DNA from: Myxococcota bacterium
Lineage (GTDB): Bacteria; Myxococcota; UBA727; JAHDBA01
Assembly: GCA_020630615.1 (NCBI GenBank)
Contig: JAHDBA010000005.1
Coordinates: 38,709 to 102,708 of the forward strand
Length of the DNA: 64,000 bases
Direction of reading: 5' to 3'
Shown here: positions 1 to 64,000 of the stretch, piece by piece
How the letters are laid out: each line of letters begins with the position of its first letter
Position numbering within the stretch: position 1 is the stretch's first letter
Position numbers and translations under genes: made by a program
The notes under the pieces: generated by a model
The model's input: the letters and a program-made list of their open reading frames with translations, nothing else
Database searches by the model: none
What the model was told of the DNA's origin: nothing

Positions 1-339
1 GGAGCGCACAACACGACGAAAACCAATCACGATTCGTAAGGGGAAAACCCTCGAATGGAAACTGTAGCGTTTGGATGCAGACGATTATGGATGGATTCCA
101 TATCGAAAAAGATACTCAAGAGATTTAGTTTGCTTTAAGCGAGACTCACACCTTGAATACCGAACCAAAACCATTGACGTCGTGATGATAGGAGTTACCC
201 TTTGCTCATGACTTCATATTTTTTCTATTAGTCACAGAAATAATCGTAGTCTTGCCGTCTCGGCATGCAGACGTGCTCTTCACTATACCTAAAAATTGAA
301 TACAACTTATTCTCCGTAGGGAGAAAAGAGGTGAGCAAT

Positions 340-1239
340 ATGTCAAAACGACATTCAGATCTATATTTTGGTCACGAGCGAAATTTTTGGTGGAACCAGG
401 ATTTCCTTGAACTTATGGCAAAGCGCCTAAACCTTTCAACCTACTCATCTGTACTCGATGTCGGCTGCGGTGTCGGGCATTGGACACGTACTTTAGCAAG
501 CCTGATGCCGTCTAAGGTTCAGTTTACTGGGGTCGACCAAGAACCTGAATGGATCCGACAAAACCGGCTTTGGGCGCAGGAACATGATCTTAATAAGAAC
601 TTCTCTTTCAAGCTTGGCGATGCGAATCATCTACCTTTTAAGGACGAAACATTTGAACTCGTCACATGCCAGACGCTATTGATTCACTGCGCCGAGCCGA
701 AGAAGGTCTTGCGCGAAATGTTGCGTGTACTCAAACCAGGAGGTTTGATTCTGTGTGTCGAGCCCTCAAATCTTGCAAACCAAGGCGTACAAAGCTCTAT
801 TCGTATGCATGACGATATTGATACGCAAATCAAACGCATTGCATATTTTTGTCGTATTCAACGCGGAAAGCGAAACCTTGGTGAAGGAGATCTCTCCTTT
901 GGAGACCGTTTACCCGGCGAACTCAATGCGCTTGGTGCTCAAAATATAAGTGTCTACACCTCAGATAAAACCAGTACGTTGGTTCCTCCCTATCGAGACG
1001 CTGGAGCAGCAGCATTGACGGACGCAATTATTAGACAGCATGAAGAAGGTTTCCTGGGTTGGCATGAAGATGAGGTGGAGCGCTACTTCCTTGCTGGTGG
1101 GGGCACGCCCGCAGAGCTTCAGGATTATAAACTACTCTTTAGAAAAGACCTTGAGTGCAGTGTTGATGCGCTCAGGCGTAACGAATATCATTGTGCCGGT
1201 GGTGATGTTCAGTATCTCGTTTCTGCAATCAAGGCGTGA
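340..1239 (+). CDS. Class I SAM-dependent methyltransferase
   Basis: Motif LDVGCGVGHWT (SAM-binding Gly-rich loop) followed by VLKPGG. Start moved to the ATG at 340 (MSKRH...), which lies behind GGGAGAAAAGAGG, rather than the track's 265. Confidence 0.6.
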   Translation: MSKRHSDLYFGHERNFWWNQDFLELMAKRLNLSTYSSVLDVGCGVGHWTRTLASLMPSKVQFTGVDQEPEWIRQNRLWAQEHDLNKNFSFKLGDANHLPFKDETFELVTCQTLLIHCAEPKKVLREMLRVLKPGGLILCVEPSNLANQGVQSSIRMHDDIDTQIKRIAYFCRIQRGKRNLGEGDLSFGDRLPGELNALGAQNISVYTSDKTSTLVPPYRDAGAAALTDAIIRQHEEGFLGWHEDEVERYFLAGGGTPAELQDYKLLFRKDLECSVDALRRNEYHCAGGDVQYLVSAIKA

Positions 1240-1261
1240 TGAAAATCCCAAACGAAATACC

Positions 1262-1291
1262 ACACAAAACGCCCAACAATGTCGGGCGTGT
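1262..1291 (-). terminator. Hairpin plus U-run downstream of acnB (minus strand); bidirectional character is weak
   Basis: ACGCCC..GGGCGT inverted repeat at 1269-1290. On the minus strand it is followed by TTTTGTGTGG, and it sits between the converging genes ending at 1239 and 1323. Confidence 0.35.
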
Positions 1292-1322
1292 TGCGAGTCA
1301 TCAAATTTTAGAACCTTTCCGA

Positions 1323-4154
1323 TTATGAAATCACATTCAAATCACTCTTGGGCTTTGCGGGCACTGTCATCTCATCTACAGGTGGTGCAAACTGTGTCAG
1401 CTTGATGCCATCTACAGCCGATTTATACTCTTCAATTGTTGGTGTGCGCCCAAGAATTGATGAGAGAACCACCACAGGGGTCGAAGCGAGAAGTGACTCA
1501 CCTTTTTTATCTTCCGCATCTTTCACAACACGACCTTGAAATAGACGTGTCGAGGTTGCCATTACTGTATCTCCCTTCTCGGCTTTTTCTTGATTCCCCA
1601 TGCATAGATTGCATCCGGGCCTTTCAAGGTACATGATGTTCTCATATTTCGTGCGCGCGACAGTTTTCGGCGCGTTATCGTCAAACTCAAAACCCGCATA
1701 TTTGCTCAGAACATCCCAGTCACCTTCAGCTTTAAGCTCATTGATAATATTGTAGGTTGGTGGTGTAACAACGAGTGGAGCTTTAAACTCGATTCCGCCA
1801 TTTTGCTTTTCAAGATTTCTAAGCATTTGTGCAACAACTTGTAGATCACCTTTATGCACCATGCACGAACCGACGAATCCGAGATCCACTTGCTTCTCAC
1901 CCGCATAGTGAGAGAGTTCTCGAATTGTATCATGTGTATAACGCTTAGAGATATCATCGTTATGAACATCCGGGTCGGCAATCATCGGCTCATCAATAAT
2001 ATCCAAATCGACCGTAAACTCTGCATAGTATTTTGCGTCTTCATCAGGTGCCAGTGCAGGTTTGTCTCCACTCTTGATTTCGGCGATTCGTTTATTCGCA
2101 AGATCAACCAACCCTTGAAGAACCTTCTTCTCGTTATCCATACCTGTGTTCAACATGATTTGGATACGCTCTCTAGCAATCTCAAGCGATTTGATAAGCG
2201 TTGCATCGTTTGAAATACAAATCGAAGCTTTCGCTTTCATTTCTGCAGTCCAATCGGTGAAGGTAAATGCCTGGTCAGATTCAAGCGTACCAATATGAAC
2301 TTCGATAATGCGACCTTGAAAGACATTCTCTCCGTCAAACTCTTTAAGCATTTGAGCTTGGGTTGCATGTACAACATCCCGAAAGTCCATGTGGTCTTTC
2401 ATATTGCCTTTGAATGTCACCTTAACGGACTCCGGGATAGGCATTGAAGCCTCACCAGTAGCCAAAGCCAAAGCCACTGTGCCAGAGTCTGCACCGAACG
2501 CGACACCTTTTGACATGCGTGTATGTGAGTCACCACCAATCACAATCGCCCAATCATCAATGGTGATATCGTTCAAAACTTTGTGAATTACATCGGTCAG
2601 TGCTGGGTACTTATGCTCTGGGTGACGACCGGTGATTAAGCCAAAGTCGTGCATAAACTTCATCAAGCGCGGCGTGTTCTCTTGGGCTTTTGCATCCCAA
2701 ACCGAGGCAGTATGACAACCGGACTGATAACCAGCATCGACAATCGGCGAAATTGTAGTCGCGGCCATCATCTCAAGTTCCTGTGACGTCATGAGTCCAG
2801 TCGTGTCTTGAGAGCCGACAATATTCACTTCAACACGAACATAAGAACCTGCATGGAGTGTCGCCCCAGAGGTACCGACGGCATTCCTATTAAAGATTTT
2901 TTCAACTGCCGTTAGGCCTTGACCCTCATGCGTCACTTCACTTGATGGCGCAAAGACTATCGGCATGTCAATCTCAAGGGTTTTCGCAGCAAAAGCTTGA
3001 AGCTTTTTACCAAATACGATCGCATACGACCCACCGGCGCGCATGAACTCAATCTTTTGTGGCGTAAAGGCAGATGAGATATCCATTACAGCTTGCCCAT
3101 CTTTGTATAACTGCTTTTCACGTGTATTAATCGTTAAGACAGTACCCGTATCGATTGAGTAATTCTGCTTGAGAACAGCTTCACCATCTTCATCAACAAT
3201 AAGCTCACCAGAATCGTCAAAAGTCTTCACCCAGTTTTTGAGATCAAGACCAATTCCACCCGTCACACCAACAGTTGTAAGAAAGATAGGTGAGATCCCA
3301 TTTGTACCTGCGACCACTGGCGCAATATTGATAAAGGGAACATAAGGGCTCGCTTTTTTGCCAATCCAAAGTGCAACATTGTTCACACCAGACATACGCG
3401 ATGAGCCCACACCCATCGTCCCTTTCTCTGCCACGAGCATTACGCGTTTATCGGGGTGCGCATTTTGAAGCTCAAGAAGTTCTTGCTGACGTTTTGTATC
3501 GTGCTCAAACATGCACTGGCCGTGAAGTTCGCGATCGGAACGTGAATGTGCATCGCTTCCAGGCGAGAGAAGGTCCGTTGAAATATCGCCAATACCTGCA
3601 ACGAAGGTTACCAAATCAATCGTCTCAGGTAACTCCGGCAGTTTGGTAAAAAAGTCTGCGCGAGCATAACTTTCAAGAATGTCTTTCGAAATGGGGCAAC
3701 CGTGTTTGAAACCTGCTTCAAGTCTTTCCATGTCGGCTTCGTATAAGAAGACCTGTGTCTTGAGCACTTCTGCTGCCGATTTTGCGATCTCAACATCTTT
3801 TTGATCGAGAACAAGATCAAGAAGTACCTTGATAGAAGGCCCGCCTTTCATATGTGAGAGTTGTTCAAAAGCAGATTCAACCGAGATTTCAGCAACCCGA
3901 CTCGTACCCAATACGATTTCCTTTAGAAATTCCGCTTTGACTCCAGCTGCACTCGTGGTTCCAGGCAAAACGTTGTAGGTGAAGAAATTTAAGGACTGTT
4001 GATGGGCCGGATGCTCAGGGTCCTTCACTTGCGCAATAACAGCACTCATGAGTTCCGCTCCATCGATCGGCTTCGGGTTTAATCCTTGTGTTTTACGCTC
4101 TTCAATTTCGTTGAGATAGTCTTGATACAGGGTTTCATTTTGAGTTGTTGTCAT
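1323..4154 (-). CDS. acnB: Aconitate hydratase B (bifunctional aconitase 2 / 2-methylisocitrate dehydratase)
   Basis: N-terminal HEAT-like region (GLNPKPIDGAELMSAV..) resembles the AcnB N-terminus. It carries the motifs SQDTTG, IGGDSHTRM, GSCM and PGCNLCMGNQ..ATSTR that are typical of the AcnB iron-sulfur cluster ligands. Length is 943 aa. Confidence 0.88.
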   Translation of the reverse strand: MTTTQNETLYQDYLNEIEERKTQGLNPKPIDGAELMSAVIAQVKDPEHPAHQQSLNFFTYNVLPGTTSAAGVKAEFLKEIVLGTSRVAEISVESAFEQLSHMKGGPSIKVLLDLVLDQKDVEIAKSAAEVLKTQVFLYEADMERLEAGFKHGCPISKDILESYARADFFTKLPELPETIDLVTFVAGIGDISTDLLSPGSDAHSRSDRELHGQCMFEHDTKRQQELLELQNAHPDKRVMLVAEKGTMGVGSSRMSGVNNVALWIGKKASPYVPFINIAPVVAGTNGISPIFLTTVGVTGGIGLDLKNWVKTFDDSGELIVDEDGEAVLKQNYSIDTGTVLTINTREKQLYKDGQAVMDISSAFTPQKIEFMRAGGSYAIVFGKKLQAFAAKTLEIDMPIVFAPSSEVTHEGQGLTAVEKIFNRNAVGTSGATLHAGSYVRVEVNIVGSQDTTGLMTSQELEMMAATTISPIVDAGYQSGCHTASVWDAKAQENTPRLMKFMHDFGLITGRHPEHKYPALTDVIHKVLNDITIDDWAIVIGGDSHTRMSKGVAFGADSGTVALALATGEASMPIPESVKVTFKGNMKDHMDFRDVVHATQAQMLKEFDGENVFQGRIIEVHIGTLESDQAFTFTDWTAEMKAKASICISNDATLIKSLEIARERIQIMLNTGMDNEKKVLQGLVDLANKRIAEIKSGDKPALAPDEDAKYYAEFTVDLDIIDEPMIADPDVHNDDISKRYTHDTIRELSHYAGEKQVDLGFVGSCMVHKGDLQVVAQMLRNLEKQNGGIEFKAPLVVTPPTYNIINELKAEGDWDVLSKYAGFEFDDNAPKTVARTKYENIMYLERPGCNLCMGNQEKAEKGDTVMATSTRLFQGRVVKDAEDKKGESLLASTPVVVLSSILGRTPTIEEYKSAVDGIKLTQFAPPVDEMTVPAKPKSDLNVIS

Positions 4155-4326
4155 GATGCCTCCATAATCGAAAACCTTTCAATCTTCGATCGCAATCGCT
4201 ATTTTCACGCTCAATATAAAGGGAGAATGCACTTGGATAAAGCCCAAATCTAAAACTTTAGCGGATTTTTATCGATTGGATCGCGTAACACTCGATCGTG
4301 ACAAAAGCAGCAACGGAATGCTAACT

Positions 4327-6690
4327 TCAGTCGACAAAAGGGCGGTTTACCGGCACCCAAAGGATCCCGAAATCACAAATTTTGATATCGTTCTTCTCAA
4401 GGTTAATTTGCTTTTCTTCGATTGCATCCAAGGCTTCCTCGCGTTTCGAATCAAGCTCAGAAATCGCCCTATCAAGTTCGTCTCTTAAAGCCTCAATTTC
4501 AACTTCGATCTCGCCCATTCGATCTTCGCTTTGTTCCAACTTTTGCTTCGCCGCACCACGACGACCTGCGGCACGGGCGCTTGTTCCTAACGATCGCCGC
4601 CGCCCCATGAATACAGAAAATATTGTCTCGCCGACACTTAGCATGGTCTCTGTCGTACGCTGACTGACTTCACTTTCATAGCGCTCTGCCTTATCTTTTT
4701 CACGCTCCAACTTGTCTTTGAGTCGCTTTTCTTGTGTTTCAAACTTCTTCTTTAGCTTTTTCGCTTCTTCTAAGTTTTCATCATCAACCTTCGAAATGAC
4801 GCGCTCTTCGAAGTCATCACGGCTTTCTCCTGAACGTTGACGCAGCCGTAATTCGGGTTGAATCAATTGTGGTCGTAATTCCCCATTGTAGACGGAATCA
4901 ACCCAATCACGCTCGGCTTCTTTAAGCTCTTTGCTTTCATCAATCCATTCCGGGACATCTGCATACAAGCCTTTTTGCTCGCCGAATCCTTCGAAGGCGT
5001 TGTCTGGTATATCCATTGTCGTCCATGGCGAGGCGTCATCCCCAAGCGGGTATTGCAACGCTGAGATACACTCGTTTTTAACAAACTCATTTTTGCTATC
5101 ATCAAAACGGAGCTCGGCCCGGACAAAAAGCGCCGGTGCATAATGAAATTCTTCAGACTTGATTTTCGCGTTGTCATTAAAAATTCGAGGTGAGCCTGCG
5201 CCAAAGGCATAGCGATGATCCAAGATATAGTGTTGGCCATTTCGAACCACATTCTTTTTAAAACCCGATGTGTTTAGGTTTCTACTTCCACTTAACACGC
5301 TGTCGACATTGGGCGCAGTCGCATTGCCTGTTGTGTCGAGAGAACTTTGTCCCGCAAGACTGACATCGATCTTGGGTTCGACCAATCCTTGCTTGTAAAG
5401 TTGAGAGAACTCTTCCTCGGTGATGGGCCCACGAAGATAGGCCAAAGCATGACGGCTCTTAATCACTTGGGGGGTATCCCACTTGGCGTGATGCATTAGA
5501 AATGAGCGAGGTGCAAGTTCTGCCACTTGATCGTTTAGGTCTGTACGTCCCAACCCTTTTAGCAAGCGCTCTCGATCTTGAGCCGTCTGGAGTTTTCCAA
5601 TACACCAAAAGCCTGCGTTTGAAATCGCCTTATAATCAAGATCAATAGGATTCTGTGTCGCTAAGACGACACCAAAACCCACTGCGCGTGCCTGTTTCAT
5701 AATCGTTAAAATGGGCTCTTTGGTCGCTGGGTTTTTTGGTGCGGGTGGGATGTAACCTGCAACCTCGTCAAAGAAGAGTAATGCACTTAAATCATCCGAA
5801 CCTGGGAGTGAACGTGTATAACTTAGAATATTTCCTAAGAAGATCGACAAGAAGAAGTGACGTTCACGCTCACTCAAATGCGAGAGCGTAATAATGTTCA
5901 CAGGTGTTTTTCCCGCCGGTGCATGGAGCATGTCTTCAATCGAAAGCGCAATACCTTCGCGCCATTGTGCAAAGCTTGGGCTTGCAAGGACATTGTTTAA
6001 TGCCATTGCAAGTTTGGTTCGTTCTTTACGATCGATGACATCGTCAAGGGGAAAGAAGCCGAGTTTTTCAAAAGGAGGATCGACGATAGCAGGCAAAATT
6101 GCCTCAAGATCAATGTTGAGCTCATCTTCACTTTGCGCAGCGATGATCGAGGACAATAAGATATGTGCTGGGTCGTTCAAAGGGTCAATATCGCGATCCA
6201 AGAGGGTAAAAATGCCGGAGATATAACTCCGTATCAGCTCTTGCTTGCGCGTATCATCGAGCTTTTGCCCACCCGTCTTGGGCGTCGCGAGCAGATTGAA
6301 CGATTGTGCGGACTTTCCACCAGGCGAGAAAAGACGAACACTCATCGTATCGCGCAATGCCTTAATATCCTCCGCATGGATTCCACTCTTTTCGACTCCT
6401 TTACTCCAACGTTCAGCAATTTCACTCGGGTTATCTTTTTTTGGGGCCCACGGCTCGAACGCACCTGCATCAAGTTTTTCAAAACATAAGGCAAGATTGG
6501 TAAGGTCACCTTTGGGGTCGATCGCAATGATCGGTTTTCCTTGCGCGATGAGAGATTCAAGTAAGGTTATCGAGAAGCCGGTCTTGCCGCTTCCTGTCAT
6601 GCCAACCACAATTCCATGGGTCTTCAAGCGTGAAGGCTTTAAGTGAAGGGGCTTACCCTCTGATGTCATCCCGATTGCATTAAGACCCAT
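4327..6690 (-). CDS. HerA/DUF853(YjgR)-like P-loop ATPase with long C-terminal coiled-coil extension
   Basis: Walker A VVGMTGSGKTG and Walker B LLFFDEVAGY, plus LATQNPIDLDYKAISNAGFWCIGKL, which is typical of HerA/FtsK-like NTPases. The C-terminal ~200 aa is K/E/R-rich coiled coil. Confidence 0.55.
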   Translation of the reverse strand: MGLNAIGMTSEGKPLHLKPSRLKTHGIVVGMTGSGKTGFSITLLESLIAQGKPIIAIDPKGDLTNLALCFEKLDAGAFEPWAPKKDNPSEIAERWSKGVEKSGIHAEDIKALRDTMSVRLFSPGGKSAQSFNLLATPKTGGQKLDDTRKQELIRSYISGIFTLLDRDIDPLNDPAHILLSSIIAAQSEDELNIDLEAILPAIVDPPFEKLGFFPLDDVIDRKERTKLAMALNNVLASPSFAQWREGIALSIEDMLHAPAGKTPVNIITLSHLSERERHFFLSIFLGNILSYTRSLPGSDDLSALLFFDEVAGYIPPAPKNPATKEPILTIMKQARAVGFGVVLATQNPIDLDYKAISNAGFWCIGKLQTAQDRERLLKGLGRTDLNDQVAELAPRSFLMHHAKWDTPQVIKSRHALAYLRGPITEEEFSQLYKQGLVEPKIDVSLAGQSSLDTTGNATAPNVDSVLSGSRNLNTSGFKKNVVRNGQHYILDHRYAFGAGSPRIFNDNAKIKSEEFHYAPALFVRAELRFDDSKNEFVKNECISALQYPLGDDASPWTTMDIPDNAFEGFGEQKGLYADVPEWIDESKELKEAERDWVDSVYNGELRPQLIQPELRLRQRSGESRDDFEERVISKVDDENLEEAKKLKKKFETQEKRLKDKLEREKDKAERYESEVSQRTTETMLSVGETIFSVFMGRRRSLGTSARAAGRRGAAKQKLEQSEDRMGEIEVEIEALRDELDRAISELDSKREEALDAIEEKQINLEKNDIKICDFGILWVPVNRPFVD

Positions 6691-6791
6691 AACTTGACTC
6701 CTCTTAAAACGACTCAGACCTTGTTGTAGGCCACATGTTCAACCTAAAATAAAGTTCTAAAGATTCAAGTTTTGCGAAGGATGAAATACGC

Positions 6792-7676
6792 ATGAACACT
6801 GATTTTTTTTCAAACTGGAGTCATGAGTTAATTCAATCCACAACGCTAGAGCTTCAAACAGAGAAAATCATGACATCGGAGGGATATAGCGTTTGCTATC
6901 ACAACTTCAACAGCACGAATACTATCGACCAATTACCAACCTTAATATTTTTACCAGGCTTTCGTACGAGCTCACTTTTTTGGGTCTTGAACAATCAAAT
7001 CGAAAGGCTTGCAAAGGTCTACCCGATACTCTTGATTGATGTCCCGGGTCAACCTGGTGGGAGCGCGCCGCGAGGCCTCAATCTGAAGAAGGGTGCCGTC
7101 GGTCGATGGATGAATCAAATCATCGAGCATTTTTCGCATCAGCATTACGTATTGAATGGAACCTCTTTTGGTGGGTTCCTCGCACTTCAATCTGCGCAAA
7201 CACAAAACCCGAAAATTGATCGTTTATGTCTATTCAACCCAGCAGGCTTCGTCACCTTACGCTTGCATCCACAGCAAATCATGGCGAACTTGAAACTTTT
7301 GGCTCGACCTTCGCAAGAGACAATCCGTCGTTACACCGAAACCATTCTTGGTTTTCATCCCAATCAAATTGGTCCGCGAAGCTATAAGCGCCTTGAGGCT
7401 TTTATTATATGGTCGCTCATCAATAAAAAAACTCAGTCAGCCTATCCCTATATTTTTGCTCAGAAAGAACTTGATCGTATAAATGTACCTGTCGACTTTT
7501 ATCTAGGCGGGCAAGACACAGTCTTTTCTTCCACATTGTTGGAGCAACGGGCACTTCAGAAACTGAAAACAACCCATGCAGTCGACCGCTTTCCCAACGA
7601 TGGACACGCTTTGATCTTTTCACCAGAAGCCATACAATCGTTAGCCTCAAACCTGAAGCATTACTATCCTAAGTGA
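6792..7676 (+). CDS. Alpha/beta-fold hydrolase
   Basis: GxSxG nucleophile elbow (NGTSFGGFLAL) and an LIFLPGF oxyanion-region motif. Confidence 0.55.
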   Translation: MNTDFFSNWSHELIQSTTLELQTEKIMTSEGYSVCYHNFNSTNTIDQLPTLIFLPGFRTSSLFWVLNNQIERLAKVYPILLIDVPGQPGGSAPRGLNLKKGAVGRWMNQIIEHFSHQHYVLNGTSFGGFLALQSAQTQNPKIDRLCLFNPAGFVTLRLHPQQIMANLKLLARPSQETIRRYTETILGFHPNQIGPRSYKRLEAFIIWSLINKKTQSAYPYIFAQKELDRINVPVDFYLGGQDTVFSSTLLEQRALQKLKTTHAVDRFPNDGHALIFSPEAIQSLASNLKHYYPK

Positions 7677-7697
7677 ATAGTGGCTTTACAAATATGT

Positions 7698-9623
7698 TTA
7701 TTCCCTTTGGGTTGCTTTGCCGCGCCTCACTTTAATACGCCTACGGGCCCCGGCTCGCGTCCGCTCTGTTGTGGGGGCTGCACGACCACGAAGACGAAAA
7801 TCTGAGCGACGCTTTCGACCCTTCACTTTTGTTGCATTCATATTGGTTTGAGTTTGCGTCTCGATCTGAACTCGAGTCTCCGCGCTTGCGCTGAGGTGGC
7901 TCGCTTGGGTCACCAGAGTGTTGTAGCGTTCGATAGACTCTGGCGAAGCTCTATTTGGCTTTTCCAAATCAAAGGGGACCCAAAGGGTTGCCGATTCAAA
8001 AAGATTTCGAACATAGCGATCATCGGCTTTGGATTGAACACTGGCACCAACCAAATGTGTAATTCCAGAGATGATACCCGCGGCAATACCTACCGTTGCA
8101 GCGACTGCGGCGCCTTCTTCTGAATTGCTATTGGCTGCAGCATTCAAAAAGCTTTTTGCGATAGAGCCTGAGACAGAGCCTGCATCGAAAAGCACACCTT
8201 TATACACTGCGCGGTCTTTTAGGACGCGTTCGAAACGTCGACCGATCACAGATGTTGCTTGATATGAAGAAGACCACATATCAAAGCCTTGATGCTCTAT
8301 CTGCTCGGACGACAACGAGTTGCTAATTTCAACCCCTTTTCGGCAAAGCGTAAAATCAATCCCACTCGCTGCTGCACGCATCGTATTGCACCTTCGATGA
8401 TCAAAGGATTTACGTTGCGTGCTGAGCGCACTGAAGTTTTGAAGACGCTCTGCGACATCGATACGGGCAAGTTCTCCATATTGCCCCTCACGAACAACAC
8501 CGGGTCCTTGCCCGGAAAACGAAACATCGATCGCTTTGTGTTCAATCGAATTCACAAGTGTGGCTATCGACGCATCAAGTTCGGCAATGTGTTGATCAAC
8601 ATCCCTGAATGCGATGTCAACTTCGTCTCCCTCGAGCCAAGTCTTGAGCTCACTCAGTGTTTTCGTCGCTTCTTGTCTTAAATGCACCACAAGCTCTTCG
8701 TTTGTTTTTACCGATTTGGGAATCGTAGCGCGTTTGCGATCGATGGCAAAAGCATGGAGGTTGACAACCTCTTCCAATCGAACCATATTTTGAAATGCAA
8801 ATGCGATACCCTTCATAAGAAGGTCTTTCGTCTTGGGGTTCGGAGCACTATCCAAAATAGCAAGGGGCAACGCCGCAGCCAAGAGTTCTTCGCTAGCCCG
8901 AAATCCTACTGACTTCTCATGATCGATATTTTTCAAAGCTTTATCAATCAGTAGCTCTTTAATGAAGGGTCTTAAACTTTGAAAACGTAAAGCAGCATGG
9001 AGTGAACCACGTGCTTGTGAGCGATCTTGAGTACTATGCCCTTCCTCTTGAAGACAAAAAAGTCGCAACGCATAGGTTAAAGGAGCATCACTACCGAGTC
9101 GATGCTCCGTCCATCGAGCATCCAAGAACTCCGCATTGCGAAGTGCAGGCAAAGCCATATCACAACGCCCATCCTGAATATCCAAAACAGCCAAAAGCAG
9201 CGAGGCCACAACACGTTCGTGTGGACGACCCCGGTAGGCTTTGCTTCGGTCTGCTGTGAAAGCAGAGTTCATGTTCTTTGTCGTGGTTAAATCTTCAAAA
9301 GAGACAATCGCACTAGCAAGATGATTTTTGGCGAGCTGCCGAGACCCTTCACTACCCCCGTTTCGCAACAAGTGCAACGAAGCCTCAAGGTCAAGAAGAG
9401 TTGAATCTTGTGGATGTTTCTTCTTATTTAAAGTGACCTCTTTTTCAAACCTTTGAAGCTCGGTGTGCTCTTGCAAGGGTAGATTAAAGTTTAGATGCCT
9501 CCAGGACTGCTCACTCAAACTCGCACAGCCGGAACACAAAAATGAAAACCATCCCAAAAGAAGTTTGAGATGGCTCTTCTTGTTTCCATAACGAAAGCGA
9601 GAATCCTTTTTGATAGGCTTCAT
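7698..9623 (-). CDS. Hypothetical lipoprotein (641 aa)
   Basis: N-terminal signal with lipobox (LLLGWFSFLCSGCAS). No recognisable catalytic motif. The C-terminal tail is Arg/Lys-rich. Confidence 0.5.
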   Translation of the reverse strand: MKPIKKDSRFRYGNKKSHLKLLLGWFSFLCSGCASLSEQSWRHLNFNLPLQEHTELQRFEKEVTLNKKKHPQDSTLLDLEASLHLLRNGGSEGSRQLAKNHLASAIVSFEDLTTTKNMNSAFTADRSKAYRGRPHERVVASLLLAVLDIQDGRCDMALPALRNAEFLDARWTEHRLGSDAPLTYALRLFCLQEEGHSTQDRSQARGSLHAALRFQSLRPFIKELLIDKALKNIDHEKSVGFRASEELLAAALPLAILDSAPNPKTKDLLMKGIAFAFQNMVRLEEVVNLHAFAIDRKRATIPKSVKTNEELVVHLRQEATKTLSELKTWLEGDEVDIAFRDVDQHIAELDASIATLVNSIEHKAIDVSFSGQGPGVVREGQYGELARIDVAERLQNFSALSTQRKSFDHRRCNTMRAAASGIDFTLCRKGVEISNSLSSEQIEHQGFDMWSSSYQATSVIGRRFERVLKDRAVYKGVLFDAGSVSGSIAKSFLNAAANSNSEEGAAVAATVGIAAGIISGITHLVGASVQSKADDRYVRNLFESATLWVPFDLEKPNRASPESIERYNTLVTQASHLSASAETRVQIETQTQTNMNATKVKGRKRRSDFRLRGRAAPTTERTRAGARRRIKVRRGKATQRE

Positions 9624-9631
9624 TCTAAGTT

Positions 9632-10426
9632 CTATTCACTTGAAGTAGGTAGTACGAATATTTCATTCTTTTCTGAAGGTGTGTTCCTTTCCTCAATCTG
9701 AAGATGATTCGCTGAAACTTTAAATCCTTGTTCAATCACATCAACAAGAAGTGTACGTAGGGTAAAAGGAGCCCCAACATCAATCGAAGTTTTGACAGCC
9801 ATAAGTGCTCCGTCCAATGTGCGAACCATTCTAGCAAGATACACTGGACCTTGAATCCCTCGTCCTTGTTGAACCGAGATAATGTAATCAACACCCGAAG
9901 GCACCATTGCATTCCACTGGATGGGTTCACCACCTTCGATCGCTGCACGCTCTGCCGCCATGATTTGATTTGCATCCGCCATAGAGATTTCATTGAGTCG
10001 GATTCCGCTTTCCAAAAGCGCGTTGATAGTGTCCTGCATAATGCTCGTAGCGAAGACATCCGCACCTTTGATTGCATAGGGCCGGCGTACCGACTGCTGC
10101 ACGATATTACGCTGATAGGGAAACCCAAGAATAGAGCCTTGTTCAAAGCGCGCTGCACCAATTGGGTTTGCGACAGGGAGAGAATAAAACGCGCGTACAA
10201 GACCGATGGTCGGACGACCCAACTTTTCATTGTCAAGTTGAATACCTTCGATCCGAGATTGTAGGTCTTCCATCGAGTTAATAACCTTACGCTCTTTAAC
10301 CGGCGCAACCTGCGTTGTACGTGTTGCGGCTGCGACTCTACTTTGAATGGGTGCCGAGACAGGTGTTGACGCACGACACTTTGTCAGGACGACCAAGGCG
10401 ATAAGACTTACTACTATTCTATTCAT
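9632..10426 (-). CDS. Secreted envelope protein, possibly CsgG-family
   Basis: Has a signal peptide. Weak resemblance to CsgG-like lipoproteins, which often accompany LpoB-like genes. Last gene of a three-gene lipoprotein operon. Confidence 0.35.
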   Translation of the reverse strand: MNRIVVSLIALVVLTKCRASTPVSAPIQSRVAAATRTTQVAPVKERKVINSMEDLQSRIEGIQLDNEKLGRPTIGLVRAFYSLPVANPIGAARFEQGSILGFPYQRNIVQQSVRRPYAIKGADVFATSIMQDTINALLESGIRLNEISMADANQIMAAERAAIEGGEPIQWNAMVPSGVDYIISVQQGRGIQGPVYLARMVRTLDGALMAVKTSIDVGAPFTLRTLLVDVIEQGFKVSANHLQIEERNTPSEKNEIFVLPTSSE

Positions 10427-10474
10427 GACTTCTCTCCATGGGTATCAAAACAATCATTTCTACAGTGTTAGGAT

Positions 10475-10915
10475 CTAACGAATGGTCGCATTTGCATTTC
10501 GTGAGCGCAAAAGCACACGTACTTTTGAGTTCGCCCGAGCAATCCCTGGCATTTCATAGCGTCCTTCAACGCGCGGTTGTAGGCCAAAGTCCTCATAATT
10601 CGTTCGGTCCAGTAGTGCTCCATTCGCGTCTAAGACTTCAAGGGCAATTTGGAATCCCGATTGGTAGCCCGTACGGTTGTAGAGCAGGACCTGAATAACA
10701 CCGCCGTCACGTTGCTCAATATCAACACGACGAACGTCGACCTCAGAGCACACTGTACCTTCACCACAGTAGACTTCGCCCCAATCAGCAGATATTGTGG
10801 TCGCGTTATCAATGGCTTTTTGAAGCCCCGTTTCTCCGCGGCGCATTTGAGCACAACCACTGCTCATCAAGAGGCCGAGACTTAGAAGTAAATATAGTTT
10901 ATTGCCTTTCATCAT
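10475..10915 (-). CDS. Small lipoprotein, YcfL-like (DUF1425-like)
   Basis: Lipobox LLMSSGCAQ when started at the internal MMKGNKLY, which removes the overlap with the upstream gene. Same size and position as E. coli ycfL, which sits next to lpoB. Confidence 0.4.
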   Translation of the reverse strand: MMKGNKLYLLLSLGLLMSSGCAQMRRGETGLQKAIDNATTISADWGEVYCGEGTVCSEVDVRRVDIEQRDGGVIQVLLYNRTGYQSGFQIALEVLDANGALLDRTNYEDFGLQPRVEGRYEMPGIARANSKVRVLLRSRNANATIR

Positions 10916-10952
10916 AATTCCTTTACGTAGATCACCCTCAAATTGACTAGTC

Positions 10953-11582
10953 TTACTGGTAAACAACATCGGTATCCGCTGCCTTTTTAGTTTCATAATC
11001 GCCAGCCCACATCAATATACCGTTTTCGGCGTTAACCAACTGAAAAGAGTAAAGAATATAGTCGCTTACGCCACCTTGAGCAGCTTTTGAGAGGGCTCGC
11101 ATCTCCCCCTTTAAGAAGTAATCCGCACCGGCGAGGGCCTGGGTTGTGTTTCCACTATCATAAATGCCACTTCGCTTTTTCTCTCGTTCCGCGAAAACTT
11201 CAGCTTCAGTATCACGTGCGATAAACTGAACCCGCCCCATTGCACTATTCACCAAATTTTTCGTCAGTTTATTCTGAATGATTTTCGGATCAATTCTAAA
11301 ACGGGTTTGATTGTTGAGTGGTAAAACCGCGATCCGAGGTACTGCACCAGAATCCGGCCACTGGATACCAACTATTTCTCGGCTCATCCGTTGTGCAATA
11401 CTTCGAATATCTTGTGACTCCGTTCCAGTTCCGCCAAGATTATCGTCAGCATCCGGATCTAAAATCCGTGTGCTGGGTTGCTGCTCAGTCGTGTGCCTGC
11501 AGCCAATTAAAAGTAAAACTGCACCTAAGCAAGAGGTTAAAATAAGCCCAAAGTCTTTATACAATCCGTGTCGTGTCACCAT
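10953..11582 (-). CDS. lpoB: Penicillin-binding protein activator LpoB-like lipoprotein
   Basis: Lipobox LLLIGCRH. The segments IAVLPLNNQTRFRIDPKIIQNKLTKNLVNS and GADYFLKGEMR..YILYSFQLVNAENGILMWAGD align with the E. coli LpoB C-terminal domain (VLLVDSVNNRTNGSLN.., HYVLYSS..LQMQLMLVQTGEIIWSG). Length 209 aa. Confidence 0.55.
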   Translation of the reverse strand: MVTRHGLYKDFGLILTSCLGAVLLLIGCRHTTEQQPSTRILDPDADDNLGGTGTESQDIRSIAQRMSREIVGIQWPDSGAVPRIAVLPLNNQTRFRIDPKIIQNKLTKNLVNSAMGRVQFIARDTEAEVFAEREKKRSGIYDSGNTTQALAGADYFLKGEMRALSKAAQGGVSDYILYSFQLVNAENGILMWAGDYETKKAADTDVVYQ

Positions 11583-11805
11583 ATTCTCTCCATTTGATTG
11601 CTGTCACATCGTTGAGACGTTCCCATGAACGGTATATTCACAGCAATAATCCAAGTTCTGAGTAAAATACCAAAAAAAAGTTGGAAGAATTCTTCAAATT
11701 CCGGGAATTGAGGGTGAGAAACAAAAGAGCATAAATTAGTTTGCTCAGCTGTCACCCTTTCTATAGGGTCTGATCTGGATCTGTCTGTCAAGCCCGGGGA
11801 ATTTT

Positions 11806-14800
11806 ATGATCAATATAAAACATACTTTTGTAGGAAAATCGAGTCGAATAGAGTTCGTCTTACCACTCTTCCTTTCAATCGTATTTTTTGCGCCCATTTC
11901 GTTTGCTCAGTTTGCAGAGGGGCCCACTGGAATTACAATTCCTGATTCGTGCACAGATATCGATTCTTGGTGTCCGAACAGTGCGAATTGTACAGATCAC
12001 GACATGAGTGTTGATGGCAACCCTTTGACGATCACAGGCGGTGGTGGGATTGGCCAGTGTCATTGTGTTCTCGGAACTTCGGGTAGCGATAGTTTACAGA
12101 TTGATAATCCGCCAAATGCGGTTGATATCTATGTATGTTTCAACGCAGGAATCGATGTTAACTCGCTAATTAATGGTACAAGCCCGAGCGATATCACATG
12201 GCATATCAATGGTGGAGCTGGCGACGATGCATTAAGTGGATCGAACAATAACGACTTCATTGATGGTGCAGCAGGCGATGATGTCATCAATGGTGGAAAC
12301 GGAGACGATCAGATCACCGGCGGCGATGATAACGACGAGATTTATGGTGGAGACGGCAATGACTTCCTCGAAGGCAACGATGGGTCGGACACAATAGACG
12401 GTCAAGCTGGAGATGATGTTGTTTTGGGTGGACCGGGTAACGATGGAGATGTTTCGAATTGTGATCACAACCAAACCGTTCCTCCAGCAGGTCTCTTTGG
12501 TGGGCCAGGTACTGACAGTGTTCAAGGTGGTGATGGTGATGATTGTATCTTCCTTGGTGATGGTAATGAGAACTTTTACAATAATGTTCAAGGGAACCAA
12601 GGTGGCGGCTACGGCGGTGCTGGTAACGACGTTATTTATGGCGGTAGTGGCAACGATACGGTTGATGGTCAGTCTGGCAATGACATTGTAAACGGTGGTC
12701 CGGGCAATGATCTTGTTGGTGGCGGGACAGGTAACGATCATGTGAACGGCAATGAGGGGGTCGACACAGTGAATGGTAGTGGTGGCACCGATGAGTGTGT
12801 CGATATGGGTGATGGTGATCCCGACTACAGTTCAGAAGGATTTGGGGGCTGTGAACAGTTCACTTATGCGTCGATTGATAAGGTTAGATTGAAAGACCAA
12901 AATGGATCAATGCTGCTAGAATGGTCAACAGCCTCAGAAGCTTCAACTCTTGGTTTCAAAGTTATTGGGTATGATGCTTTGAATCGTGCACATTTAATTA
13001 CGGAATTTGTCCCTGCAATCCCAAATGGTGGTGGGGGCTCGGATTATCAAATCCATCTAACGGACAGATATGAGCGAATTGATATTCAGGAAATAGGTCA
13101 AAACAACTTTGGGAACAGGTTTTCTCTCAAGGTTCAAGAGCTTCAGCAAAACAATCGTGCGACAAAGGTTTACCAATCCTCTTCAATAAGTTCTGCTCGT
13201 CTCCAACCTGTCAAACATGAAAGAGTCATTGATGCGCTCGATAATCTTTCCCCGATTCATGAGGCCATTGTCGAGGTCAGCAATGAAGGGTGGATATCGA
13301 TATCGCCTTCAACTTTAGCACCGATTATGGGGTATAGCATTGAAGAAATTCAAAGAGCTGCGGTGGAAGGAAATCTACGAATAACTCTTAATGGTGAGTC
13401 GGTTGCTTACCGTGCGATTCCATCAACGGGGATCGAATTTTATGCAAGGAAACCGTCTTCTCTTTATCAAAACTATGATGCCTATCGAGTGGAGTTGCAG
13501 GAAGGGCGAAAGCTTGTTGATGGTGAATGGTTTGAGCTTAGTGCTACGAATACGATAGCGACCATGTCGGTGAATGAAAAATTTGAAGTCAATAATTTTG
13601 CAGGGACAGCGATCGCAAACTCCGCGAATCAGGATTATTGGTATTGGGCAGCAATCGCACGATCAGCGTCTGTTCCAGACTTTGAAACCGAACTTACCCT
13701 AACGCAGGATCCAACATCATCGGTTGCTCTCAATATTCTATTACGTGGTGCATCGGTTGCCTTGCACACCCGTCATCAGGTTGATGCTTATGTTGATGGT
13801 GTTTTGTTAAAAACTTTGACTTTCTCAGAAAAAGAAAGTGGCATTTTAGAGTTCGATGTTCCAAGAGAACTCATTCACGATAAGAAAGTTCATTTGAGTC
13901 TGCGCATGAGCACTTCCGCGAGTGCACAAAGCGTCGTCTATATTGATCGAATAAAAGCTAACTTTTCAAGTGCTGAGAACCTAGCTGCAGATGTCGTGCA
14001 TGGCACGGACGGTCATCACACCTTAAGTGTGACTGAAGGGGTTGCAGGTCGTATTGTTTCCGCAAGTGGAAACTATTTTGAAATTGGAGCAGACTCCACT
14101 CAACGAAGTATTCAACTTTCGGAATCTTTTGTCTGGTTGCCACTGAAAAAATCTATTGCTCAGTTTCGAGTGCGTCCTCGTCGCGTTGTTAATATTAGTA
14201 ATAGTGTTGAGCATCTAGTTGTAACGAAACGTGCTTTGGCGATAGAGGCCAATCAGCTCGCAGCGCATCGATCGCGTTCAGGGTTTCGTAGTCAAGTTGT
14301 CTATTTTGATGACATTGCGGACACCTTTGGTGCTTCTCAGAACGATCCCCGTGTAATCCATCGCTTGATTCGTGAACTGTCAGAGTCTTTAAAATACGTC
14401 GTCCTCTTTGGTAGTGGTAATTTTGACTACAAGAACCACTATGGTTTGGGTGCAGGTCATTTACCCCCAATGATGATTTCTTCGAGTGATGGAGGAATCG
14501 TTGTGAGTGATCAGCTTCTTGGTGATACGGATGGTGATCTTGAAATGGACGTTGCGATTGGTCGAATCCCAGTTGAAACGAAGGACGAGGCCCAAACCTA
14601 CATTACGAGTTTGATTGAATATGAAGAGAACCTAGCAAGCCGCAGTTATGGACCGATCGAACTTCTTGCAGATGCACACCGTGATTCGATTTCAGATTTT
14701 GACCGTGATATTGATGCCTTCTCCAGCCAAGTCAACGTTGATATTGATGTGGAGCAAATGTCAGTTGACAGCGTGTCAAGTCCCGAAGAGCTTTCGGACA

Positions 14801-15534
14801 TGCTTCAGGAAATGCTTCAAGAGAATCCAAGAGCCTTTGTCTACGCCGGACACGGTGGTATCGATCGTATCACAAAATCTGGGTGGCTATCACCAGAGCT
14901 GATGACTGAACTCCGCTCTCAAATGTCTTCTCCTCTACCCTTTGCGAGTTTGATGACGTGTCATGCGGGTTCTTTTGCGCATCCACGTGTGCGCGGCTTT
15001 GCCGAGGCGCACATGTTGGGTGAGAATCCATTTGCACTTGCGTGGATTTCTGCAGGTGCTGCAACGATTGATGTTGATAATCGTATTTTGGGTCAGGCAA
15101 TTATGAGGGAAGCAGGTTCAAATCTTGGAAACGCTCGGATTGGAGATTTAATGCGTTCAGCATTAGCGAGCACGATTGAGCGGGATGAAGAGCTTCGACA
15201 TAACCATCTTGCGTATAATCTTTTGGGTGATCCTGCGATGCTTCTGCCTCGGCGTCATGCGGGCAATACTTTGAATGCCTATGAAGCAAGAGAAATCCCA
15301 AGTGCAGGAGTGAGAGTTGACTCATTGTTGAGTGAACATAGTGTTGTGACGAACACCAATACGTTTGGTAACTTTGATGAGAAACTACACACATCAACGA
15401 TGAGTCAAGGCGTGGATCGAGGTTGTGCCACATCGTCATCCTCGCCATTTCTAACCTTGTTTGGATTTGCGCTTATCCTGTGGCGGCGTAATGCATGGCA
15501 GAATCAAAACGAATCGATAAAGCATTTTAAATAA
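11806..15534 (+). CDS. Secreted RTX-repeat / gingipain(C25)-like cysteine peptidase with C-terminal sorting-type tail
   Basis: N-terminal TM/signal. About 20 GGxGxDxUx nonapeptides (GGAGDDVINGGNGDDQITGGDDNDEIYGGDGND...) at nt ~12200-12800. C25-like block: DVAIGRIPVETKDEAQTYITSLIEYEE, then His in VYAGHGG and Cys in LMTCHAGSF at clan-CD dyad spacing. The C-terminus is GCATSSSSPFLTLFGFALILWRR. Confidence 0.6.
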   Translation: MINIKHTFVGKSSRIEFVLPLFLSIVFFAPISFAQFAEGPTGITIPDSCTDIDSWCPNSANCTDHDMSVDGNPLTITGGGGIGQCHCVLGTSGSDSLQIDNPPNAVDIYVCFNAGIDVNSLINGTSPSDITWHINGGAGDDALSGSNNNDFIDGAAGDDVINGGNGDDQITGGDDNDEIYGGDGNDFLEGNDGSDTIDGQAGDDVVLGGPGNDGDVSNCDHNQTVPPAGLFGGPGTDSVQGGDGDDCIFLGDGNENFYNNVQGNQGGGYGGAGNDVIYGGSGNDTVDGQSGNDIVNGGPGNDLVGGGTGNDHVNGNEGVDTVNGSGGTDECVDMGDGDPDYSSEGFGGCEQFTYASIDKVRLKDQNGSMLLEWSTASEASTLGFKVIGYDALNRAHLITEFVPAIPNGGGGSDYQIHLTDRYERIDIQEIGQNNFGNRFSLKVQELQQNNRATKVYQSSSISSARLQPVKHERVIDALDNLSPIHEAIVEVSNEGWISISPSTLAPIMGYSIEEIQRAAVEGNLRITLNGESVAYRAIPSTGIEFYARKPSSLYQNYDAYRVELQEGRKLVDGEWFELSATNTIATMSVNEKFEVNNFAGTAIANSANQDYWYWAAIARSASVPDFETELTLTQDPTSSVALNILLRGASVALHTRHQVDAYVDGVLLKTLTFSEKESGILEFDVPRELIHDKKVHLSLRMSTSASAQSVVYIDRIKANFSSAENLAADVVHGTDGHHTLSVTEGVAGRIVSASGNYFEIGADSTQRSIQLSESFVWLPLKKSIAQFRVRPRRVVNISNSVEHLVVTKRALAIEANQLAAHRSRSGFRSQVVYFDDIADTFGASQNDPRVIHRLIRELSESLKYVVLFGSGNFDYKNHYGLGAGHLPPMMISSSDGGIVVSDQLLGDTDGDLEMDVAIGRIPVETKDEAQTYITSLIEYEENLASRSYGPIELLADAHRDSISDFDRDIDAFSSQVNVDIDVEQMSVDSVSSPEELSDMLQEMLQENPRAFVYAGHGGIDRITKSGWLSPELMTELRSQMSSPLPFASLMTCHAGSFAHPRVRGFAEAHMLGENPFALAWISAGAATIDVDNRILGQAIMREAGSNLGNARIGDLMRSALASTIERDEELRHNHLAYNLLGDPAMLLPRRHAGNTLNAYEAREIPSAGVRVDSLLSEHSVVTNTNTFGNFDEKLHTSTMSQGVDRGCATSSSSPFLTLFGFALILWRRNAWQNQNESIKHFK

Positions 15535-15538
15535 AGCA

Positions 15539-15567
15539 AAGGGAGCATCAAGCTCCCTTGCATTTTA
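15539..15567. terminator. Bidirectional rho-independent terminator between convergent genes
   Basis: AAGGGAGC-atcaa-GCTCCCTT 8-bp stem followed by GCATTTTA. The opposite strand has a TTTGCTTTATTT tail. Confidence 0.55.
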
Positions 15568-15604
15568 GGCCAAATAGACTTTGCATATTCGATATGAAGA
15601 TGAT

Positions 15605-16771
15605 TCATTCACACTGACTTCGTTCACACATTTTTTCTGCGCGCTCCCGAGAACTCTTTTCATAACTCCGAGTGCGATAAGGCTCTCTCAAGAGTTGGTG
15701 CCAAGTGCCAAACATATCATAAATAAATTCTCTCACCTGTGCGTCATCAAAACTCATGCTTTCCGTATAATAGCCCATCGCGTTGTCTTGGTTACCAATC
15801 CAAAAGTTTTCAATATGTCCTAGGCCGAGAACGTGCCCAAGTTCATGTGCATGGGTTTGAGAGTTCTCCCAATGTTTGGCTTCGATAAGATAAGCTCCAA
15901 GATCATACGAGCCCATTCCAGCGGGGTCGAGTGTTGTTCTGCCGGGGATTTCCTCACTCGCGCGTTCAGGGATATTTTCAACCATCAATCCTATTATCGC
16001 TCCCTCTGGGACTTGATCGATTGATGAAACATGACGAGTTTTCACTCGAGTTTTGACATCGGCGCTCACATTCGCGTCTTCGCCGTATCGCCCTTCGGCC
16101 AATGCAACGATTTCCCCAAAGGCATTCACGTTGAAAAAACGGCCGCCTTCTTCACTAAGTGGCCAGATTGAAATATCGTTCACTGAAAACTCATCACGAA
16201 TTTCAGAGCTTGGAAAGAAATCCGTCTGTCTTGGCCCCACAACATAAACATCGATACTTGCTTCAATGTTCATATGAATCTTTCCTGTAAGTGGGTTGGT
16301 ACGTAGTTCCGTCACAAAAGCTCTGGGTTTATGACGATCCTGTTCACAAATGTTCGGGGCTTCAATTTGAAATGTAACTTCGTCTCCCGTGTAGACCGCA
16401 ACACAATTCCGACCACCCATCAGTGGATGTGTTTCTTCACAATCAATAAGATAAGAAATATCAGGCAGGAGTGCATCATATTCTTGAATCAACTTGCCAA
16501 GTGCGCTCGCTGCAATCTTTTCAGTGCTTGAGCTAGCGACTTCGATGGTGTTCTCAATGTTACAGGCCTCATTCAACCCCTTCACCTTCAACCCGCTCAA
16601 CTTATCCCACCGAACAACATAAGCCTGCATGTCATGATTCGAGTAGCTTTGAATAACACCAATCTGTTGCGCTTCCTGGAGTGCCTCCCTCTGTTCTTGC
16701 TCACTGCCGTTCACAAGACGATCAAAAAGGACCTGCCAACGTTGGGTGGTTTGGGTGTCGATGCGTGCCAT
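15605..16771 (-). CDS. Metzincin-type zinc metalloprotease (HExxHxxGxxH)
   Basis: HELGHVLGLGH zinc-binding consensus followed by a Met-turn-like NAMGYY. No obvious signal peptide at the annotated N-terminus. Confidence 0.6.
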   Translation of the reverse strand: MARIDTQTTQRWQVLFDRLVNGSEQEQREALQEAQQIGVIQSYSNHDMQAYVVRWDKLSGLKVKGLNEACNIENTIEVASSSTEKIAASALGKLIQEYDALLPDISYLIDCEETHPLMGGRNCVAVYTGDEVTFQIEAPNICEQDRHKPRAFVTELRTNPLTGKIHMNIEASIDVYVVGPRQTDFFPSSEIRDEFSVNDISIWPLSEEGGRFFNVNAFGEIVALAEGRYGEDANVSADVKTRVKTRHVSSIDQVPEGAIIGLMVENIPERASEEIPGRTTLDPAGMGSYDLGAYLIEAKHWENSQTHAHELGHVLGLGHIENFWIGNQDNAMGYYTESMSFDDAQVREFIYDMFGTWHQLLREPYRTRSYEKSSRERAEKMCERSQCE

Positions 16772-16836
16772 ACTCTAGTGTATTCTATCGCTCACCCATA
16801 GAACGACTCCGTTCCAAAGTGTTTCGAAGTGAAGCA

Positions 16837-16921
16837 CTTGTGAGAGGAGCTCAAATCACAATTACTTTTTGGAAATCTACTTGAGCTTCTTGTGATTTTC
16901 CGTGATGCTACAAATTCACAT
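16837..16921 (+). promoter_or_regulatory. Candidate operator/promoter region upstream of clpP with TTGTGA...TCACA inverted repeats
   Basis: TTGTGA(16838)-N12-TCACAA(16861) and TTGTGA(16889)...TCACA(16920). A further TTGTGA lies just upstream of the lon start at 22785. Confidence 0.2.
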
Positions 16922-16931
16922 GAGGTAATGT

Positions 16932-17513
16932 ATGAGTTATGCACCATGGGTCTTTGAACAAACTCCACGAGGAGAACAGCAGTACGATATCTGGTCAAGA
17001 TTGCTTAAAGATCGAATTATGTTTTTGGGCACTGCTATCGATGATTCTGTTGCCAACATGGTTGTTGCGCAGCTCTTGTATTTAGAGGCGGATGATCCTG
17101 ACAAGGATATTACTCTCTATATCAATAGCCCAGGCGGCTCTGTAACTGCTGGGCTTGCCATTTATGATGCGATTCAATACGTGAGACCGAAGGTTGCGAC
17201 TGTTTGTGTTGGCCAATGTGCATCGATGGGTGCAGTCCTTTTGGCAAGTGGCGAAAAGGGAAAACGTTACATTCTACCTCATAGTCGAGTGATGATTCAT
17301 CAACCTCATGGTGGAGCCGGCGGAACCGCGATCGACATCGAGATTCAAGCCAATGAGATTCTTAAGTTGAAAGGTTTTCTGAACAGCATTATTCACCAAC
17401 ATACCGGCCAATCCCTATCGAGAGTTGAAGAAGACAGCGATCGCGACTTCTACATGAGCGCTCAAGAAGCTGTTGATTATGGAATTGTTGATGAGATCAT
17501 CGAGAGACGCTAG
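16932..17513 (+). CDS. clpP: ATP-dependent Clp protease proteolytic subunit
   Basis: Canonical ClpP sequence: [12 protein letters not shown], catalytic Ser in [13 protein letters not shown], and HQPHGG. Confidence 0.95.
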
Positions 17514-17551
17514 ATTCGTTTAGTATTCTTGACAGCTGGATAGAGGTAAAT

Positions 17552-18121
17552 ATGGCGTTCACATGGTTCAAGCGACTTTTCAGAGCTCAAGTATTGGGTG
17601 CACTCCAGAAAGGCCATCTGAAGGTGGTGGTGGACCCTAAAAAATATAAGTTGATCGAATATAAAATCACAGGTTCATGGTCCACCGAAGAACTTCAAAA
17701 TGCTGCATATCAAACATTTTTCCAGCTTAGTGAGCGATCTCGGCCTTATCGTTTGGAGCGTTTAGAAAGCATCAAACAAGGAGCCCGAGAATCGGCGTCT
17801 TTTACGGATGTGTTATTTAAACGGCGACAAAAATGGGTAGAACAGGCTGAAATGAATCTGCCCTCTGAAGAATTTCGTGGGCAAGCCGCACGCGGGAGTG
17901 TTCAGGTTTGGGTGAACGGAAATATGGACTTTCTACGGTGCAGTGTTGATGACATGGATCCAGAAGCAGTTTTACCCCTGGTACGCCACGCGCTTATCGC
18001 AGCCGAGAATCAATGTGAAGATCGATGGCGGCAGGTAATGCTCGAAGGTATGGACACTGACTACATGCTTGAAGGTCATGTCGAAGACCCCAGTGCTGCT
18101 ATCAATGAAGTGTCGGCTTAA
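17552..18121 (+). CDS. Hypothetical protein (189 aa)
   Basis: ORF with GAGGT RBS. No recognisable motifs. Located between clpP and the Cys-repeat giant. Confidence 0.45.
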   Translation: MAFTWFKRLFRAQVLGALQKGHLKVVVDPKKYKLIEYKITGSWSTEELQNAAYQTFFQLSERSRPYRLERLESIKQGARESASFTDVLFKRRQKWVEQAEMNLPSEEFRGQAARGSVQVWVNGNMDFLRCSVDDMDPEAVLPLVRHALIAAENQCEDRWRQVMLEGMDTDYMLEGHVEDPSAAINEVSA

Positions 18122-18254
18122 TTAAAAGTCTATAGAAATCAGCTGCATTCATCTTTATTCTCGATGAGAAGGGCTAAAAACATGCGTTCGTAATCAGACT
18201 TCGCTACTCTAAACATATGATACAAAATCATGCTGTCCAGAGTAGGTGTATGCG

Positions 18255-28714: not shown

Positions 28715-29722
28715 ATGCCGAAAGATCATAACCTGTCTTTGGATGCCAGTGCAGGCGGCAAGCTCGTTATTGCCGGCGAATATGCGGTACTTTTAGGGTG
28801 CGAAGCTTGGGTTATGCCGACCTTGGCAAGGGCCCATGTTCGAATCGAGACGATGCAGGCGAGCGCTTCTTCAGGACTGATGACACTGAAAAACTACAAG
28901 ACCCATCCACGAAAGAGCCCTCTGAGTAAGCATCTGATTTCAAAGTCAATTGAATGGGGTTGGTTGAATGAAAAAAAATTGTCATTGGATTACGAGTTAA
29001 CATTCGACTTTCAAAGTTCCGAGTTCACACATGGTGACACAAAGCTTGGTCTGGGTTCATCCTCTGCATTGACTCTTGCATGGGTAAGAGCTTTGAGGGC
29101 TTATCATGAATCTTTAAAAGACTCTCAACACCAAAAAAGATTCGAAAGTGAAGCCAAGCATGCGTATCAACTGCACGATTCTTTTGGCGGAGGCTCAGGA
29201 ATCGACATCGCACAGGCCTTATCCGAAAAGCCCATTCTTTTCTCAATGACACACGATTCCGATGGGAAAGTTCTTCGGCGAATCAAGGACGCTCCACCAT
29301 TGGCATTCCCTTGGCGCCCATTAACCTTCTTTGTTGGACACGCGCAAAACACACGTCCCTTTGTGAGGGCCTTTGAACATGCCTATCGTCATCAGAAGAA
29401 CAAAGTCGATACTGCGATTCGAGAAATTCGAGAAAGCTCTCAAGGAATGATCGACCTGGCCTTTCAGGGCGATGACTTCTCGCACTTTTTAGAGCATGTT
29501 TCTCGACATGCAGCTGCTATGTCCGAATTGGGAATGCATATTGATGTTGATATTGTGTCCCATGAACATCAAGAGATAATTCGATGGGCAAAGGCGCATG
29601 GGGGCGCTGCGAAACCCAGTGGTGCTGGTGGGGGCGACATCGCCTTGGCTTGGATTCCCCAAGAGCATTTAAGTTCAGCGCTATCCACCTGCCCACTCAA
29701 ACCCATGGAGCTCTTAAAATGA
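28715..29722 (+). CDS. GHMP kinase, probable phosphomevalonate kinase
   Basis: GHMP motif LGLGSSSALTLAW. Second GHMP kinase in the mevalonate cluster, distinct from mvk. Assignment is by context. Confidence 0.6.
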   Translation: MPKDHNLSLDASAGGKLVIAGEYAVLLGCEAWVMPTLARAHVRIETMQASASSGLMTLKNYKTHPRKSPLSKHLISKSIEWGWLNEKKLSLDYELTFDFQSSEFTHGDTKLGLGSSSALTLAWVRALRAYHESLKDSQHQKRFESEAKHAYQLHDSFGGGSGIDIAQALSEKPILFSMTHDSDGKVLRRIKDAPPLAFPWRPLTFFVGHAQNTRPFVRAFEHAYRHQKNKVDTAIREIRESSQGMIDLAFQGDDFSHFLEHVSRHAAAMSELGMHIDVDIVSHEHQEIIRWAKAHGGAAKPSGAGGGDIALAWIPQEHLSSALSTCPLKPMELLK

Positions 29723-30336
29723 AACCAATGAACGATGATGCTGCACATGAACTTGAACGGGATCGCGTCGTTTCTTCGGACGATGATCTTCTAATATGCG
29801 TTAACCCTGACGATGAAGTCATTGGGTACGAGCGTAAAGACCGTTGTCATAAGGGTGAGGGCCTACTGCACCGCGCATTCTCAATCTTTCTTTTTAATGA
29901 CGCCGGTGAACTTCTTTTACAAGAGCGCGACATATCCAAACTCTTATGGCCGAGTACATGGTCGAATACGTGCTGTTCGCATCCGCGTAAGGGTCAGAGT
30001 ATCGAAGAGGCAGCAGGTATTCGACTGCGCGACGAACTGAATTGTGAAGCGAGGCTGCAAAAGGTGTATACCTTTCGCTACCATGCGTCGTATCAAGATC
30101 GTGGTAGTGAGAATGAAATGTGCACCGTTCTTATTGGACACTTGAATCACACTCCCAACTACAATCGAAATGAGGTTTCGAGAATGAAATGGACGAGTGC
30201 TCAAGAACTCGAAGGCGAGCTTATTGCAAAACCCATGGACTACACCCCATGGTTTCGAATGGAGTTTCAAGAGTTGAGAACATCGTTTTGGCCGCAGATT
30301 GAAAAGGTGATTGCTCAAGGGAAGGGGAATTCATGA
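29719..30336 (+). CDS. idi: Isopentenyl-diphosphate delta-isomerase, type 1 (Nudix)
   Basis: HRAFSIFLFN...LLLQERDISKLLWPSTWSNTCCSHP matches the type-1 IDI catalytic core. Start ATG 29719 overlaps the upstream stop (ATGA). Confidence 0.8.
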   Translation: MKPMNDDAAHELERDRVVSSDDDLLICVNPDDEVIGYERKDRCHKGEGLLHRAFSIFLFNDAGELLLQERDISKLLWPSTWSNTCCSHPRKGQSIEEAAGIRLRDELNCEARLQKVYTFRYHASYQDRGSENEMCTVLIGHLNHTPNYNRNEVSRMKWTSAQELEGELIAKPMDYTPWFRMEFQELRTSFWPQIEKVIAQGKGNS

Positions 30337-31391
30337 ATACTTATCAGCGCTCGCTTCAAAAATGGGAGCATCCAATTGGGGTCGAGCTTCTACGGGATTT
30401 CCCCGCAGAGCAGAGTCGAAGGATGGAAGCGAACTCCGAGTGTGCCTTTGGCAACACAATATTAAGGGCCATGGCTCGAAGACATCTTGAGAACAAAGGA
30501 AAACTCTTACGCGCCCATTTACCCTTGTGGATTGGTGAAAACCTTGGAGGAGCGATTCAGCATGCAATGCACCTTGGTGTTGCATGTGAGTTGATGCACA
30601 ACGCAACACTTGTTCACGATGACATTCAAGATGGGGACACGCATCGTCGTGGTCAGCCCACACTGTGGAAGCGCTACGGTATTGCACAAGCGATCAATGT
30701 TGGCGACGGACTCTTTTTCTATGCTCAGAAACGTCTGCACGAGATTGATGACCCTGCTCTAAGCCTGGAACTCTCTAAACTTGTATCCTCCGCTTTGCTT
30801 TCTACAATTCAAGGTCAAACACTTGAACTTGATTTTCAAGAATGGAAATCCTCACTTGAAAGTTTAAAAACGAAGCAGGAGCAATTGGTGCCAACCTATT
30901 TTGAAATTGTACGTGCGAAAACAGGAGCTCTTTTTTGCGCCGCTTCGCTTGGCGGTGCCAAAATTGCAGGGATGCCCCAAGCACTCAGGGACACGCTTCG
31001 TGATTTGACGCTCGAGCTTGGAGAACTCTTTCAGGTTCAGGACGATTACCTTGATCTGGTTGGAGACAAAGGACGCACTTCGAAAGCAAATGATATCGCG
31101 GAAGGCAAGTTGTCCTACCCTGTTGCGCGAGCGTTGAGTCAATCCAATCTTGGGGATGCTTCGATGTCTGAGTTGATTGCGATACTTTCATTAAGCCGAG
31201 AACAAACTCGAAGTGAAGATCGAAGCAAAGCGCTTGAACTCTTGGAAGATTCGGGTTCGTTGAAAGATACTCAGGCATGGCTGCAAAGGCGAGTTGACGA
31301 TTTTGGTGAAAAAGCGTCCCGAGAATCAAGCTTTGAGCTCTTATTGGGTTTGGCTGAATACATGGTAGCACCTCTAGCCGATTTTCTCTAA
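30333..31391 (+). CDS. Polyprenyl diphosphate synthase (FPP/GGPP synthase family)
   Basis: First DDxxD LVHDDIQDGD and second FQVQDDYLD aspartate-rich motifs. 4-nt overlap with idi. Confidence 0.8.
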   Translation: MNTYQRSLQKWEHPIGVELLRDFPAEQSRRMEANSECAFGNTILRAMARRHLENKGKLLRAHLPLWIGENLGGAIQHAMHLGVACELMHNATLVHDDIQDGDTHRRGQPTLWKRYGIAQAINVGDGLFFYAQKRLHEIDDPALSLELSKLVSSALLSTIQGQTLELDFQEWKSSLESLKTKQEQLVPTYFEIVRAKTGALFCAASLGGAKIAGMPQALRDTLRDLTLELGELFQVQDDYLDLVGDKGRTSKANDIAEGKLSYPVARALSQSNLGDASMSELIAILSLSREQTRSEDRSKALELLEDSGSLKDTQAWLQRRVDDFGEKASRESSFELLLGLAEYMVAPLADFL

Positions 31392-31513
31392 AAGCACGGT
31401 GCAAGTTTGTCGATGTTGCTCGAGCTTCAATTCGATCGTGTAAAAGCTGCTCAGCGCCTTGTCGTTCGTCAGTGGTGAATACGCTTAATGAGCTGTCTTA
31501 AACGCTTGGCAAG

Positions 31514-32980
31514 TTGAATTGTGCGTGGGATGCTAAGGGTGTGAGTGAAGAAAGATCGAAACGTTCATCTAGGGTTCCAGGCTTTTACACTCAAGGCCGG
31601 GAGCAACGTTTTCGCGCGCTTGGTGCTGAAGGCATCCATTTTACCAAAGAAGAGAAATTAGCTCTTGACGAGGGTGGGCTGACGTTAAAACGGGCTGAGA
31701 ACATGATCGAAAATGTTCTTGGGCTTTACAGTTTGCCTTTTGGTGTCGCACTGAACTTTCGCATTGATCACGAAGATCTTTTTATTCCGTTGGTGGTTGA
31801 AGAACCGAGTATTGTTGCTGCGTGTTCAAATATTGCAAAGCTTAGCCGAGCGGGCGATGGTTTTATCACTTCGTCTGAAGCATCTGTTATGAAAGGACAG
31901 ATCCAAATACTTTTTAATGACGCTTTTGGGTTGAATACCTTTAAGCAGGCCTTTGAAAATGCAAAACCATCTCTTCTTGAGAGTGCCAATCGCTTGTGTC
32001 CTGGTTTAGTATCACGGGGTGGTGGTGTTCTCGCTCTGCGTTTTCGTACTCTTCCACCCAATGCCAGATCCAAGTACCATCAGGGTTGGAGCTCGCCAGA
32101 CACAATCATGGGAGTTGTGGAGCTTCACGTCGATTGCATCGATGCAATGGGCGCCAATATCATTAACAGTGTTTGTGAGGGCATGCGCTTCGAGCTCCAA
32201 CAACGCTTTAACATACAAACTCATATCGCGATTCTTTCCAATCTGGCCGATCTACGTTGTGCTGAAGCACGCGTCGAAATACCTCTTCACGCTTTAGCCG
32301 GAAAAGAATCCAAGGACTCAACGCCTGATGAGAGCCAACGCTATGTTGAAGGTTTGCAACAAGGACATCGAATTGTCTCTGCGTATGAAATGGCGTTGCG
32401 CGATCCCTATCGTGCTTGCACCCATAACAAAGGGATCATGAACGGCATTGATGGGGTTGCGGTTGCAACAGGGAATGACTGGAGATCGATTGAGGCTGCG
32501 GCACATGCTTATGCAGCATTATCAGGTCAATATACGACCTTATCACGCTTTCGAGTTTCAAGGGACGAGCAAAACTTGGAGTGCGAGTTACGAATGCCAA
32601 TGGCGGTTGGTACGGTAGGCGGATCCATTTTGGTTCATGAGGGTGTTCGTGCTGCGCGCGCACTCTTGGGGGCTAGGGCGGAAAAAGCGGGTGAACTTGC
32701 GCGGGTTATGGTGGCCGTCGGCCTTGCACAAAATATCGGTGCGCTTCATGCGCTTGCCGGTGAGGGGATCCAGCGCGGCCACATGAGCCTTCATATTCGT
32801 CAGGTTCTCCTTGAAATTGGTGCAGCGTCTCACGAAATATCAACACTCAAAGAGCAGTTGATAGCGACGGGAGAACTCAACCGTCAAGCAGCCCGAGCCG
32901 CCTTGAAGGCACTCAGAAATAAAGACTGCAAAGAACCGAAAGATAAGCTTGTGATGTCGAAGTTGAAGCGGGAAGGATGA
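31514..32980 (+). CDS. mvaA: HMG-CoA reductase, class II
   Basis: VPGFY..., DNMIENVLGLYSLPFGVA and PLVVEEPSIVAACSNIAKL match class-II HMGR. The 31514 codon is TTG. An alternative GTG at 31541 has an AAGGG RBS. Start is uncertain. Confidence 0.8.
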   Translation: MNCAWDAKGVSEERSKRSSRVPGFYTQGREQRFRALGAEGIHFTKEEKLALDEGGLTLKRAENMIENVLGLYSLPFGVALNFRIDHEDLFIPLVVEEPSIVAACSNIAKLSRAGDGFITSSEASVMKGQIQILFNDAFGLNTFKQAFENAKPSLLESANRLCPGLVSRGGGVLALRFRTLPPNARSKYHQGWSSPDTIMGVVELHVDCIDAMGANIINSVCEGMRFELQQRFNIQTHIAILSNLADLRCAEARVEIPLHALAGKESKDSTPDESQRYVEGLQQGHRIVSAYEMALRDPYRACTHNKGIMNGIDGVAVATGNDWRSIEAAAHAYAALSGQYTTLSRFRVSRDEQNLECELRMPMAVGTVGGSILVHEGVRAARALLGARAEKAGELARVMVAVGLAQNIGALHALAGEGIQRGHMSLHIRQVLLEIGAASHEISTLKEQLIATGELNRQAARAALKALRNKDCKEPKDKLVMSKLKREG

Positions 32981-32981
32981 G

Positions 32982-34001
32982 ATGGAGCCCGTATTTGAAG
33001 CGCCTTTAGTGCCTAAGCTTGCTGTCGGGTATGCACCGGGTAAGGTGATTGTCGGTGGTGAGCATGCGGTGGTCTATGGTCACCCTGCCTTTGCTTTGCC
33101 TTTACCTTTTGGGATTCGTGTCTTGACCACGGCGCAAACACTTCCGCGTTCGAACCCGCGTCCCTTGGAAGAACGATGCAAGGTTCAAAGCGACGCGATG
33201 GATATTCTGTCCCCAACTTCGCTTGAGCAGCTCCGGGGAACTTTCCCGGATGCGGTGTCTGCTTTTCGAAAGATTATTGGGTTTTGGAATCGCGGATATG
33301 AAGCCGATCATTCTCTTCACTTAAACTTTCGTATTGATGGCGATTTGATCCCTGCATCAGGTCTTGGGTCCTCTGCGGCAACTCTTGTTGCCCTTTATCG
33401 AAGTCTTGAAGCGATACGGCCCTTTCATCCTGAAATACAATGTGAGTCTGCTGTATTCGAGGCTGAAGCTGTTTTTCACGGCACTCCATCGGGGATTGAC
33501 CACTCTACGAGTATTCTCGGAAAACCATGTATGTTTCGCCGCAGTGGAAAAAAAATAGAATGCGAGGCGCTGCATTGTGCAAAAGAGCAACCTTGGCTTC
33601 TCGTGACACGGGCGAGGCAAAGTCGAACTCAGTTTAGTGTCGATCAGATCAAACGCCGATACCGTAAAGAGCCTATCCGCGTGTCGAAAGCATTTGATGC
33701 GATCGCGCTCCTTGTACTTAAAATGCGAGACAATTATCGTCATGCCCAACCCAAAGAACTTGGTTCTCTGATGAATGAGAATCACCGCATTTTGGAAGAT
33801 CTTGGACTTGTGTCCAAGGAAGCAGCAGCGCTGCATCCGATGTTGATTGAAAAGGGGGCATTGGGTGCAAAGGTCAGCGGTGCCGCAGGTGACAAATTAT
33901 GTTTATTGGCGCTCTTAAAACCTGAGCTTGATCCGAAAGTCATCACGCGAGAGCTTGAGTCAAAGGTTATGAATATTGAATGCCGATCATTTTCTGCTTA
34001 A
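32982..34001 (+). CDS. mvk: Mevalonate kinase
   Basis: GKVIVGGEHAVVYG N-terminal motif and GHMP ATP motif PASGLGSSAATLVAL. Start is 1 nt after the mvaA stop. Confidence 0.8.
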   Translation: MEPVFEAPLVPKLAVGYAPGKVIVGGEHAVVYGHPAFALPLPFGIRVLTTAQTLPRSNPRPLEERCKVQSDAMDILSPTSLEQLRGTFPDAVSAFRKIIGFWNRGYEADHSLHLNFRIDGDLIPASGLGSSAATLVALYRSLEAIRPFHPEIQCESAVFEAEAVFHGTPSGIDHSTSILGKPCMFRRSGKKIECEALHCAKEQPWLLVTRARQSRTQFSVDQIKRRYRKEPIRVSKAFDAIALLVLKMRDNYRHAQPKELGSLMNENHRILEDLGLVSKEAAALHPMLIEKGALGAKVSGAAGDKLCLLALLKPELDPKVITRELESKVMNIECRSFSA

Positions 34002-34004
34002 AGC

Positions 34005-34035
34005 ATTAAAGAATCCATCTAAGGATTTGTGTTGA
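34005..34035 (+). terminator. Weak candidate terminator after the mevalonate block
   Basis: AGAATCC-atcta-AGGATT hairpin followed by TGTGTT. Short stem; speculative. Confidence 0.25.
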
Positions 34036-34072
34036 GAATTTGTAATGCGCATTCAAATCGTTAGATTGAAGC

Positions 34073-35422
34073 GTGAAAAACTTTTCTTGGATACTTCAGG
34101 CTTTATGCTTAGCTGGGGTGACATGGGTCGCGTACCAGCTTCTCAATCGTGTTGAGCAGGATCAAGGCCTCAAGAACGATCATGCGCAAATCACCCATGT
34201 TGAGCATGGACTTCTGAACCCCAATGTGTGGAAAGAAAAAGCAGCAGATATCTTTGCGAGAAAACTCCAAAGTTTTGATATTACGAAGGGCAACGAGGCC
34301 CAGATCAAGAGCTTTGTCGATCGTGCATTGTACACGCTCTTAGATGAAGTCGAGAAAATAGTCGAACGCAAAACAAGTCAAGGAACGTCGATCGAGTCCT
34401 TCTTTAAAAAAATGGCACTCGGGTTCATTGAGAGCATTGCCCTCGACTTTAAAACATTGCGAAAGGAGGTTCCGACCTTTCGCAACCGCATTATTCGCGA
34501 GCTTAAAAAGAAAGAAACGCAACGTGATTTGCGTCGTGTGCTCAAAAAGAAAATTGCGGAGGTGCTTTCGAAAGACCCCGAGAAGAAAGAGTTAAAGTTG
34601 CGCCAAGCCTTAATCACGCACTATGCAGAGACTCTCGATGAGTCGATTGCAAAGATTCAAGAGAAACGCAGAACCTTGGCACCGAAGATTCAGGAAAAAC
34701 TACTCCTTGTCGTCTTCATTAGCGTGATATCTTTACTGGTTTTGAGCTTAAGTGAGCTTTCGCTTGCCTCTCTCCTTTTGTGTTTGGGTTTTGCCACGGT
34801 ACTTCTGAGCTGTGGTGTACTGATGCCAATGTTGGACATCCATGCTTTGATTCAGAAAAGTACCTTCTCCTTTTGGGGGGAGATCCTTGTGTTTCCAGAA
34901 CAGACTTTGATCTTTCAAAGTAAAAGCGTTCGAGATGTGATTGTCCTCTTGTGGCGAAGCGCAACTGTAGGGTCACGTGTTGTCTCTTCTGCTATTGTTC
35001 TCTTTACCATTTGCTTTCCAATTTTGAAACTCGTGATGACAGCTTGCTTCTGGTTTCGTGTGAAGTGGCGCAGCAATCGTGTGGTTCATTTTTTCGTGTT
35101 TGATTCCGTGAAATGGGCGATGACCGATGTTTTTGTCGTTTCAATTTTTCTAGCGTATCTAGGTTTCGATGGTGTGATTCAACATCAGATGAAGATGTTT
35201 CAAGGACTACCCAGTGAACATGTCGAAATGTTATCGACTTCAAAGAGCAGTCTTGAACCTGCGTTCTATACCTTCCTGCTTTTTGTGATTTATGGTTATG
35301 TCTTGTCGATTAAAATGCGTACCTCGAAGACCGAGCGAAAACAAGGCGAAACTCCATCTACTAACGCCCGCGATGAAGCTAGGGCTGAAGAATCGCATAT
35401 GTTAAGTTGGGCCCATGAATAA
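34073..35422 (+). CDS. Membrane protein with N-terminal TM and coiled-coil region and a PqiA-like C-terminal integral-membrane domain
   Basis: GTG start. N-terminal TM WILQALCLAGVTWVAYQLL. C-terminal multi-TM region contains KWAMTDVFVVSIFLAYLGF, resembling the PqiA-family signature. Confidence 0.4.
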   Translation: MKNFSWILQALCLAGVTWVAYQLLNRVEQDQGLKNDHAQITHVEHGLLNPNVWKEKAADIFARKLQSFDITKGNEAQIKSFVDRALYTLLDEVEKIVERKTSQGTSIESFFKKMALGFIESIALDFKTLRKEVPTFRNRIIRELKKKETQRDLRRVLKKKIAEVLSKDPEKKELKLRQALITHYAETLDESIAKIQEKRRTLAPKIQEKLLLVVFISVISLLVLSLSELSLASLLLCLGFATVLLSCGVLMPMLDIHALIQKSTFSFWGEILVFPEQTLIFQSKSVRDVIVLLWRSATVGSRVVSSAIVLFTICFPILKLVMTACFWFRVKWRSNRVVHFFVFDSVKWAMTDVFVVSIFLAYLGFDGVIQHQMKMFQGLPSEHVEMLSTSKSSLEPAFYTFLLFVIYGYVLSIKMRTSKTERKQGETPSTNARDEARAEESHMLSWAHE

Positions 35423-35801
35423 GTTTAGCCTTAGAGATCGTTTGAGGAGTTTTCGTTTTGCTGGACGTGGGCTCAAAGACATGTGGGCCAATGAACACAA
35501 CTTTCGAGTGCAATTGTTCGCCGGTCTCGCAATTGTTTTTGTGGGCCTGGTTTTAAAATTTGTAGCGTGGGAATGGCTGGCTGTGTTTCTATCGATTGGT
35601 GTCGTACTCGCCTTGGAGGTCATGAACACTGCGCTTGAAACCTTTTGTAATTATGTCTCGCCGGAGCGGGATGATACCATTGGGCGCGTGAAAGATCTTT
35701 CTGCCGCAGCTGTACTGCTGGGTGCAATGACATCGGTGGTGATTGCTCTGATCGTAGTGTTCTCAGCACTGTCACGACTTTGGGTGGGTTCGCTTCAATG
35801 A
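35415..35801 (+). CDS. dgkA: Diacylglycerol kinase
   Basis: DgkA-like: three TM segments, with ALEVMNTALE and RVKDLSAAAVLLGA matching the E. coli DgkA catalytic region. 128 aa. Confidence 0.8.
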   Translation: MNKFSLRDRLRSFRFAGRGLKDMWANEHNFRVQLFAGLAIVFVGLVLKFVAWEWLAVFLSIGVVLALEVMNTALETFCNYVSPERDDTIGRVKDLSAAAVLLGAMTSVVIALIVVFSALSRLWVGSLQ

Positions 35802-36796
35802 ATCGATCCCATTCATTTCTACATACGCTGCAAATTGGAGCAACCCTTTGTGGGTTGGTGGCATGGACTGCTTGTACCAATGCGAGTGCCGAAGATGGAG
35901 GATTGTCGGTACACAACGATAGTAACGAAGCACACAATTCCAGTCCGAAACGAAAGCGAGGTGAAGCTACGAAATCCCGAGAGGCAAGCCCCGTGTTGGA
36001 GAAGTTTTCAGGCAATCAAAGTGCAGGTGACCCAAAAGCTCGAGAACGTGAGGAACGAGACCGTCTTAACACGCTCTTGTTACAACATTCAATGCCTTAC
36101 CTTGGAAGCCCTTATAAGAGTTCCCCTTTGGGTGAAGGGGCGAGCGGGAAGTTCGATCAAGACCCTTTGTTTCGGGAGGACGCATTTGATTGCACAACAT
36201 TTGTCGAAACCGTCTTGGCTAAAGTACGTGCTGAATACAAGGGGAAGGATTGGAAAGAAGAACTGAATCGACTTCGGTATCGGAAAGGTGAGATTGGGTA
36301 TGTCCATCGAAGGCATTTTCCCTATGCGCAATGGATCTTAGATTTTCAATCCGAAGGAATATTAAAGGAGTACTCTTTTCAGATCGGGAGTGAGAATGTG
36401 CGCCTTGCGGTGAAAGATTTGACCCCAGGCTTATGGAAGAAACGGAAGAAAAAGATCTTAAAAAACCTTCCAGAGAAATTTGTTCCCTTCGGAAAAATAT
36501 CGATTCCCTATCTCCCGATTCGATGGGCATATGAACATCGAGAAGAGTTCCCAGAGGCATCAATATTAAACCTCGTGCGAATCGATCGAGAGAACATTCC
36601 AGTCCAGATTAGTCATCAAGCTCTTATTTTAAGGAAAGAAGGGCGATTGATAGTCAGGCATGCCCAACAACGCTTTGTTCATAAGGTCTTTGATGAAAGC
36701 CTTGAAAACTATCTGAGGCGCGTACAGAATCATCGAGAGTGGCCCGTACTTGGAGTCAATATACAGGCTCTACAGTTTTCTGCCAAAGGACTCTAA
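35798..36796 (+). CDS. Secreted/lipoprotein, hypothetical
   Basis: ATG 35798 overlaps the dgkA stop. Signal with LVAWTAC lipobox-like site. No catalytic motif recognised. Confidence 0.45.
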   Translation: MNRSHSFLHTLQIGATLCGLVAWTACTNASAEDGGLSVHNDSNEAHNSSPKRKRGEATKSREASPVLEKFSGNQSAGDPKAREREERDRLNTLLLQHSMPYLGSPYKSSPLGEGASGKFDQDPLFREDAFDCTTFVETVLAKVRAEYKGKDWKEELNRLRYRKGEIGYVHRRHFPYAQWILDFQSEGILKEYSFQIGSENVRLAVKDLTPGLWKKRKKKILKNLPEKFVPFGKISIPYLPIRWAYEHREEFPEASILNLVRIDRENIPVQISHQALILRKEGRLIVRHAQQRFVHKVFDESLENYLRRVQNHREWPVLGVNIQALQFSAKGL

Positions 36797-36812
36797 CTCA
36801 TCGCCCGCTCAT

Positions 36813-36890
36813 GAATGAAGGCAAAAAAAAGACGCCCTTCACCATGAAGGACGCCCGAGTTGTTAACCAGGAGATGAATCCAATATCTCA
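36813..36890. repeat. Intergenic repeat element copy 1 (A-run + hairpin + tail)
   Basis: GAATGAAGGCAAAAAAAAGACGCCCTTCACCATGAAGGACGCCCGAGTTGTTAACCAGGAGATGAATCCAATATCTCA. Near-identical copy 130 bp downstream. Confidence 0.7.
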
Positions 36891-36942
36891 ATTGCGCTTT
36901 GACTATCGGTAGTATTACGGAGTCGTGCTTGGATGTACTCTT

Positions 36943-37021
36943 GAATCGAGGCAAAAAAAAAGACGCCCTTCACCATGAAGGACGCCCGAGTTGTTAACCA
37001 GGAGATAGATTCAATATCCCA
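36943..37021. repeat. Intergenic repeat element copy 2
   Basis: Same ~79-bp sequence, with one extra A and three substitutions in the 3' tail. Confidence 0.7.
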
Positions 37022-37082
37022 TTCGAATACGTTTTTGCCTATAGGTCATTGATCGTAGATCGAGGCCGCATAAAGTCTGGGC

Positions 37083-38306
37083 ATGTCGTTACGCGCTTGG
37101 CCTCGGATCATATTCCATGCAGACATGGACGCCTTTTATGCTGCCATCGAAGAACGGGACAATCCAGAGCTTGTAGGAAAACCAATAGTCATAGGTTCAA
37201 GCGGACGCGGCGGTATTGTCTCCACAGCCAATTACGTTGCACGTCGTTTTGGGATTCAGTCGGCTCAGCCGGGCTCAGAAGCTTTGCGACGATGCCCGCA
37301 AGCGGTATTCGTTAAGCCTCGTCTTTCGCATTACAAGCGAGTTTCGGAGCAAATATTTTCAATATTTCACAGATTTTCCCATCGTGTGGAAGGCCTATCC
37401 TTGGACGAAGCATTCTTGGACATGTCGGGTACCCAAAGTCTAATGGGTGAGCCTAAAGAGGTTGCACGTCGTCTTAAAGACGCGGTGTTTGAGAAAACCC
37501 GACTTCGAGTTTCGGTTGGTGTGGCAACTCAAAAGTTTATTGCGAAGATCTGCTCTGACCTAGAAAAGCCAGATGGTTTGACGTTATGCCCCCCAGGGTT
37601 TGAGCAGGAGTTTTTGAGACCTCTAAAGGTTGAGAAAATCTGGGGTGTAGGCCCTGTGAATGCAAAACGACTTCATGCGATGGGGCTTCATACCATTGGT
37701 GATGTTGCAGACACACCATTCGAGAGTTTACGTGGGCATCTCGCTTCTTTCGGGGAGCACATTTACAAGCTCTCACATGCTCAAGATACGCGAGAAGTCG
37801 GCGGCGCTCGAGTCCGGAAACAAATCTCAGAAGAGCGCACTTTTAACACAGATTTAAATGCTCAAGAATGTTTAGAGCGTTGCACTCCACTTTTGGATGA
37901 CGTTTTGAAGCAAGCGCGCAAACGCGATGTTTTTGCCCGAGTGTTACGTATTAAAGTGAAGAGTGTGAACTTTAAAGTTTCTACGCGGCAAAAGACATTC
38001 GTACGATCGACTCGAGATCGTAGCGAATGTCTCGATGCGATGCGTGAGCTTTTCAACACGCTTGATGTCCAGGGGCCCTTTCGGCTTGCAGGTATCGGGA
38101 TTAGTGAGTTGAGTGGTGAAGCTCAACCTCATGAAGTCGCAAAGGCGTCTCAGCGCGATCTCTTTGACATCGAGCGCACAACGCAAAACCATTCAAGCGT
38201 AGCAGATGTGCCAAAAGCCAACGCGCAATCCCGTGAAGAATTAGAAAACACCCTTGATCAAATTCAAGAGCGTTTTGGTGCATCTGTAATTCGGCGTGGC
38301 AACTGA
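37083..38306 (+). CDS. dinB: DNA polymerase IV (Y-family)
   Basis: IFHADMDAFYAAIEERDNPEL Y-family N-terminus, SLDEAFLD catalytic motif, and HhH region. Has a ~50-aa C-terminal extension relative to E. coli DinB. Confidence 0.85.
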   Translation: MSLRAWPRIIFHADMDAFYAAIEERDNPELVGKPIVIGSSGRGGIVSTANYVARRFGIQSAQPGSEALRRCPQAVFVKPRLSHYKRVSEQIFSIFHRFSHRVEGLSLDEAFLDMSGTQSLMGEPKEVARRLKDAVFEKTRLRVSVGVATQKFIAKICSDLEKPDGLTLCPPGFEQEFLRPLKVEKIWGVGPVNAKRLHAMGLHTIGDVADTPFESLRGHLASFGEHIYKLSHAQDTREVGGARVRKQISEERTFNTDLNAQECLERCTPLLDDVLKQARKRDVFARVLRIKVKSVNFKVSTRQKTFVRSTRDRSECLDAMRELFNTLDVQGPFRLAGIGISELSGEAQPHEVAKASQRDLFDIERTTQNHSSVADVPKANAQSREELENTLDQIQERFGASVIRRGN

Positions 38307-38310
38307 AACA

Positions 38311-48164: not shown

Positions 48165-50726
48165 ATGCAAAGCCAAAAGAAGCCCTGGTTTCTCTGGGTG
48201 ATACTCACACTCTTGGGTATGATCGTCTTTCACCAATTGGGATGCGCATCAACACTTAGGGACTCGCTCCGACGTATTGAAAGCGACCATTGGTCTGAGC
48301 GCTACCTTGGGGATCATCCGCTCAATCGCAGCGTAGTCCTTCGAATTGACGAGAGCACTGTACACGACTTTGGTTGTCCACCCTATGATGAAAAATCGTG
48401 GAAGACACTGAACAATCAAATCATGGCTGCAGGCATTGAAAAAGTTGCGTTCTTTGGTCGCGAAAGAGCGTGGCATCAATCACTTAACAATCCAGCTTCG
48501 CTCGAGGTGTATTTTCTTCAAGCAGGGGAGACTATTCAAGATTACATTCAGCGATTGAGTAATTTGGAGTTAGGACAAAAGACTCATGCTACAAAGTCGA
48601 TAGAGCAGGATTTGAGTTTAGCCGAATCGATTCTTGACATGCGGGAGCGTGGCCTCGCTGATCTTTACGAAAGTTTAGAAATTCCGGGTTTGGCCCTGTC
48701 GATGTTGAACTCCGGTATTACCACTCAGCAGTCTTTTAAAAACTTTAACGAACCACCGCTCTTCATTGTGACTTCGGAATCCATGGCATGTTTTACGGGA
48801 CATGGAAGCCCGATGGAAGACCATCTCACACAATGGCTTAAACTCAAGCACCTTCATAAGTTAACTTTACCGGATCTGATTCATGGGACTTTACTCTATT
48901 TCTTGTTGATGAGTATTGCTGGAATGGCGCTCTTTGTATTCCCCCTTCATACACTGTGGAAGGAGTCCTTCTACTTCATCACACTGCTCGCTTCCTTCTT
49001 TATCGTGTCTGAGATTCTTTACCGTTTGCAATCAAACTATTTACCGATTCTTTCGGGTGCATTGACTTGGGTCACATTTCGAGGGCTCAGGCAACTTTTT
49101 GTAATGACGTGGCAAAGACGACTCTTTATTGCCTTCGTGAAGAGGACTCGCCCCTATTTGGAGGAATGGCAACGTGGCCGAGCGCAATGGAAAGAGCGTA
49201 GCTTTGAAGATAAACATCGCGAGATTCTCGAGTTTTTGAGCACACTAAGTGAACCGATTCACTCCCATGTTTTTCAGACGAATGAAGAGAGTATTCTTAC
49301 GCTAGATCAATGGCATCATCCAGATTCTGAGTTTGCCTCGGAGAATTATGAGCTTCAAAACCAACTTTTGAAAATGACTCGCGAGGGACGGCGAAAACTG
49401 AAATTCAATCGTGAAAGGCATTTGCGTTCCTATCTTTATGAGCTCAGTCTCCCTTCATCAACGATAAAAACCTATTGGCATATCGAGTGCAGTGGCACCC
49501 CAAACCACCAGCGCTCCGAAGAAGATGAAGATAAACTTTTGGGTAATGTTTTAAATATGATGATGTGGCTAAGCGATACGGAGACCCACGCCAGCGCGTC
49601 TCCCCCAAAGAGCTTTCGAGGGACGAACCAATTCAAAGACATTTTTGCGAATCCACTGGAAATGAATTTAATGACGCACTTGCTGGATCAGATCGAACGC
49701 GAGCACACAATTTTGGGTGAGTTTGATCTTGCATGCGCTTTGGTTTCTTTACGCGGTGTTGTCGGCTTTACCAACCCAGCATTCGATGCTCTTTTGAAAG
49801 ACGAGAACATCAATCGAGATGGAACGATTGACAAAGTGCTCATTGCGATGGGAGGGACATGGGTCGAACGAATCTTACGAAGGGCTTGGGCGGGGAGACG
49901 GGTTCAGTTTGAGATTCTAACTCCAAAAGGCACAAGTCTCGATATTCGTATACAACCCATTTGTCTGAATGTCGCACGGAATAGGATTCGCAAAGGAAGT
50001 GCCACATCTTTTCTGATGACTCTTCGCCAGGTCTCACGTATTGATCAAAGTCGAAGAGACCGCGCTCGCAATGCAACATATATTGTTCCTAAACTTCGCA
50101 ATTTGCTCTCAATCATGAAGATGTCGGGCGACATGCTAGGGATGAACATTCGTGCAAGTGCAAAAGGAGAGGAAACCAAAGCCCTTCGCTCGATTCAAGA
50201 TGTTCTTACGCGAAAGAGTAGTGTTATGGCGAGTCGCCTTGATCAACTTGAGGCAATCTCTTCATCCTTGATCGAGGGTCATGATGAAATTCGAGAACGG
50301 GTTTTTGTGGATATTCAGGATCTTGTCAAAGACTCCTTCCTTGATTTTCAGTCTCGCAAAGAAAGAGACTTGAACCTCAAACTTAACCTTGAGGAGAGCC
50401 AACTTGTGTCTCCAGTTCTTTGTGCCCCTCGCATTCTTCGCGATCTTCTTGTCGAAGTTTTTCGAAGTCTAGTCTTTCATCATGGCGACAATGAAATTTG
50501 TGTCGGCATCGGTGAAGAGTTGGGGACTGTCCACCTTCAAATAGAAACGCGAGTCGCCGATGGTGTTGTGAGTGATCTCCAAAGAGAGATAGGGACTCAA
50601 CGGGAAGACTTAAAAGAGCTGGTAGAAGCTTTCTCTGAATTTGAGATTGATGTCGAAATTATAAATGAGGGTCATCGACGTCTTTTTGATGCGCGCTTTC
50701 CAGTTTTGCGAGAGTTCCAGGAATGA
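48165..50726 (+). CDS. CHASE2-like sensor domain protein with 3-TM module and large uncharacterised cytoplasmic domain
   Basis: N-terminal TM/lipobox. RSVVLRIDESTVHDFGCPPYDEKSWKTLNNQIMAAGIEKVAFFG fits the CHASE2 N-terminal signature. A three-helix TM block follows at residues ~235-305. The C-terminal ~540 aa has only weak HisK-like hints. Confidence 0.5.
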   Translation: MQSQKKPWFLWVILTLLGMIVFHQLGCASTLRDSLRRIESDHWSERYLGDHPLNRSVVLRIDESTVHDFGCPPYDEKSWKTLNNQIMAAGIEKVAFFGRERAWHQSLNNPASLEVYFLQAGETIQDYIQRLSNLELGQKTHATKSIEQDLSLAESILDMRERGLADLYESLEIPGLALSMLNSGITTQQSFKNFNEPPLFIVTSESMACFTGHGSPMEDHLTQWLKLKHLHKLTLPDLIHGTLLYFLLMSIAGMALFVFPLHTLWKESFYFITLLASFFIVSEILYRLQSNYLPILSGALTWVTFRGLRQLFVMTWQRRLFIAFVKRTRPYLEEWQRGRAQWKERSFEDKHREILEFLSTLSEPIHSHVFQTNEESILTLDQWHHPDSEFASENYELQNQLLKMTREGRRKLKFNRERHLRSYLYELSLPSSTIKTYWHIECSGTPNHQRSEEDEDKLLGNVLNMMMWLSDTETHASASPPKSFRGTNQFKDIFANPLEMNLMTHLLDQIEREHTILGEFDLACALVSLRGVVGFTNPAFDALLKDENINRDGTIDKVLIAMGGTWVERILRRAWAGRRVQFEILTPKGTSLDIRIQPICLNVARNRIRKGSATSFLMTLRQVSRIDQSRRDRARNATYIVPKLRNLLSIMKMSGDMLGMNIRASAKGEETKALRSIQDVLTRKSSVMASRLDQLEAISSSLIEGHDEIRERVFVDIQDLVKDSFLDFQSRKERDLNLKLNLEESQLVSPVLCAPRILRDLLVEVFRSLVFHHGDNEICVGIGEELGTVHLQIETRVADGVVSDLQREIGTQREDLKELVEAFSEFEIDVEIINEGHRRLFDARFPVLREFQE

Positions 50727-53569
50727 TTCTCGATATTTTTCCAGACCAGGGATTAAGTTACACCATCTATTTGCCGGTGTTGATCGGGATATTCTTTTTA
50801 TGGTTGTGCAACGAAGCCTTTGGATGGCCGCGTGATGGATGGGTTGTTCCCGGTTATGTCGGTATGGTTCTTTTTACGAACCCAGAATCAGCAGCTTTGA
50901 TGATGATCGAGGCACTCTATGTTTATTATGCCGTTGTGCTTTTTTCGGAAATGGGTGCACGACTTGGTTTTTGGAACCGTTTTTTTGGTCGAGAACGTTT
51001 CTTTCTCTTTGTGATCGTTTCGATCCTCGTTCGCTATCTTTTTGAGCTATGGCTTTTACACCCTTCAACCTCTTGGTTGTCGACCTGGTTGAGTGAAGGC
51101 ACATCATCGCTTGATGCCTTTCACTCGATTGGTCTTGTTCTTGTGCCACTGATCGCAAACAGCTTTTGGAAATCGGGACCGGCCAAAGGCATGCTTCGGA
51201 CTCTCTTTTTGTTGGGCATCACCTATAGTGTGATTCGACTGGCACTCCAGGACCATACAAACTTCACGATTGAGTACTTTCGCCTAATTTACGAAGATAT
51301 TTCGATGCGCTTTGAATCGGGTGCGAAAGTCTATGTGATTCTCATCGTTGCGGGATACGTTGCAGCATGGACGAATTTGAGATGGGGTTGGGATTACAAT
51401 GGAATTCTAATGCCTTCATTGTTGGCTGTTGCAATGTTCTTCCCAATTAAAATTTTAGCGAGTCTGATTGAAGCGATAATCATTGCCTTTGCGTTTGGAT
51501 TGATTACGAAAGTCCGTCCATTCAATACAATTGCCTTTGGGGGCGGCCGGCAAATTTTAGTACTATACGCTCTTGAAGTGGGTATTAAATGGATCGCTTC
51601 AATCTTCTATCAGCCACTTTGGCCAGGAATGAAAGTGACAGACCTCTTTGGGTTTGGGTATGTGCTTCCAGCGTTGCTTGCAGTTAAGATTCTTCAGAAA
51701 CGCCAATTTGGAATTGTTATTGGACCGACAATGGTTTGCATTGTCCTTTCATTTGCTTTGGGAACTCTCACATCGATATCGGTGACTCCCTTCTTTGAAA
51801 ACGTAGACTTCAATATGCCAGACCCCAATGAACGTACTCTTGCAGAAGGATCACTCGTCAATGCATTGAGCATGTCGAAAGCAACCCGACCCAGCCAGGC
51901 CGAGATTGCCACATTCATAAAAGAGCCACTGGCATACCAAACTATCGCTCGACGCTTAACCGGATGGGTTTTGGGCGAAAGCCCTTTACCTACTTCGTGT
52001 CACGATCGAAGCGTTTCGCGACTGAAGCAGCGTTATGCCTATCAATGTGAGCGCTACTTCATCGACAACGACCACCCGTTGAATCAACATTGGTCCAGTT
52101 CCTTTAAAAAACAATCTTGGCTGCATATTCACCTCCGTGAAAAAAAAGTTGAAAAGGCGCGTTCGGGAAGCCCTGAACTCTTAGTGGCCGTAGGCGGAGA
52201 GGGGCCCCGACTCCTCGCTGAGCCTTATGGAGATGATGCCTCTCGCTTTGCCGCGCTCAAAGCATGTCTACGCGTCAATTGTGCAATGATTGTCTTTACG
52301 CCACGCGGTCCAGAGAATGAGTGGTCTTTCCGCAAGCAAGTGTTAACGTCGAAAACACCAATTGTAGCGTATAAAAACTCCTCAAAATCGCCAATACTTG
52401 AAGTCCATCTGAATGAAAGAATTCAAAGTGACTTTCAACTCACCCTTTTTGGAGATCTAAGTTCGGGCCAAAACAAGCAACTTGTCGAGAAGCTTGGGAC
52501 ACACTTTAGTGGTTCTCCATCGTCAAAGTTTCAAATTCTTTGGGACTTTATGCCTGAACGTTATCGATTTGATGGTCGCTTGGATGTGAAGCTTTCTGCT
52601 CGAGAGATGCGGGAGGTCACGACCCGAAAAAGCAATCGGCCACATTTGTCGAATATCAAAGAGTTTGACGCTTATGAAAATCGTAATACAGCCTCACTTG
52701 TGATTGAACCGATGATCAGCTGTATCGATACCTGGGCGTCCGAACGGTGTCGCATCAATTTTGATAGGGCTCAACATATCGGCCGACGTATGGGTCTACG
52801 CTCTGCCCAACTCCTTCGGCAGGAACCTTCAGGGCAGGACATGGTATGGGCGGTACACATGACTCGACGGGTTCGAGATCAACGTGATGATGAGAGTGTT
52901 CATTTTCTTTTCAATTACCATGCAAAAGCAAAAGGAAGGATCCTTATTGCGCACCACTGGCAAAGTGGTGATGTCCTTTCAAGTGCGATGAAGCGTTTTG
53001 AGGAGGATGAAGTCGAGGCGATACTTTGGACAGAAGGGGATGGTGCTACGAACCGCGCCAGTAGGCTTACTCTCGCTTTTACAAGTGCATATCGAAAACT
53101 ATATGGCGCACACGCAGACTACATCTTTATTGCACCAACGTGGGGCTACTGCGATTCAAAGAACATTTACGTGAACAACATGCGAGGTGGAAACCTATTG
53201 GAAGAATCGGCCACCTACCTCGCGGAAATCTTAGGCACATCGCCTGAGAACATGCTGAGCCGCACATGGGTCAAGGAGCCCTGTCGCGATAAGGATTGGC
53301 GCTACCATCAAAGTTATCGACTTTTACGAATCGCCAATTATCCACGCGTATGGGACCTATCCATCTCACATCAAATACTCACGAATATTCCTGTGCCCAA
53401 AACACCCTTCCTTCAGTCCTTATTGCGATTATCTGTACATGCCCAAGATCAAACCCAGAAAAGTGGATTGAAGGTTGAGGAAGACCCAAGCCATAACTCC
53501 AACGATCACGCTTTCCTAAACTTTTCTGCAGGGCCTTCCCCAGCAATACACAGGGGCAAAACGCAGTGA
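50723..53569 (+). CDS. Polytopic membrane protein with tandem-duplicated PgsC/CapC-like domain fused to ~600-aa uncharacterised C-terminal domain
   Basis: FGWPRDGWVVPGYVGMVLF...FFGRERFFLFVIVSIL...HSIGLVLVPLIANSF parallels B. subtilis PgsC (GIVPAGLVVPGYLGLVF...LYGRRKFAAML...GIGIIVPGLIANTI). A second copy lies at residues ~200-330 (GILMPSLLAV...GYVLPALLAVKI). 4-nt overlap with the upstream gene. Confidence 0.5.
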   Translation: MILDIFPDQGLSYTIYLPVLIGIFFLWLCNEAFGWPRDGWVVPGYVGMVLFTNPESAALMMIEALYVYYAVVLFSEMGARLGFWNRFFGRERFFLFVIVSILVRYLFELWLLHPSTSWLSTWLSEGTSSLDAFHSIGLVLVPLIANSFWKSGPAKGMLRTLFLLGITYSVIRLALQDHTNFTIEYFRLIYEDISMRFESGAKVYVILIVAGYVAAWTNLRWGWDYNGILMPSLLAVAMFFPIKILASLIEAIIIAFAFGLITKVRPFNTIAFGGGRQILVLYALEVGIKWIASIFYQPLWPGMKVTDLFGFGYVLPALLAVKILQKRQFGIVIGPTMVCIVLSFALGTLTSISVTPFFENVDFNMPDPNERTLAEGSLVNALSMSKATRPSQAEIATFIKEPLAYQTIARRLTGWVLGESPLPTSCHDRSVSRLKQRYAYQCERYFIDNDHPLNQHWSSSFKKQSWLHIHLREKKVEKARSGSPELLVAVGGEGPRLLAEPYGDDASRFAALKACLRVNCAMIVFTPRGPENEWSFRKQVLTSKTPIVAYKNSSKSPILEVHLNERIQSDFQLTLFGDLSSGQNKQLVEKLGTHFSGSPSSKFQILWDFMPERYRFDGRLDVKLSAREMREVTTRKSNRPHLSNIKEFDAYENRNTASLVIEPMISCIDTWASERCRINFDRAQHIGRRMGLRSAQLLRQEPSGQDMVWAVHMTRRVRDQRDDESVHFLFNYHAKAKGRILIAHHWQSGDVLSSAMKRFEEDEVEAILWTEGDGATNRASRLTLAFTSAYRKLYGAHADYIFIAPTWGYCDSKNIYVNNMRGGNLLEESATYLAEILGTSPENMLSRTWVKEPCRDKDWRYHQSYRLLRIANYPRVWDLSISHQILTNIPVPKTPFLQSLLRLSVHAQDQTQKSGLKVEEDPSHNSNDHAFLNFSAGPSPAIHRGKTQ

Positions 53570-56112
53570 GGCGTAGCGATCAACTCTTAATGTTTCTCTT
53601 GCTCTTGCTCGCCATCGCCGGGGTTTTTGATCGTTGTTCAAGTCAAGCGGCGGACAGTATTGTAGAGAATACAAGTACGGTCTATTTGTATCCCTTGGCT
53701 GATGGTGTTCACATGCGCCTTCCAACCCTGGCGCATGAGTTTCAACTTCAGGTCAGTGCGTCGATACCTTTAGCGCATGCCACTGAGCTCGGTCGTACGC
53801 GTCCACGTTCCACAATACATCTTCGGGCACGCAATGAACGACAAGAAATCGTGTTTGAACGTGATTATGATCTTCGTTTTTCGTGCCCGGATCGCATTGA
53901 AACACGCCACGTGCCCGTTCGACTTTCTCGCACCAGCGCTCACGAACATAACCTGTTATCAACGTGTCACCCACAGTCGATCTATTTTGAAAGCGCTGTG
54001 GATGCAAGCGCGGTTTCAACGATTGAAGTGTCAGCACGTGAGGCAAAAAACTTTCAAATCTTTGGTCGTCTTTTCATGCTTGAGCGCCCAGAGTCTTTTC
54101 AATCGTGGAGCGGGTATCGAGGCGGGCTTTGGATGCACGAGAAGTTGAATCGATTTTTGAGAGTTGGTTCCAGTTTATGGGAAATGCCTGCTGCGGAGCT
54201 CGAAGAATGGGCATCCGAGCGATGGGTTTCTTTGCAGCCGGAAACACGCGAGAGACAAAGAGAACCGGAGCTCTTCACAAAACATCGCTTTGCTCTTGAT
54301 CGCTCGGAACTCGTACGTGAACTGGGCGTTCGTTTTGATGCGCTAGAACAAGTTCATGTCTGGAATGTCGTGGGTCCTGCGAAGCTTAAGGTTGAAACGT
54401 TAGGGGATCCTTTTTTCGGGGATGCATTTATCTACAACTCCAGAACACCTTTGCAAAGCGTGGGACAAAAAGTCCAGCATGGTTCTGAGGTCGAGATTCC
54501 TGAAGGGGACTGGTCCTTGCTCATTCGCTGGGACCTGACTGATGAGCAAAAGCAAAATGCAAATCGACAGGATGTGACACTGCCCGATGAAGCCAAGCAA
54601 AGCTTTGATCCCCTTGCCTACCTGACTTTGAGTACAATGAGCAGAGAAGCCCTCGCTTTCTTTGGAACGACGCTGCATCCAAGCGTCAAAAGGAACGGAA
54701 ATTTCATCTTACAAAAGCAAAATAGAGTCTCTCCCGGGATTCTATTGGGACTTCAAGAAGGTCGTGAGCATATCTCCAAAAGTTTTAACAATGGAGTATT
54801 GGACTCGGCCCATAGAACGCTTCTCCTTGCGTTGCGTGTGGCGAGTGAAGATGATGGATTGACGCAACGCACGTGTGAAGTCCGATTTCATGACGACGAC
54901 AACAATCTGCTCGCATCACAAAAAGTCGATCTAAGTGCCATCGTTGAAAAAATTGATTATGCAATCAATTCCTTAACTGGACAACGTCTATGGCTTTCCG
55001 AGCGCGACAAACACTATATTCAAGTACCCCGAGGTGCGAAGGGAATGAATTTGGTATGTGATATGCCGACGCTTGTTCAACTCTCGACCCAACGAAGGAA
55101 CTTGAATATTCAAGATTTGAAAGAAGAGGGACGGTGGCAGGCTCGAGGAAACCCTCGACATGATCGATCGTGGCGCTCGATAGAGTGGGATCTAAAACCA
55201 AGTCAAAGAAAACATACCCTCGTACAGGTGCATCAGCAGCCACGACACCGACTCTTTCGAGGGCATCATGAAGTTGAAGCAGAAAGGGAGAGGCTGATTC
55301 AATCGTATCAAAGCCTTAAACCCATGAATCGGCCGACCTTTTCGATTTACCGTGAGGTTGAGACATGGAAACGCGAGGCTGTCGTCAGGTGTCAAATGCC
55401 AATCGACAAGGAAGGGACCCTGAACCTTCCTCGCGAACCCGCAAGTCCCAATCGTTTTGTGTTGGACATTCAAAGCCGAGTTCCATTTTCTGGATTATCA
55501 AAGCGGGTCAAGGTCTTGAGTCAAGGTCAAGAACTATCACAATGGAAATGGGAGCGACGTGAGCATCAACTTCGAGTCAGTCGTTTAGGAGAAGAACGAC
55601 TCACGCTTGAACTTCGAGACAGCGGCCGCGGTGAACATTGGGTTCGTGTCTCGAAACCGTCAGGTCTAGGTCGATGTCGCCAACAAATGAATGTTGTCGC
55701 CTTAGCCCCAAATACGTCATTGAAGGTTAATGCTTTTCACAGGGGAGTGAAGACCAACGTCAATTTTAAGGTTTTGGGGAGTATGCCAAACTACCATTTG
55801 CAAACACATGTCGAGATACCGCAAAATGCGATGCGCACCTTTGCGCGTGGCCACACGATGCAAAGCCAACAACATCGACTCGAAAGTGAAGAAACGATCA
55901 ATATATGGAGAAGTGTGGACGCACCCATGCGCCAAAGAAACAAGGGCCGTGTGGTGCATGCGCTGAAAGACGACCTCAAACAAGGACGATACACGCTCAC
56001 ACTTAAAAATAGGGGACACGAGACGCTTTGGGTTCTGGCCTTTCAAGAAGGGCAAGACCGGCGTGAGGCTCTGCGTTCCATACTTTGGAAGGAGGATCGC
56101 TTCCGTGAATAA
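53566..56112 (+). CDS. Secreted hypothetical protein (848 aa)
   Basis: Signal peptide MFLLLLLAIAGVF. 4-nt overlap with the upstream gene. No motif recognised. Confidence 0.5.
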   Translation: MRRSDQLLMFLLLLLAIAGVFDRCSSQAADSIVENTSTVYLYPLADGVHMRLPTLAHEFQLQVSASIPLAHATELGRTRPRSTIHLRARNERQEIVFERDYDLRFSCPDRIETRHVPVRLSRTSAHEHNLLSTCHPQSIYFESAVDASAVSTIEVSAREAKNFQIFGRLFMLERPESFQSWSGYRGGLWMHEKLNRFLRVGSSLWEMPAAELEEWASERWVSLQPETRERQREPELFTKHRFALDRSELVRELGVRFDALEQVHVWNVVGPAKLKVETLGDPFFGDAFIYNSRTPLQSVGQKVQHGSEVEIPEGDWSLLIRWDLTDEQKQNANRQDVTLPDEAKQSFDPLAYLTLSTMSREALAFFGTTLHPSVKRNGNFILQKQNRVSPGILLGLQEGREHISKSFNNGVLDSAHRTLLLALRVASEDDGLTQRTCEVRFHDDDNNLLASQKVDLSAIVEKIDYAINSLTGQRLWLSERDKHYIQVPRGAKGMNLVCDMPTLVQLSTQRRNLNIQDLKEEGRWQARGNPRHDRSWRSIEWDLKPSQRKHTLVQVHQQPRHRLFRGHHEVEAERERLIQSYQSLKPMNRPTFSIYREVETWKREAVVRCQMPIDKEGTLNLPREPASPNRFVLDIQSRVPFSGLSKRVKVLSQGQELSQWKWERREHQLRVSRLGEERLTLELRDSGRGEHWVRVSKPSGLGRCRQQMNVVALAPNTSLKVNAFHRGVKTNVNFKVLGSMPNYHLQTHVEIPQNAMRTFARGHTMQSQQHRLESEETINIWRSVDAPMRQRNKGRVVHALKDDLKQGRYTLTLKNRGHETLWVLAFQEGQDRREALRSILWKEDRFRE

Positions 56113-57238
56113 GCGTATTGAATCCATAGGGACGCGTTGTGGCTTGAGAAAGACGATTGCGATTGTCACAATGGTTGTGATTTCGCAGAGCAGTCTTGCT
56201 GAAGAACAGAACAACGGTTTTAGCTCGCGCACGAAGTTTGCACAAAACAAAAAGTTTCTCGTAGAACCCCACGAAGATGCAGAGTGTTATCCAATGCTAC
56301 GCAATCTACGTCGAGCGTCGAATCGTGTTCAAAGCCCTGGACGAATACGTTTGCGTCAAACACAACTTGCATTACAAGCTATATGGCGCACCGAGAACCC
56401 AAGAGTTGTTGATGGAGTCAACCAGAAGCTTGCAGAGTACGGTCTCACTTTTTCCAAGTGCACATCGGAGATCACGACTTCAAAACAATCTCCAAGAGCA
56501 AGCGATCAATGGTGGCTTCTTCACGAGATAGAACCGATGTCATTTGGTTATGGTGCAACACTGATTCGTGCAGGTGCAAACCTGAAGCACGGAAATACGG
56601 TAGTTCAAATTCCACACTCCTATTATGACAAAGGAACCCTAGCATTTGTACGCGAAGCGATGCGTATACCTGGGATCAATGTGATCATGGTAAATACAGT
56701 TCATCGCTACCGTGCGAAAGGGGTTAGCGACCAGGACCGTGATGTCCATCTCGCAGATTTTGCGCATCAAGACGCAAGCCTTTACCAAGCTTTGACACAA
56801 ACGATAGCAAGGCTCGCCCCCCAAAGTCGCTTTGTTCAGATGCACGGGTATAAAAACACCAAGAGTGCAGAACTGATTTTGAGTGCGGGGCTACGCCATC
56901 CTGAACCCTCCTTACGCGCATTGCTTAGAAGATTAAAAGCGAAGCTCGAATCCTTTGCGAATGCTAAGTTGAGCCCATGCACTTTCAAAACACTTTTGTA
57001 CCCGAGCCAAAGTCGACGCTTGGGTGGGACACAAAACACCCAAGCGCGCTGGTTGAATCCACGCGGGTATCGTTTTCTACATGTTGAAATGTCCTCAGCC
57101 TTACGTGAGCAAAGCACTGCATCGCCTGGTTGTCGACGAAAGATACTTGAAGCCTTGGTGGATGCTCCTACGGAAGGTCTCAAAGAGGGCGAACGCCTAA
57201 ACACACAGAGTACTGAATCCAGTGCAGGGCGCCACTAG
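56105..57238 (+). CDS. Secreted hypothetical protein, possible metal-dependent hydrolase
   Basis: GTG 56105 behind a strong AGGAGGA RBS, overlapping the upstream stop. Good signal peptide (NKRIESIGTRCGLRKTIAIVTMVVISQSSLA). His-containing blocks IPHSYYDKGT, HLADFAHQD and VQMHGYKN. Confidence 0.4.
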   Translation: MNKRIESIGTRCGLRKTIAIVTMVVISQSSLAEEQNNGFSSRTKFAQNKKFLVEPHEDAECYPMLRNLRRASNRVQSPGRIRLRQTQLALQAIWRTENPRVVDGVNQKLAEYGLTFSKCTSEITTSKQSPRASDQWWLLHEIEPMSFGYGATLIRAGANLKHGNTVVQIPHSYYDKGTLAFVREAMRIPGINVIMVNTVHRYRAKGVSDQDRDVHLADFAHQDASLYQALTQTIARLAPQSRFVQMHGYKNTKSAELILSAGLRHPEPSLRALLRRLKAKLESFANAKLSPCTFKTLLYPSQSRRLGGTQNTQARWLNPRGYRFLHVEMSSALREQSTASPGCRRKILEALVDAPTEGLKEGERLNTQSTESSAGRH

Positions 57239-57240
57239 AA

Positions 57241-64000: not shown

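Follow-up and report, generated by a model that had tools for sequence, protein, structure and literature searches.

Two C-terminal tails of the MYXO-CTERM type, probably diverged sorting signals, on an RTX/C25 protease and a Cys-rich-repeat protein of a low-GC relative of MYXO-CTERM-bearing bacteria

Introduction

Typical MYXO-CTERM proteins are surface hydrolases and adhesins (PMC11980579; bioRxiv 10.1101/2023.06.07.544157), and the prototype is TraA, the kin-recognition receptor of M. xanthus, a protein of the Cys-rich-repeat class (PMC11980579). The processing enzyme, myxosortase, was predicted in 2023 (bioRxiv 10.1101/2023.06.07.544157) and demonstrated experimentally in 2025 (PMC11980579): MrtX, which is characterized by EExxxR and HxxxN motifs, cuts the tag in a Cys-dependent manner, and lipidation of the invariant Cys is presumed (PMC11980579). 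Other lineages have MrtC, and Bradymonadales have MrtP (bioRxiv 10.1101/2023.06.07.544157). According to the author of the model, the domain comprises about 34 residues, is highly divergent by lineage and co-evolves with the enzyme, and membership in MYXO-CTERM requires review and lineage-specific models (bioRxiv 10.1101/2023.06.07.544157).

Here we analyze two tails of this kind, A and B, encoded within a 64-kb stretch of DNA (hereafter, the window, which denotes the whole stretch that was analyzed). These tails are best read as an ordinary, diverged example of the already known myxobacterial MYXO-CTERM system.

Architecture and rarity of the two tails

The genes and tails considered here are the following:

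11806..15534, plus strand: gene A, 1242 aa; leader, RTX repeats, middle region, Peptidase_C25, C-terminal tail
15424..15534, plus strand: tail A, the last 36 residues of protein A, C-ATSSSS-PFLTLFGFALILW-RR-NAWQNQNESIKHFK, then stop
15424-15426, plus strand: Cys1207 of tail A, TGT codon
15427-15444, plus strand: spacer ATSSSS of tail A
15445-15483, plus strand: hydrophobic segment PFLTLFGFALILW of tail A
15484-15489, plus strand: Arg-Arg of tail A
15490-15531, plus strand: polar 14-residue extension NAWQNQNESIKHFK of tail A, with the stop codon at 15532-15534
15539..15559, strand not applicable: 8-bp GC-rich hairpin, 3' of the stop codon of gene A
18246..21332, plus strand: gene B, 1028 aa from GTG
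21237..21332, plus strand: tail B, C-QTSSGQ-SLLVLCFALLSLLS-RR-QLLHLVNA, then stop
21237-21239, plus strand: Cys998 of tail B, followed by the spacer QTSSGQ and the hydrophobic segment SLLVLCFALLSLLS
21300-21305, plus strand: Arg-Arg of tail B, followed by the extension QLLHLVNA, with the stop codon at 21330-21332

Both tails are built according to the same plan: after a Cys come a Ser/Thr spacer of six residues, a stretch of 13-14 uncharged hydrophobic residues and RR. Both make up the final 32-36 residues of proteins with signal-peptide-like leaders. Charged residues are absent from PFLTLFGFALILW and SLLVLCFALLSLLS, and a single Pro, a residue that MYXO-CTERM helices usually lack, occupies the opening position of the segment in A. 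RR makes up the whole basic cluster, and beyond it lie a further 14 residues in A and 8 in B, which add K/H. A preliminary description of this DNA had placed tail A at 15424-15534, which is exact, from the TGT codon of Cys1207 to the stop codon of the ORF 11806-15534, and had noted the shared pattern of Cys, Ser/Thr spacer, about 14 hydrophobic residues and RR, which we recovered in both proteins; the ends of the tails quoted there were cut short, given that 10 residues follow ...NAWQ in A and 7 follow ...RRQ in B.

The same tail type occurs on two unrelated proteins within 6 kb. When every ORF end in the window was scanned for a basic cluster preceded by a strongly hydrophobic 14-mer, the matches apart from A and B were a few ORFs lacking the Cys and/or being short and out of frame; besides A and B, no real ORF among all ORF ends of the 64 kb has the combination of Cys, hydrophobic stretch and basic cluster. 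A control scan of 1.47 Mb of unrelated loci from many phyla, in which a match also had to include a Cys and lie in an ORF of 150 aa or more, yielded seven matches: canonical MYXO-CTERM tails accounted for three and a PEP-CTERM tail for one, and the other three were spurious. The expectation is about 0.13 spurious tails per 64 kb vs two observed (Poisson P about 0.008), and the shared tail pattern exceeds chance.

The tail-bearing proteins

Protein A starts with a hydrophobic, signal-peptide-like leader (residues 1-34, ...FLSIVFFAPISFA before QF, with the boundary placed between ISFA and QF by eye), followed by RTX Ca-binding repeats (about residues 88-330; PF00353, E 1.6e-25) and, after the middle region, by a Peptidase_C25 domain (residues 804-1146, nt 14215-15243; PF01364, E 1.8e-45). 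An identical copy of this protein is present in the public protein collection (P0001, from an NCBI contig of 113,012 bp). The closest described proteases are those of the PorU/gingipain C25 group associated with T9SS, with which protein A shares the full-length Peptidase_C25 domain and a partial match to the PorU model NF033707; the GHG and TC-AG motifs, the expected sites of the His/Cys dyad, are conserved in A and in its ortholog from the related genome described below. Protein A differs from that group in that its score is far under the PorU cutoff (136.8 bits vs 420), in the fusion to N-terminal RTX repeats, and in lacking the T9SS C-terminal domain, instead of which it has the Cys-type tail, a predicted anchor. 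The hairpin at 15539-15559 lies inside a 70-nt gap between gene A (plus strand) and the convergent gene at 15605-16771 (minus strand); it is probably a transcription terminator common to both genes and indicates where gene A actually ends on its 3' side.

Protein B, the start of which is likely the ATG at 18255, consists of a putative signal peptide (a hydrophobic leader, ...IALMLVMGVAPNLYA before ICGD, again judged by eye), a clade-specific N-terminal domain (about residues 60-230), 24 Cys-rich acidic repeats and, before the C-terminal tail, a Cys-rich linker. The repeats are 24 copies of TIGR02232 / DUF4215 (TIGR02232, E 4.6e-212 over 24 stretches). TIGR02232 / DUF4215 is a myxobacterial Cys-rich acidic repeat, and a third DUF4215 protein in the window (39307-41469, minus strand) has no tail. 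A word-index search of 5.8 billion proteins with the N-terminal domain found no relatives and only short repeat matches, although this search likewise missed protein B itself and its ortholog, and a metagenome scan with the same domain found no relative. The layout of protein B, an N-terminal non-repeat domain followed by Cys-rich repeats and a Cys-type C-terminal tag, resembles that of TraA (PMC11980579), the difference being that no traB-like partner was seen for protein B. The Pfam and TIGRFAM matches to PF00353, PF01364 and 24 copies of TIGR02232 / DUF4215 bear out the identities that had been proposed for the two proteins, an RTX/C25 protease and a Cys-repeat protein; their designation as giant was generous with respect to size (1242 and 1028 aa).

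Conservation of the tails in homologs and syntenic orthologs

When 1.84 billion representatives were searched exhaustively with the segment of protein A from residue 601 to 1242, 172 relatives were obtained at E<=1e-30. Full-length homologs with the same RTX+C25 architecture are 26-28% identical to A, and canonical MYXO-CTERM tails are present in all seven of those examined (P0019, P0024, P0034, P0043, P0094, P0124 and P0125), in each case in the form G-C-[SA]...hydrophobic...RRRR (GGCSVGW...RRRR); one such tail reads ...EGGCSVGWTNRNTGGATLLLIGLALLIRRRRR. For one member of the cluster the JGI annotation is 'MYXO-CTERM domain-containing protein', and other members originate from a Polyangiales MAG. 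In the C25 family more broadly, at least 18 of the best 149 of the 172 representatives have a tripartite tail, and the Cys motif (G-C-[SA]) is found in every genuine tripartite tail among these best 149. A metagenome scan with the C25 region found relatives at 22-37% only, and the tail-like ends among these were limited to that of L085, which has an RGR end and a Cys inside the hydrophobic stretch, and to three short, spurious-looking ORFs.

The closest relative of protein A is P0246 (A'; 38% identity over the best-matched stretch), which is encoded on a 51-kb contig of assembly GCA_020627505.1 (locus L084; GC content 44-46%). The gene order in this locus, A', clpP, a 187-aa gene, B', clpX and lon, is the same as in the window, and B' is a 988-aa DUF4215 protein that is 51% identical to B. 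The C-terminal end of A' is ...SSCAQTSSMTWLSLIGCALFWRRRRD, and BLASTP pairs this tail residue for residue with tail A; that of B' is ...VSCQQLNESAWILLTMCPIYWRRRRTQV / ...DVSCQQLNESAWILLTMCPIYWRRRRTQV. Both L084 tails consist of a Cys, a TM segment and WRRRR, the latter close to the end of the protein. None of the four tails (A, B, A' and B') from the two low-GC genomes has lost the Cys or the Cys-to-helix spacing. The overall identity between A and A' is only 29%, and despite this divergence the tail has been kept in place in two proteins and two genomes. The contigs around the Lon relatives (L100 and L101) contained no further tails.

Host lineage and base composition

The GC content of the window is 46.7%, and that of the host genome is 45-47%. 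The best matches of Lon are only 52-57% identical, and the named matches (47-55% identity) come from MAGs of Myxococcota or 'Deltaproteobacteria', Aggregicoccus and Vulgatibacter. ClpP is 84% identical to its counterpart in L084, 76% identical to that in L082 (GCA_030431455.1) and about 62% identical to those from other phyla. ClpX has matches at 57-63% identity in many phyla, among the matches listed for the genome collection. By ClpP and Lon, L084 and L082 are the closest of the fetched loci. L082 is visibly GC-rich and also has the clpP-clpX-lon arrangement, with a gene for an S8 protease carrying a canonical MYXO-CTERM just upstream. The Lon and ClpP identities and the canonical tail in L082 indicate that the source is an uncultured relative of bacteria with MYXO-CTERM, with an unusually low GC content; the identities behind this placement are only 52-57% for Lon and 76-84% for ClpP. 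The low GC content may account for the appearance of the tails, with Gly and Arg, which have GC-rich codons, plausibly replaced by Ser/Thr and Asn/Lys.

Comparison with curated models and a custom profile

Neither A nor B reaches a curated cutoff for MYXO-CTERM (20 bits for TIGR03901.2 and 15.85 bits for TIGR03382). With TIGR03382 (MYXO-CTERM sorting domain), tail A obtains 14.8 bits if the extension is included and 15.8 bits if it is trimmed at RR, just short of the 15.85 threshold. No match to TIGR03901.2 was detected for either tail, tail B did not match any curated NCBIfam model at E<=10, and neither of the L084 tails (A' and B') matched a MYXO-CTERM model. The positive controls clear TIGR03901.2 narrowly, with 21.2 bits for the tail of P0043 and 20.5 bits for that of the L082 S8 protease (cutoff 20), the latter tail clearing both curated MYXO-CTERM models; such narrow passes fit the lineage divergence described by the author of the model (bioRxiv 10.1101/2023.06.07.544157).

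A custom HMM was built from 23 canonical tails, none of them from the window, and used to search the window together with all loci, 4549 ORF ends in total. Tail A was the first match outside the training set (12.6 bits, E 0.026 among the 4549 ORF ends), with three of the training sequences themselves ranked above it, and a PEP-CTERM tail and tail B (9.8 bits, E 0.2 among the same ORF ends) were the second and third. Because the PEP-CTERM tail falls between A and B, the combination of a helix and RR is not specific by itself.

In terms of features, tails A and B share with MYXO-CTERM (TIGR03901 / TIGR03382) the Cys signature and the uncharged helix, followed by basic residues that here number only two Arg, as well as the C-terminal position on a predicted Sec-exported hydrolase and a Cys-rich-repeat protein, and the 'G-C-A' of tail A fits the usual G-C-[SA]. 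As in the known system, several unrelated proteins per genome bear the tail, two here and two in L084, and the orthologs of A bear the canonical signal at the same position. The differences are that A and B are without the Gly-rich lead-in, the GCGC motif and a second Cys beside the first, and that RR takes the place of the usual RRRR(R) and is followed by 8-14 extra residues, which is atypical. The host in this case has a GC content of 45-47%, and no sortase is encoded in the 64-kb window. The preliminary reading of the tails as MYXO-CTERM-like sorting signals served by a dedicated protease gains support from the canonical tails of the orthologs, from the synteny with L084, from the score of tail A at the TIGR03382 threshold and from the assignment of B to the same Cys-rich-repeat class as TraA (PMC11980579); the likeness has to be qualified in that the tails are diverged, with no curated model for B and 8-14 residues past RR. 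Further proteins with the tail, for which a search had been proposed, were found in relatives, namely the seven RTX+C25 homologs, L084 and L082.

Proposed processing and alternative explanations

Together, these comparisons suggest that tails A and B are, in all probability, diverged MYXO-CTERM-type sorting signals processed by a myxosortase-type route; they very probably function like MYXO-CTERM and are homologous to it. From homology with the M. xanthus system, we infer the lipidation, cleavage, enzyme and route for A and B as follows. Both proteins would be exported by Sec via the N-terminal signal peptide, and the C-terminal helix would retain them temporarily in the inner membrane, with RR (plus K/H) on the cytoplasmic side. 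The conserved Cys just outside the helix would be lipid-modified, and the helix would be removed by a myxosortase, a glutamic intramembrane endopeptidase of the CPBP/Rce1 type whose gene would lie in another part of the genome. The anchored protein would then be carried to the cell surface by T2SS, as in M. xanthus (PMC11980579). In this scheme, A is predicted to be tethered to the cell surface as a C25 cysteine protease equipped with Ca-binding RTX repeats, and B as a Cys-rich-repeat adhesin or receptor-like protein. The enzymes suggested in the preliminary description, rhombosortase, archaeosortase or exosortase, are to be replaced by myxosortase (MrtX/MrtC/MrtP), a glutamic protease of the CPBP/Rce1 type (PMC11980579).

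The large ORFs of the window were searched with Pfam and NCBIfam, and the multi-TM ORFs were examined for EExxxR / FxxxH / HxxxN motifs. No myxosortase (NF040914 core; MrtX NF040593, MrtC, MrtP NF040674) and no CPBP/PF02517 protein was detected among the ORFs of the 64-kb window, nor was any other sortase or T2SS component found there. Given that mrtX is usually unlinked to its substrates, the absence of a sortase from 64 kb is uninformative.

Several other signals have the same general design. JDVT-, Synerg- and CGP-CTERM are similar to tails A and B in the invariant Cys, the tripartite organization and the predicted superfamily of the enzyme, and differ in the DP of JDVT, the short tag of Synerg with its invariant intrahelical Pro in a Leu-rich stretch and the archaeal CGP motif, all of which A and B lack; with these motifs absent, NF033191, TIGR04564 and TIGR04288 gave no match at E<=10. 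Likewise, A and B have neither the GG motif of GlyGly-CTERM / rhombosortase nor a match to TIGR03501 (cutoff 15.5), neither the Pro-Glu-Pro of PEP-CTERM / exosortase nor a match to TIGR02595, and neither an LPXTG motif nor a match to the respective model.

The main rival of myxosortase processing is that the tails are plain, uncleaved inner-membrane anchors facing the periplasm, relics of MYXO-CTERM for which processing has been relaxed or lost. Compared with the orthologs, the window tails do look eroded, with two Arg, extra residues and HMM scores that are sub-threshold or absent, and no sortase is encoded in the 64 kb; however, the Cys, which is expected to be lost first in a relic, and its spacing are retained in four of four low-GC tails in spite of the 29% identity of the A proteins, the L084 orthologs keep the full WRRRR end, and the inner membrane would be an odd location for a large RTX/C25 protease or for a disulfide-rich protein with 24 repeats. 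Since not one of the four tails has lost the Cys, we consider this scenario improbable. Still less probable, and in our view quite unlikely, is that the tails are served by another system, be it rhombosortase, exosortase, the JDVT-/Synerg-/CGP-CTERM enzymes (MrtJ/MrtS/MrtA) or an undescribed enzyme. The tripartite design is common to all such signals, the tail of A' is a weak match to GlyGly-CTERM (12.4 bits vs the cutoff of 15.5) and the PEP-CTERM tail ranks between A and B on the custom HMM; against this, PEP, GlyGly, the intrahelical DP (JDVT), CGP and LPXTG are all absent from A and B, no model of these systems matches the window tails at E<=10, and it is specifically MYXO-CTERM that the orthologs bear.

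That the two tails are merely a coincidence, two hydrophobic C-termini without a shared function, is hardly credible. In its favor are the shortness and low complexity of the tails and their modest individual E-values (0.017-0.2), but two tails are seen where about 0.13 spurious ones would be expected per 64 kb, their position is conserved in the syntenic orthologs and the canonical signal is present in all seven full-length homologs, so that coincidence is effectively refuted by the ortholog data. A different possibility, which we put forward tentatively and regard as rather unlikely, is that the window and L084 represent a rare, deep-branching, low-GC (45-47%) relative of Myxococcota with a drifted subtype of the signal and a subtype of myxosortase beyond MrtX/MrtC/MrtP. 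The drifted subtype would take the form C-[AQ]-x-T-S-S, without the Gly-rich lead-in and with a W/S-RR end, and would escape the curated models. If such a subtype exists, the taxonomic and sequence range of the myxosortase system would be wider.

Implications

Considered as diverged MYXO-CTERM-type signals, the tails raise no new mechanistic question, and the gain is in annotation, given that two proteins, and probably others in this lineage, are missed by the curated MYXO-CTERM models. Proteins A and B are best read as predicted surface-anchored, myxosortase-dependent proteins. Their tails illustrate the drift of the signal in a low-GC genome, where counting such proteins requires a lineage-specific profile.

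Specificity of the tail profile, and the tail in relation to the Cys-rich repeats

In L013, a control locus of uncultured 'delta proteobacterium' origin, a plus-strand ORF ending near position 5847 encodes a protein whose terminus (...VPEPATMLLLGLGLVGLAGFRRKFKK) is a PEP-CTERM tail. On the profile built from canonical MYXO-CTERM tails, this terminus scores between tail A of the RTX/C25 peptidase protein (protein A) and tail B of the protein with 24 Cys-rich repeats (protein B), which shows that the helix and the basic cluster alone account for much of the profile score.

Two further features bear on the Cys-rich-repeat proteins:

18429-18941, plus strand (15858-16391 in L084, the syntenic low-GC locus of GCA_020627505.1): non-repeat domain at the N-terminus of protein B, roughly 170 aa long
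39307-41469, minus strand: third protein with the Cys-rich repeat in the window, three repeat copies

The latter protein combines a lipoprotein-like N-terminus (...LIFAISC) with a zinc-protease-like HEVTH motif and lacks a C-terminal sorting tail; given that it nevertheless carries the repeats, the repeat class is not always coupled to the tail in this genome. The N-terminal domain of protein B had no detectable relatives in a scan of JGI metagenomes or in a word-index search of 5.8 billion proteins, the latter of which also missed protein B itself and its L084 orthologue. The syntenic orthologue of the domain in L084 was identified separately from these searches, and the segments VTGYVPS and DGQWSDI...ECCGD are conserved.

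Gene neighborhood

15605-16771, minus strand: 388-aa protein, convergent with gene A
26006-26081, minus strand: tRNA-His (GTG)

The 388-aa protein contains the motif HELGHVLGLGH, shows only a faint match to Matrixin and has no obvious signal peptide; the equivalent position in L084 is occupied by just a 114-aa ORF. The gene order clpP, a gene for a protein of about 187 aa, clpX, lon is conserved in the window (16932-25479), L084, L082 (GCA_030431455.1) and L100, the loci with the closest relatives of the Lon protein of the window. In the window, the product of the small gene has a weak YbaB-like match. In both low-GC genomes (the window and L084), an inserted DUF4215 gene separates the small gene from clpX. 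The L084 ClpX is missing from the ten best ClpX matches, yet the L084 ClpP is 84% identical to that of the window. The tRNA gene is the sole Rfam or ARAGORN match across the window.

An apparent mevalonate-pathway operon was also observed:

27719-34001, plus strand: diphosphomevalonate decarboxylase, GHMP kinase, NUDIX protein, polyprenyl synthetase, HMG-CoA reductase, second GHMP kinase

The NUDIX gene probably begins further downstream, since 28715-29722 and 29584-30336 have 139 nt in common as ORFs are drawn here.

Large-ORF cluster

48165-62295, plus strand: five successive large ORFs (853, 948, 848, 391 and 1684 aa), closely packed or overlapping

Pfam and NCBIfam matches are nearly absent across these five ORFs, the sole exception being 50723-53569, with two CapC/PgsC-like membrane stretches (Pfam, 1.3e-32; NCBIfam PgsC under the cutoff). 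The largest product, of 1684 aa, begins with a signal-peptide-like sequence. Possibly, these genes comprise an uncharacterised envelope or polymer-synthesis cluster.

Follow-up and report, generated by a model that had tools for sequence, protein, structure and literature searches.

Tandem pairs of small RNAs are a familiar kind of bacterial gene. In Pseudomonas aeruginosa, PrrF1 and PrrF2 are near-identical, are arranged head to tail and end in identical Rho-independent stem-loops, while their surroundings differ (PMC2851614). AbcR1 and AbcR2 of the alpha-proteobacteria are tandem, independent units that each expose an anti-Shine-Dalgarno motif and end in a Rho-independent terminator (PMC3712013). 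Within the Myxococcota, the tandem Pxr paralogs of Cystobacter exemplify lineage-specific small RNAs that were duplicated side by side (PMC5568312). Here we analyze two copies of an intergenic element in a 64-kb stretch of DNA (hereafter, the window) from a poorly known lineage of Myxococcota. We propose, with a probability of about 0.55, that the two copies are a tandem pair of independently transcribed ~53-nt small RNAs encoded on the minus strand. The features observed directly at this locus are the repeat, a terminator shape specific to one strand, the pattern of conservation and the position of a promoter-like motif.

The element appears to resemble PrrF1/2 and AbcR1/2 in layout, not in sequence. 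As in the PrrF system, the predicted genes are tandem, near-identical and located in one intergenic region, and have identical terminator hairpins. The PrrF RNAs, however, are 114-116 nt in length and Fur-regulated, whereas the RNAs predicted here are approximately half as long and show no sequence similarity to them. The PrrF system also features the long PrrH-type read-through transcript, whereas the present locus is known from sequence alone. With AbcR1 and AbcR2 the element shares the tandem layout, an exposed anti-Shine-Dalgarno-like motif and a terminator. In contrast, the AbcR RNAs form three hairpins and carry UCCUCCC in a loop, whereas a single hairpin is predicted here and CUCCU is located at the extreme 5' end; no sequence is shared, and no Rfam match came near threshold. 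The Pxr RNAs, whose phylum is nearest to the host, are likewise tandem, lineage-specific duplicates, but they depend on sigma-54 promoters and adopt multi-stem structures; on reading the sequence, no GG-N10-GC motif was seen at our locus, nor anything else convincing of the sigma-54 type.

A scan of the whole window with Rfam gathering thresholds returned only a tRNA, elsewhere in the window, and no family at the locus. When positions 36600-37200 were scanned by E-value, the best sub-threshold families were mmgR/suhB (RF00519, 15 bits) and the Bacteroidetes FopS (RF04319, 16 bits). In both of these families, as in the element, a single-stranded motif precedes a terminator hairpin and a U-tract, but the scores lie far below the gathering thresholds (41 and 56; E = 2-9). 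The alignments cover nothing but the generic terminator, and membership in either family was rejected. The G+C-rich 12-bp stem, the 3-nt loop and the immediately following U8-9 are also those of a canonical intrinsic terminator. The element differs from such a terminator in that it ends no protein-coding gene and includes a conserved 19-nt segment and a promoter-like motif.

Both copies are located in a 286-bp intergenic region (36797-37082) flanked by two plus-strand genes. The left neighbor (35780-36796) encodes an AmiA-like/DUF1460 protein with a signal or lipoprotein-like N-terminus, and the right neighbor is dinB, which starts at 37083 or at 37125 (the start in the source annotation; P0121, 393 aa) and ends at 38306. 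This is the context, between a lipoprotein gene and dinB, that the first-pass annotation had assigned. The predicted RNA genes are oriented divergently from dinB and convergently with the AmiA-like gene, and copy 2 is only ~60 bp away from dinB. The same annotation had seen no minus-strand gene upstream, and an ORF check of the region agrees, with no minus-strand ORF found upstream of either hairpin. The sole minus-strand ORF of the region, of 53 codons (36793-36954), crosses hairpin 1 and its U-tract. On the plus strand, neither folding nor a terminator scan found a terminator between the AmiA-like gene and dinB.

Several minor sequence features are present in and around this intergenic region. 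A sigma-70-like site, TTGGCA-17-TATATT (10/12 matches), lies on the minus strand at 36758-36786, directly downstream of terminator 1, and faces the 3' end of the AmiA-like gene in the antisense direction; three such sites occur in the region, against 3.3 expected, and chance may account for it. On the plus strand, a weak promoter-like pair, TTGATC-16-TAAAGT (37049-37076), would place a +1 approximately at the ATG at 37083; a dinB transcript from this site would have no leader with the start at that ATG, and one of 42 nt with the start at 37125. Two 8-bp palindromes, ATTCGAAT (37021-37028) and CCTATAGG (37038-37045), lie between copy 2 and dinB.

The first-pass annotation reported two copies of the element, 130 bp apart, each with an A-run followed by GACGCCCTTCA-cca-TGAAGGACGCCC. 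All of this was confirmed: a 31-mer taken from the core has exactly two matches in the window, compared with 0.00 expected from shuffles; the start-to-start distance is 130 bp to the left of the A-run and 131 bp to its right; and the A-run (A8 in one copy, A9 in the other) and the sequence after it are present in both. In-register comparison of the two units delimits the full extent of detectable similarity to 36808-36893 for unit 1 and 36938-37024 for unit 2 (both on the minus strand), approximately 86 bp each, with unrelated sequence between them. The earlier description of a near-perfect repeat of 78/79 bp holds as far as the repeat itself is concerned but overstates its identity, which over the span given there, with six mismatches and one indel, is ~91%.

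The differences are not evenly distributed. A 53-bp core (36823-36875 and 36954-37006) is identical between the copies, the sole difference being A8 versus A9. The flanks of this core match at 12/15 positions on the left and 12/18 on the right, that is, 24/33 in total (73%), which is well above chance (p ~6e-8) and below the core (Fisher p = 8e-5); at the identity rate of the flanks, 53 identical positions would be expected with a probability of 5e-8. Beyond each unit, similarity falls to the chance level, with 9/38 (the spacer) and 6/38 identical positions in the adjoining 38 bp. Likewise, the 44-bp stretch that separates the units shows no relation to the 44 bp 3' of unit 2 (9/38). Tandem Repeats Finder reported nothing at the locus, and given this silence and the unrelated sequence between the units, a simple tandem array with a 131-bp period was ruled out.

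Read along the minus strand, the conservation profile thus consists of a semi-conserved promoter motif, a variable stretch between the -10 hexamer and the predicted +1, an invariant segment of the size of the predicted transcript, and divergence shortly after the U-tract. To judge from the sequences, this is the profile that a small gene with its own promoter would produce. Conservation of the core is judged here from two paralogs, in which the stem is identical. Gene conversion between copies 131 bp apart could be another source of the perfect core; conversion tracts would not be expected to end at the predicted +1 and at the terminator.

On the minus strand, the core reads AUCUCCUGGUUAACAACUC-GGGCGUCCUUCA-ugg-UGAAGGGCGUCU-U7/8, that is, 19 unpaired nucleotides (AUCUCCUGGUUAACAACUC) followed by a 12-bp hairpin and by U8 or U9. 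Predicted small RNA 1 (36823-36875, minus strand; 53 nt, both ends predicted) would comprise AUCUCCUGGUUAACAACUC, the hairpin and U8. Predicted small RNA 2 (36953-37006, minus strand; 54 nt) would have the sequence of RNA 1 with U9 (-17.5 kcal/mol, z = -2.95). The two hairpins, each with a 12-bp stem and a 3-nt loop in the predicted fold, occupy 36830-36856 and 36961-36987. The T8 tract of terminator 1 (36823-36830) and the T9 tract of terminator 2 (36953-36961), which would give the U-tails, follow the stem without a gap, the first T falling on the last stem position. The 5' segment, a putative seed that contains CUCCU, spans 36857-36875 in RNA 1, where it is unpaired in both the minimum free energy (MFE) and the centroid structure, and 36988-37006 in RNA 2, where it is unpaired in the fold as well; all 19 positions are identical between the copies.

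Folding of both strands, proposed as a check in the first-pass annotation, gave -17.5 kcal/mol for the minus-strand 53-mer (z = -3.1; hairpin alone, z = -5.2) versus -9.7 kcal/mol for the plus strand (hairpin alone, -7.9 kcal/mol). The minus-strand stem, described earlier as 11-12 bp with G-U pairs followed by U8-9, has 12 pairs (6 G-C, 3 A-U and 3 G·U) in front of T8/T9. The plus-strand stem, put earlier at only ~6 bp, has six contiguous pairs and two more. The plus strand folds more weakly because the three G·U pairs turn into A·C mismatches. All three non-Watson-Crick positions of the stem are thus G·U on the minus strand, for which we estimate a chance probability of ~0.005-0.01. As far as can be read from the stem, this one-strand pattern is the signature of a constraint at the level of a minus-strand RNA, not of a DNA palindrome.

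The same pattern bears on the reading of the element as DNA. In that case, a dimeric transcription factor in control of dinB or its neighbors would bind the palindrome CCTTCA-N3-TGAAGG, present as two operator copies, and the phased A-tracts would bend the DNA. The perfect 6+6-bp inverted repeat with its 3-bp spacer, located upstream of a DNA-damage gene, fits such a function. Outward from there, however, the symmetry continues only by way of positions that pair as G·U on one strand (the chance of ~0.005-0.01 given above), as expected for an RNA and not for a protein-binding site. Moreover, the identical block of 53 bp is far longer than an operator needs and ends in a T-tract, and no LexA-box-like palindrome was recognized by eye between copy 2 and dinB or elsewhere in the region. 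We consider a DNA operator very improbable.

Both hairpins are conspicuous among the terminator-like sites of the window. In a scan for hairpins followed by a run of at least six T, the two sites rank first at -17.2 kcal/mol, the next reaching -14.5 kcal/mol; the remaining sites are much weaker, and most of them lie within coding sequence. In a laxer scan, three T-rich sites within coding sequence exceed the pair on energy. The two sites possess the longest uninterrupted T-tracts among the terminator-like sites of the 64 kb. The laxer scan also recovered plausible terminators of this style at gene ends, for example behind acnB and behind the gene at 15605-16771, which indicates that the terminator shape is one used by this genome. 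These models point to each element having the shape of a strong minus-strand intrinsic terminator without a gene to terminate. In screens for small RNAs, terminators of this orphan kind are a recognized criterion (PMC2330248).

An orphan terminator might equally be just that. According to this explanation, the two hairpins would be intrinsic terminators without a functional RNA product, acting as insulators or left over from a lost minus-strand gene. As insulators, they would keep minus-strand transcripts initiated near the divergent dinB promoter region from entering the AmiA-like gene in the antisense direction. The strong terminator shape and a position that would shield the convergently oriented AmiA-like gene agree with this possibility, and the tandem duplication could supply a back-up terminator. 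Two observations are left unexplained, however: the 19/19 identity upstream of the stem, next to flanks of 73% identity and a random spacer, and the extended -10-like motif that both copies share 7 nt upstream of the identical block. For the lost-gene version, there is no room in the ~60 bp between copy 2 and dinB. The duplicated terminator remnants suggested in the first-pass annotation are thus insufficient to account for 19 identical nucleotides beside diverged flanks, and terminators without an RNA product appear unlikely.

The shared motif has the form TGnGATATT, that is, a TGn element and a hexamer whose second base is A and whose sixth is T. It was identified as an inferred extended -10-like sequence on the minus strand in both copies, TGAGATATT at 36882-36890 with a predicted +1 at 36875, and TGGGATATT at 37013-37021 with a predicted +1 at 37006. 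The first base of the -10 hexamer is G instead of T. In both copies, counting 7 nt downstream from the hexamer leads to the predicted +1, an A with which the perfectly conserved block begins. The copies differ at the 'n', at three of the six nucleotides between the hexamer and the core, and further upstream. Only five sites of the class TGNKATAWT occur in the window on both strands, and two of them are these motifs. Even for a liberally defined extended -10 element, a rate of 1.1e-3 per position gives a probability of ~0.003 for a chance occurrence at the right offset. A possible, weak -35 element, TAGGCA (37036-37041, minus strand; 4/6 match), was read from the sequence 17 nt upstream of the -10 of copy 2; it has no counterpart in copy 1.

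A third TGNKATAWT site, TGCGATAAT (47788-47796, plus strand), falls within the longest intergenic region of the window (47767-48164, 398 bp), located between divergent genes. This region could contain a long leader or another non-coding RNA.

From the features described above, we infer transcription itself, the exact ends of the RNAs and regulation by base pairing. Transcription of each gene would depend on an extended -10 promoter of its own (TGnGATATT), start at the A of AUCUCC and stop at the 12-bp hairpin with U8/9, to yield an RNA of ~50-54 nt. The hairpin and the U-tail would serve as the usual module for stability and chaperone binding, and the unpaired 5'-terminal 19 nt with CUCCU would pair with Shine-Dalgarno regions (AGGAG) of mRNAs, which may block ribosome binding or alter mRNA stability. 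Many genes of the window carry AGGAG-type ribosome-binding sites, and because CUCCU is complementary to such sites, their occlusion is the natural proposal. When the 19-nt segment was compared with 42 start regions of the 64-kb window, the duplex energies were no better than those of shuffled seeds; occlusion of ribosome-binding sites is thus not supported statistically among these start regions. No match to hfq, csrA or proQ was found by tblastn within the window.

Among the 42 start regions, the second-best duplex involves the SPFH/Band-7 gene (38311-39132, minus strand) that adjoins dinB. Its ribosome-binding site region (~39135-39155) reads CAACCAAGGAGAUCC, and the site itself, AACCAAGGAGAU, would pair with nucleotides 1-11 of the RNA with one bulged A (-13.9 kcal/mol). 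The energy is not significant compared with shuffled seeds, and we note this pairing as a lead only.

The first-pass annotation had also named a small antisense RNA as one option. The small-RNA part of that suggestion agrees with the identical core, the diverged flanks and the -10-like motif; with respect to the antisense part, we prefer stand-alone RNAs. The label antisense would require read-through from the AmiA-like gene into dinB. A transcript of that kind would be complementary to both RNAs over their full length, which makes a cis-antisense role in dinB expression an alternative sub-mechanism.

A bolder version of the small-RNA reading would make the two genes the founding pair of an undescribed, minimal RNA family of ~50 nt, reduced to a 5' seed and a terminator, that functions as an anti-Shine-Dalgarno mimic or in cis-antisense. 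The 5'-terminal AUCUCCUGG would then mimic the anti-Shine-Dalgarno end of 16S rRNA, and the RNAs, expressed divergently from dinB, would tune the translation of mRNAs with Shine-Dalgarno sequences; alternatively, as cis-antisense RNAs, they might uncouple dinB from read-through of the upstream gene. We regard this proposal as doubtful.

Repeats arranged in tandem within an intergenic region are a typical feature of type I toxin-antitoxin loci. Accordingly, a coding explanation of the repeat was considered, in which it encodes a small protein or, as in Ibs/Sib-like type I systems, a plus-strand mini-ORF under the control of an antisense RNA. An ORF that begins with an ATG in the hairpin loop (MKDARVVNQE...) is indeed present in both copies, with 22 and 25 codons. 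This ATG, however, is not preceded by a Shine-Dalgarno sequence, and the peptides, unlike the hydrophobic type I toxins, are hydrophilic. Beyond the core, five of the six nucleotide changes alter an amino acid, the C-termini and lengths of the mini-ORFs differ between the copies, and any ORF across the A-run is put out of frame by the difference between A8 and A9. A coding function of the repeat is scarcely credible.

The preferred reading, a pair of small RNA genes, was further compared with that of a dispersed intergenic repeat family, a REP, MITE or similar element that carries a terminator hairpin and landed twice in adjacent positions. The occurrence of two copies in one intergenic region, each with a hairpin, is what such a family could yield, and a REP/MITE-like repeat was among the options of the first-pass annotation. 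The window, however, holds no further copy, whether searched with the 31-mer, with a 17-mer allowing up to 3 mismatches or by blastn-short with a word size of 7. Nor do the units possess terminal inverted repeats, their only inverted repeat being the central hairpin, and for want of these the MITE reading was rejected. Outside the window, the element was sought in 185,579 reference genomes, JGI metagenomes, viral contigs, plasmids and phages, and no match to it was found in these collections. With neither terminal inverted repeats nor a third copy in 64 kb, the REP/MITE option is unsupported, and we judge an origin from a dispersed family to be decidedly improbable.

The 19-mer has a single exact match in the 185,579 GTDB reference genomes (one per species), in a Chloroflexi MAG (L002 4918-4936). 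This match is the reverse strand of an ordinary ribosome-binding site and start codon (AGGAGATAAATCGAAATG), and it was rejected as a homologue and taken to be a chance match. It does show that the conserved segment, read on the plus strand, resembles a generic ribosome-binding site. A 22-mer had no match in the JGI metagenomes, and a degenerate pattern of the seed and a T-run yielded 51 matches in metagenomes, the number expected by chance, none of them with the hairpin of the element. A pattern scan of viral contigs (IMG/VR) and BLASTN searches of plasmid and phage collections gave no match.

The flanking genes were used as another route to relatives of the locus. The nearest homologues of the AmiA-like protein and of DinB are only 49% and 45% identical, respectively, too distant to lead to orthologous loci, and the one homologue contig inspected was not syntenic. 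ClpX is one of the most conserved bacterial proteins, and the ClpX of this host is ~62-67% identical to its nearest relatives in the databases. The AmiA-like protein, DinB and ClpX, the three window proteins searched, each form a single-member cluster, and their nearest named relatives come from Myxococcota or 'Deltaproteobacteria' MAGs. Judged from these protein sequences, the host is a very isolated Myxococcota-like MAG lineage.

To our knowledge, no small RNA is known in this deep-branching, uncultivated, Myxococcota-like lineage. If expressed, the RNAs would give a very isolated bacterial lineage its first proposed riboregulators and would represent a compact small RNA, composed of a seed and a terminator, that is kept in two identical copies; the adjacency to dinB hints at a possible connection with the DNA-damage response. 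If not expressed, the locus would be merely a duplicated orphan terminator of little consequence.

Elsewhere in the window, three genes encode large proteins of a secreted type (11806-15534 and 18246-21332 on the plus strand; 39307-41469 on the minus strand). Two of these proteins contain many cysteine-rich acidic repeats (TIGR02232 myxo_disulf_rpt / DUF4215), and one, of 1242 aa, has a PorU-like type IX secretion sortase domain in addition to RTX-like calcium-binding repeats. A cluster of mevalonate-pathway genes on the plus strand (27719-32980) includes those for diphosphomevalonate decarboxylase and an NAD-type HMG-CoA reductase.

Follow-up and report, generated by a model that had tools for sequence, protein, structure and literature searches.

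A gene in a Myxococcota genome, here called gene B, raises the question of what a PgsC/CapC-like membrane subunit does when two copies of it are fused in one polypeptide and followed by a large additional region. Poly-gamma-glutamate synthesis is understood almost only from the Bacillus PgsBCA(E) system. We analyzed gene B within a stretch of 64,000 nt of contig JAHDBA010000005.1 (in the following called the window). The initial annotation of this DNA had suggested that a CapC-like scaffold without PgsB is used here for a different amide or polymer chemistry.

Gene B is the second gene of a tightly packed operon consisting of genes A to F (Table 1). The stop codon of gene A overlaps the start codon of gene B (ATGA), and the GTG start codon of gene C overlaps the stop codon of gene B (GTGA).

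Table 1 Genes of the operon and domains of gene B, with positions in the window.
Feature	Position (nt)	Strand	Description
Gene A	48165..50726	+	853-aa membrane sensor-like protein (CHASE2 / histidine-kinase-like ATPase family)
Gene B	50723..53569	+	948-aa predicted inner-membrane protein; CapC-CapC-pseudo-PghP-pseudo-PghP
CapC/PgsC repeat 1	50783..51187	+	Gene B aa 21-155; PF14102 79.2 bits, profile positions 1-117 of 119
CapC/PgsC repeat 2	51362..51700	+	Gene B aa 214-326; PF14102 52.3 bits, profile positions 6-113 of 119
Degenerate PghP-like domain 1, core	52118..52315	+	Gene B aa ~466-531, domain probably ~430-640; hhalign vs gene-D family
Degenerate PghP-like domain 2, core	52799..53134	+	Gene B aa ~693-804, domain probably to ~930; hhalign vs gene-D family
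Gene C	53566..56112	+	848 aa; N-terminal signal-like hydrophobic segment aa 3-26; no known domain
Gene D	56105..57238	+	Putative secreted PghP/N-formylglutamate-amidohydrolase-fold Zn amidohydrolase
Gene E	57241..62295	+	1684 aa; signal-like N-terminus; assigned to the operon by position and size
Gene F, first 558 codons only	62324..64000	+	Ortholog of ~1300-1650-aa proteins; gene runs past the window end

Gene B contains a tandem duplication of CapC

Comparison with family HMMs confirmed the proposed similarity to PgsC/CapC. Gene B matched the Pfam family PF14102 (Caps_synth_CapC) with 113.2 bits overall at a gathering cutoff of 27, and its two halves, when scored separately, each exceeded this cutoff as well (Table 1). 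The two repeats also align with each other profile to profile (hhalign probability 90%, E-value 1.6e-6, 136 columns), and the tandem duplication is therefore real and not a chance similarity. All four signature motifs quoted in the initial annotation are present, WVVPGYVGMVLF at aa 40–51 (nt 50840–50875), VLVPLIANSF at aa 139–148, GILMPSLLAV at aa 227–236 and GYVLPALLAVKI at aa 312–323. Repeat 1 was modeled by AF2 with a pLDDT above 90.

As in Bacillus PgsC/CapC, each half of the N-terminal 360 aa of gene B corresponds to a full-length CapC domain. Unlike the stand-alone Bacillus subunit of ~150 aa with its single CapC domain, gene B combines two CapC domains in one chain and carries ~590 extra residues. 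In the NCBIfam comparison, TIGR04011 (poly_gGlu_PgsC) matched with 56.2 bits and an E-value of 4.3e-15, below the trusted cutoff of 96.45; by this profile, gene B is a relative of PgsC that does not reach equivalog status. A PDB sequence search with gene B yielded nothing meaningful and no PgsC structure.

Positive-inside analysis, which considers charge bias only, suggested that the last transmembrane helix of gene B runs from inside to outside. The C-terminus of B. subtilis PgsC is PhoA-positive (PMC7490850), in agreement with this orientation, and that of gene B is probably extracytoplasmic, too, as far as charge bias indicates. The occurrence of a natural covalent PgsC–PgsC fusion is an argument for PgsC acting as a dimer, and such a fusion would be a better-behaved target for structural work.

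The C-terminal extension resembles two inactivated hydrolases

The region following the CapC repeats had been described as an unknown domain of ~600 aa. An extension of this size (~572–590 aa) is indeed present and lacks matches in Pfam and NCBIfam, including the P-loop and Mur-ligase families, consistent with the earlier remark that gene B has no ligase motif. It is not without relatives, however: instead of the ATP-grasp, GNAT or transglutaminase folds that had been considered for it, profile comparison pointed to a hydrolase fold resembling PghP, present twice and represented in the same operon by gene D.

The family alignment of domain 1 (A1, with the window residues as match states) aligned to that of the gene-D family (A2) with an hhalign probability of 93.7% (E-value 2e-7), and domain 2 with 97.4% (E-value 1.5e-11). 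The gene-D profile also matched gene B homologs directly, in the domain 1 region and at aa ~740–950 (jackhmmer E-value ~1e-14 in iteration 2). For the protein in the window the assignment is made by this family-level profile comparison (hhalign), since its own C-terminus was too divergent to be matched by a gene-D HMM search and hmmalign. The AF2 confidence over domain 1 was only 50–80, and a fold search with the low-confidence model of the C-terminal domains gave no match.

Both domains appear to have lost the residues required for activity. In domain 1, the column of the first putative metal-binding histidine (H60) is occupied by A, R, Y, S or D in all 25 aligned homologs. The second (H136) is covered by only eight of these 25, with R in six and H in two, and the E217 column is uncovered. 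In domain 2 (68 homologs), the sequences aligned at these columns show R, A or S in place of H60 and mostly R in place of H136 (27 R, 5 H); of the 23 homologs covering E217, 21 have W there. Hence, across the family, the C-terminal domains lack the conserved metal-binding and catalytic residues of PghP/FGase-fold enzymes. In this they differ from PghP, YndL, YoqZ and other FGase-fold proteins, being fused copies without the His ligands and the conserved Glu. At the level of family profiles, the extension of gene B is a pair of catalytically degenerate PghP-like hydrolase-fold domains.

Gene D encodes an intact PghP-like protein

Gene D shares the fold and the conserved His/acid/His metal-binding residues of PghP/FGase-fold Zn amidohydrolases. 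We placed its start at the GTG at position 56105, downstream of a GGAGG, which gives a product of 377 aa; the longest possible reading frame begins at 56063. The predicted product is most similar to enzymes whose substrates are gamma-glutamyl or N-acyl-glutamate amides. The sequence similarity to PghP of phage PhiNIT1 and to B. subtilis YndL and YoqZ (PF05908, Gamma_PGA_hydro) is marginal: gene D of the window had no match to PF05908 at the gathering cutoff, and five of the 51 family members matched weakly (best E-value 3.9e-4). In further contrast to these proteins, gene D is chromosomal and embedded in an operon rather than phage-borne, and its N-terminal segment, read by eye, looks signal-like. 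A single-sequence, word-indexed search with gene D returned only three matches and an alignment had to be used as the query to find more; the gene-D profile gave nothing meaningful against the PDB.

Among 81 related loci, 55 have a downstream gene D. It was undetectable within 10 kb at several Sorangium loci, and in one locus (L086) genes D and E are paired without A, B and C.

Gene F belongs to a family of PgsB fusion proteins

In a single-pass phmmer search, the 558 codons of gene F present in the window matched only gene F of the related clusters L042, L076, L082, L085 and L084 (E-values 2e-18 to 4.5e-7), with 39% identity over 84 aa to gene F of L082 (BLASTP E-value 4e-12). Orthologs of gene F contain a PgsB-like amide-ligase domain of ~370 aa at about aa 690–1060. 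Among the ligase-bearing clusters, five (L042, L076, L056, L082, L084) were scanned against the PgsB/CapB profile TIGR04012 and matched with E-values of 1e-55 to 1e-60, scoring 189–205 bits and thus below the trusted cutoff of 222.7. The domain resides in gene F in four of them and in a convergent gene in L056; in gene F of L085 it was identified with a local HMM (E-value 4.6e-142). The nucleotide-binding motif GxRGKSGTE is intact in gene F of L042 and L082, and the identity of the PgsB-like domain to B. subtilis PgsB is about 27–30%.

The ligase domain of these orthologs follows a single hydrophobic helix, comparable to the N-terminal anchor of PgsB. Unlike PgsB, it lies inside a protein of 1300–1650 aa, between a HEAT-like N-terminal region of ~690 aa and a C-terminal region of ~300 aa. 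With ~690 aa ahead of the only helix and no signal peptide, this arrangement is topologically awkward. A gene for a PGA_cap protein (PgsA/CapA, PF09587) follows gene F in L082 and L084 and is absent from this position in L085. These PGA_cap proteins exceed 720 aa and are known here from the orthologous clusters, outside the window.

The part of gene F present in the window ends ahead of the expected ligase domain. From orthology and synteny, this domain is expected to start near codon 690 at about nt 64,390. Because it is expected past nt 64000, the apparent absence of pgsB would be a window-edge effect. The statement in the initial annotation that the window contains neither pgsB nor pgsA thus holds for complete homologs, none of which was found in a Pfam scan of 42 other open reading frames of the window (most of those of at least 150 aa and one shorter); the NCBIfam run covered genes A to E and partial gene F. 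It does not hold for the N-terminal part of the PgsB-fusion gene.

These observations speak against a CapC-like scaffold operating without a PgsB-type ligase, a reading that leaves a different amide or polymer chemistry to the large C-terminal region of gene B. In its favor, neither gene B nor the other scanned reading frames of the window matched a ligase, ATP-grasp or GNAT family, and gene B scores below the TIGR04011 equivalog cutoff. However, the C-terminus consists of two catalytically degenerate hydrolase-fold domains rather than a ligase, and orthologous operons encode a PgsB-like ligase, whose gene begins in the window. We consider this explanation highly improbable.

A different polyamide or envelope modification, made by a diverged PgsB-like ligase that uses, for example, a different acidic amino acid or a glutamylated acceptor as its substrate, has more to be said for it. 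The substrate could differ from glutamate because the matches to both TIGR04011 (56 versus 96) and TIGR04012 (189–205 versus 222.7) remain below the trusted cutoffs. The identity of about 27–30% to B. subtilis PgsB points in the same direction, as do parts with no PgsBCA counterpart, namely the giant proteins of genes C and E and the N-terminal ~690 aa of gene F. Yet CapC, PgsB-like and PGA_cap are three independent modules that together form the hallmark trio of poly-gamma-glutamate synthases, and gene D adds a fourth module closest to gamma-glutamyl/N-acyl-glutamate amide enzymes. This alternative therefore appears unlikely to us.

Genes A, C and E

Searches by phmmer and jackhmmer starting from genes A, C and E of the window found nothing, but family HMMs built from syntenic genes recovered genes A and C. 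Gene A matched an HMM from 47 syntenic proteins colinearly (E-value 1.1e-9). Its orthologs bear PF05226 (CHASE2) and PF02518 (HATPase_c) domains; gene A of the window itself had no significant Pfam match. It possesses hydrophobic segments at aa 7–31, 238–265 and 267–286, and the family alignment is too poorly conserved for judging histidine-kinase motifs. Gene C, for which neither Pfam nor NCBIfam gave a match, aligned over its full length with an HMM from 50 syntenic proteins (E-value 3.7e-22). For gene E, the family HMM remained below significance (E-value 0.06). Counterparts in the same position and size class (~1350–1660 aa) exist in L001, L082, L084, L085 and others. The C-terminal region of gene E is likely an outer-membrane beta-barrel, given its alternating pattern and terminal Tyr.

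Proposed function of the operon

Taken together, gene B probably takes the place of PgsC/CapC as the inner-membrane subunit of a large apparatus of the PgsBCA type for polyamide synthesis and export in two-membrane bacteria, with poly-gamma-glutamate or a close relative as the most likely polymer. As for Bacillus PgsC, members of the gene B family in orthologous clusters are encoded together with PgsB-like and PGA_cap proteins. Unlike Bacillus PgsBCA, the system occurs in diderm hosts and in an operon with four additional large genes.

We infer the following mechanism from what was directly observed: which domains the proteins contain, that synteny is conserved, that the catalytic residues have been lost, and that orthologous clusters link these genes to PgsB-like and PGA_cap genes. 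Glutamate would be polymerized at the cytoplasmic face, driven by ATP and catalyzed by the PgsB-like domain of gene F, which one hydrophobic helix anchors. The CapC pair of gene B, a one-chain version of the presumed dimer of stand-alone PgsC, would act as the membrane partner of this ligase and as the conduit for the growing chain. The PghP-derived domains of gene B, probably periplasmic, could then receive the chain as non-hydrolytic polymer-binding modules; the loss of their predicted metal-binding and catalytic residues is a family-level observation. Gene D, as the intact secreted PghP-like Zn hydrolase, may shorten the polymer or set it free. Transport through the periplasm and the outer membrane would fall to the large proteins of genes C and E, which begin with signal-like segments and of which E likely ends in a beta-barrel. 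The CHASE2 sensor-like gene A might regulate the system, and the PGA_cap (PgsA-like) protein, where present, would complete the core.

More tentatively, and as a possibility we would not yet favor, the operon may represent an undescribed trans-envelope machine for the synthesis and secretion of poly-gamma-glutamate-type polymers in diderms of at least eight phyla. It would combine a covalent PgsC pseudo-dimer, two dead hydrolase domains as polymer handlers, PgsB in a scaffold of ~1400 aa, giant periplasmic and outer-membrane proteins and a CHASE2 sensor. If so, canonical PgsC would be implied to work as a dimer, and myxobacteria, cable bacteria, sulfur-oxidizing symbionts and iron oxidizers would possess an unrecognized extracellular polyamide. 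The presence of inactivated PghP-like domains on the membrane subunit suggests how a nascent anionic polyamide could be retained and passed outward. The A–F(G) operon would provide the first candidate for an export route of this kind of polymer through two membranes. In the ecologically important groups that carry it, namely Myxococcota, Electrothrix, Thiodiazotropha, Mariprofundus and Accumulibacter, such a polymer could affect biofilm, metal binding or predation.

Distribution and previous descriptions

The full-length architecture of gene B is maintained in 703 representatives (50%-identity clusters) at a maximum E-value of 1e-30, with the top matches aligning end to end. The searches identified over 400 homologs and 418 genomic relatives. 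The gene order A-B-C-D-E(-F) is conserved across related clusters, with the stop/start overlaps seen in the window, and the operon extends over Myxococcota and at least seven other diderm phyla. An all-versus-all clustering of flanking reading frames recovered the operon genes and antisense artefacts but no other family conserved at 15 or more loci.

The range of carriers bears on whether the cluster could instead sense, degrade, import or remodel exogenous poly-gamma-glutamate in a catabolic or predatory context, with the CapC modules as an import channel. Many carriers are predatory Myxococcota, and an intact secreted PghP-like hydrolase, two putative hydrolase-derived binding domains, a CHASE2 sensor-like protein and the D–E pair in L086 would all fit such a role. 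The system is, however, also found in chemolithotrophs such as Mariprofundus, Thiodiazotropha and Electrothrix, and the same clusters encode an ATP-dependent PgsB-like ligase and PGA_cap, which are biosynthetic and have no known catabolic role. We regard a catabolic function as very unlikely and prefer the assignment to polymer synthesis and export.

As a candidate identity we considered the Zetaproteobacteria stalk-formation (sfz) cluster and rejected it, as sfz consists of BcsB-like and GT2 proteins without CapC or CHASE2 (PMC8250860). A literature search for a described equivalent of the operon returned only supplementary BLAST tables of myxobacterial PgsB/PgsC homologs, which report PgsB and PgsC in Haliangium and Sorangium and PgsB in Corallococcus (PMC4497714 supplements). 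The operon is present in Accumulibacter as well.

Gene B encodes a tandem CapC fusion

The Pfam profile PF14102 (Caps_synth_CapC) matched the product of gene B with 113 bits in two stretches. Scanned alone, residues 1-197 yielded 79.2 bits (aa 21-155, profile positions 1-117 of 119) and residues 198-376 yielded 52.3 bits (aa 214-326, positions 6-113), both above the gathering cutoff of 27 bits. The two halves also aligned in a profile-to-profile comparison (hhalign probability 90%, E 1.6e-6, 136 columns). Judged by these matches, gene B is a genuine tandem CapC fusion, as the initial annotation had proposed from four motifs, all of which we found at their places in the protein. The PgsC equivalog profile TIGR04011 gave only 56 bits, its cutoff being 96, and we regard gene B as a relative of PgsC that falls short of an equivalog. 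The AlphaFold2 model, based on 114 homologs, was very confident for residues ~10-360 (pLDDT mostly >90) and poor for the C-terminal part (pLDDT 50-80 or lower), and the last 572 residues had no match in the family scan.

At least 400 homologs came from a word-indexed search, almost all of them 950-1250 amino acids long, the top ones from Myxococcota and 'Deltaproteobacteria' metagenome-assembled genomes (MAGs). Several are named "PgsC/CapC" at NCBI (Corallococcus, Sorangium, Nannocystaceae, Myxococcota MAGs) and likewise in UniRef (Aggregicoccus, Pseudenhygromyxa). At E<=1e-30, an exhaustive profile search of 1.84 billion cluster representatives yielded 703 proteins, and almost every one of the top 150 spans the ~1070-position profile from end to end; therefore, the whole architecture is conserved, not CapC alone. 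GTDB species genomes contained 418 relatives. Besides Myxococcota, the best 80 of these belong to Gammaproteobacteria (Thiodiazotropha, Chromatiaceae, Thiomargarita, Methylococcaceae), Zetaproteobacteria (Mariprofundus), Betaproteobacteria (Accumulibacter, Hydrogenophilales), Desulfobacterota (Electrothrix, Geobacter), Campylobacterota, Planctomycetota, Acidobacteriota, Verrucomicrobiota and Poribacteria.

The CapC domain annotation and myxobacterial PgsB and PgsC homologs are already present in databases and in the supplements of one paper. Its supplementary tables give BLAST homologs for B. subtilis PgsB from Corallococcus, Haliangium and Sorangium, in proteins reaching residue ~1064-1161, and for PgsC from Haliangium and Sorangium, with no discussion of architecture (PMC4497714). 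The literature searched yielded no account of the CapC tandem fusion, of the pseudo-PghP domains, of gene F as a PgsB fusion or of the conserved diderm operon with its six or seven genes.

Gene B belongs to a conserved operon

Genes A to F lie on one strand, their stops and starts overlapping (ATGA, GTGA) or almost touching, and GGAGG precedes the start of gene D. Order and gene sizes are repeated in the Corallococcus exiguus chromosome, in low-GC loci of other phyla and in metagenomic contigs. In 55 of 81 related loci, single-pass phmmer placed a gene D homolog downstream of gene B, at a distance of 5-6 kb, and gene D shares 35% identity with its Corallococcus counterpart (pairwise E 4e-27). 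HMMs of the syntenic genes recovered gene C over its full length (E 3.7e-22) and also gene A (E 1.1e-9), but not gene E (E 0.06), which is assigned by position and size only. The C-terminal region of gene E appears beta-barrel-like and ends in Tyr.

Orthologs of gene A contain CHASE2 and HATPase_c domains, whereas gene A of the window matched this sensor family weakly, through the family HMM only, and had no Pfam match. By eye, its candidate H-box region (IVPKLRNLL) seemingly lacks the phospho-accepting His, and by its sequence gene A may be a pseudokinase. Directly after gene F of locus L085 stands a separate response regulator, with which the gene A sensor may pair.

Coordinates of features in the window and in related loci (L numbers) from other genomes or contigs
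Feature	Position	Strand	Length	Content
Gene A	48165-50726	+		operon
Gene B	50723-53569	+	948 aa	CapC x2
Gene C	53566-56112	+		operon
Gene D	56105-57238	+		operon
Gene E	57241-62295	+		operon
Gene F	from 62324	+	558 codons to 64000	operon; cut by window end
RTX protein	11806-15534	+	1242 aa	RTX repeats, Peptidase_C25
DUF4215 protein	18246-21332	+		14 repeat matches
DUF4215 protein	39307-41469	-		3 repeat matches
Mevalonate cluster	27719-34001	+
L042 gene F	16399-20508			PgsB-like domain
L082 gene F	14871-19100		1407 aa	TIGR04012 at aa 698-1038, 205 bits
L082 gene G	19141-20835		>721 aa	PF09587 PGA_cap
L084 gene G	18823-20817			PGA_cap, convergent
L085 gene F	14895-19418			PgsB-like domain, aa 688-1062
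L085 response regulator	19499-19897			PF00072
L086 genes D and E	10001-14979			paired

Gene F is a predicted PgsB fusion

Of the other window ORFs scanned, none matched a Mur-ligase, ATP-grasp or PGA_cap family. A B. subtilis PgsB sequence matched three of the fetched loci (E 1e-28 to 1e-32), twice within the large ORF after gene D and once in a convergent gene. As independent confirmation, the NCBIfam profile TIGR04012 (PgsB) reached 189-202 bits on these proteins (E 1e-55 to 1e-60), its cutoff being 222.7. A diverged ligase with a different substrate is one rival reading, with the scores below cutoff in its favour. The GxRGKSGTE motif is retained in gene F of L042 and L082. Longer flanks, retrieved via gene D homologs, revealed complete clusters: A (CHASE2), B (CapC x2), C, D, E, F and G in L082, the same set with G convergent in L084, and A to F in L085.

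In the gene F proteins of L042, L082 and L085, a single hydrophobic helix (aa ~689-716) lies just before the PgsB-like domain, resembling the PgsB anchor. The ~690 residues upstream of it have no signal peptide, which makes the sidedness of this region puzzling; the helix could be a hairpin or monotopic anchor.

In single-pass phmmer searches, the truncated window ORF matched gene F proteins only (L042, E 2e-18; L076, 8.6e-12; L082, 4.5e-10; L085, 2.2e-7; L084, 4.5e-7), with 39% identity to L082 over 84 aa by BLASTP. By these similarities it is the predicted N-terminal, HEAT-like part of the PgsB fusion, which alters how the region as a whole is read. In the matched gene F proteins, the ligase domain follows this segment after 130-230 residues; that of the window is therefore expected from ~nt 64,390. 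The earlier statement that no pgsB is visible holds for the window ORFs scanned, but reflects a window-edge effect, since the ligase domain is expected past the window end. The ligase-free chemistry suggested with it is the least likely of the rival explanations.

The PGA_cap proteins of L082 and L084 also gave weak NCBIfam matches to the lasso-peptide epimerase MslH (E 1.8e-9 and 5e-7).

Gene D and the degenerate copies in gene B

The gene D family shares the invariant motifs QxPH[ST][FY]xDxxT, NTxHR, D[LV]AH, QLHGF, LGGTxNxQ and FxHxExS, and 5 of 51 members weakly matched PF05908 (poly-gamma-glutamate hydrolase). The best solved-structure superpositions for the core model of gene D (pLDDT 83) were phage PghP poly-gamma-glutamate hydrolase (3a9l, 13.5), Atu2144 (2odf, 13.4), B. 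subtilis YndL with bound PGA (5onj, 12.9), N-formylglutamate amidohydrolase (2q7s, 12.6) and several M14 carboxypeptidases (about 12). The N-terminal segment looks signal-peptide-like by eye, although a hydropathy scan (threshold 1.6) flagged none. Gene-D-like proteins of the PghP fold (P0160-P0164, ~410 aa; P0163 from a Flavobacteriaceae MAG) end in or contain a sorting domain of T9SS type A (PF18962) and are secreted relatives outside the operon context. From the superpositions, the signal-like N-terminus and this sorting domain, we concluded that gene D encodes a secreted protein of the PghP/FGase fold, a putative Zn amidohydrolase. In L086, D and E are paired on one contig without A-B-C, and in L087 a divergent gene D adjoins A-B-C; hydrolase and gene E may form a semi-independent module.

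In gene B homologs, a profile built from gene D proteins alone matched two C-terminal regions, at aa ~450-560 and ~740-950 (whole-protein E ~1e-14 at iteration 2). With window residues as match states, hhalign against the gene D family gave 93.7% at aa ~466-531 (copy 1) and 97.4% at aa ~693-804 (copy 2). The ~600-residue domain that had been called unknown thus aligns twice with the gene D family, at family level. Residues were compared in 25 aligned homologs for copy 1 and 68 for copy 2 (gene D numbering from window nt 56438). The first His, H60, is replaced wherever a homolog is aligned at it, mostly by A in copy 1 and by R, A or S in copy 2. At the second His, H136, copy 2 has 27 R and 5 H where aligned, and copy 1 has 6 R and 2 H, the column being aligned in 8 homologs only. 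The conserved E217 is Trp in 21 of the 23 copy 2 homologs covering the column, copy 1 being without coverage. These substitutions are most simply read as marking inactivated, putatively binding-only derivatives. The window's own copies, too diverged, did not match the gene D profile directly and their model had no fold match; for this protein, the pseudo-PghP assignment stands at family level.

Across the gene B family, loops at aa 79-92, 148-160, 262-277 and 321-329 are rich in K and R, and the N-terminus and aa 117-136, 177-202 and 299-314 are acidic or neutral. The +3 N-flank and acidic C-flank of the last helix (aa 329-359) indicate an in-to-out orientation and a probably periplasmic C-terminal region. 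This agrees with the secreted nature of gene D and with B. subtilis PgsC, whose C-terminus is PhoA-positive (PMC7490850).

A model for the operon

Four independent modules (CapC, PgsB-like ligase, PGA_cap and PghP-like hydrolase) tie the operon to gamma-glutamyl polyamide biology. In the most economical model, gene B would be a covalent PgsC pseudo-dimer bearing two dead hydrolase-derived, putative polymer-binding domains, gene F would supply the predicted ligase, gene D would trim or release the polymer, genes C and E would form the periplasmic and outer-membrane route, and gene A would regulate. A rival is a catabolic or uptake role for the operon, to be weighed with the hydrolase fold of gene D on one side and the PgsB-like domain on the other. 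Under the biosynthetic model, the covalent fusion suggests that PgsC functions as a dimer, and the distribution points to a system for an extracellular polyamide, so far unstudied, in many bacteria of environmental importance.

Other genes in the window

Elsewhere, the window encodes a protein with RTX calcium-binding repeats and a gingipain-like Peptidase_C25 domain, and two large cysteine-rich DUF4215 repeat proteins; such repeats are common in Myxococcota-like lineages, an origin with which the sources of the top gene B homologs agree, despite a GC content of 46%. A mevalonate-pathway cluster comprises diphosphomevalonate decarboxylase, GHMP kinases, NUDIX, polyprenyl synthase and HMG-CoA reductase genes.

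Follow-up and report, generated by a model that had tools for sequence, protein, structure and literature searches.

Comparative analysis of ORF1, a gene of the window (the whole 64,000-nucleotide stretch analysed here), suggests that its product is a diverged receptor of the CHASE2 family with a pseudokinase as output module. This receptor would serve as a regulatory or scaffolding subunit of a machine encoded by the downstream genes ORF2 to ORF6 and act on it by protein contact; we assign this reading a probability of about 0.55. The sensed cue, the output through protein contacts and the function of the machine are the parts of it that we infer.

Architecture and family membership of ORF1

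ORF1 starts with an ATG codon and encodes 853 aa. Judged from sequence comparison, it is a real gene and not a chance reading frame, since a Myxococcota MAG has a homologue with this architecture at the corresponding place in its operon. Its predicted features are as follows.

48165..50726, + strand: ORF1, 853-aa membrane receptor with a divergent CHASE2 ectodomain, a TM bundle, a PAS-like domain and a degenerate DHp-CA module
48189..48245, + strand: TM1 or signal anchor (residues 9-27), from hydropathy, preceded by K5 and K6
48246..48890, + strand: extracytoplasmic domain (residues 28-242), a shortened divergent CHASE2 domain with conserved Cys71 (in GCPP) and Cys209
48333..48401, + strand: motif VVLRIDESTVHDFGCPPYDEKSW (residues 57-79), the N-terminal CHASE2 signature
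48891..49103, + strand: membrane bundle, TM2 (243-261), TM3 (268-286) and a marginal TM4 (~291-313)
49104..49649, + strand: linker and GAF-position region (residues 314-495), a helical linker and then the stretch that corresponds to the GAF domain of the orthologues
49650..50039, + strand: PAS-like domain (residues ~496-625), including ALVSLRGVVGFTNPAFD
50040..50279, + strand: DHp-like helical hairpin (residues ~626-705), with the H-box remnant IVPKLRNLL
50280..50723, + strand: degenerate CA (HATPase_c-like) domain (residues ~706-853)

The layout proposed in the initial annotation (a TM helix, a periplasmic domain of ~200 aa, three TM helices and a cytoplasmic region of 540 aa) is present: the extracytoplasmic segment is acidic and ~213 aa long, the helices at residues 243-261 and 268-286 are strong, and the cytoplasmic region comprises ~540 aa. 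The third helix after the ectodomain (~291-313) is marginal, with a Kyte-Doolittle maximum of ~1.0; we infer that it spans the membrane because the clear third TM helix of the homologues aligns with it and because of the positive-inside rule (nine K/R in residues 313-345). This arrangement matches the CHASE2 topology of an N-terminal TM helix, a ~250-aa periplasmic domain, three TM helices and a cytoplasmic output; the ectodomain of ORF1 is ~50 aa shorter, its middle segment having been lost. A lipoprotein N-terminus (QLGC) was ruled out, as the lipobox is poor and its Cys is not conserved. An AF2 model of ORF1 built from two sequences was unusable (pLDDT 33).

ORF1 had no match in Pfam, NCBIfam or PADLOC HMM scans. 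The initial annotation had proposed a Pfam search for CHASE2 and HATPase_c and had taken a missing CHASE2 match as an argument against its assignment; neither these two models nor HisKA matched ORF1 itself at E <= 1, and a PDB sequence search with ORF1 alone gave no CHASE2, PAS, GAF or kinase match. Exhaustive phmmer comparison with 1.84 billion representatives found a 780-aa Myxococcota MAG protein (P0002) as the lone detectable sequence relative, a further match (P0003) being a repeat protein and spurious, and a word-indexed homologue search returned nothing beyond ORF1. ORF1 and its closest member are 23% identical, while identity between the same two reaches 57% in the ORF2 membrane domain. 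Metagenome scans gave a single new locus (L009) with sensor patterns and nothing with CapC patterns.

Membership in the CHASE2 family is supported by a chain that leads from ORF1 to its positional orthologues by hhalign and from these to the Pfam CHASE2 model (PF05226; gathering cut-off, 26.3 bits). The model's threshold was passed by four of the seven scanned positional orthologues (L014, 66.5 bits; L009, 38.3; L005, 28.7; L013, 27.0); the other three scored 23.6-24.9 bits, under the cut-off, and P0002, like ORF1, had no match at E <= 1. In full-length hhalign, ORF1 plus P0002 aligned with four positional orthologues at 98.2% (E 3.4e-14, 754 columns), compared with E >= 0.12 for reversed or column-shuffled controls. 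With the ectodomain alone, compared with seven CHASE2-bearing orthologues, the result was 95% (E 3e-8, residues 11-106); significant similarity is thus limited to its first ~100 residues, and the second half is merely collinear with the orthologues (E 0.003). The intermediate group aligned with the strongest CHASE2 members at 97% (E 3.5e-11), whereas the ORF1 branch compared with the three strongest members alone was not significant (E 0.007). By layout and transitive homology, ORF1 is thus predicted to be a fast-evolving, divergent CHASE2-type receptor of a myxobacterial subfamily; the earlier proposal of a CHASE2-type sensor holds in these two respects, and what it lacks is a Pfam match for ORF1 itself. 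The motif VVLRIDESTVHDFGCPPYDEKSW, on which that proposal drew, lies at residues 57-79 and aligns with WGTPPW, WGPPPW or FGCPPF in the orthologues. Cys71 and Cys209 covary across the family alignment and probably form a disulfide in the ectodomain.

The cytoplasmic module

Against solved structures, the family profile matched GAF, PAS and DHp-CA in collinear order. Its DHp-CA matches included 7z8n (E 9e-6), 4jas (1.8e-5), RetS 6dk7/6dk8 (~5e-4) and DivL 4q20 (7e-4), and a 7-sequence family profile matched more than 15 different solved kinases in register. For the GAF domain, the family profile matched structure 8w26 (E 2.6e-5), and individual orthologues matched GAF (L014; 22.8 bits, cut-off 22.4) and GAF_3 (L013; E 1.3e-4); in the corresponding region of ORF1 (320-495), no GAF domain was detectable in comparison with the family GAF region (E 0.4). 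The PAS domain was matched by the L005 orthologue (PAS_8, E 0.03) and, with the family profile, in solved kinases and DcuS (E 1e-3 to 0.08). The ORF1 branch aligned with the family PAS region at 63% (E 7e-5), and the PAS-like segment is the best-conserved stretch between ORF1 and P0002.

Detection further toward the C-terminus depends on the family. HisKA and HATPase_c matched none of nine proteins (ORF1 and eight relatives) at E <= 1, the C-termini of ORF1 and the MAG (L001) branch alone had no PDB match at E <= 10, and the DHp-CA region of the ORF1 branch was not significantly similar to that of the orthologues (hhalign, E 0.015). The DHp-CA ancestry of the C-terminus is thus shown, by sequence profiles, at the family level; because the domain-wise similarity is not significant, the DHp-CA and GAF-position assignments in ORF1 rest on full-length collinearity.

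The family-profile stretch "lasfklrnli" aligns with "SHEIRTPL" of the solved kinases and places Pro642 of ORF1 in the column of the phospho-acceptor His (H-box). Across the seven helix-containing members, this column reads P/P/K/F/Y/F/F and is never His; the His residues of ORF1 within 620-853 are at 706, 772, 773, 790 and 837. Inspection of the family alignment showed that the CA domain lacks the N-box Asn, G1 (DxGxG) and G2 (GxGxG) and that its ATP-lid region is shortened, and the matches to solved kinases stop near the G1 box. In the Pseudenhygromyxa orthologue (699 aa), the whole DHp-CA is missing. With Pro at the acceptor position and the N, G1 and G2 elements lost, ORF1 therefore cannot be expected to signal by phosphotransfer. 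The two faint HisK-like stretches of the initial annotation, NATYIVPKLRNLLSIM (residues 636-651) and HHGDNEICVGIGEELG (772-787), were both located in ORF1 and appear to be what is left of the DHp-CA module's H-box and N-box/G1 region, respectively. The output had been described as a novel domain; on the family-profile matches to solved kinases, it is instead a predicted degenerate PAS + DHp + CA module, that is, a pseudokinase.

The downstream operon and its distribution

The stop codon of ORF1 overlaps the start of ORF2 (ATGA at 50723-50726); ORF1 is thus adjacent and translationally coupled to ORF2, an adjacency that is conserved. The downstream genes are as follows.

50723..53569, + strand: ORF2, 948 aa, two PgsC/CapC-like membrane repeats (~10 TM) and a cytoplasmic region
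53566..56112, + strand: ORF3, 848 aa, signal peptide, no known domains
56105..57238, + strand: ORF4, ~377 aa, signal peptide
57241..62295, + strand: ORF5, 1684 aa, signal peptide, no known domains, a syntenic large exported protein
62324..64000, + strand: ORF6, partial, continuing past the window end, homologue of the ~1389-aa sixth operon gene

ORF2, for which 400 homologues were found, matched Pfam Caps_synth_CapC in two stretches (113 bits, 1.3e-32) and NCBIfam PgsC with 56 bits, under the equivalog cut-off of 96; its AF2 model had a pLDDT of 72. Internal homology to ORF4 marks two degenerate ORF4-like domains in its cytoplasmic region. The ORF4 family has invariant residues H171, D175, H247, H326 and E328 (numbered from the 56105 start), and ORF4 is a candidate periplasmic metallohydrolase. 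ORF3 is syntenic in every fetched locus that reaches that far. ORF6 is supported by tblastn (E 7.7e-37, with the frame open), and its homologues have weak HEAT-repeat matches. Promoter and terminator scans gave counts no higher than the shuffle expectation.

A recurrent gene order was found in Myxococcota: the sensor, a fusion of two CapC repeats, and genes for a ~850-aa, a ~320-aa, a ~1600-aa and a HEAT-like protein. Of 11 informative loci, 9 have a gene for a 700-900-aa protein immediately before the CapC gene; the sensor directly precedes the CapC-fusion gene in the window and at L001, L003-L006, L009, L010, L013 and L014, and is missing only in Corallococcus (L002) and Sorangium (L012). 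As the core operon exists without the sensor in these two genera, the sensor is therefore accessory. Across the loci compared, the operon has no conserved response regulator, and no two-component gene adjoins it in the window. Hpt and GGDEF genes lie just upstream at L005, a hint that some members may still join phosphorelay or c-di-GMP circuits. A literature search on the operon in myxobacteria (CHASE2, PgsC and CapC contexts) found nothing relevant.

The operon is an envelope system of six genes that occurs from relatives of Myxococcus to Sorangium, Haliangium and the Nannocystineae; none of its members has been characterised, and it is a more novel object than the sensor. The earlier statement that ORF1 leads a novel operon is borne out insofar as ORF1 heads a conserved, uncharacterised one; that operon is not unique, its core being widespread in the Myxococcota.

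Proposed role and comparison with known systems

We propose that ORF1 would be a subunit, regulatory or scaffolding, that connects the periplasm with the cytoplasm in a machine made up of the duplicated PgsC/CapC-like inner-membrane protein ORF2, the exported ORF3 to ORF5 and the HEAT-like cytoplasmic ORF6. An envelope cue would change the conformation of the ORF1 ectodomain, the change would pass through the TM bundle to a PAS/pseudo-DHp dimer, and this dimer would make direct protein contacts with ORF2 and/or ORF6. A fuller version, offered tentatively and with doubt, is that ORF1 is the dedicated regulatory subunit of an undescribed, Myxococcota-conserved trans-envelope machine, and that its CHASE2 ectodomain gates this machine directly via the dead-kinase scaffold, perhaps by way of a Cys pair that responds to redox state. 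The machine would consist of a PgsC/CapC-like channel, duplicated and in fusion with two degenerate ORF4-type domains, together with the periplasmic candidate metallohydrolase, a pair of very large exported proteins and the HEAT-like protein of the cytoplasm.

The same pseudokinase could also work as RetS and DivL do: an inactive ORF1 would bind and modulate a genuine histidine kinase, or a response regulator, from another locus and would thereby control transcription of the operon and not the machine. The profile matches to both proteins point in this direction, as do genes for response regulators, Hpt and GGDEF proteins in the neighbourhood of certain orthologues (L004/L010; L005); such neighbours are, however, neither conserved among loci nor found beside the operon in the window, ordinary kinases are matched as well as RetS and DivL, and the Pseudenhygromyxa orthologue keeps its position despite the loss of its DHp-CA, so that we regard this explanation as unlikely. 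Far less probable is an active sensor kinase that autophosphorylates a non-canonical residue, such as His706 in a GH motif, and serves an unlinked response regulator: G705-H706 is common to ORF1 and P0002, and the DHp-CA ancestry is detectable in the family, but the His706 segment is deleted in other family members, no member has a HATPase_c match at E <= 1, and the nucleotide-binding boxes are gone and the lid is short.

The divergence of ORF1 might instead indicate a structural inner-membrane subunit without a signalling function, whose CHASE2-derived domain docks ORF3, ORF4 and ORF5 onto the CapC-like core and whose cytoplasmic domains are decaying relics. Every domain is extremely divergent (23% identity between the closest two, where the membrane domain of ORF2 has 57%), the catalytic residues are lost, and so is the middle of the ectodomain. 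The conservation of the PAS-like segment in the closest pair argues against a mere relic, and two genera have the core operon without an ORF1-type subunit; this explanation appears improbable, slightly more so than a RetS- or DivL-like role.

Direct gating through a dead-kinase scaffold, if true, would be a new CHASE2 output mode and would provide a first handle on the function of the operon. The subfamily would be one without enzymatic output, locked to a single membrane machine by conserved adjacency and translational coupling, and this locked pairing of sensor and machine makes it a natural system in which to study the signal perceived by CHASE2 and its transmission by a pseudokinase. Of still greater value is the operon, with its PgsC/CapC-like core without a poly-gamma-glutamate ligase. 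For annotation, the "orphan" ORF1 represents no new domain; it belongs to a known receptor family, of which it is a fast-evolving member.

Like the PgsBCA(E) poly-gamma-glutamate synthase operon of Bacillus, the operon encodes a membrane part that matches Caps_synth_CapC. In ORF2, however, this match occurs twice and is joined to a further ~590 residues, the partner proteins, four in number, are large and belong to no known family, and homologues of PgsB (the Mur-type ligase) and PgsA/CapA are absent from ORF1-6 in Pfam and NCBIfam scans.

RetS of Pseudomonas and DivL of Caulobacter are non-canonical kinases that act by protein contact. ORF1 resembles them in having a DHp-CA-derived module without canonical His autophosphorylation, and both structures are matched by its family profile; theirs retain recognisable HisKA/HATPase_c sequence and largely intact folds, whereas the module of ORF1 lies below HMM detection, with Pro at the acceptor position and a shortened ATP lid.

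Known CHASE2 receptors include the adenylate cyclases CyaD1, CyaD2 and CyaK of S. meliloti, the cyanobacterial CHASE2-GGDEF protein Dgc2 and CHASE2 histidine kinases, and to our knowledge the sensed signal is known for few CHASE2 ectodomains. For the CHASE2 cyclases of S. meliloti, an outer-membrane protein acts as a relay for the signal (PMC13001267). ORF1 shares with CHASE2 receptors the N-terminal anchor, periplasmic domain, three TM helices and cytoplasmic output, as well as a signature of a hydrophobic strand, D/E and then G-x-P-P-aromatic, and it is homologous to proteins above the Pfam threshold. It differs in scoring nothing against the Pfam model, in the change of the W-P-W signature to C-P-P-Y with a covarying second Cys, in an output that appears to be a dead kinase, and in being tied to a CapC-like envelope operon instead of a cyclase or two-component partner.

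ORF1 and the locus that it heads

The open reading frame at 48165-50726 was confirmed, as were the three peptides that the initial annotation had quoted from it (residues 57-79, 636-651, and 772-787). Its hydropathy layout, together with nine basic residues following the third hydrophobic segment, makes a three-TM bundle with a cytoplasmic final ~540 residues plausible. The anchor, ectodomain, and two strong TM helices agree with the proposed topology; the third helix is marginal in ORF1 and is based on alignment with homologues, in which it is clear.

Features of ORF1 and of genes downstream of it (window positions, unless ORF1 residues are stated)
48165-50726, plus strand: ORF1, ATG start, 853 aa
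ORF1 residues 9-27, after K5 and K6: N-terminal anchor (hydropathy)
ORF1 residues 28-242: acidic segment, ~213 aa (hydropathy)
ORF1 residues 243-261 and 268-286: two strong TM helices (hydropathy)
ORF1 residues ~291-313: third hydrophobic segment, marginal (Kyte-Doolittle maximum ~1.0)
ORF1 residues 313-345: basic stretch, 9 K/R
50723-53569, plus strand: ORF2, two PgsC/CapC-like membrane repeats fused to ~590 further residues
56105-57238, plus strand: ORF4, start probably GTG at 56105, exported ~320- to 380-aa family
62324-64000, plus strand: ORF6 (partial), open frame past the window end, start near 62324

Searched alone against Pfam, NCBIfam, and PADLOC, ORF1 gave nothing meaningful at E ≤ 1 and matched none of CHASE2, HisKA, HATPase_c, PAS, and GAF, so that the Pfam scan for CHASE2 and HATPase_c was negative for both. 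No solved structure matched it by sequence, and a word-indexed search of 5.8 billion proteins returned only ORF1 itself, as a singleton encoded on a single NCBI contig of 113 kb. One real relative, P0002 (780 aa; E 3e-9; 23% identity), emerged from an exhaustive phmmer search of 1.84 billion cluster representatives; it has the same architecture and shares the motifs F/YGCPP, ALVSLRG..G..N.AFD, and PK(L/F)RNL(L/I)S. An AF2 model from the two-sequence alignment reached a pLDDT of only 33, too low for use.

It was synteny, and not these direct searches, that identified ORF1. P0002 is encoded on a Myxococcota MAG contig (L001) with a GC content (46%) similar to that of the window. Downstream of the P0002 gene come homologues of ORF2 (with membrane domains 57% identical), ORF3, and ORF4, and beyond these a long open frame occupies the ORF5 position. 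The ORF2 homologue (L001:7887-10438) is split into two overlapping frames, 7887-8978 and 8924-10438; a frameshift or an assembly error may account for this, or the CapC membrane part and the cytoplasmic part may truly be separate. At ORF2-homologue loci the gene order is kept (CapC-fusion, ~850-900 aa, ~315-360 aa, ~1500-2000 aa, ~1400-1500 aa), and a 700- to 900-aa membrane protein lies directly upstream of the CapC-fusion gene in 9 of the 11 informative loci (found in the window, L001, L003, L004, L005, L006, L009, L010 [frameshifted], L013, and L014; absent from Corallococcus, L002, and Sorangium, L012). ORF1 is strictly adjacent and translationally coupled to its CapC-like neighbor, its stop overlapping the ORF2 start in an ATGA (50723-50726), and later operon genes likewise overlap or abut; the proposal of a sensor heading an operon holds.

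Other upstream neighbors vary. In one metagenomic locus (L005:5535-7280) the CHASE2 sensor is directly preceded by genes for a GAF-GGDEF protein and a stand-alone Hpt, and a single-domain response regulator lies two genes upstream in L004 and L010; none of these is kept across loci. A sedolisin-type peptidase gene (Pro-kuma_activ plus S8/S53) is found just upstream in Pseudenhygromyxa (L013) and Sorangium (L012).

CHASE2 kinship of the ectodomain

Seven upstream proteins from other loci were scanned with the Pfam CHASE2 model; all seven matched, four of them above the gathering score.

CHASE2 scores of upstream proteins (gathering score, 26.3 bits)
L014: 66.5 bits, E 3.7e-18, full length
L009: 38.3 bits
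L005: 28.7 bits
L013: 27.0 bits
L003, L004, L006: 23.6-24.9 bits

In profile-profile comparison, ORF1 plus P0002 matched four positional orthologues with 98.2% probability (E 3.4e-14) in a collinear alignment of 754 columns that pairs residues 27-834 with 38-886, whereas reversed or column-shuffled queries gave E ≥ 0.12. Restricted to the ectodomain, the window branch matched seven orthologues (95%, E 3e-8) only over residues 11-106, that is, the anchor and N-terminal CHASE2 signature, where VVLRIDESTVHDFGCPPY aligns with VLMVGIDQDTLRTWGTPPW (L014), IVGDAGTIEKWGPPPW (L013), and IIAVDTRLVEQFGCPPF (L003). The second half is collinear and not significant alone (E 0.003), and the ORF1 ectodomain is ~50 aa shorter than those of the orthologues. 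By transitive homology and layout, and despite the failed direct HMM test, ORF1 is very probably (roughly 85%) a CHASE2-family receptor; the earlier CHASE2-like assignment is thus upheld through the orthologues (E 3.4e-14), not through ORF1 alone.

Cys71 (in GCPP; 48375-48377) and Cys209 (48789-48791) co-occur in six of nine family sequences, and the three whose CHASE2 is most canonical have neither, a covariation suggestive of a subfamily-specific disulfide or a redox switch.

A probably kinase-derived output region

Against solved structures, the nine-member family profile matched, in the expected order, GAF (cyanobacteriochrome-type kinase 8w26, E 2.6e-5), PAS (7yrt, DcuS), and DHp-CA modules from numerous histidine kinases. 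A seven-member profile of the last ~240 residues picked up over 15 distinct kinases, aligned in register, including 7z8n (E 9e-6), 4jas (1.8e-5), RetS, and DivL. The family 'lasfklrnli' pairs with the H-box 'SHEIRTPL', and the acceptor-His column holds Pro642 in ORF1 (IVPKLRNLL) and P, K, F, Y, F, and F elsewhere, with His in none. The matches stop close to the G1 position; in the alignment, neither the N-box Asn nor DxGxG nor GxGxG can be recognized, and the lid region is shortened in ORF1. Domain-wise hhalign of the window branch to the orthologues reached significance only for the CHASE2 N terminus (E 3e-8) and, to a weak degree, for PAS (63%, E 7e-5), not for DHp-CA (E 0.015) or the GAF position (E 0.4), and window-branch C termini alone matched no solved kinase. 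A 699-aa Pseudenhygromyxa orthologue (L013:7899-9998) has CHASE2, TM, GAF, and PAS-like regions and no DHp-CA.

ORF1 joins a CHASE2-derived ectodomain to a cytoplasmic part with a PAS-like region and a module, probably derived from DHp-CA, devoid of catalytic residues. As read from the family alignment, its output is probably a decayed kinase; the faint HisK-like stretches remarked on earlier correspond to remnants of the H-box and of the N-box-to-G1 segment; the output is indeed non-canonical, but not the novel domain initially proposed.

How such a protein might act can be suggested only tentatively, at rather less than even odds: ORF1 would sense an envelope cue, relay it by protein contact to the ORF2 cytoplasmic domains and/or ORF6, and so regulate or scaffold the operon-encoded machine. 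A less likely rival reading would have ORF1 modulate an unlinked kinase in the manner of RetS or DivL; both proteins are among the matches of the family profile, but no two-component partner is kept across the operon loci. A residual non-canonical kinase would fit the in-register matches, but the missing acceptor His and N/G boxes, and an orthologue lacking DHp-CA, lead us to consider the kinase dead. A purely structural subunit, also a less likely reading, would suit the loss of catalytic residues.

The CapC-centred operon

ORF2 matches Pfam CapC-like in two stretches (1.3e-32). Its family, of ~1050-aa proteins (400 matches), is widespread in Myxococcota, with named sources including Corallococcus, Myxococcus, Sorangium, Haliangium, Nannocystis, Enhygromyxa, and Pseudenhygromyxa. 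The cytoplasmic part of ORF2 contains two degenerate homologues of the ORF4 core domain (hhalign 94% and 84%), with other residues at the His positions. ORF1 and ORF2 lie in the inner membrane, and ORF3, ORF4, and ORF5 carry signal-peptide-like N termini. ORF4 has no known relatives by sequence in Pfam, NCBIfam, or the PDB; its family's invariant residues (H171, D175, H247, H326, and E328, among others) and motifs (Q-x-P-H-x3-D-x2-T, R-Y, A-D-x2-H, Q-x-H-G, N-x-Q, and F-x-H-x-E) make it look like a candidate metal-dependent hydrolase. ORF6 is homologous to the ~1389-aa sixth operon gene of L003 and L004 (tblastn E 7.7e-37), which brings the operon to six genes or more; HEAT-repeat matches among ORF6 homologues are weak.

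A GlsB/YeaQ-type small membrane protein (Transgly_assoc, NCBIfam PRK10457; 47839-48117, plus strand) is encoded 47 nt upstream of ORF1, outside the conserved cluster; scanning the gap revealed no terminator-like site, and the two genes may be cotranscribed. A kynureninase gene lies nearby (45660-46946, minus strand). The window's other genes, including those for aconitase B, Lon, and HMG-CoA reductase, are consistent with chromosomal DNA from a low-GC organism related to Myxococcota. They also encode a 1242-aa protein with RTX calcium-binding repeats and a C25 (gingipain-type) peptidase domain and two large proteins packed with cysteine-rich DUF4215 repeats, with E 8e-104 for one of them (jointly 11806-15534, plus; 18246-21332, plus; and 39307-41469, minus); these are of a kind that myxobacteria-like predators typically secrete or carry on their surface.

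The initial reading of ORF1 was right in substance and overstated its novelty: what it took for a novel domain is probably a decayed kinase, and the operon occurs widely across Myxococcota. We found no paper on the operon. Taken by itself, the sensor is moderately interesting; what merits follow-up is the CapC-centred envelope operon, as yet uncharacterised. A canonical poly-gamma-glutamate operon was ruled out, since the operon encodes neither a PgsB-type ligase nor CapA and ORF2 falls below the NCBIfam PgsC equivalog threshold.
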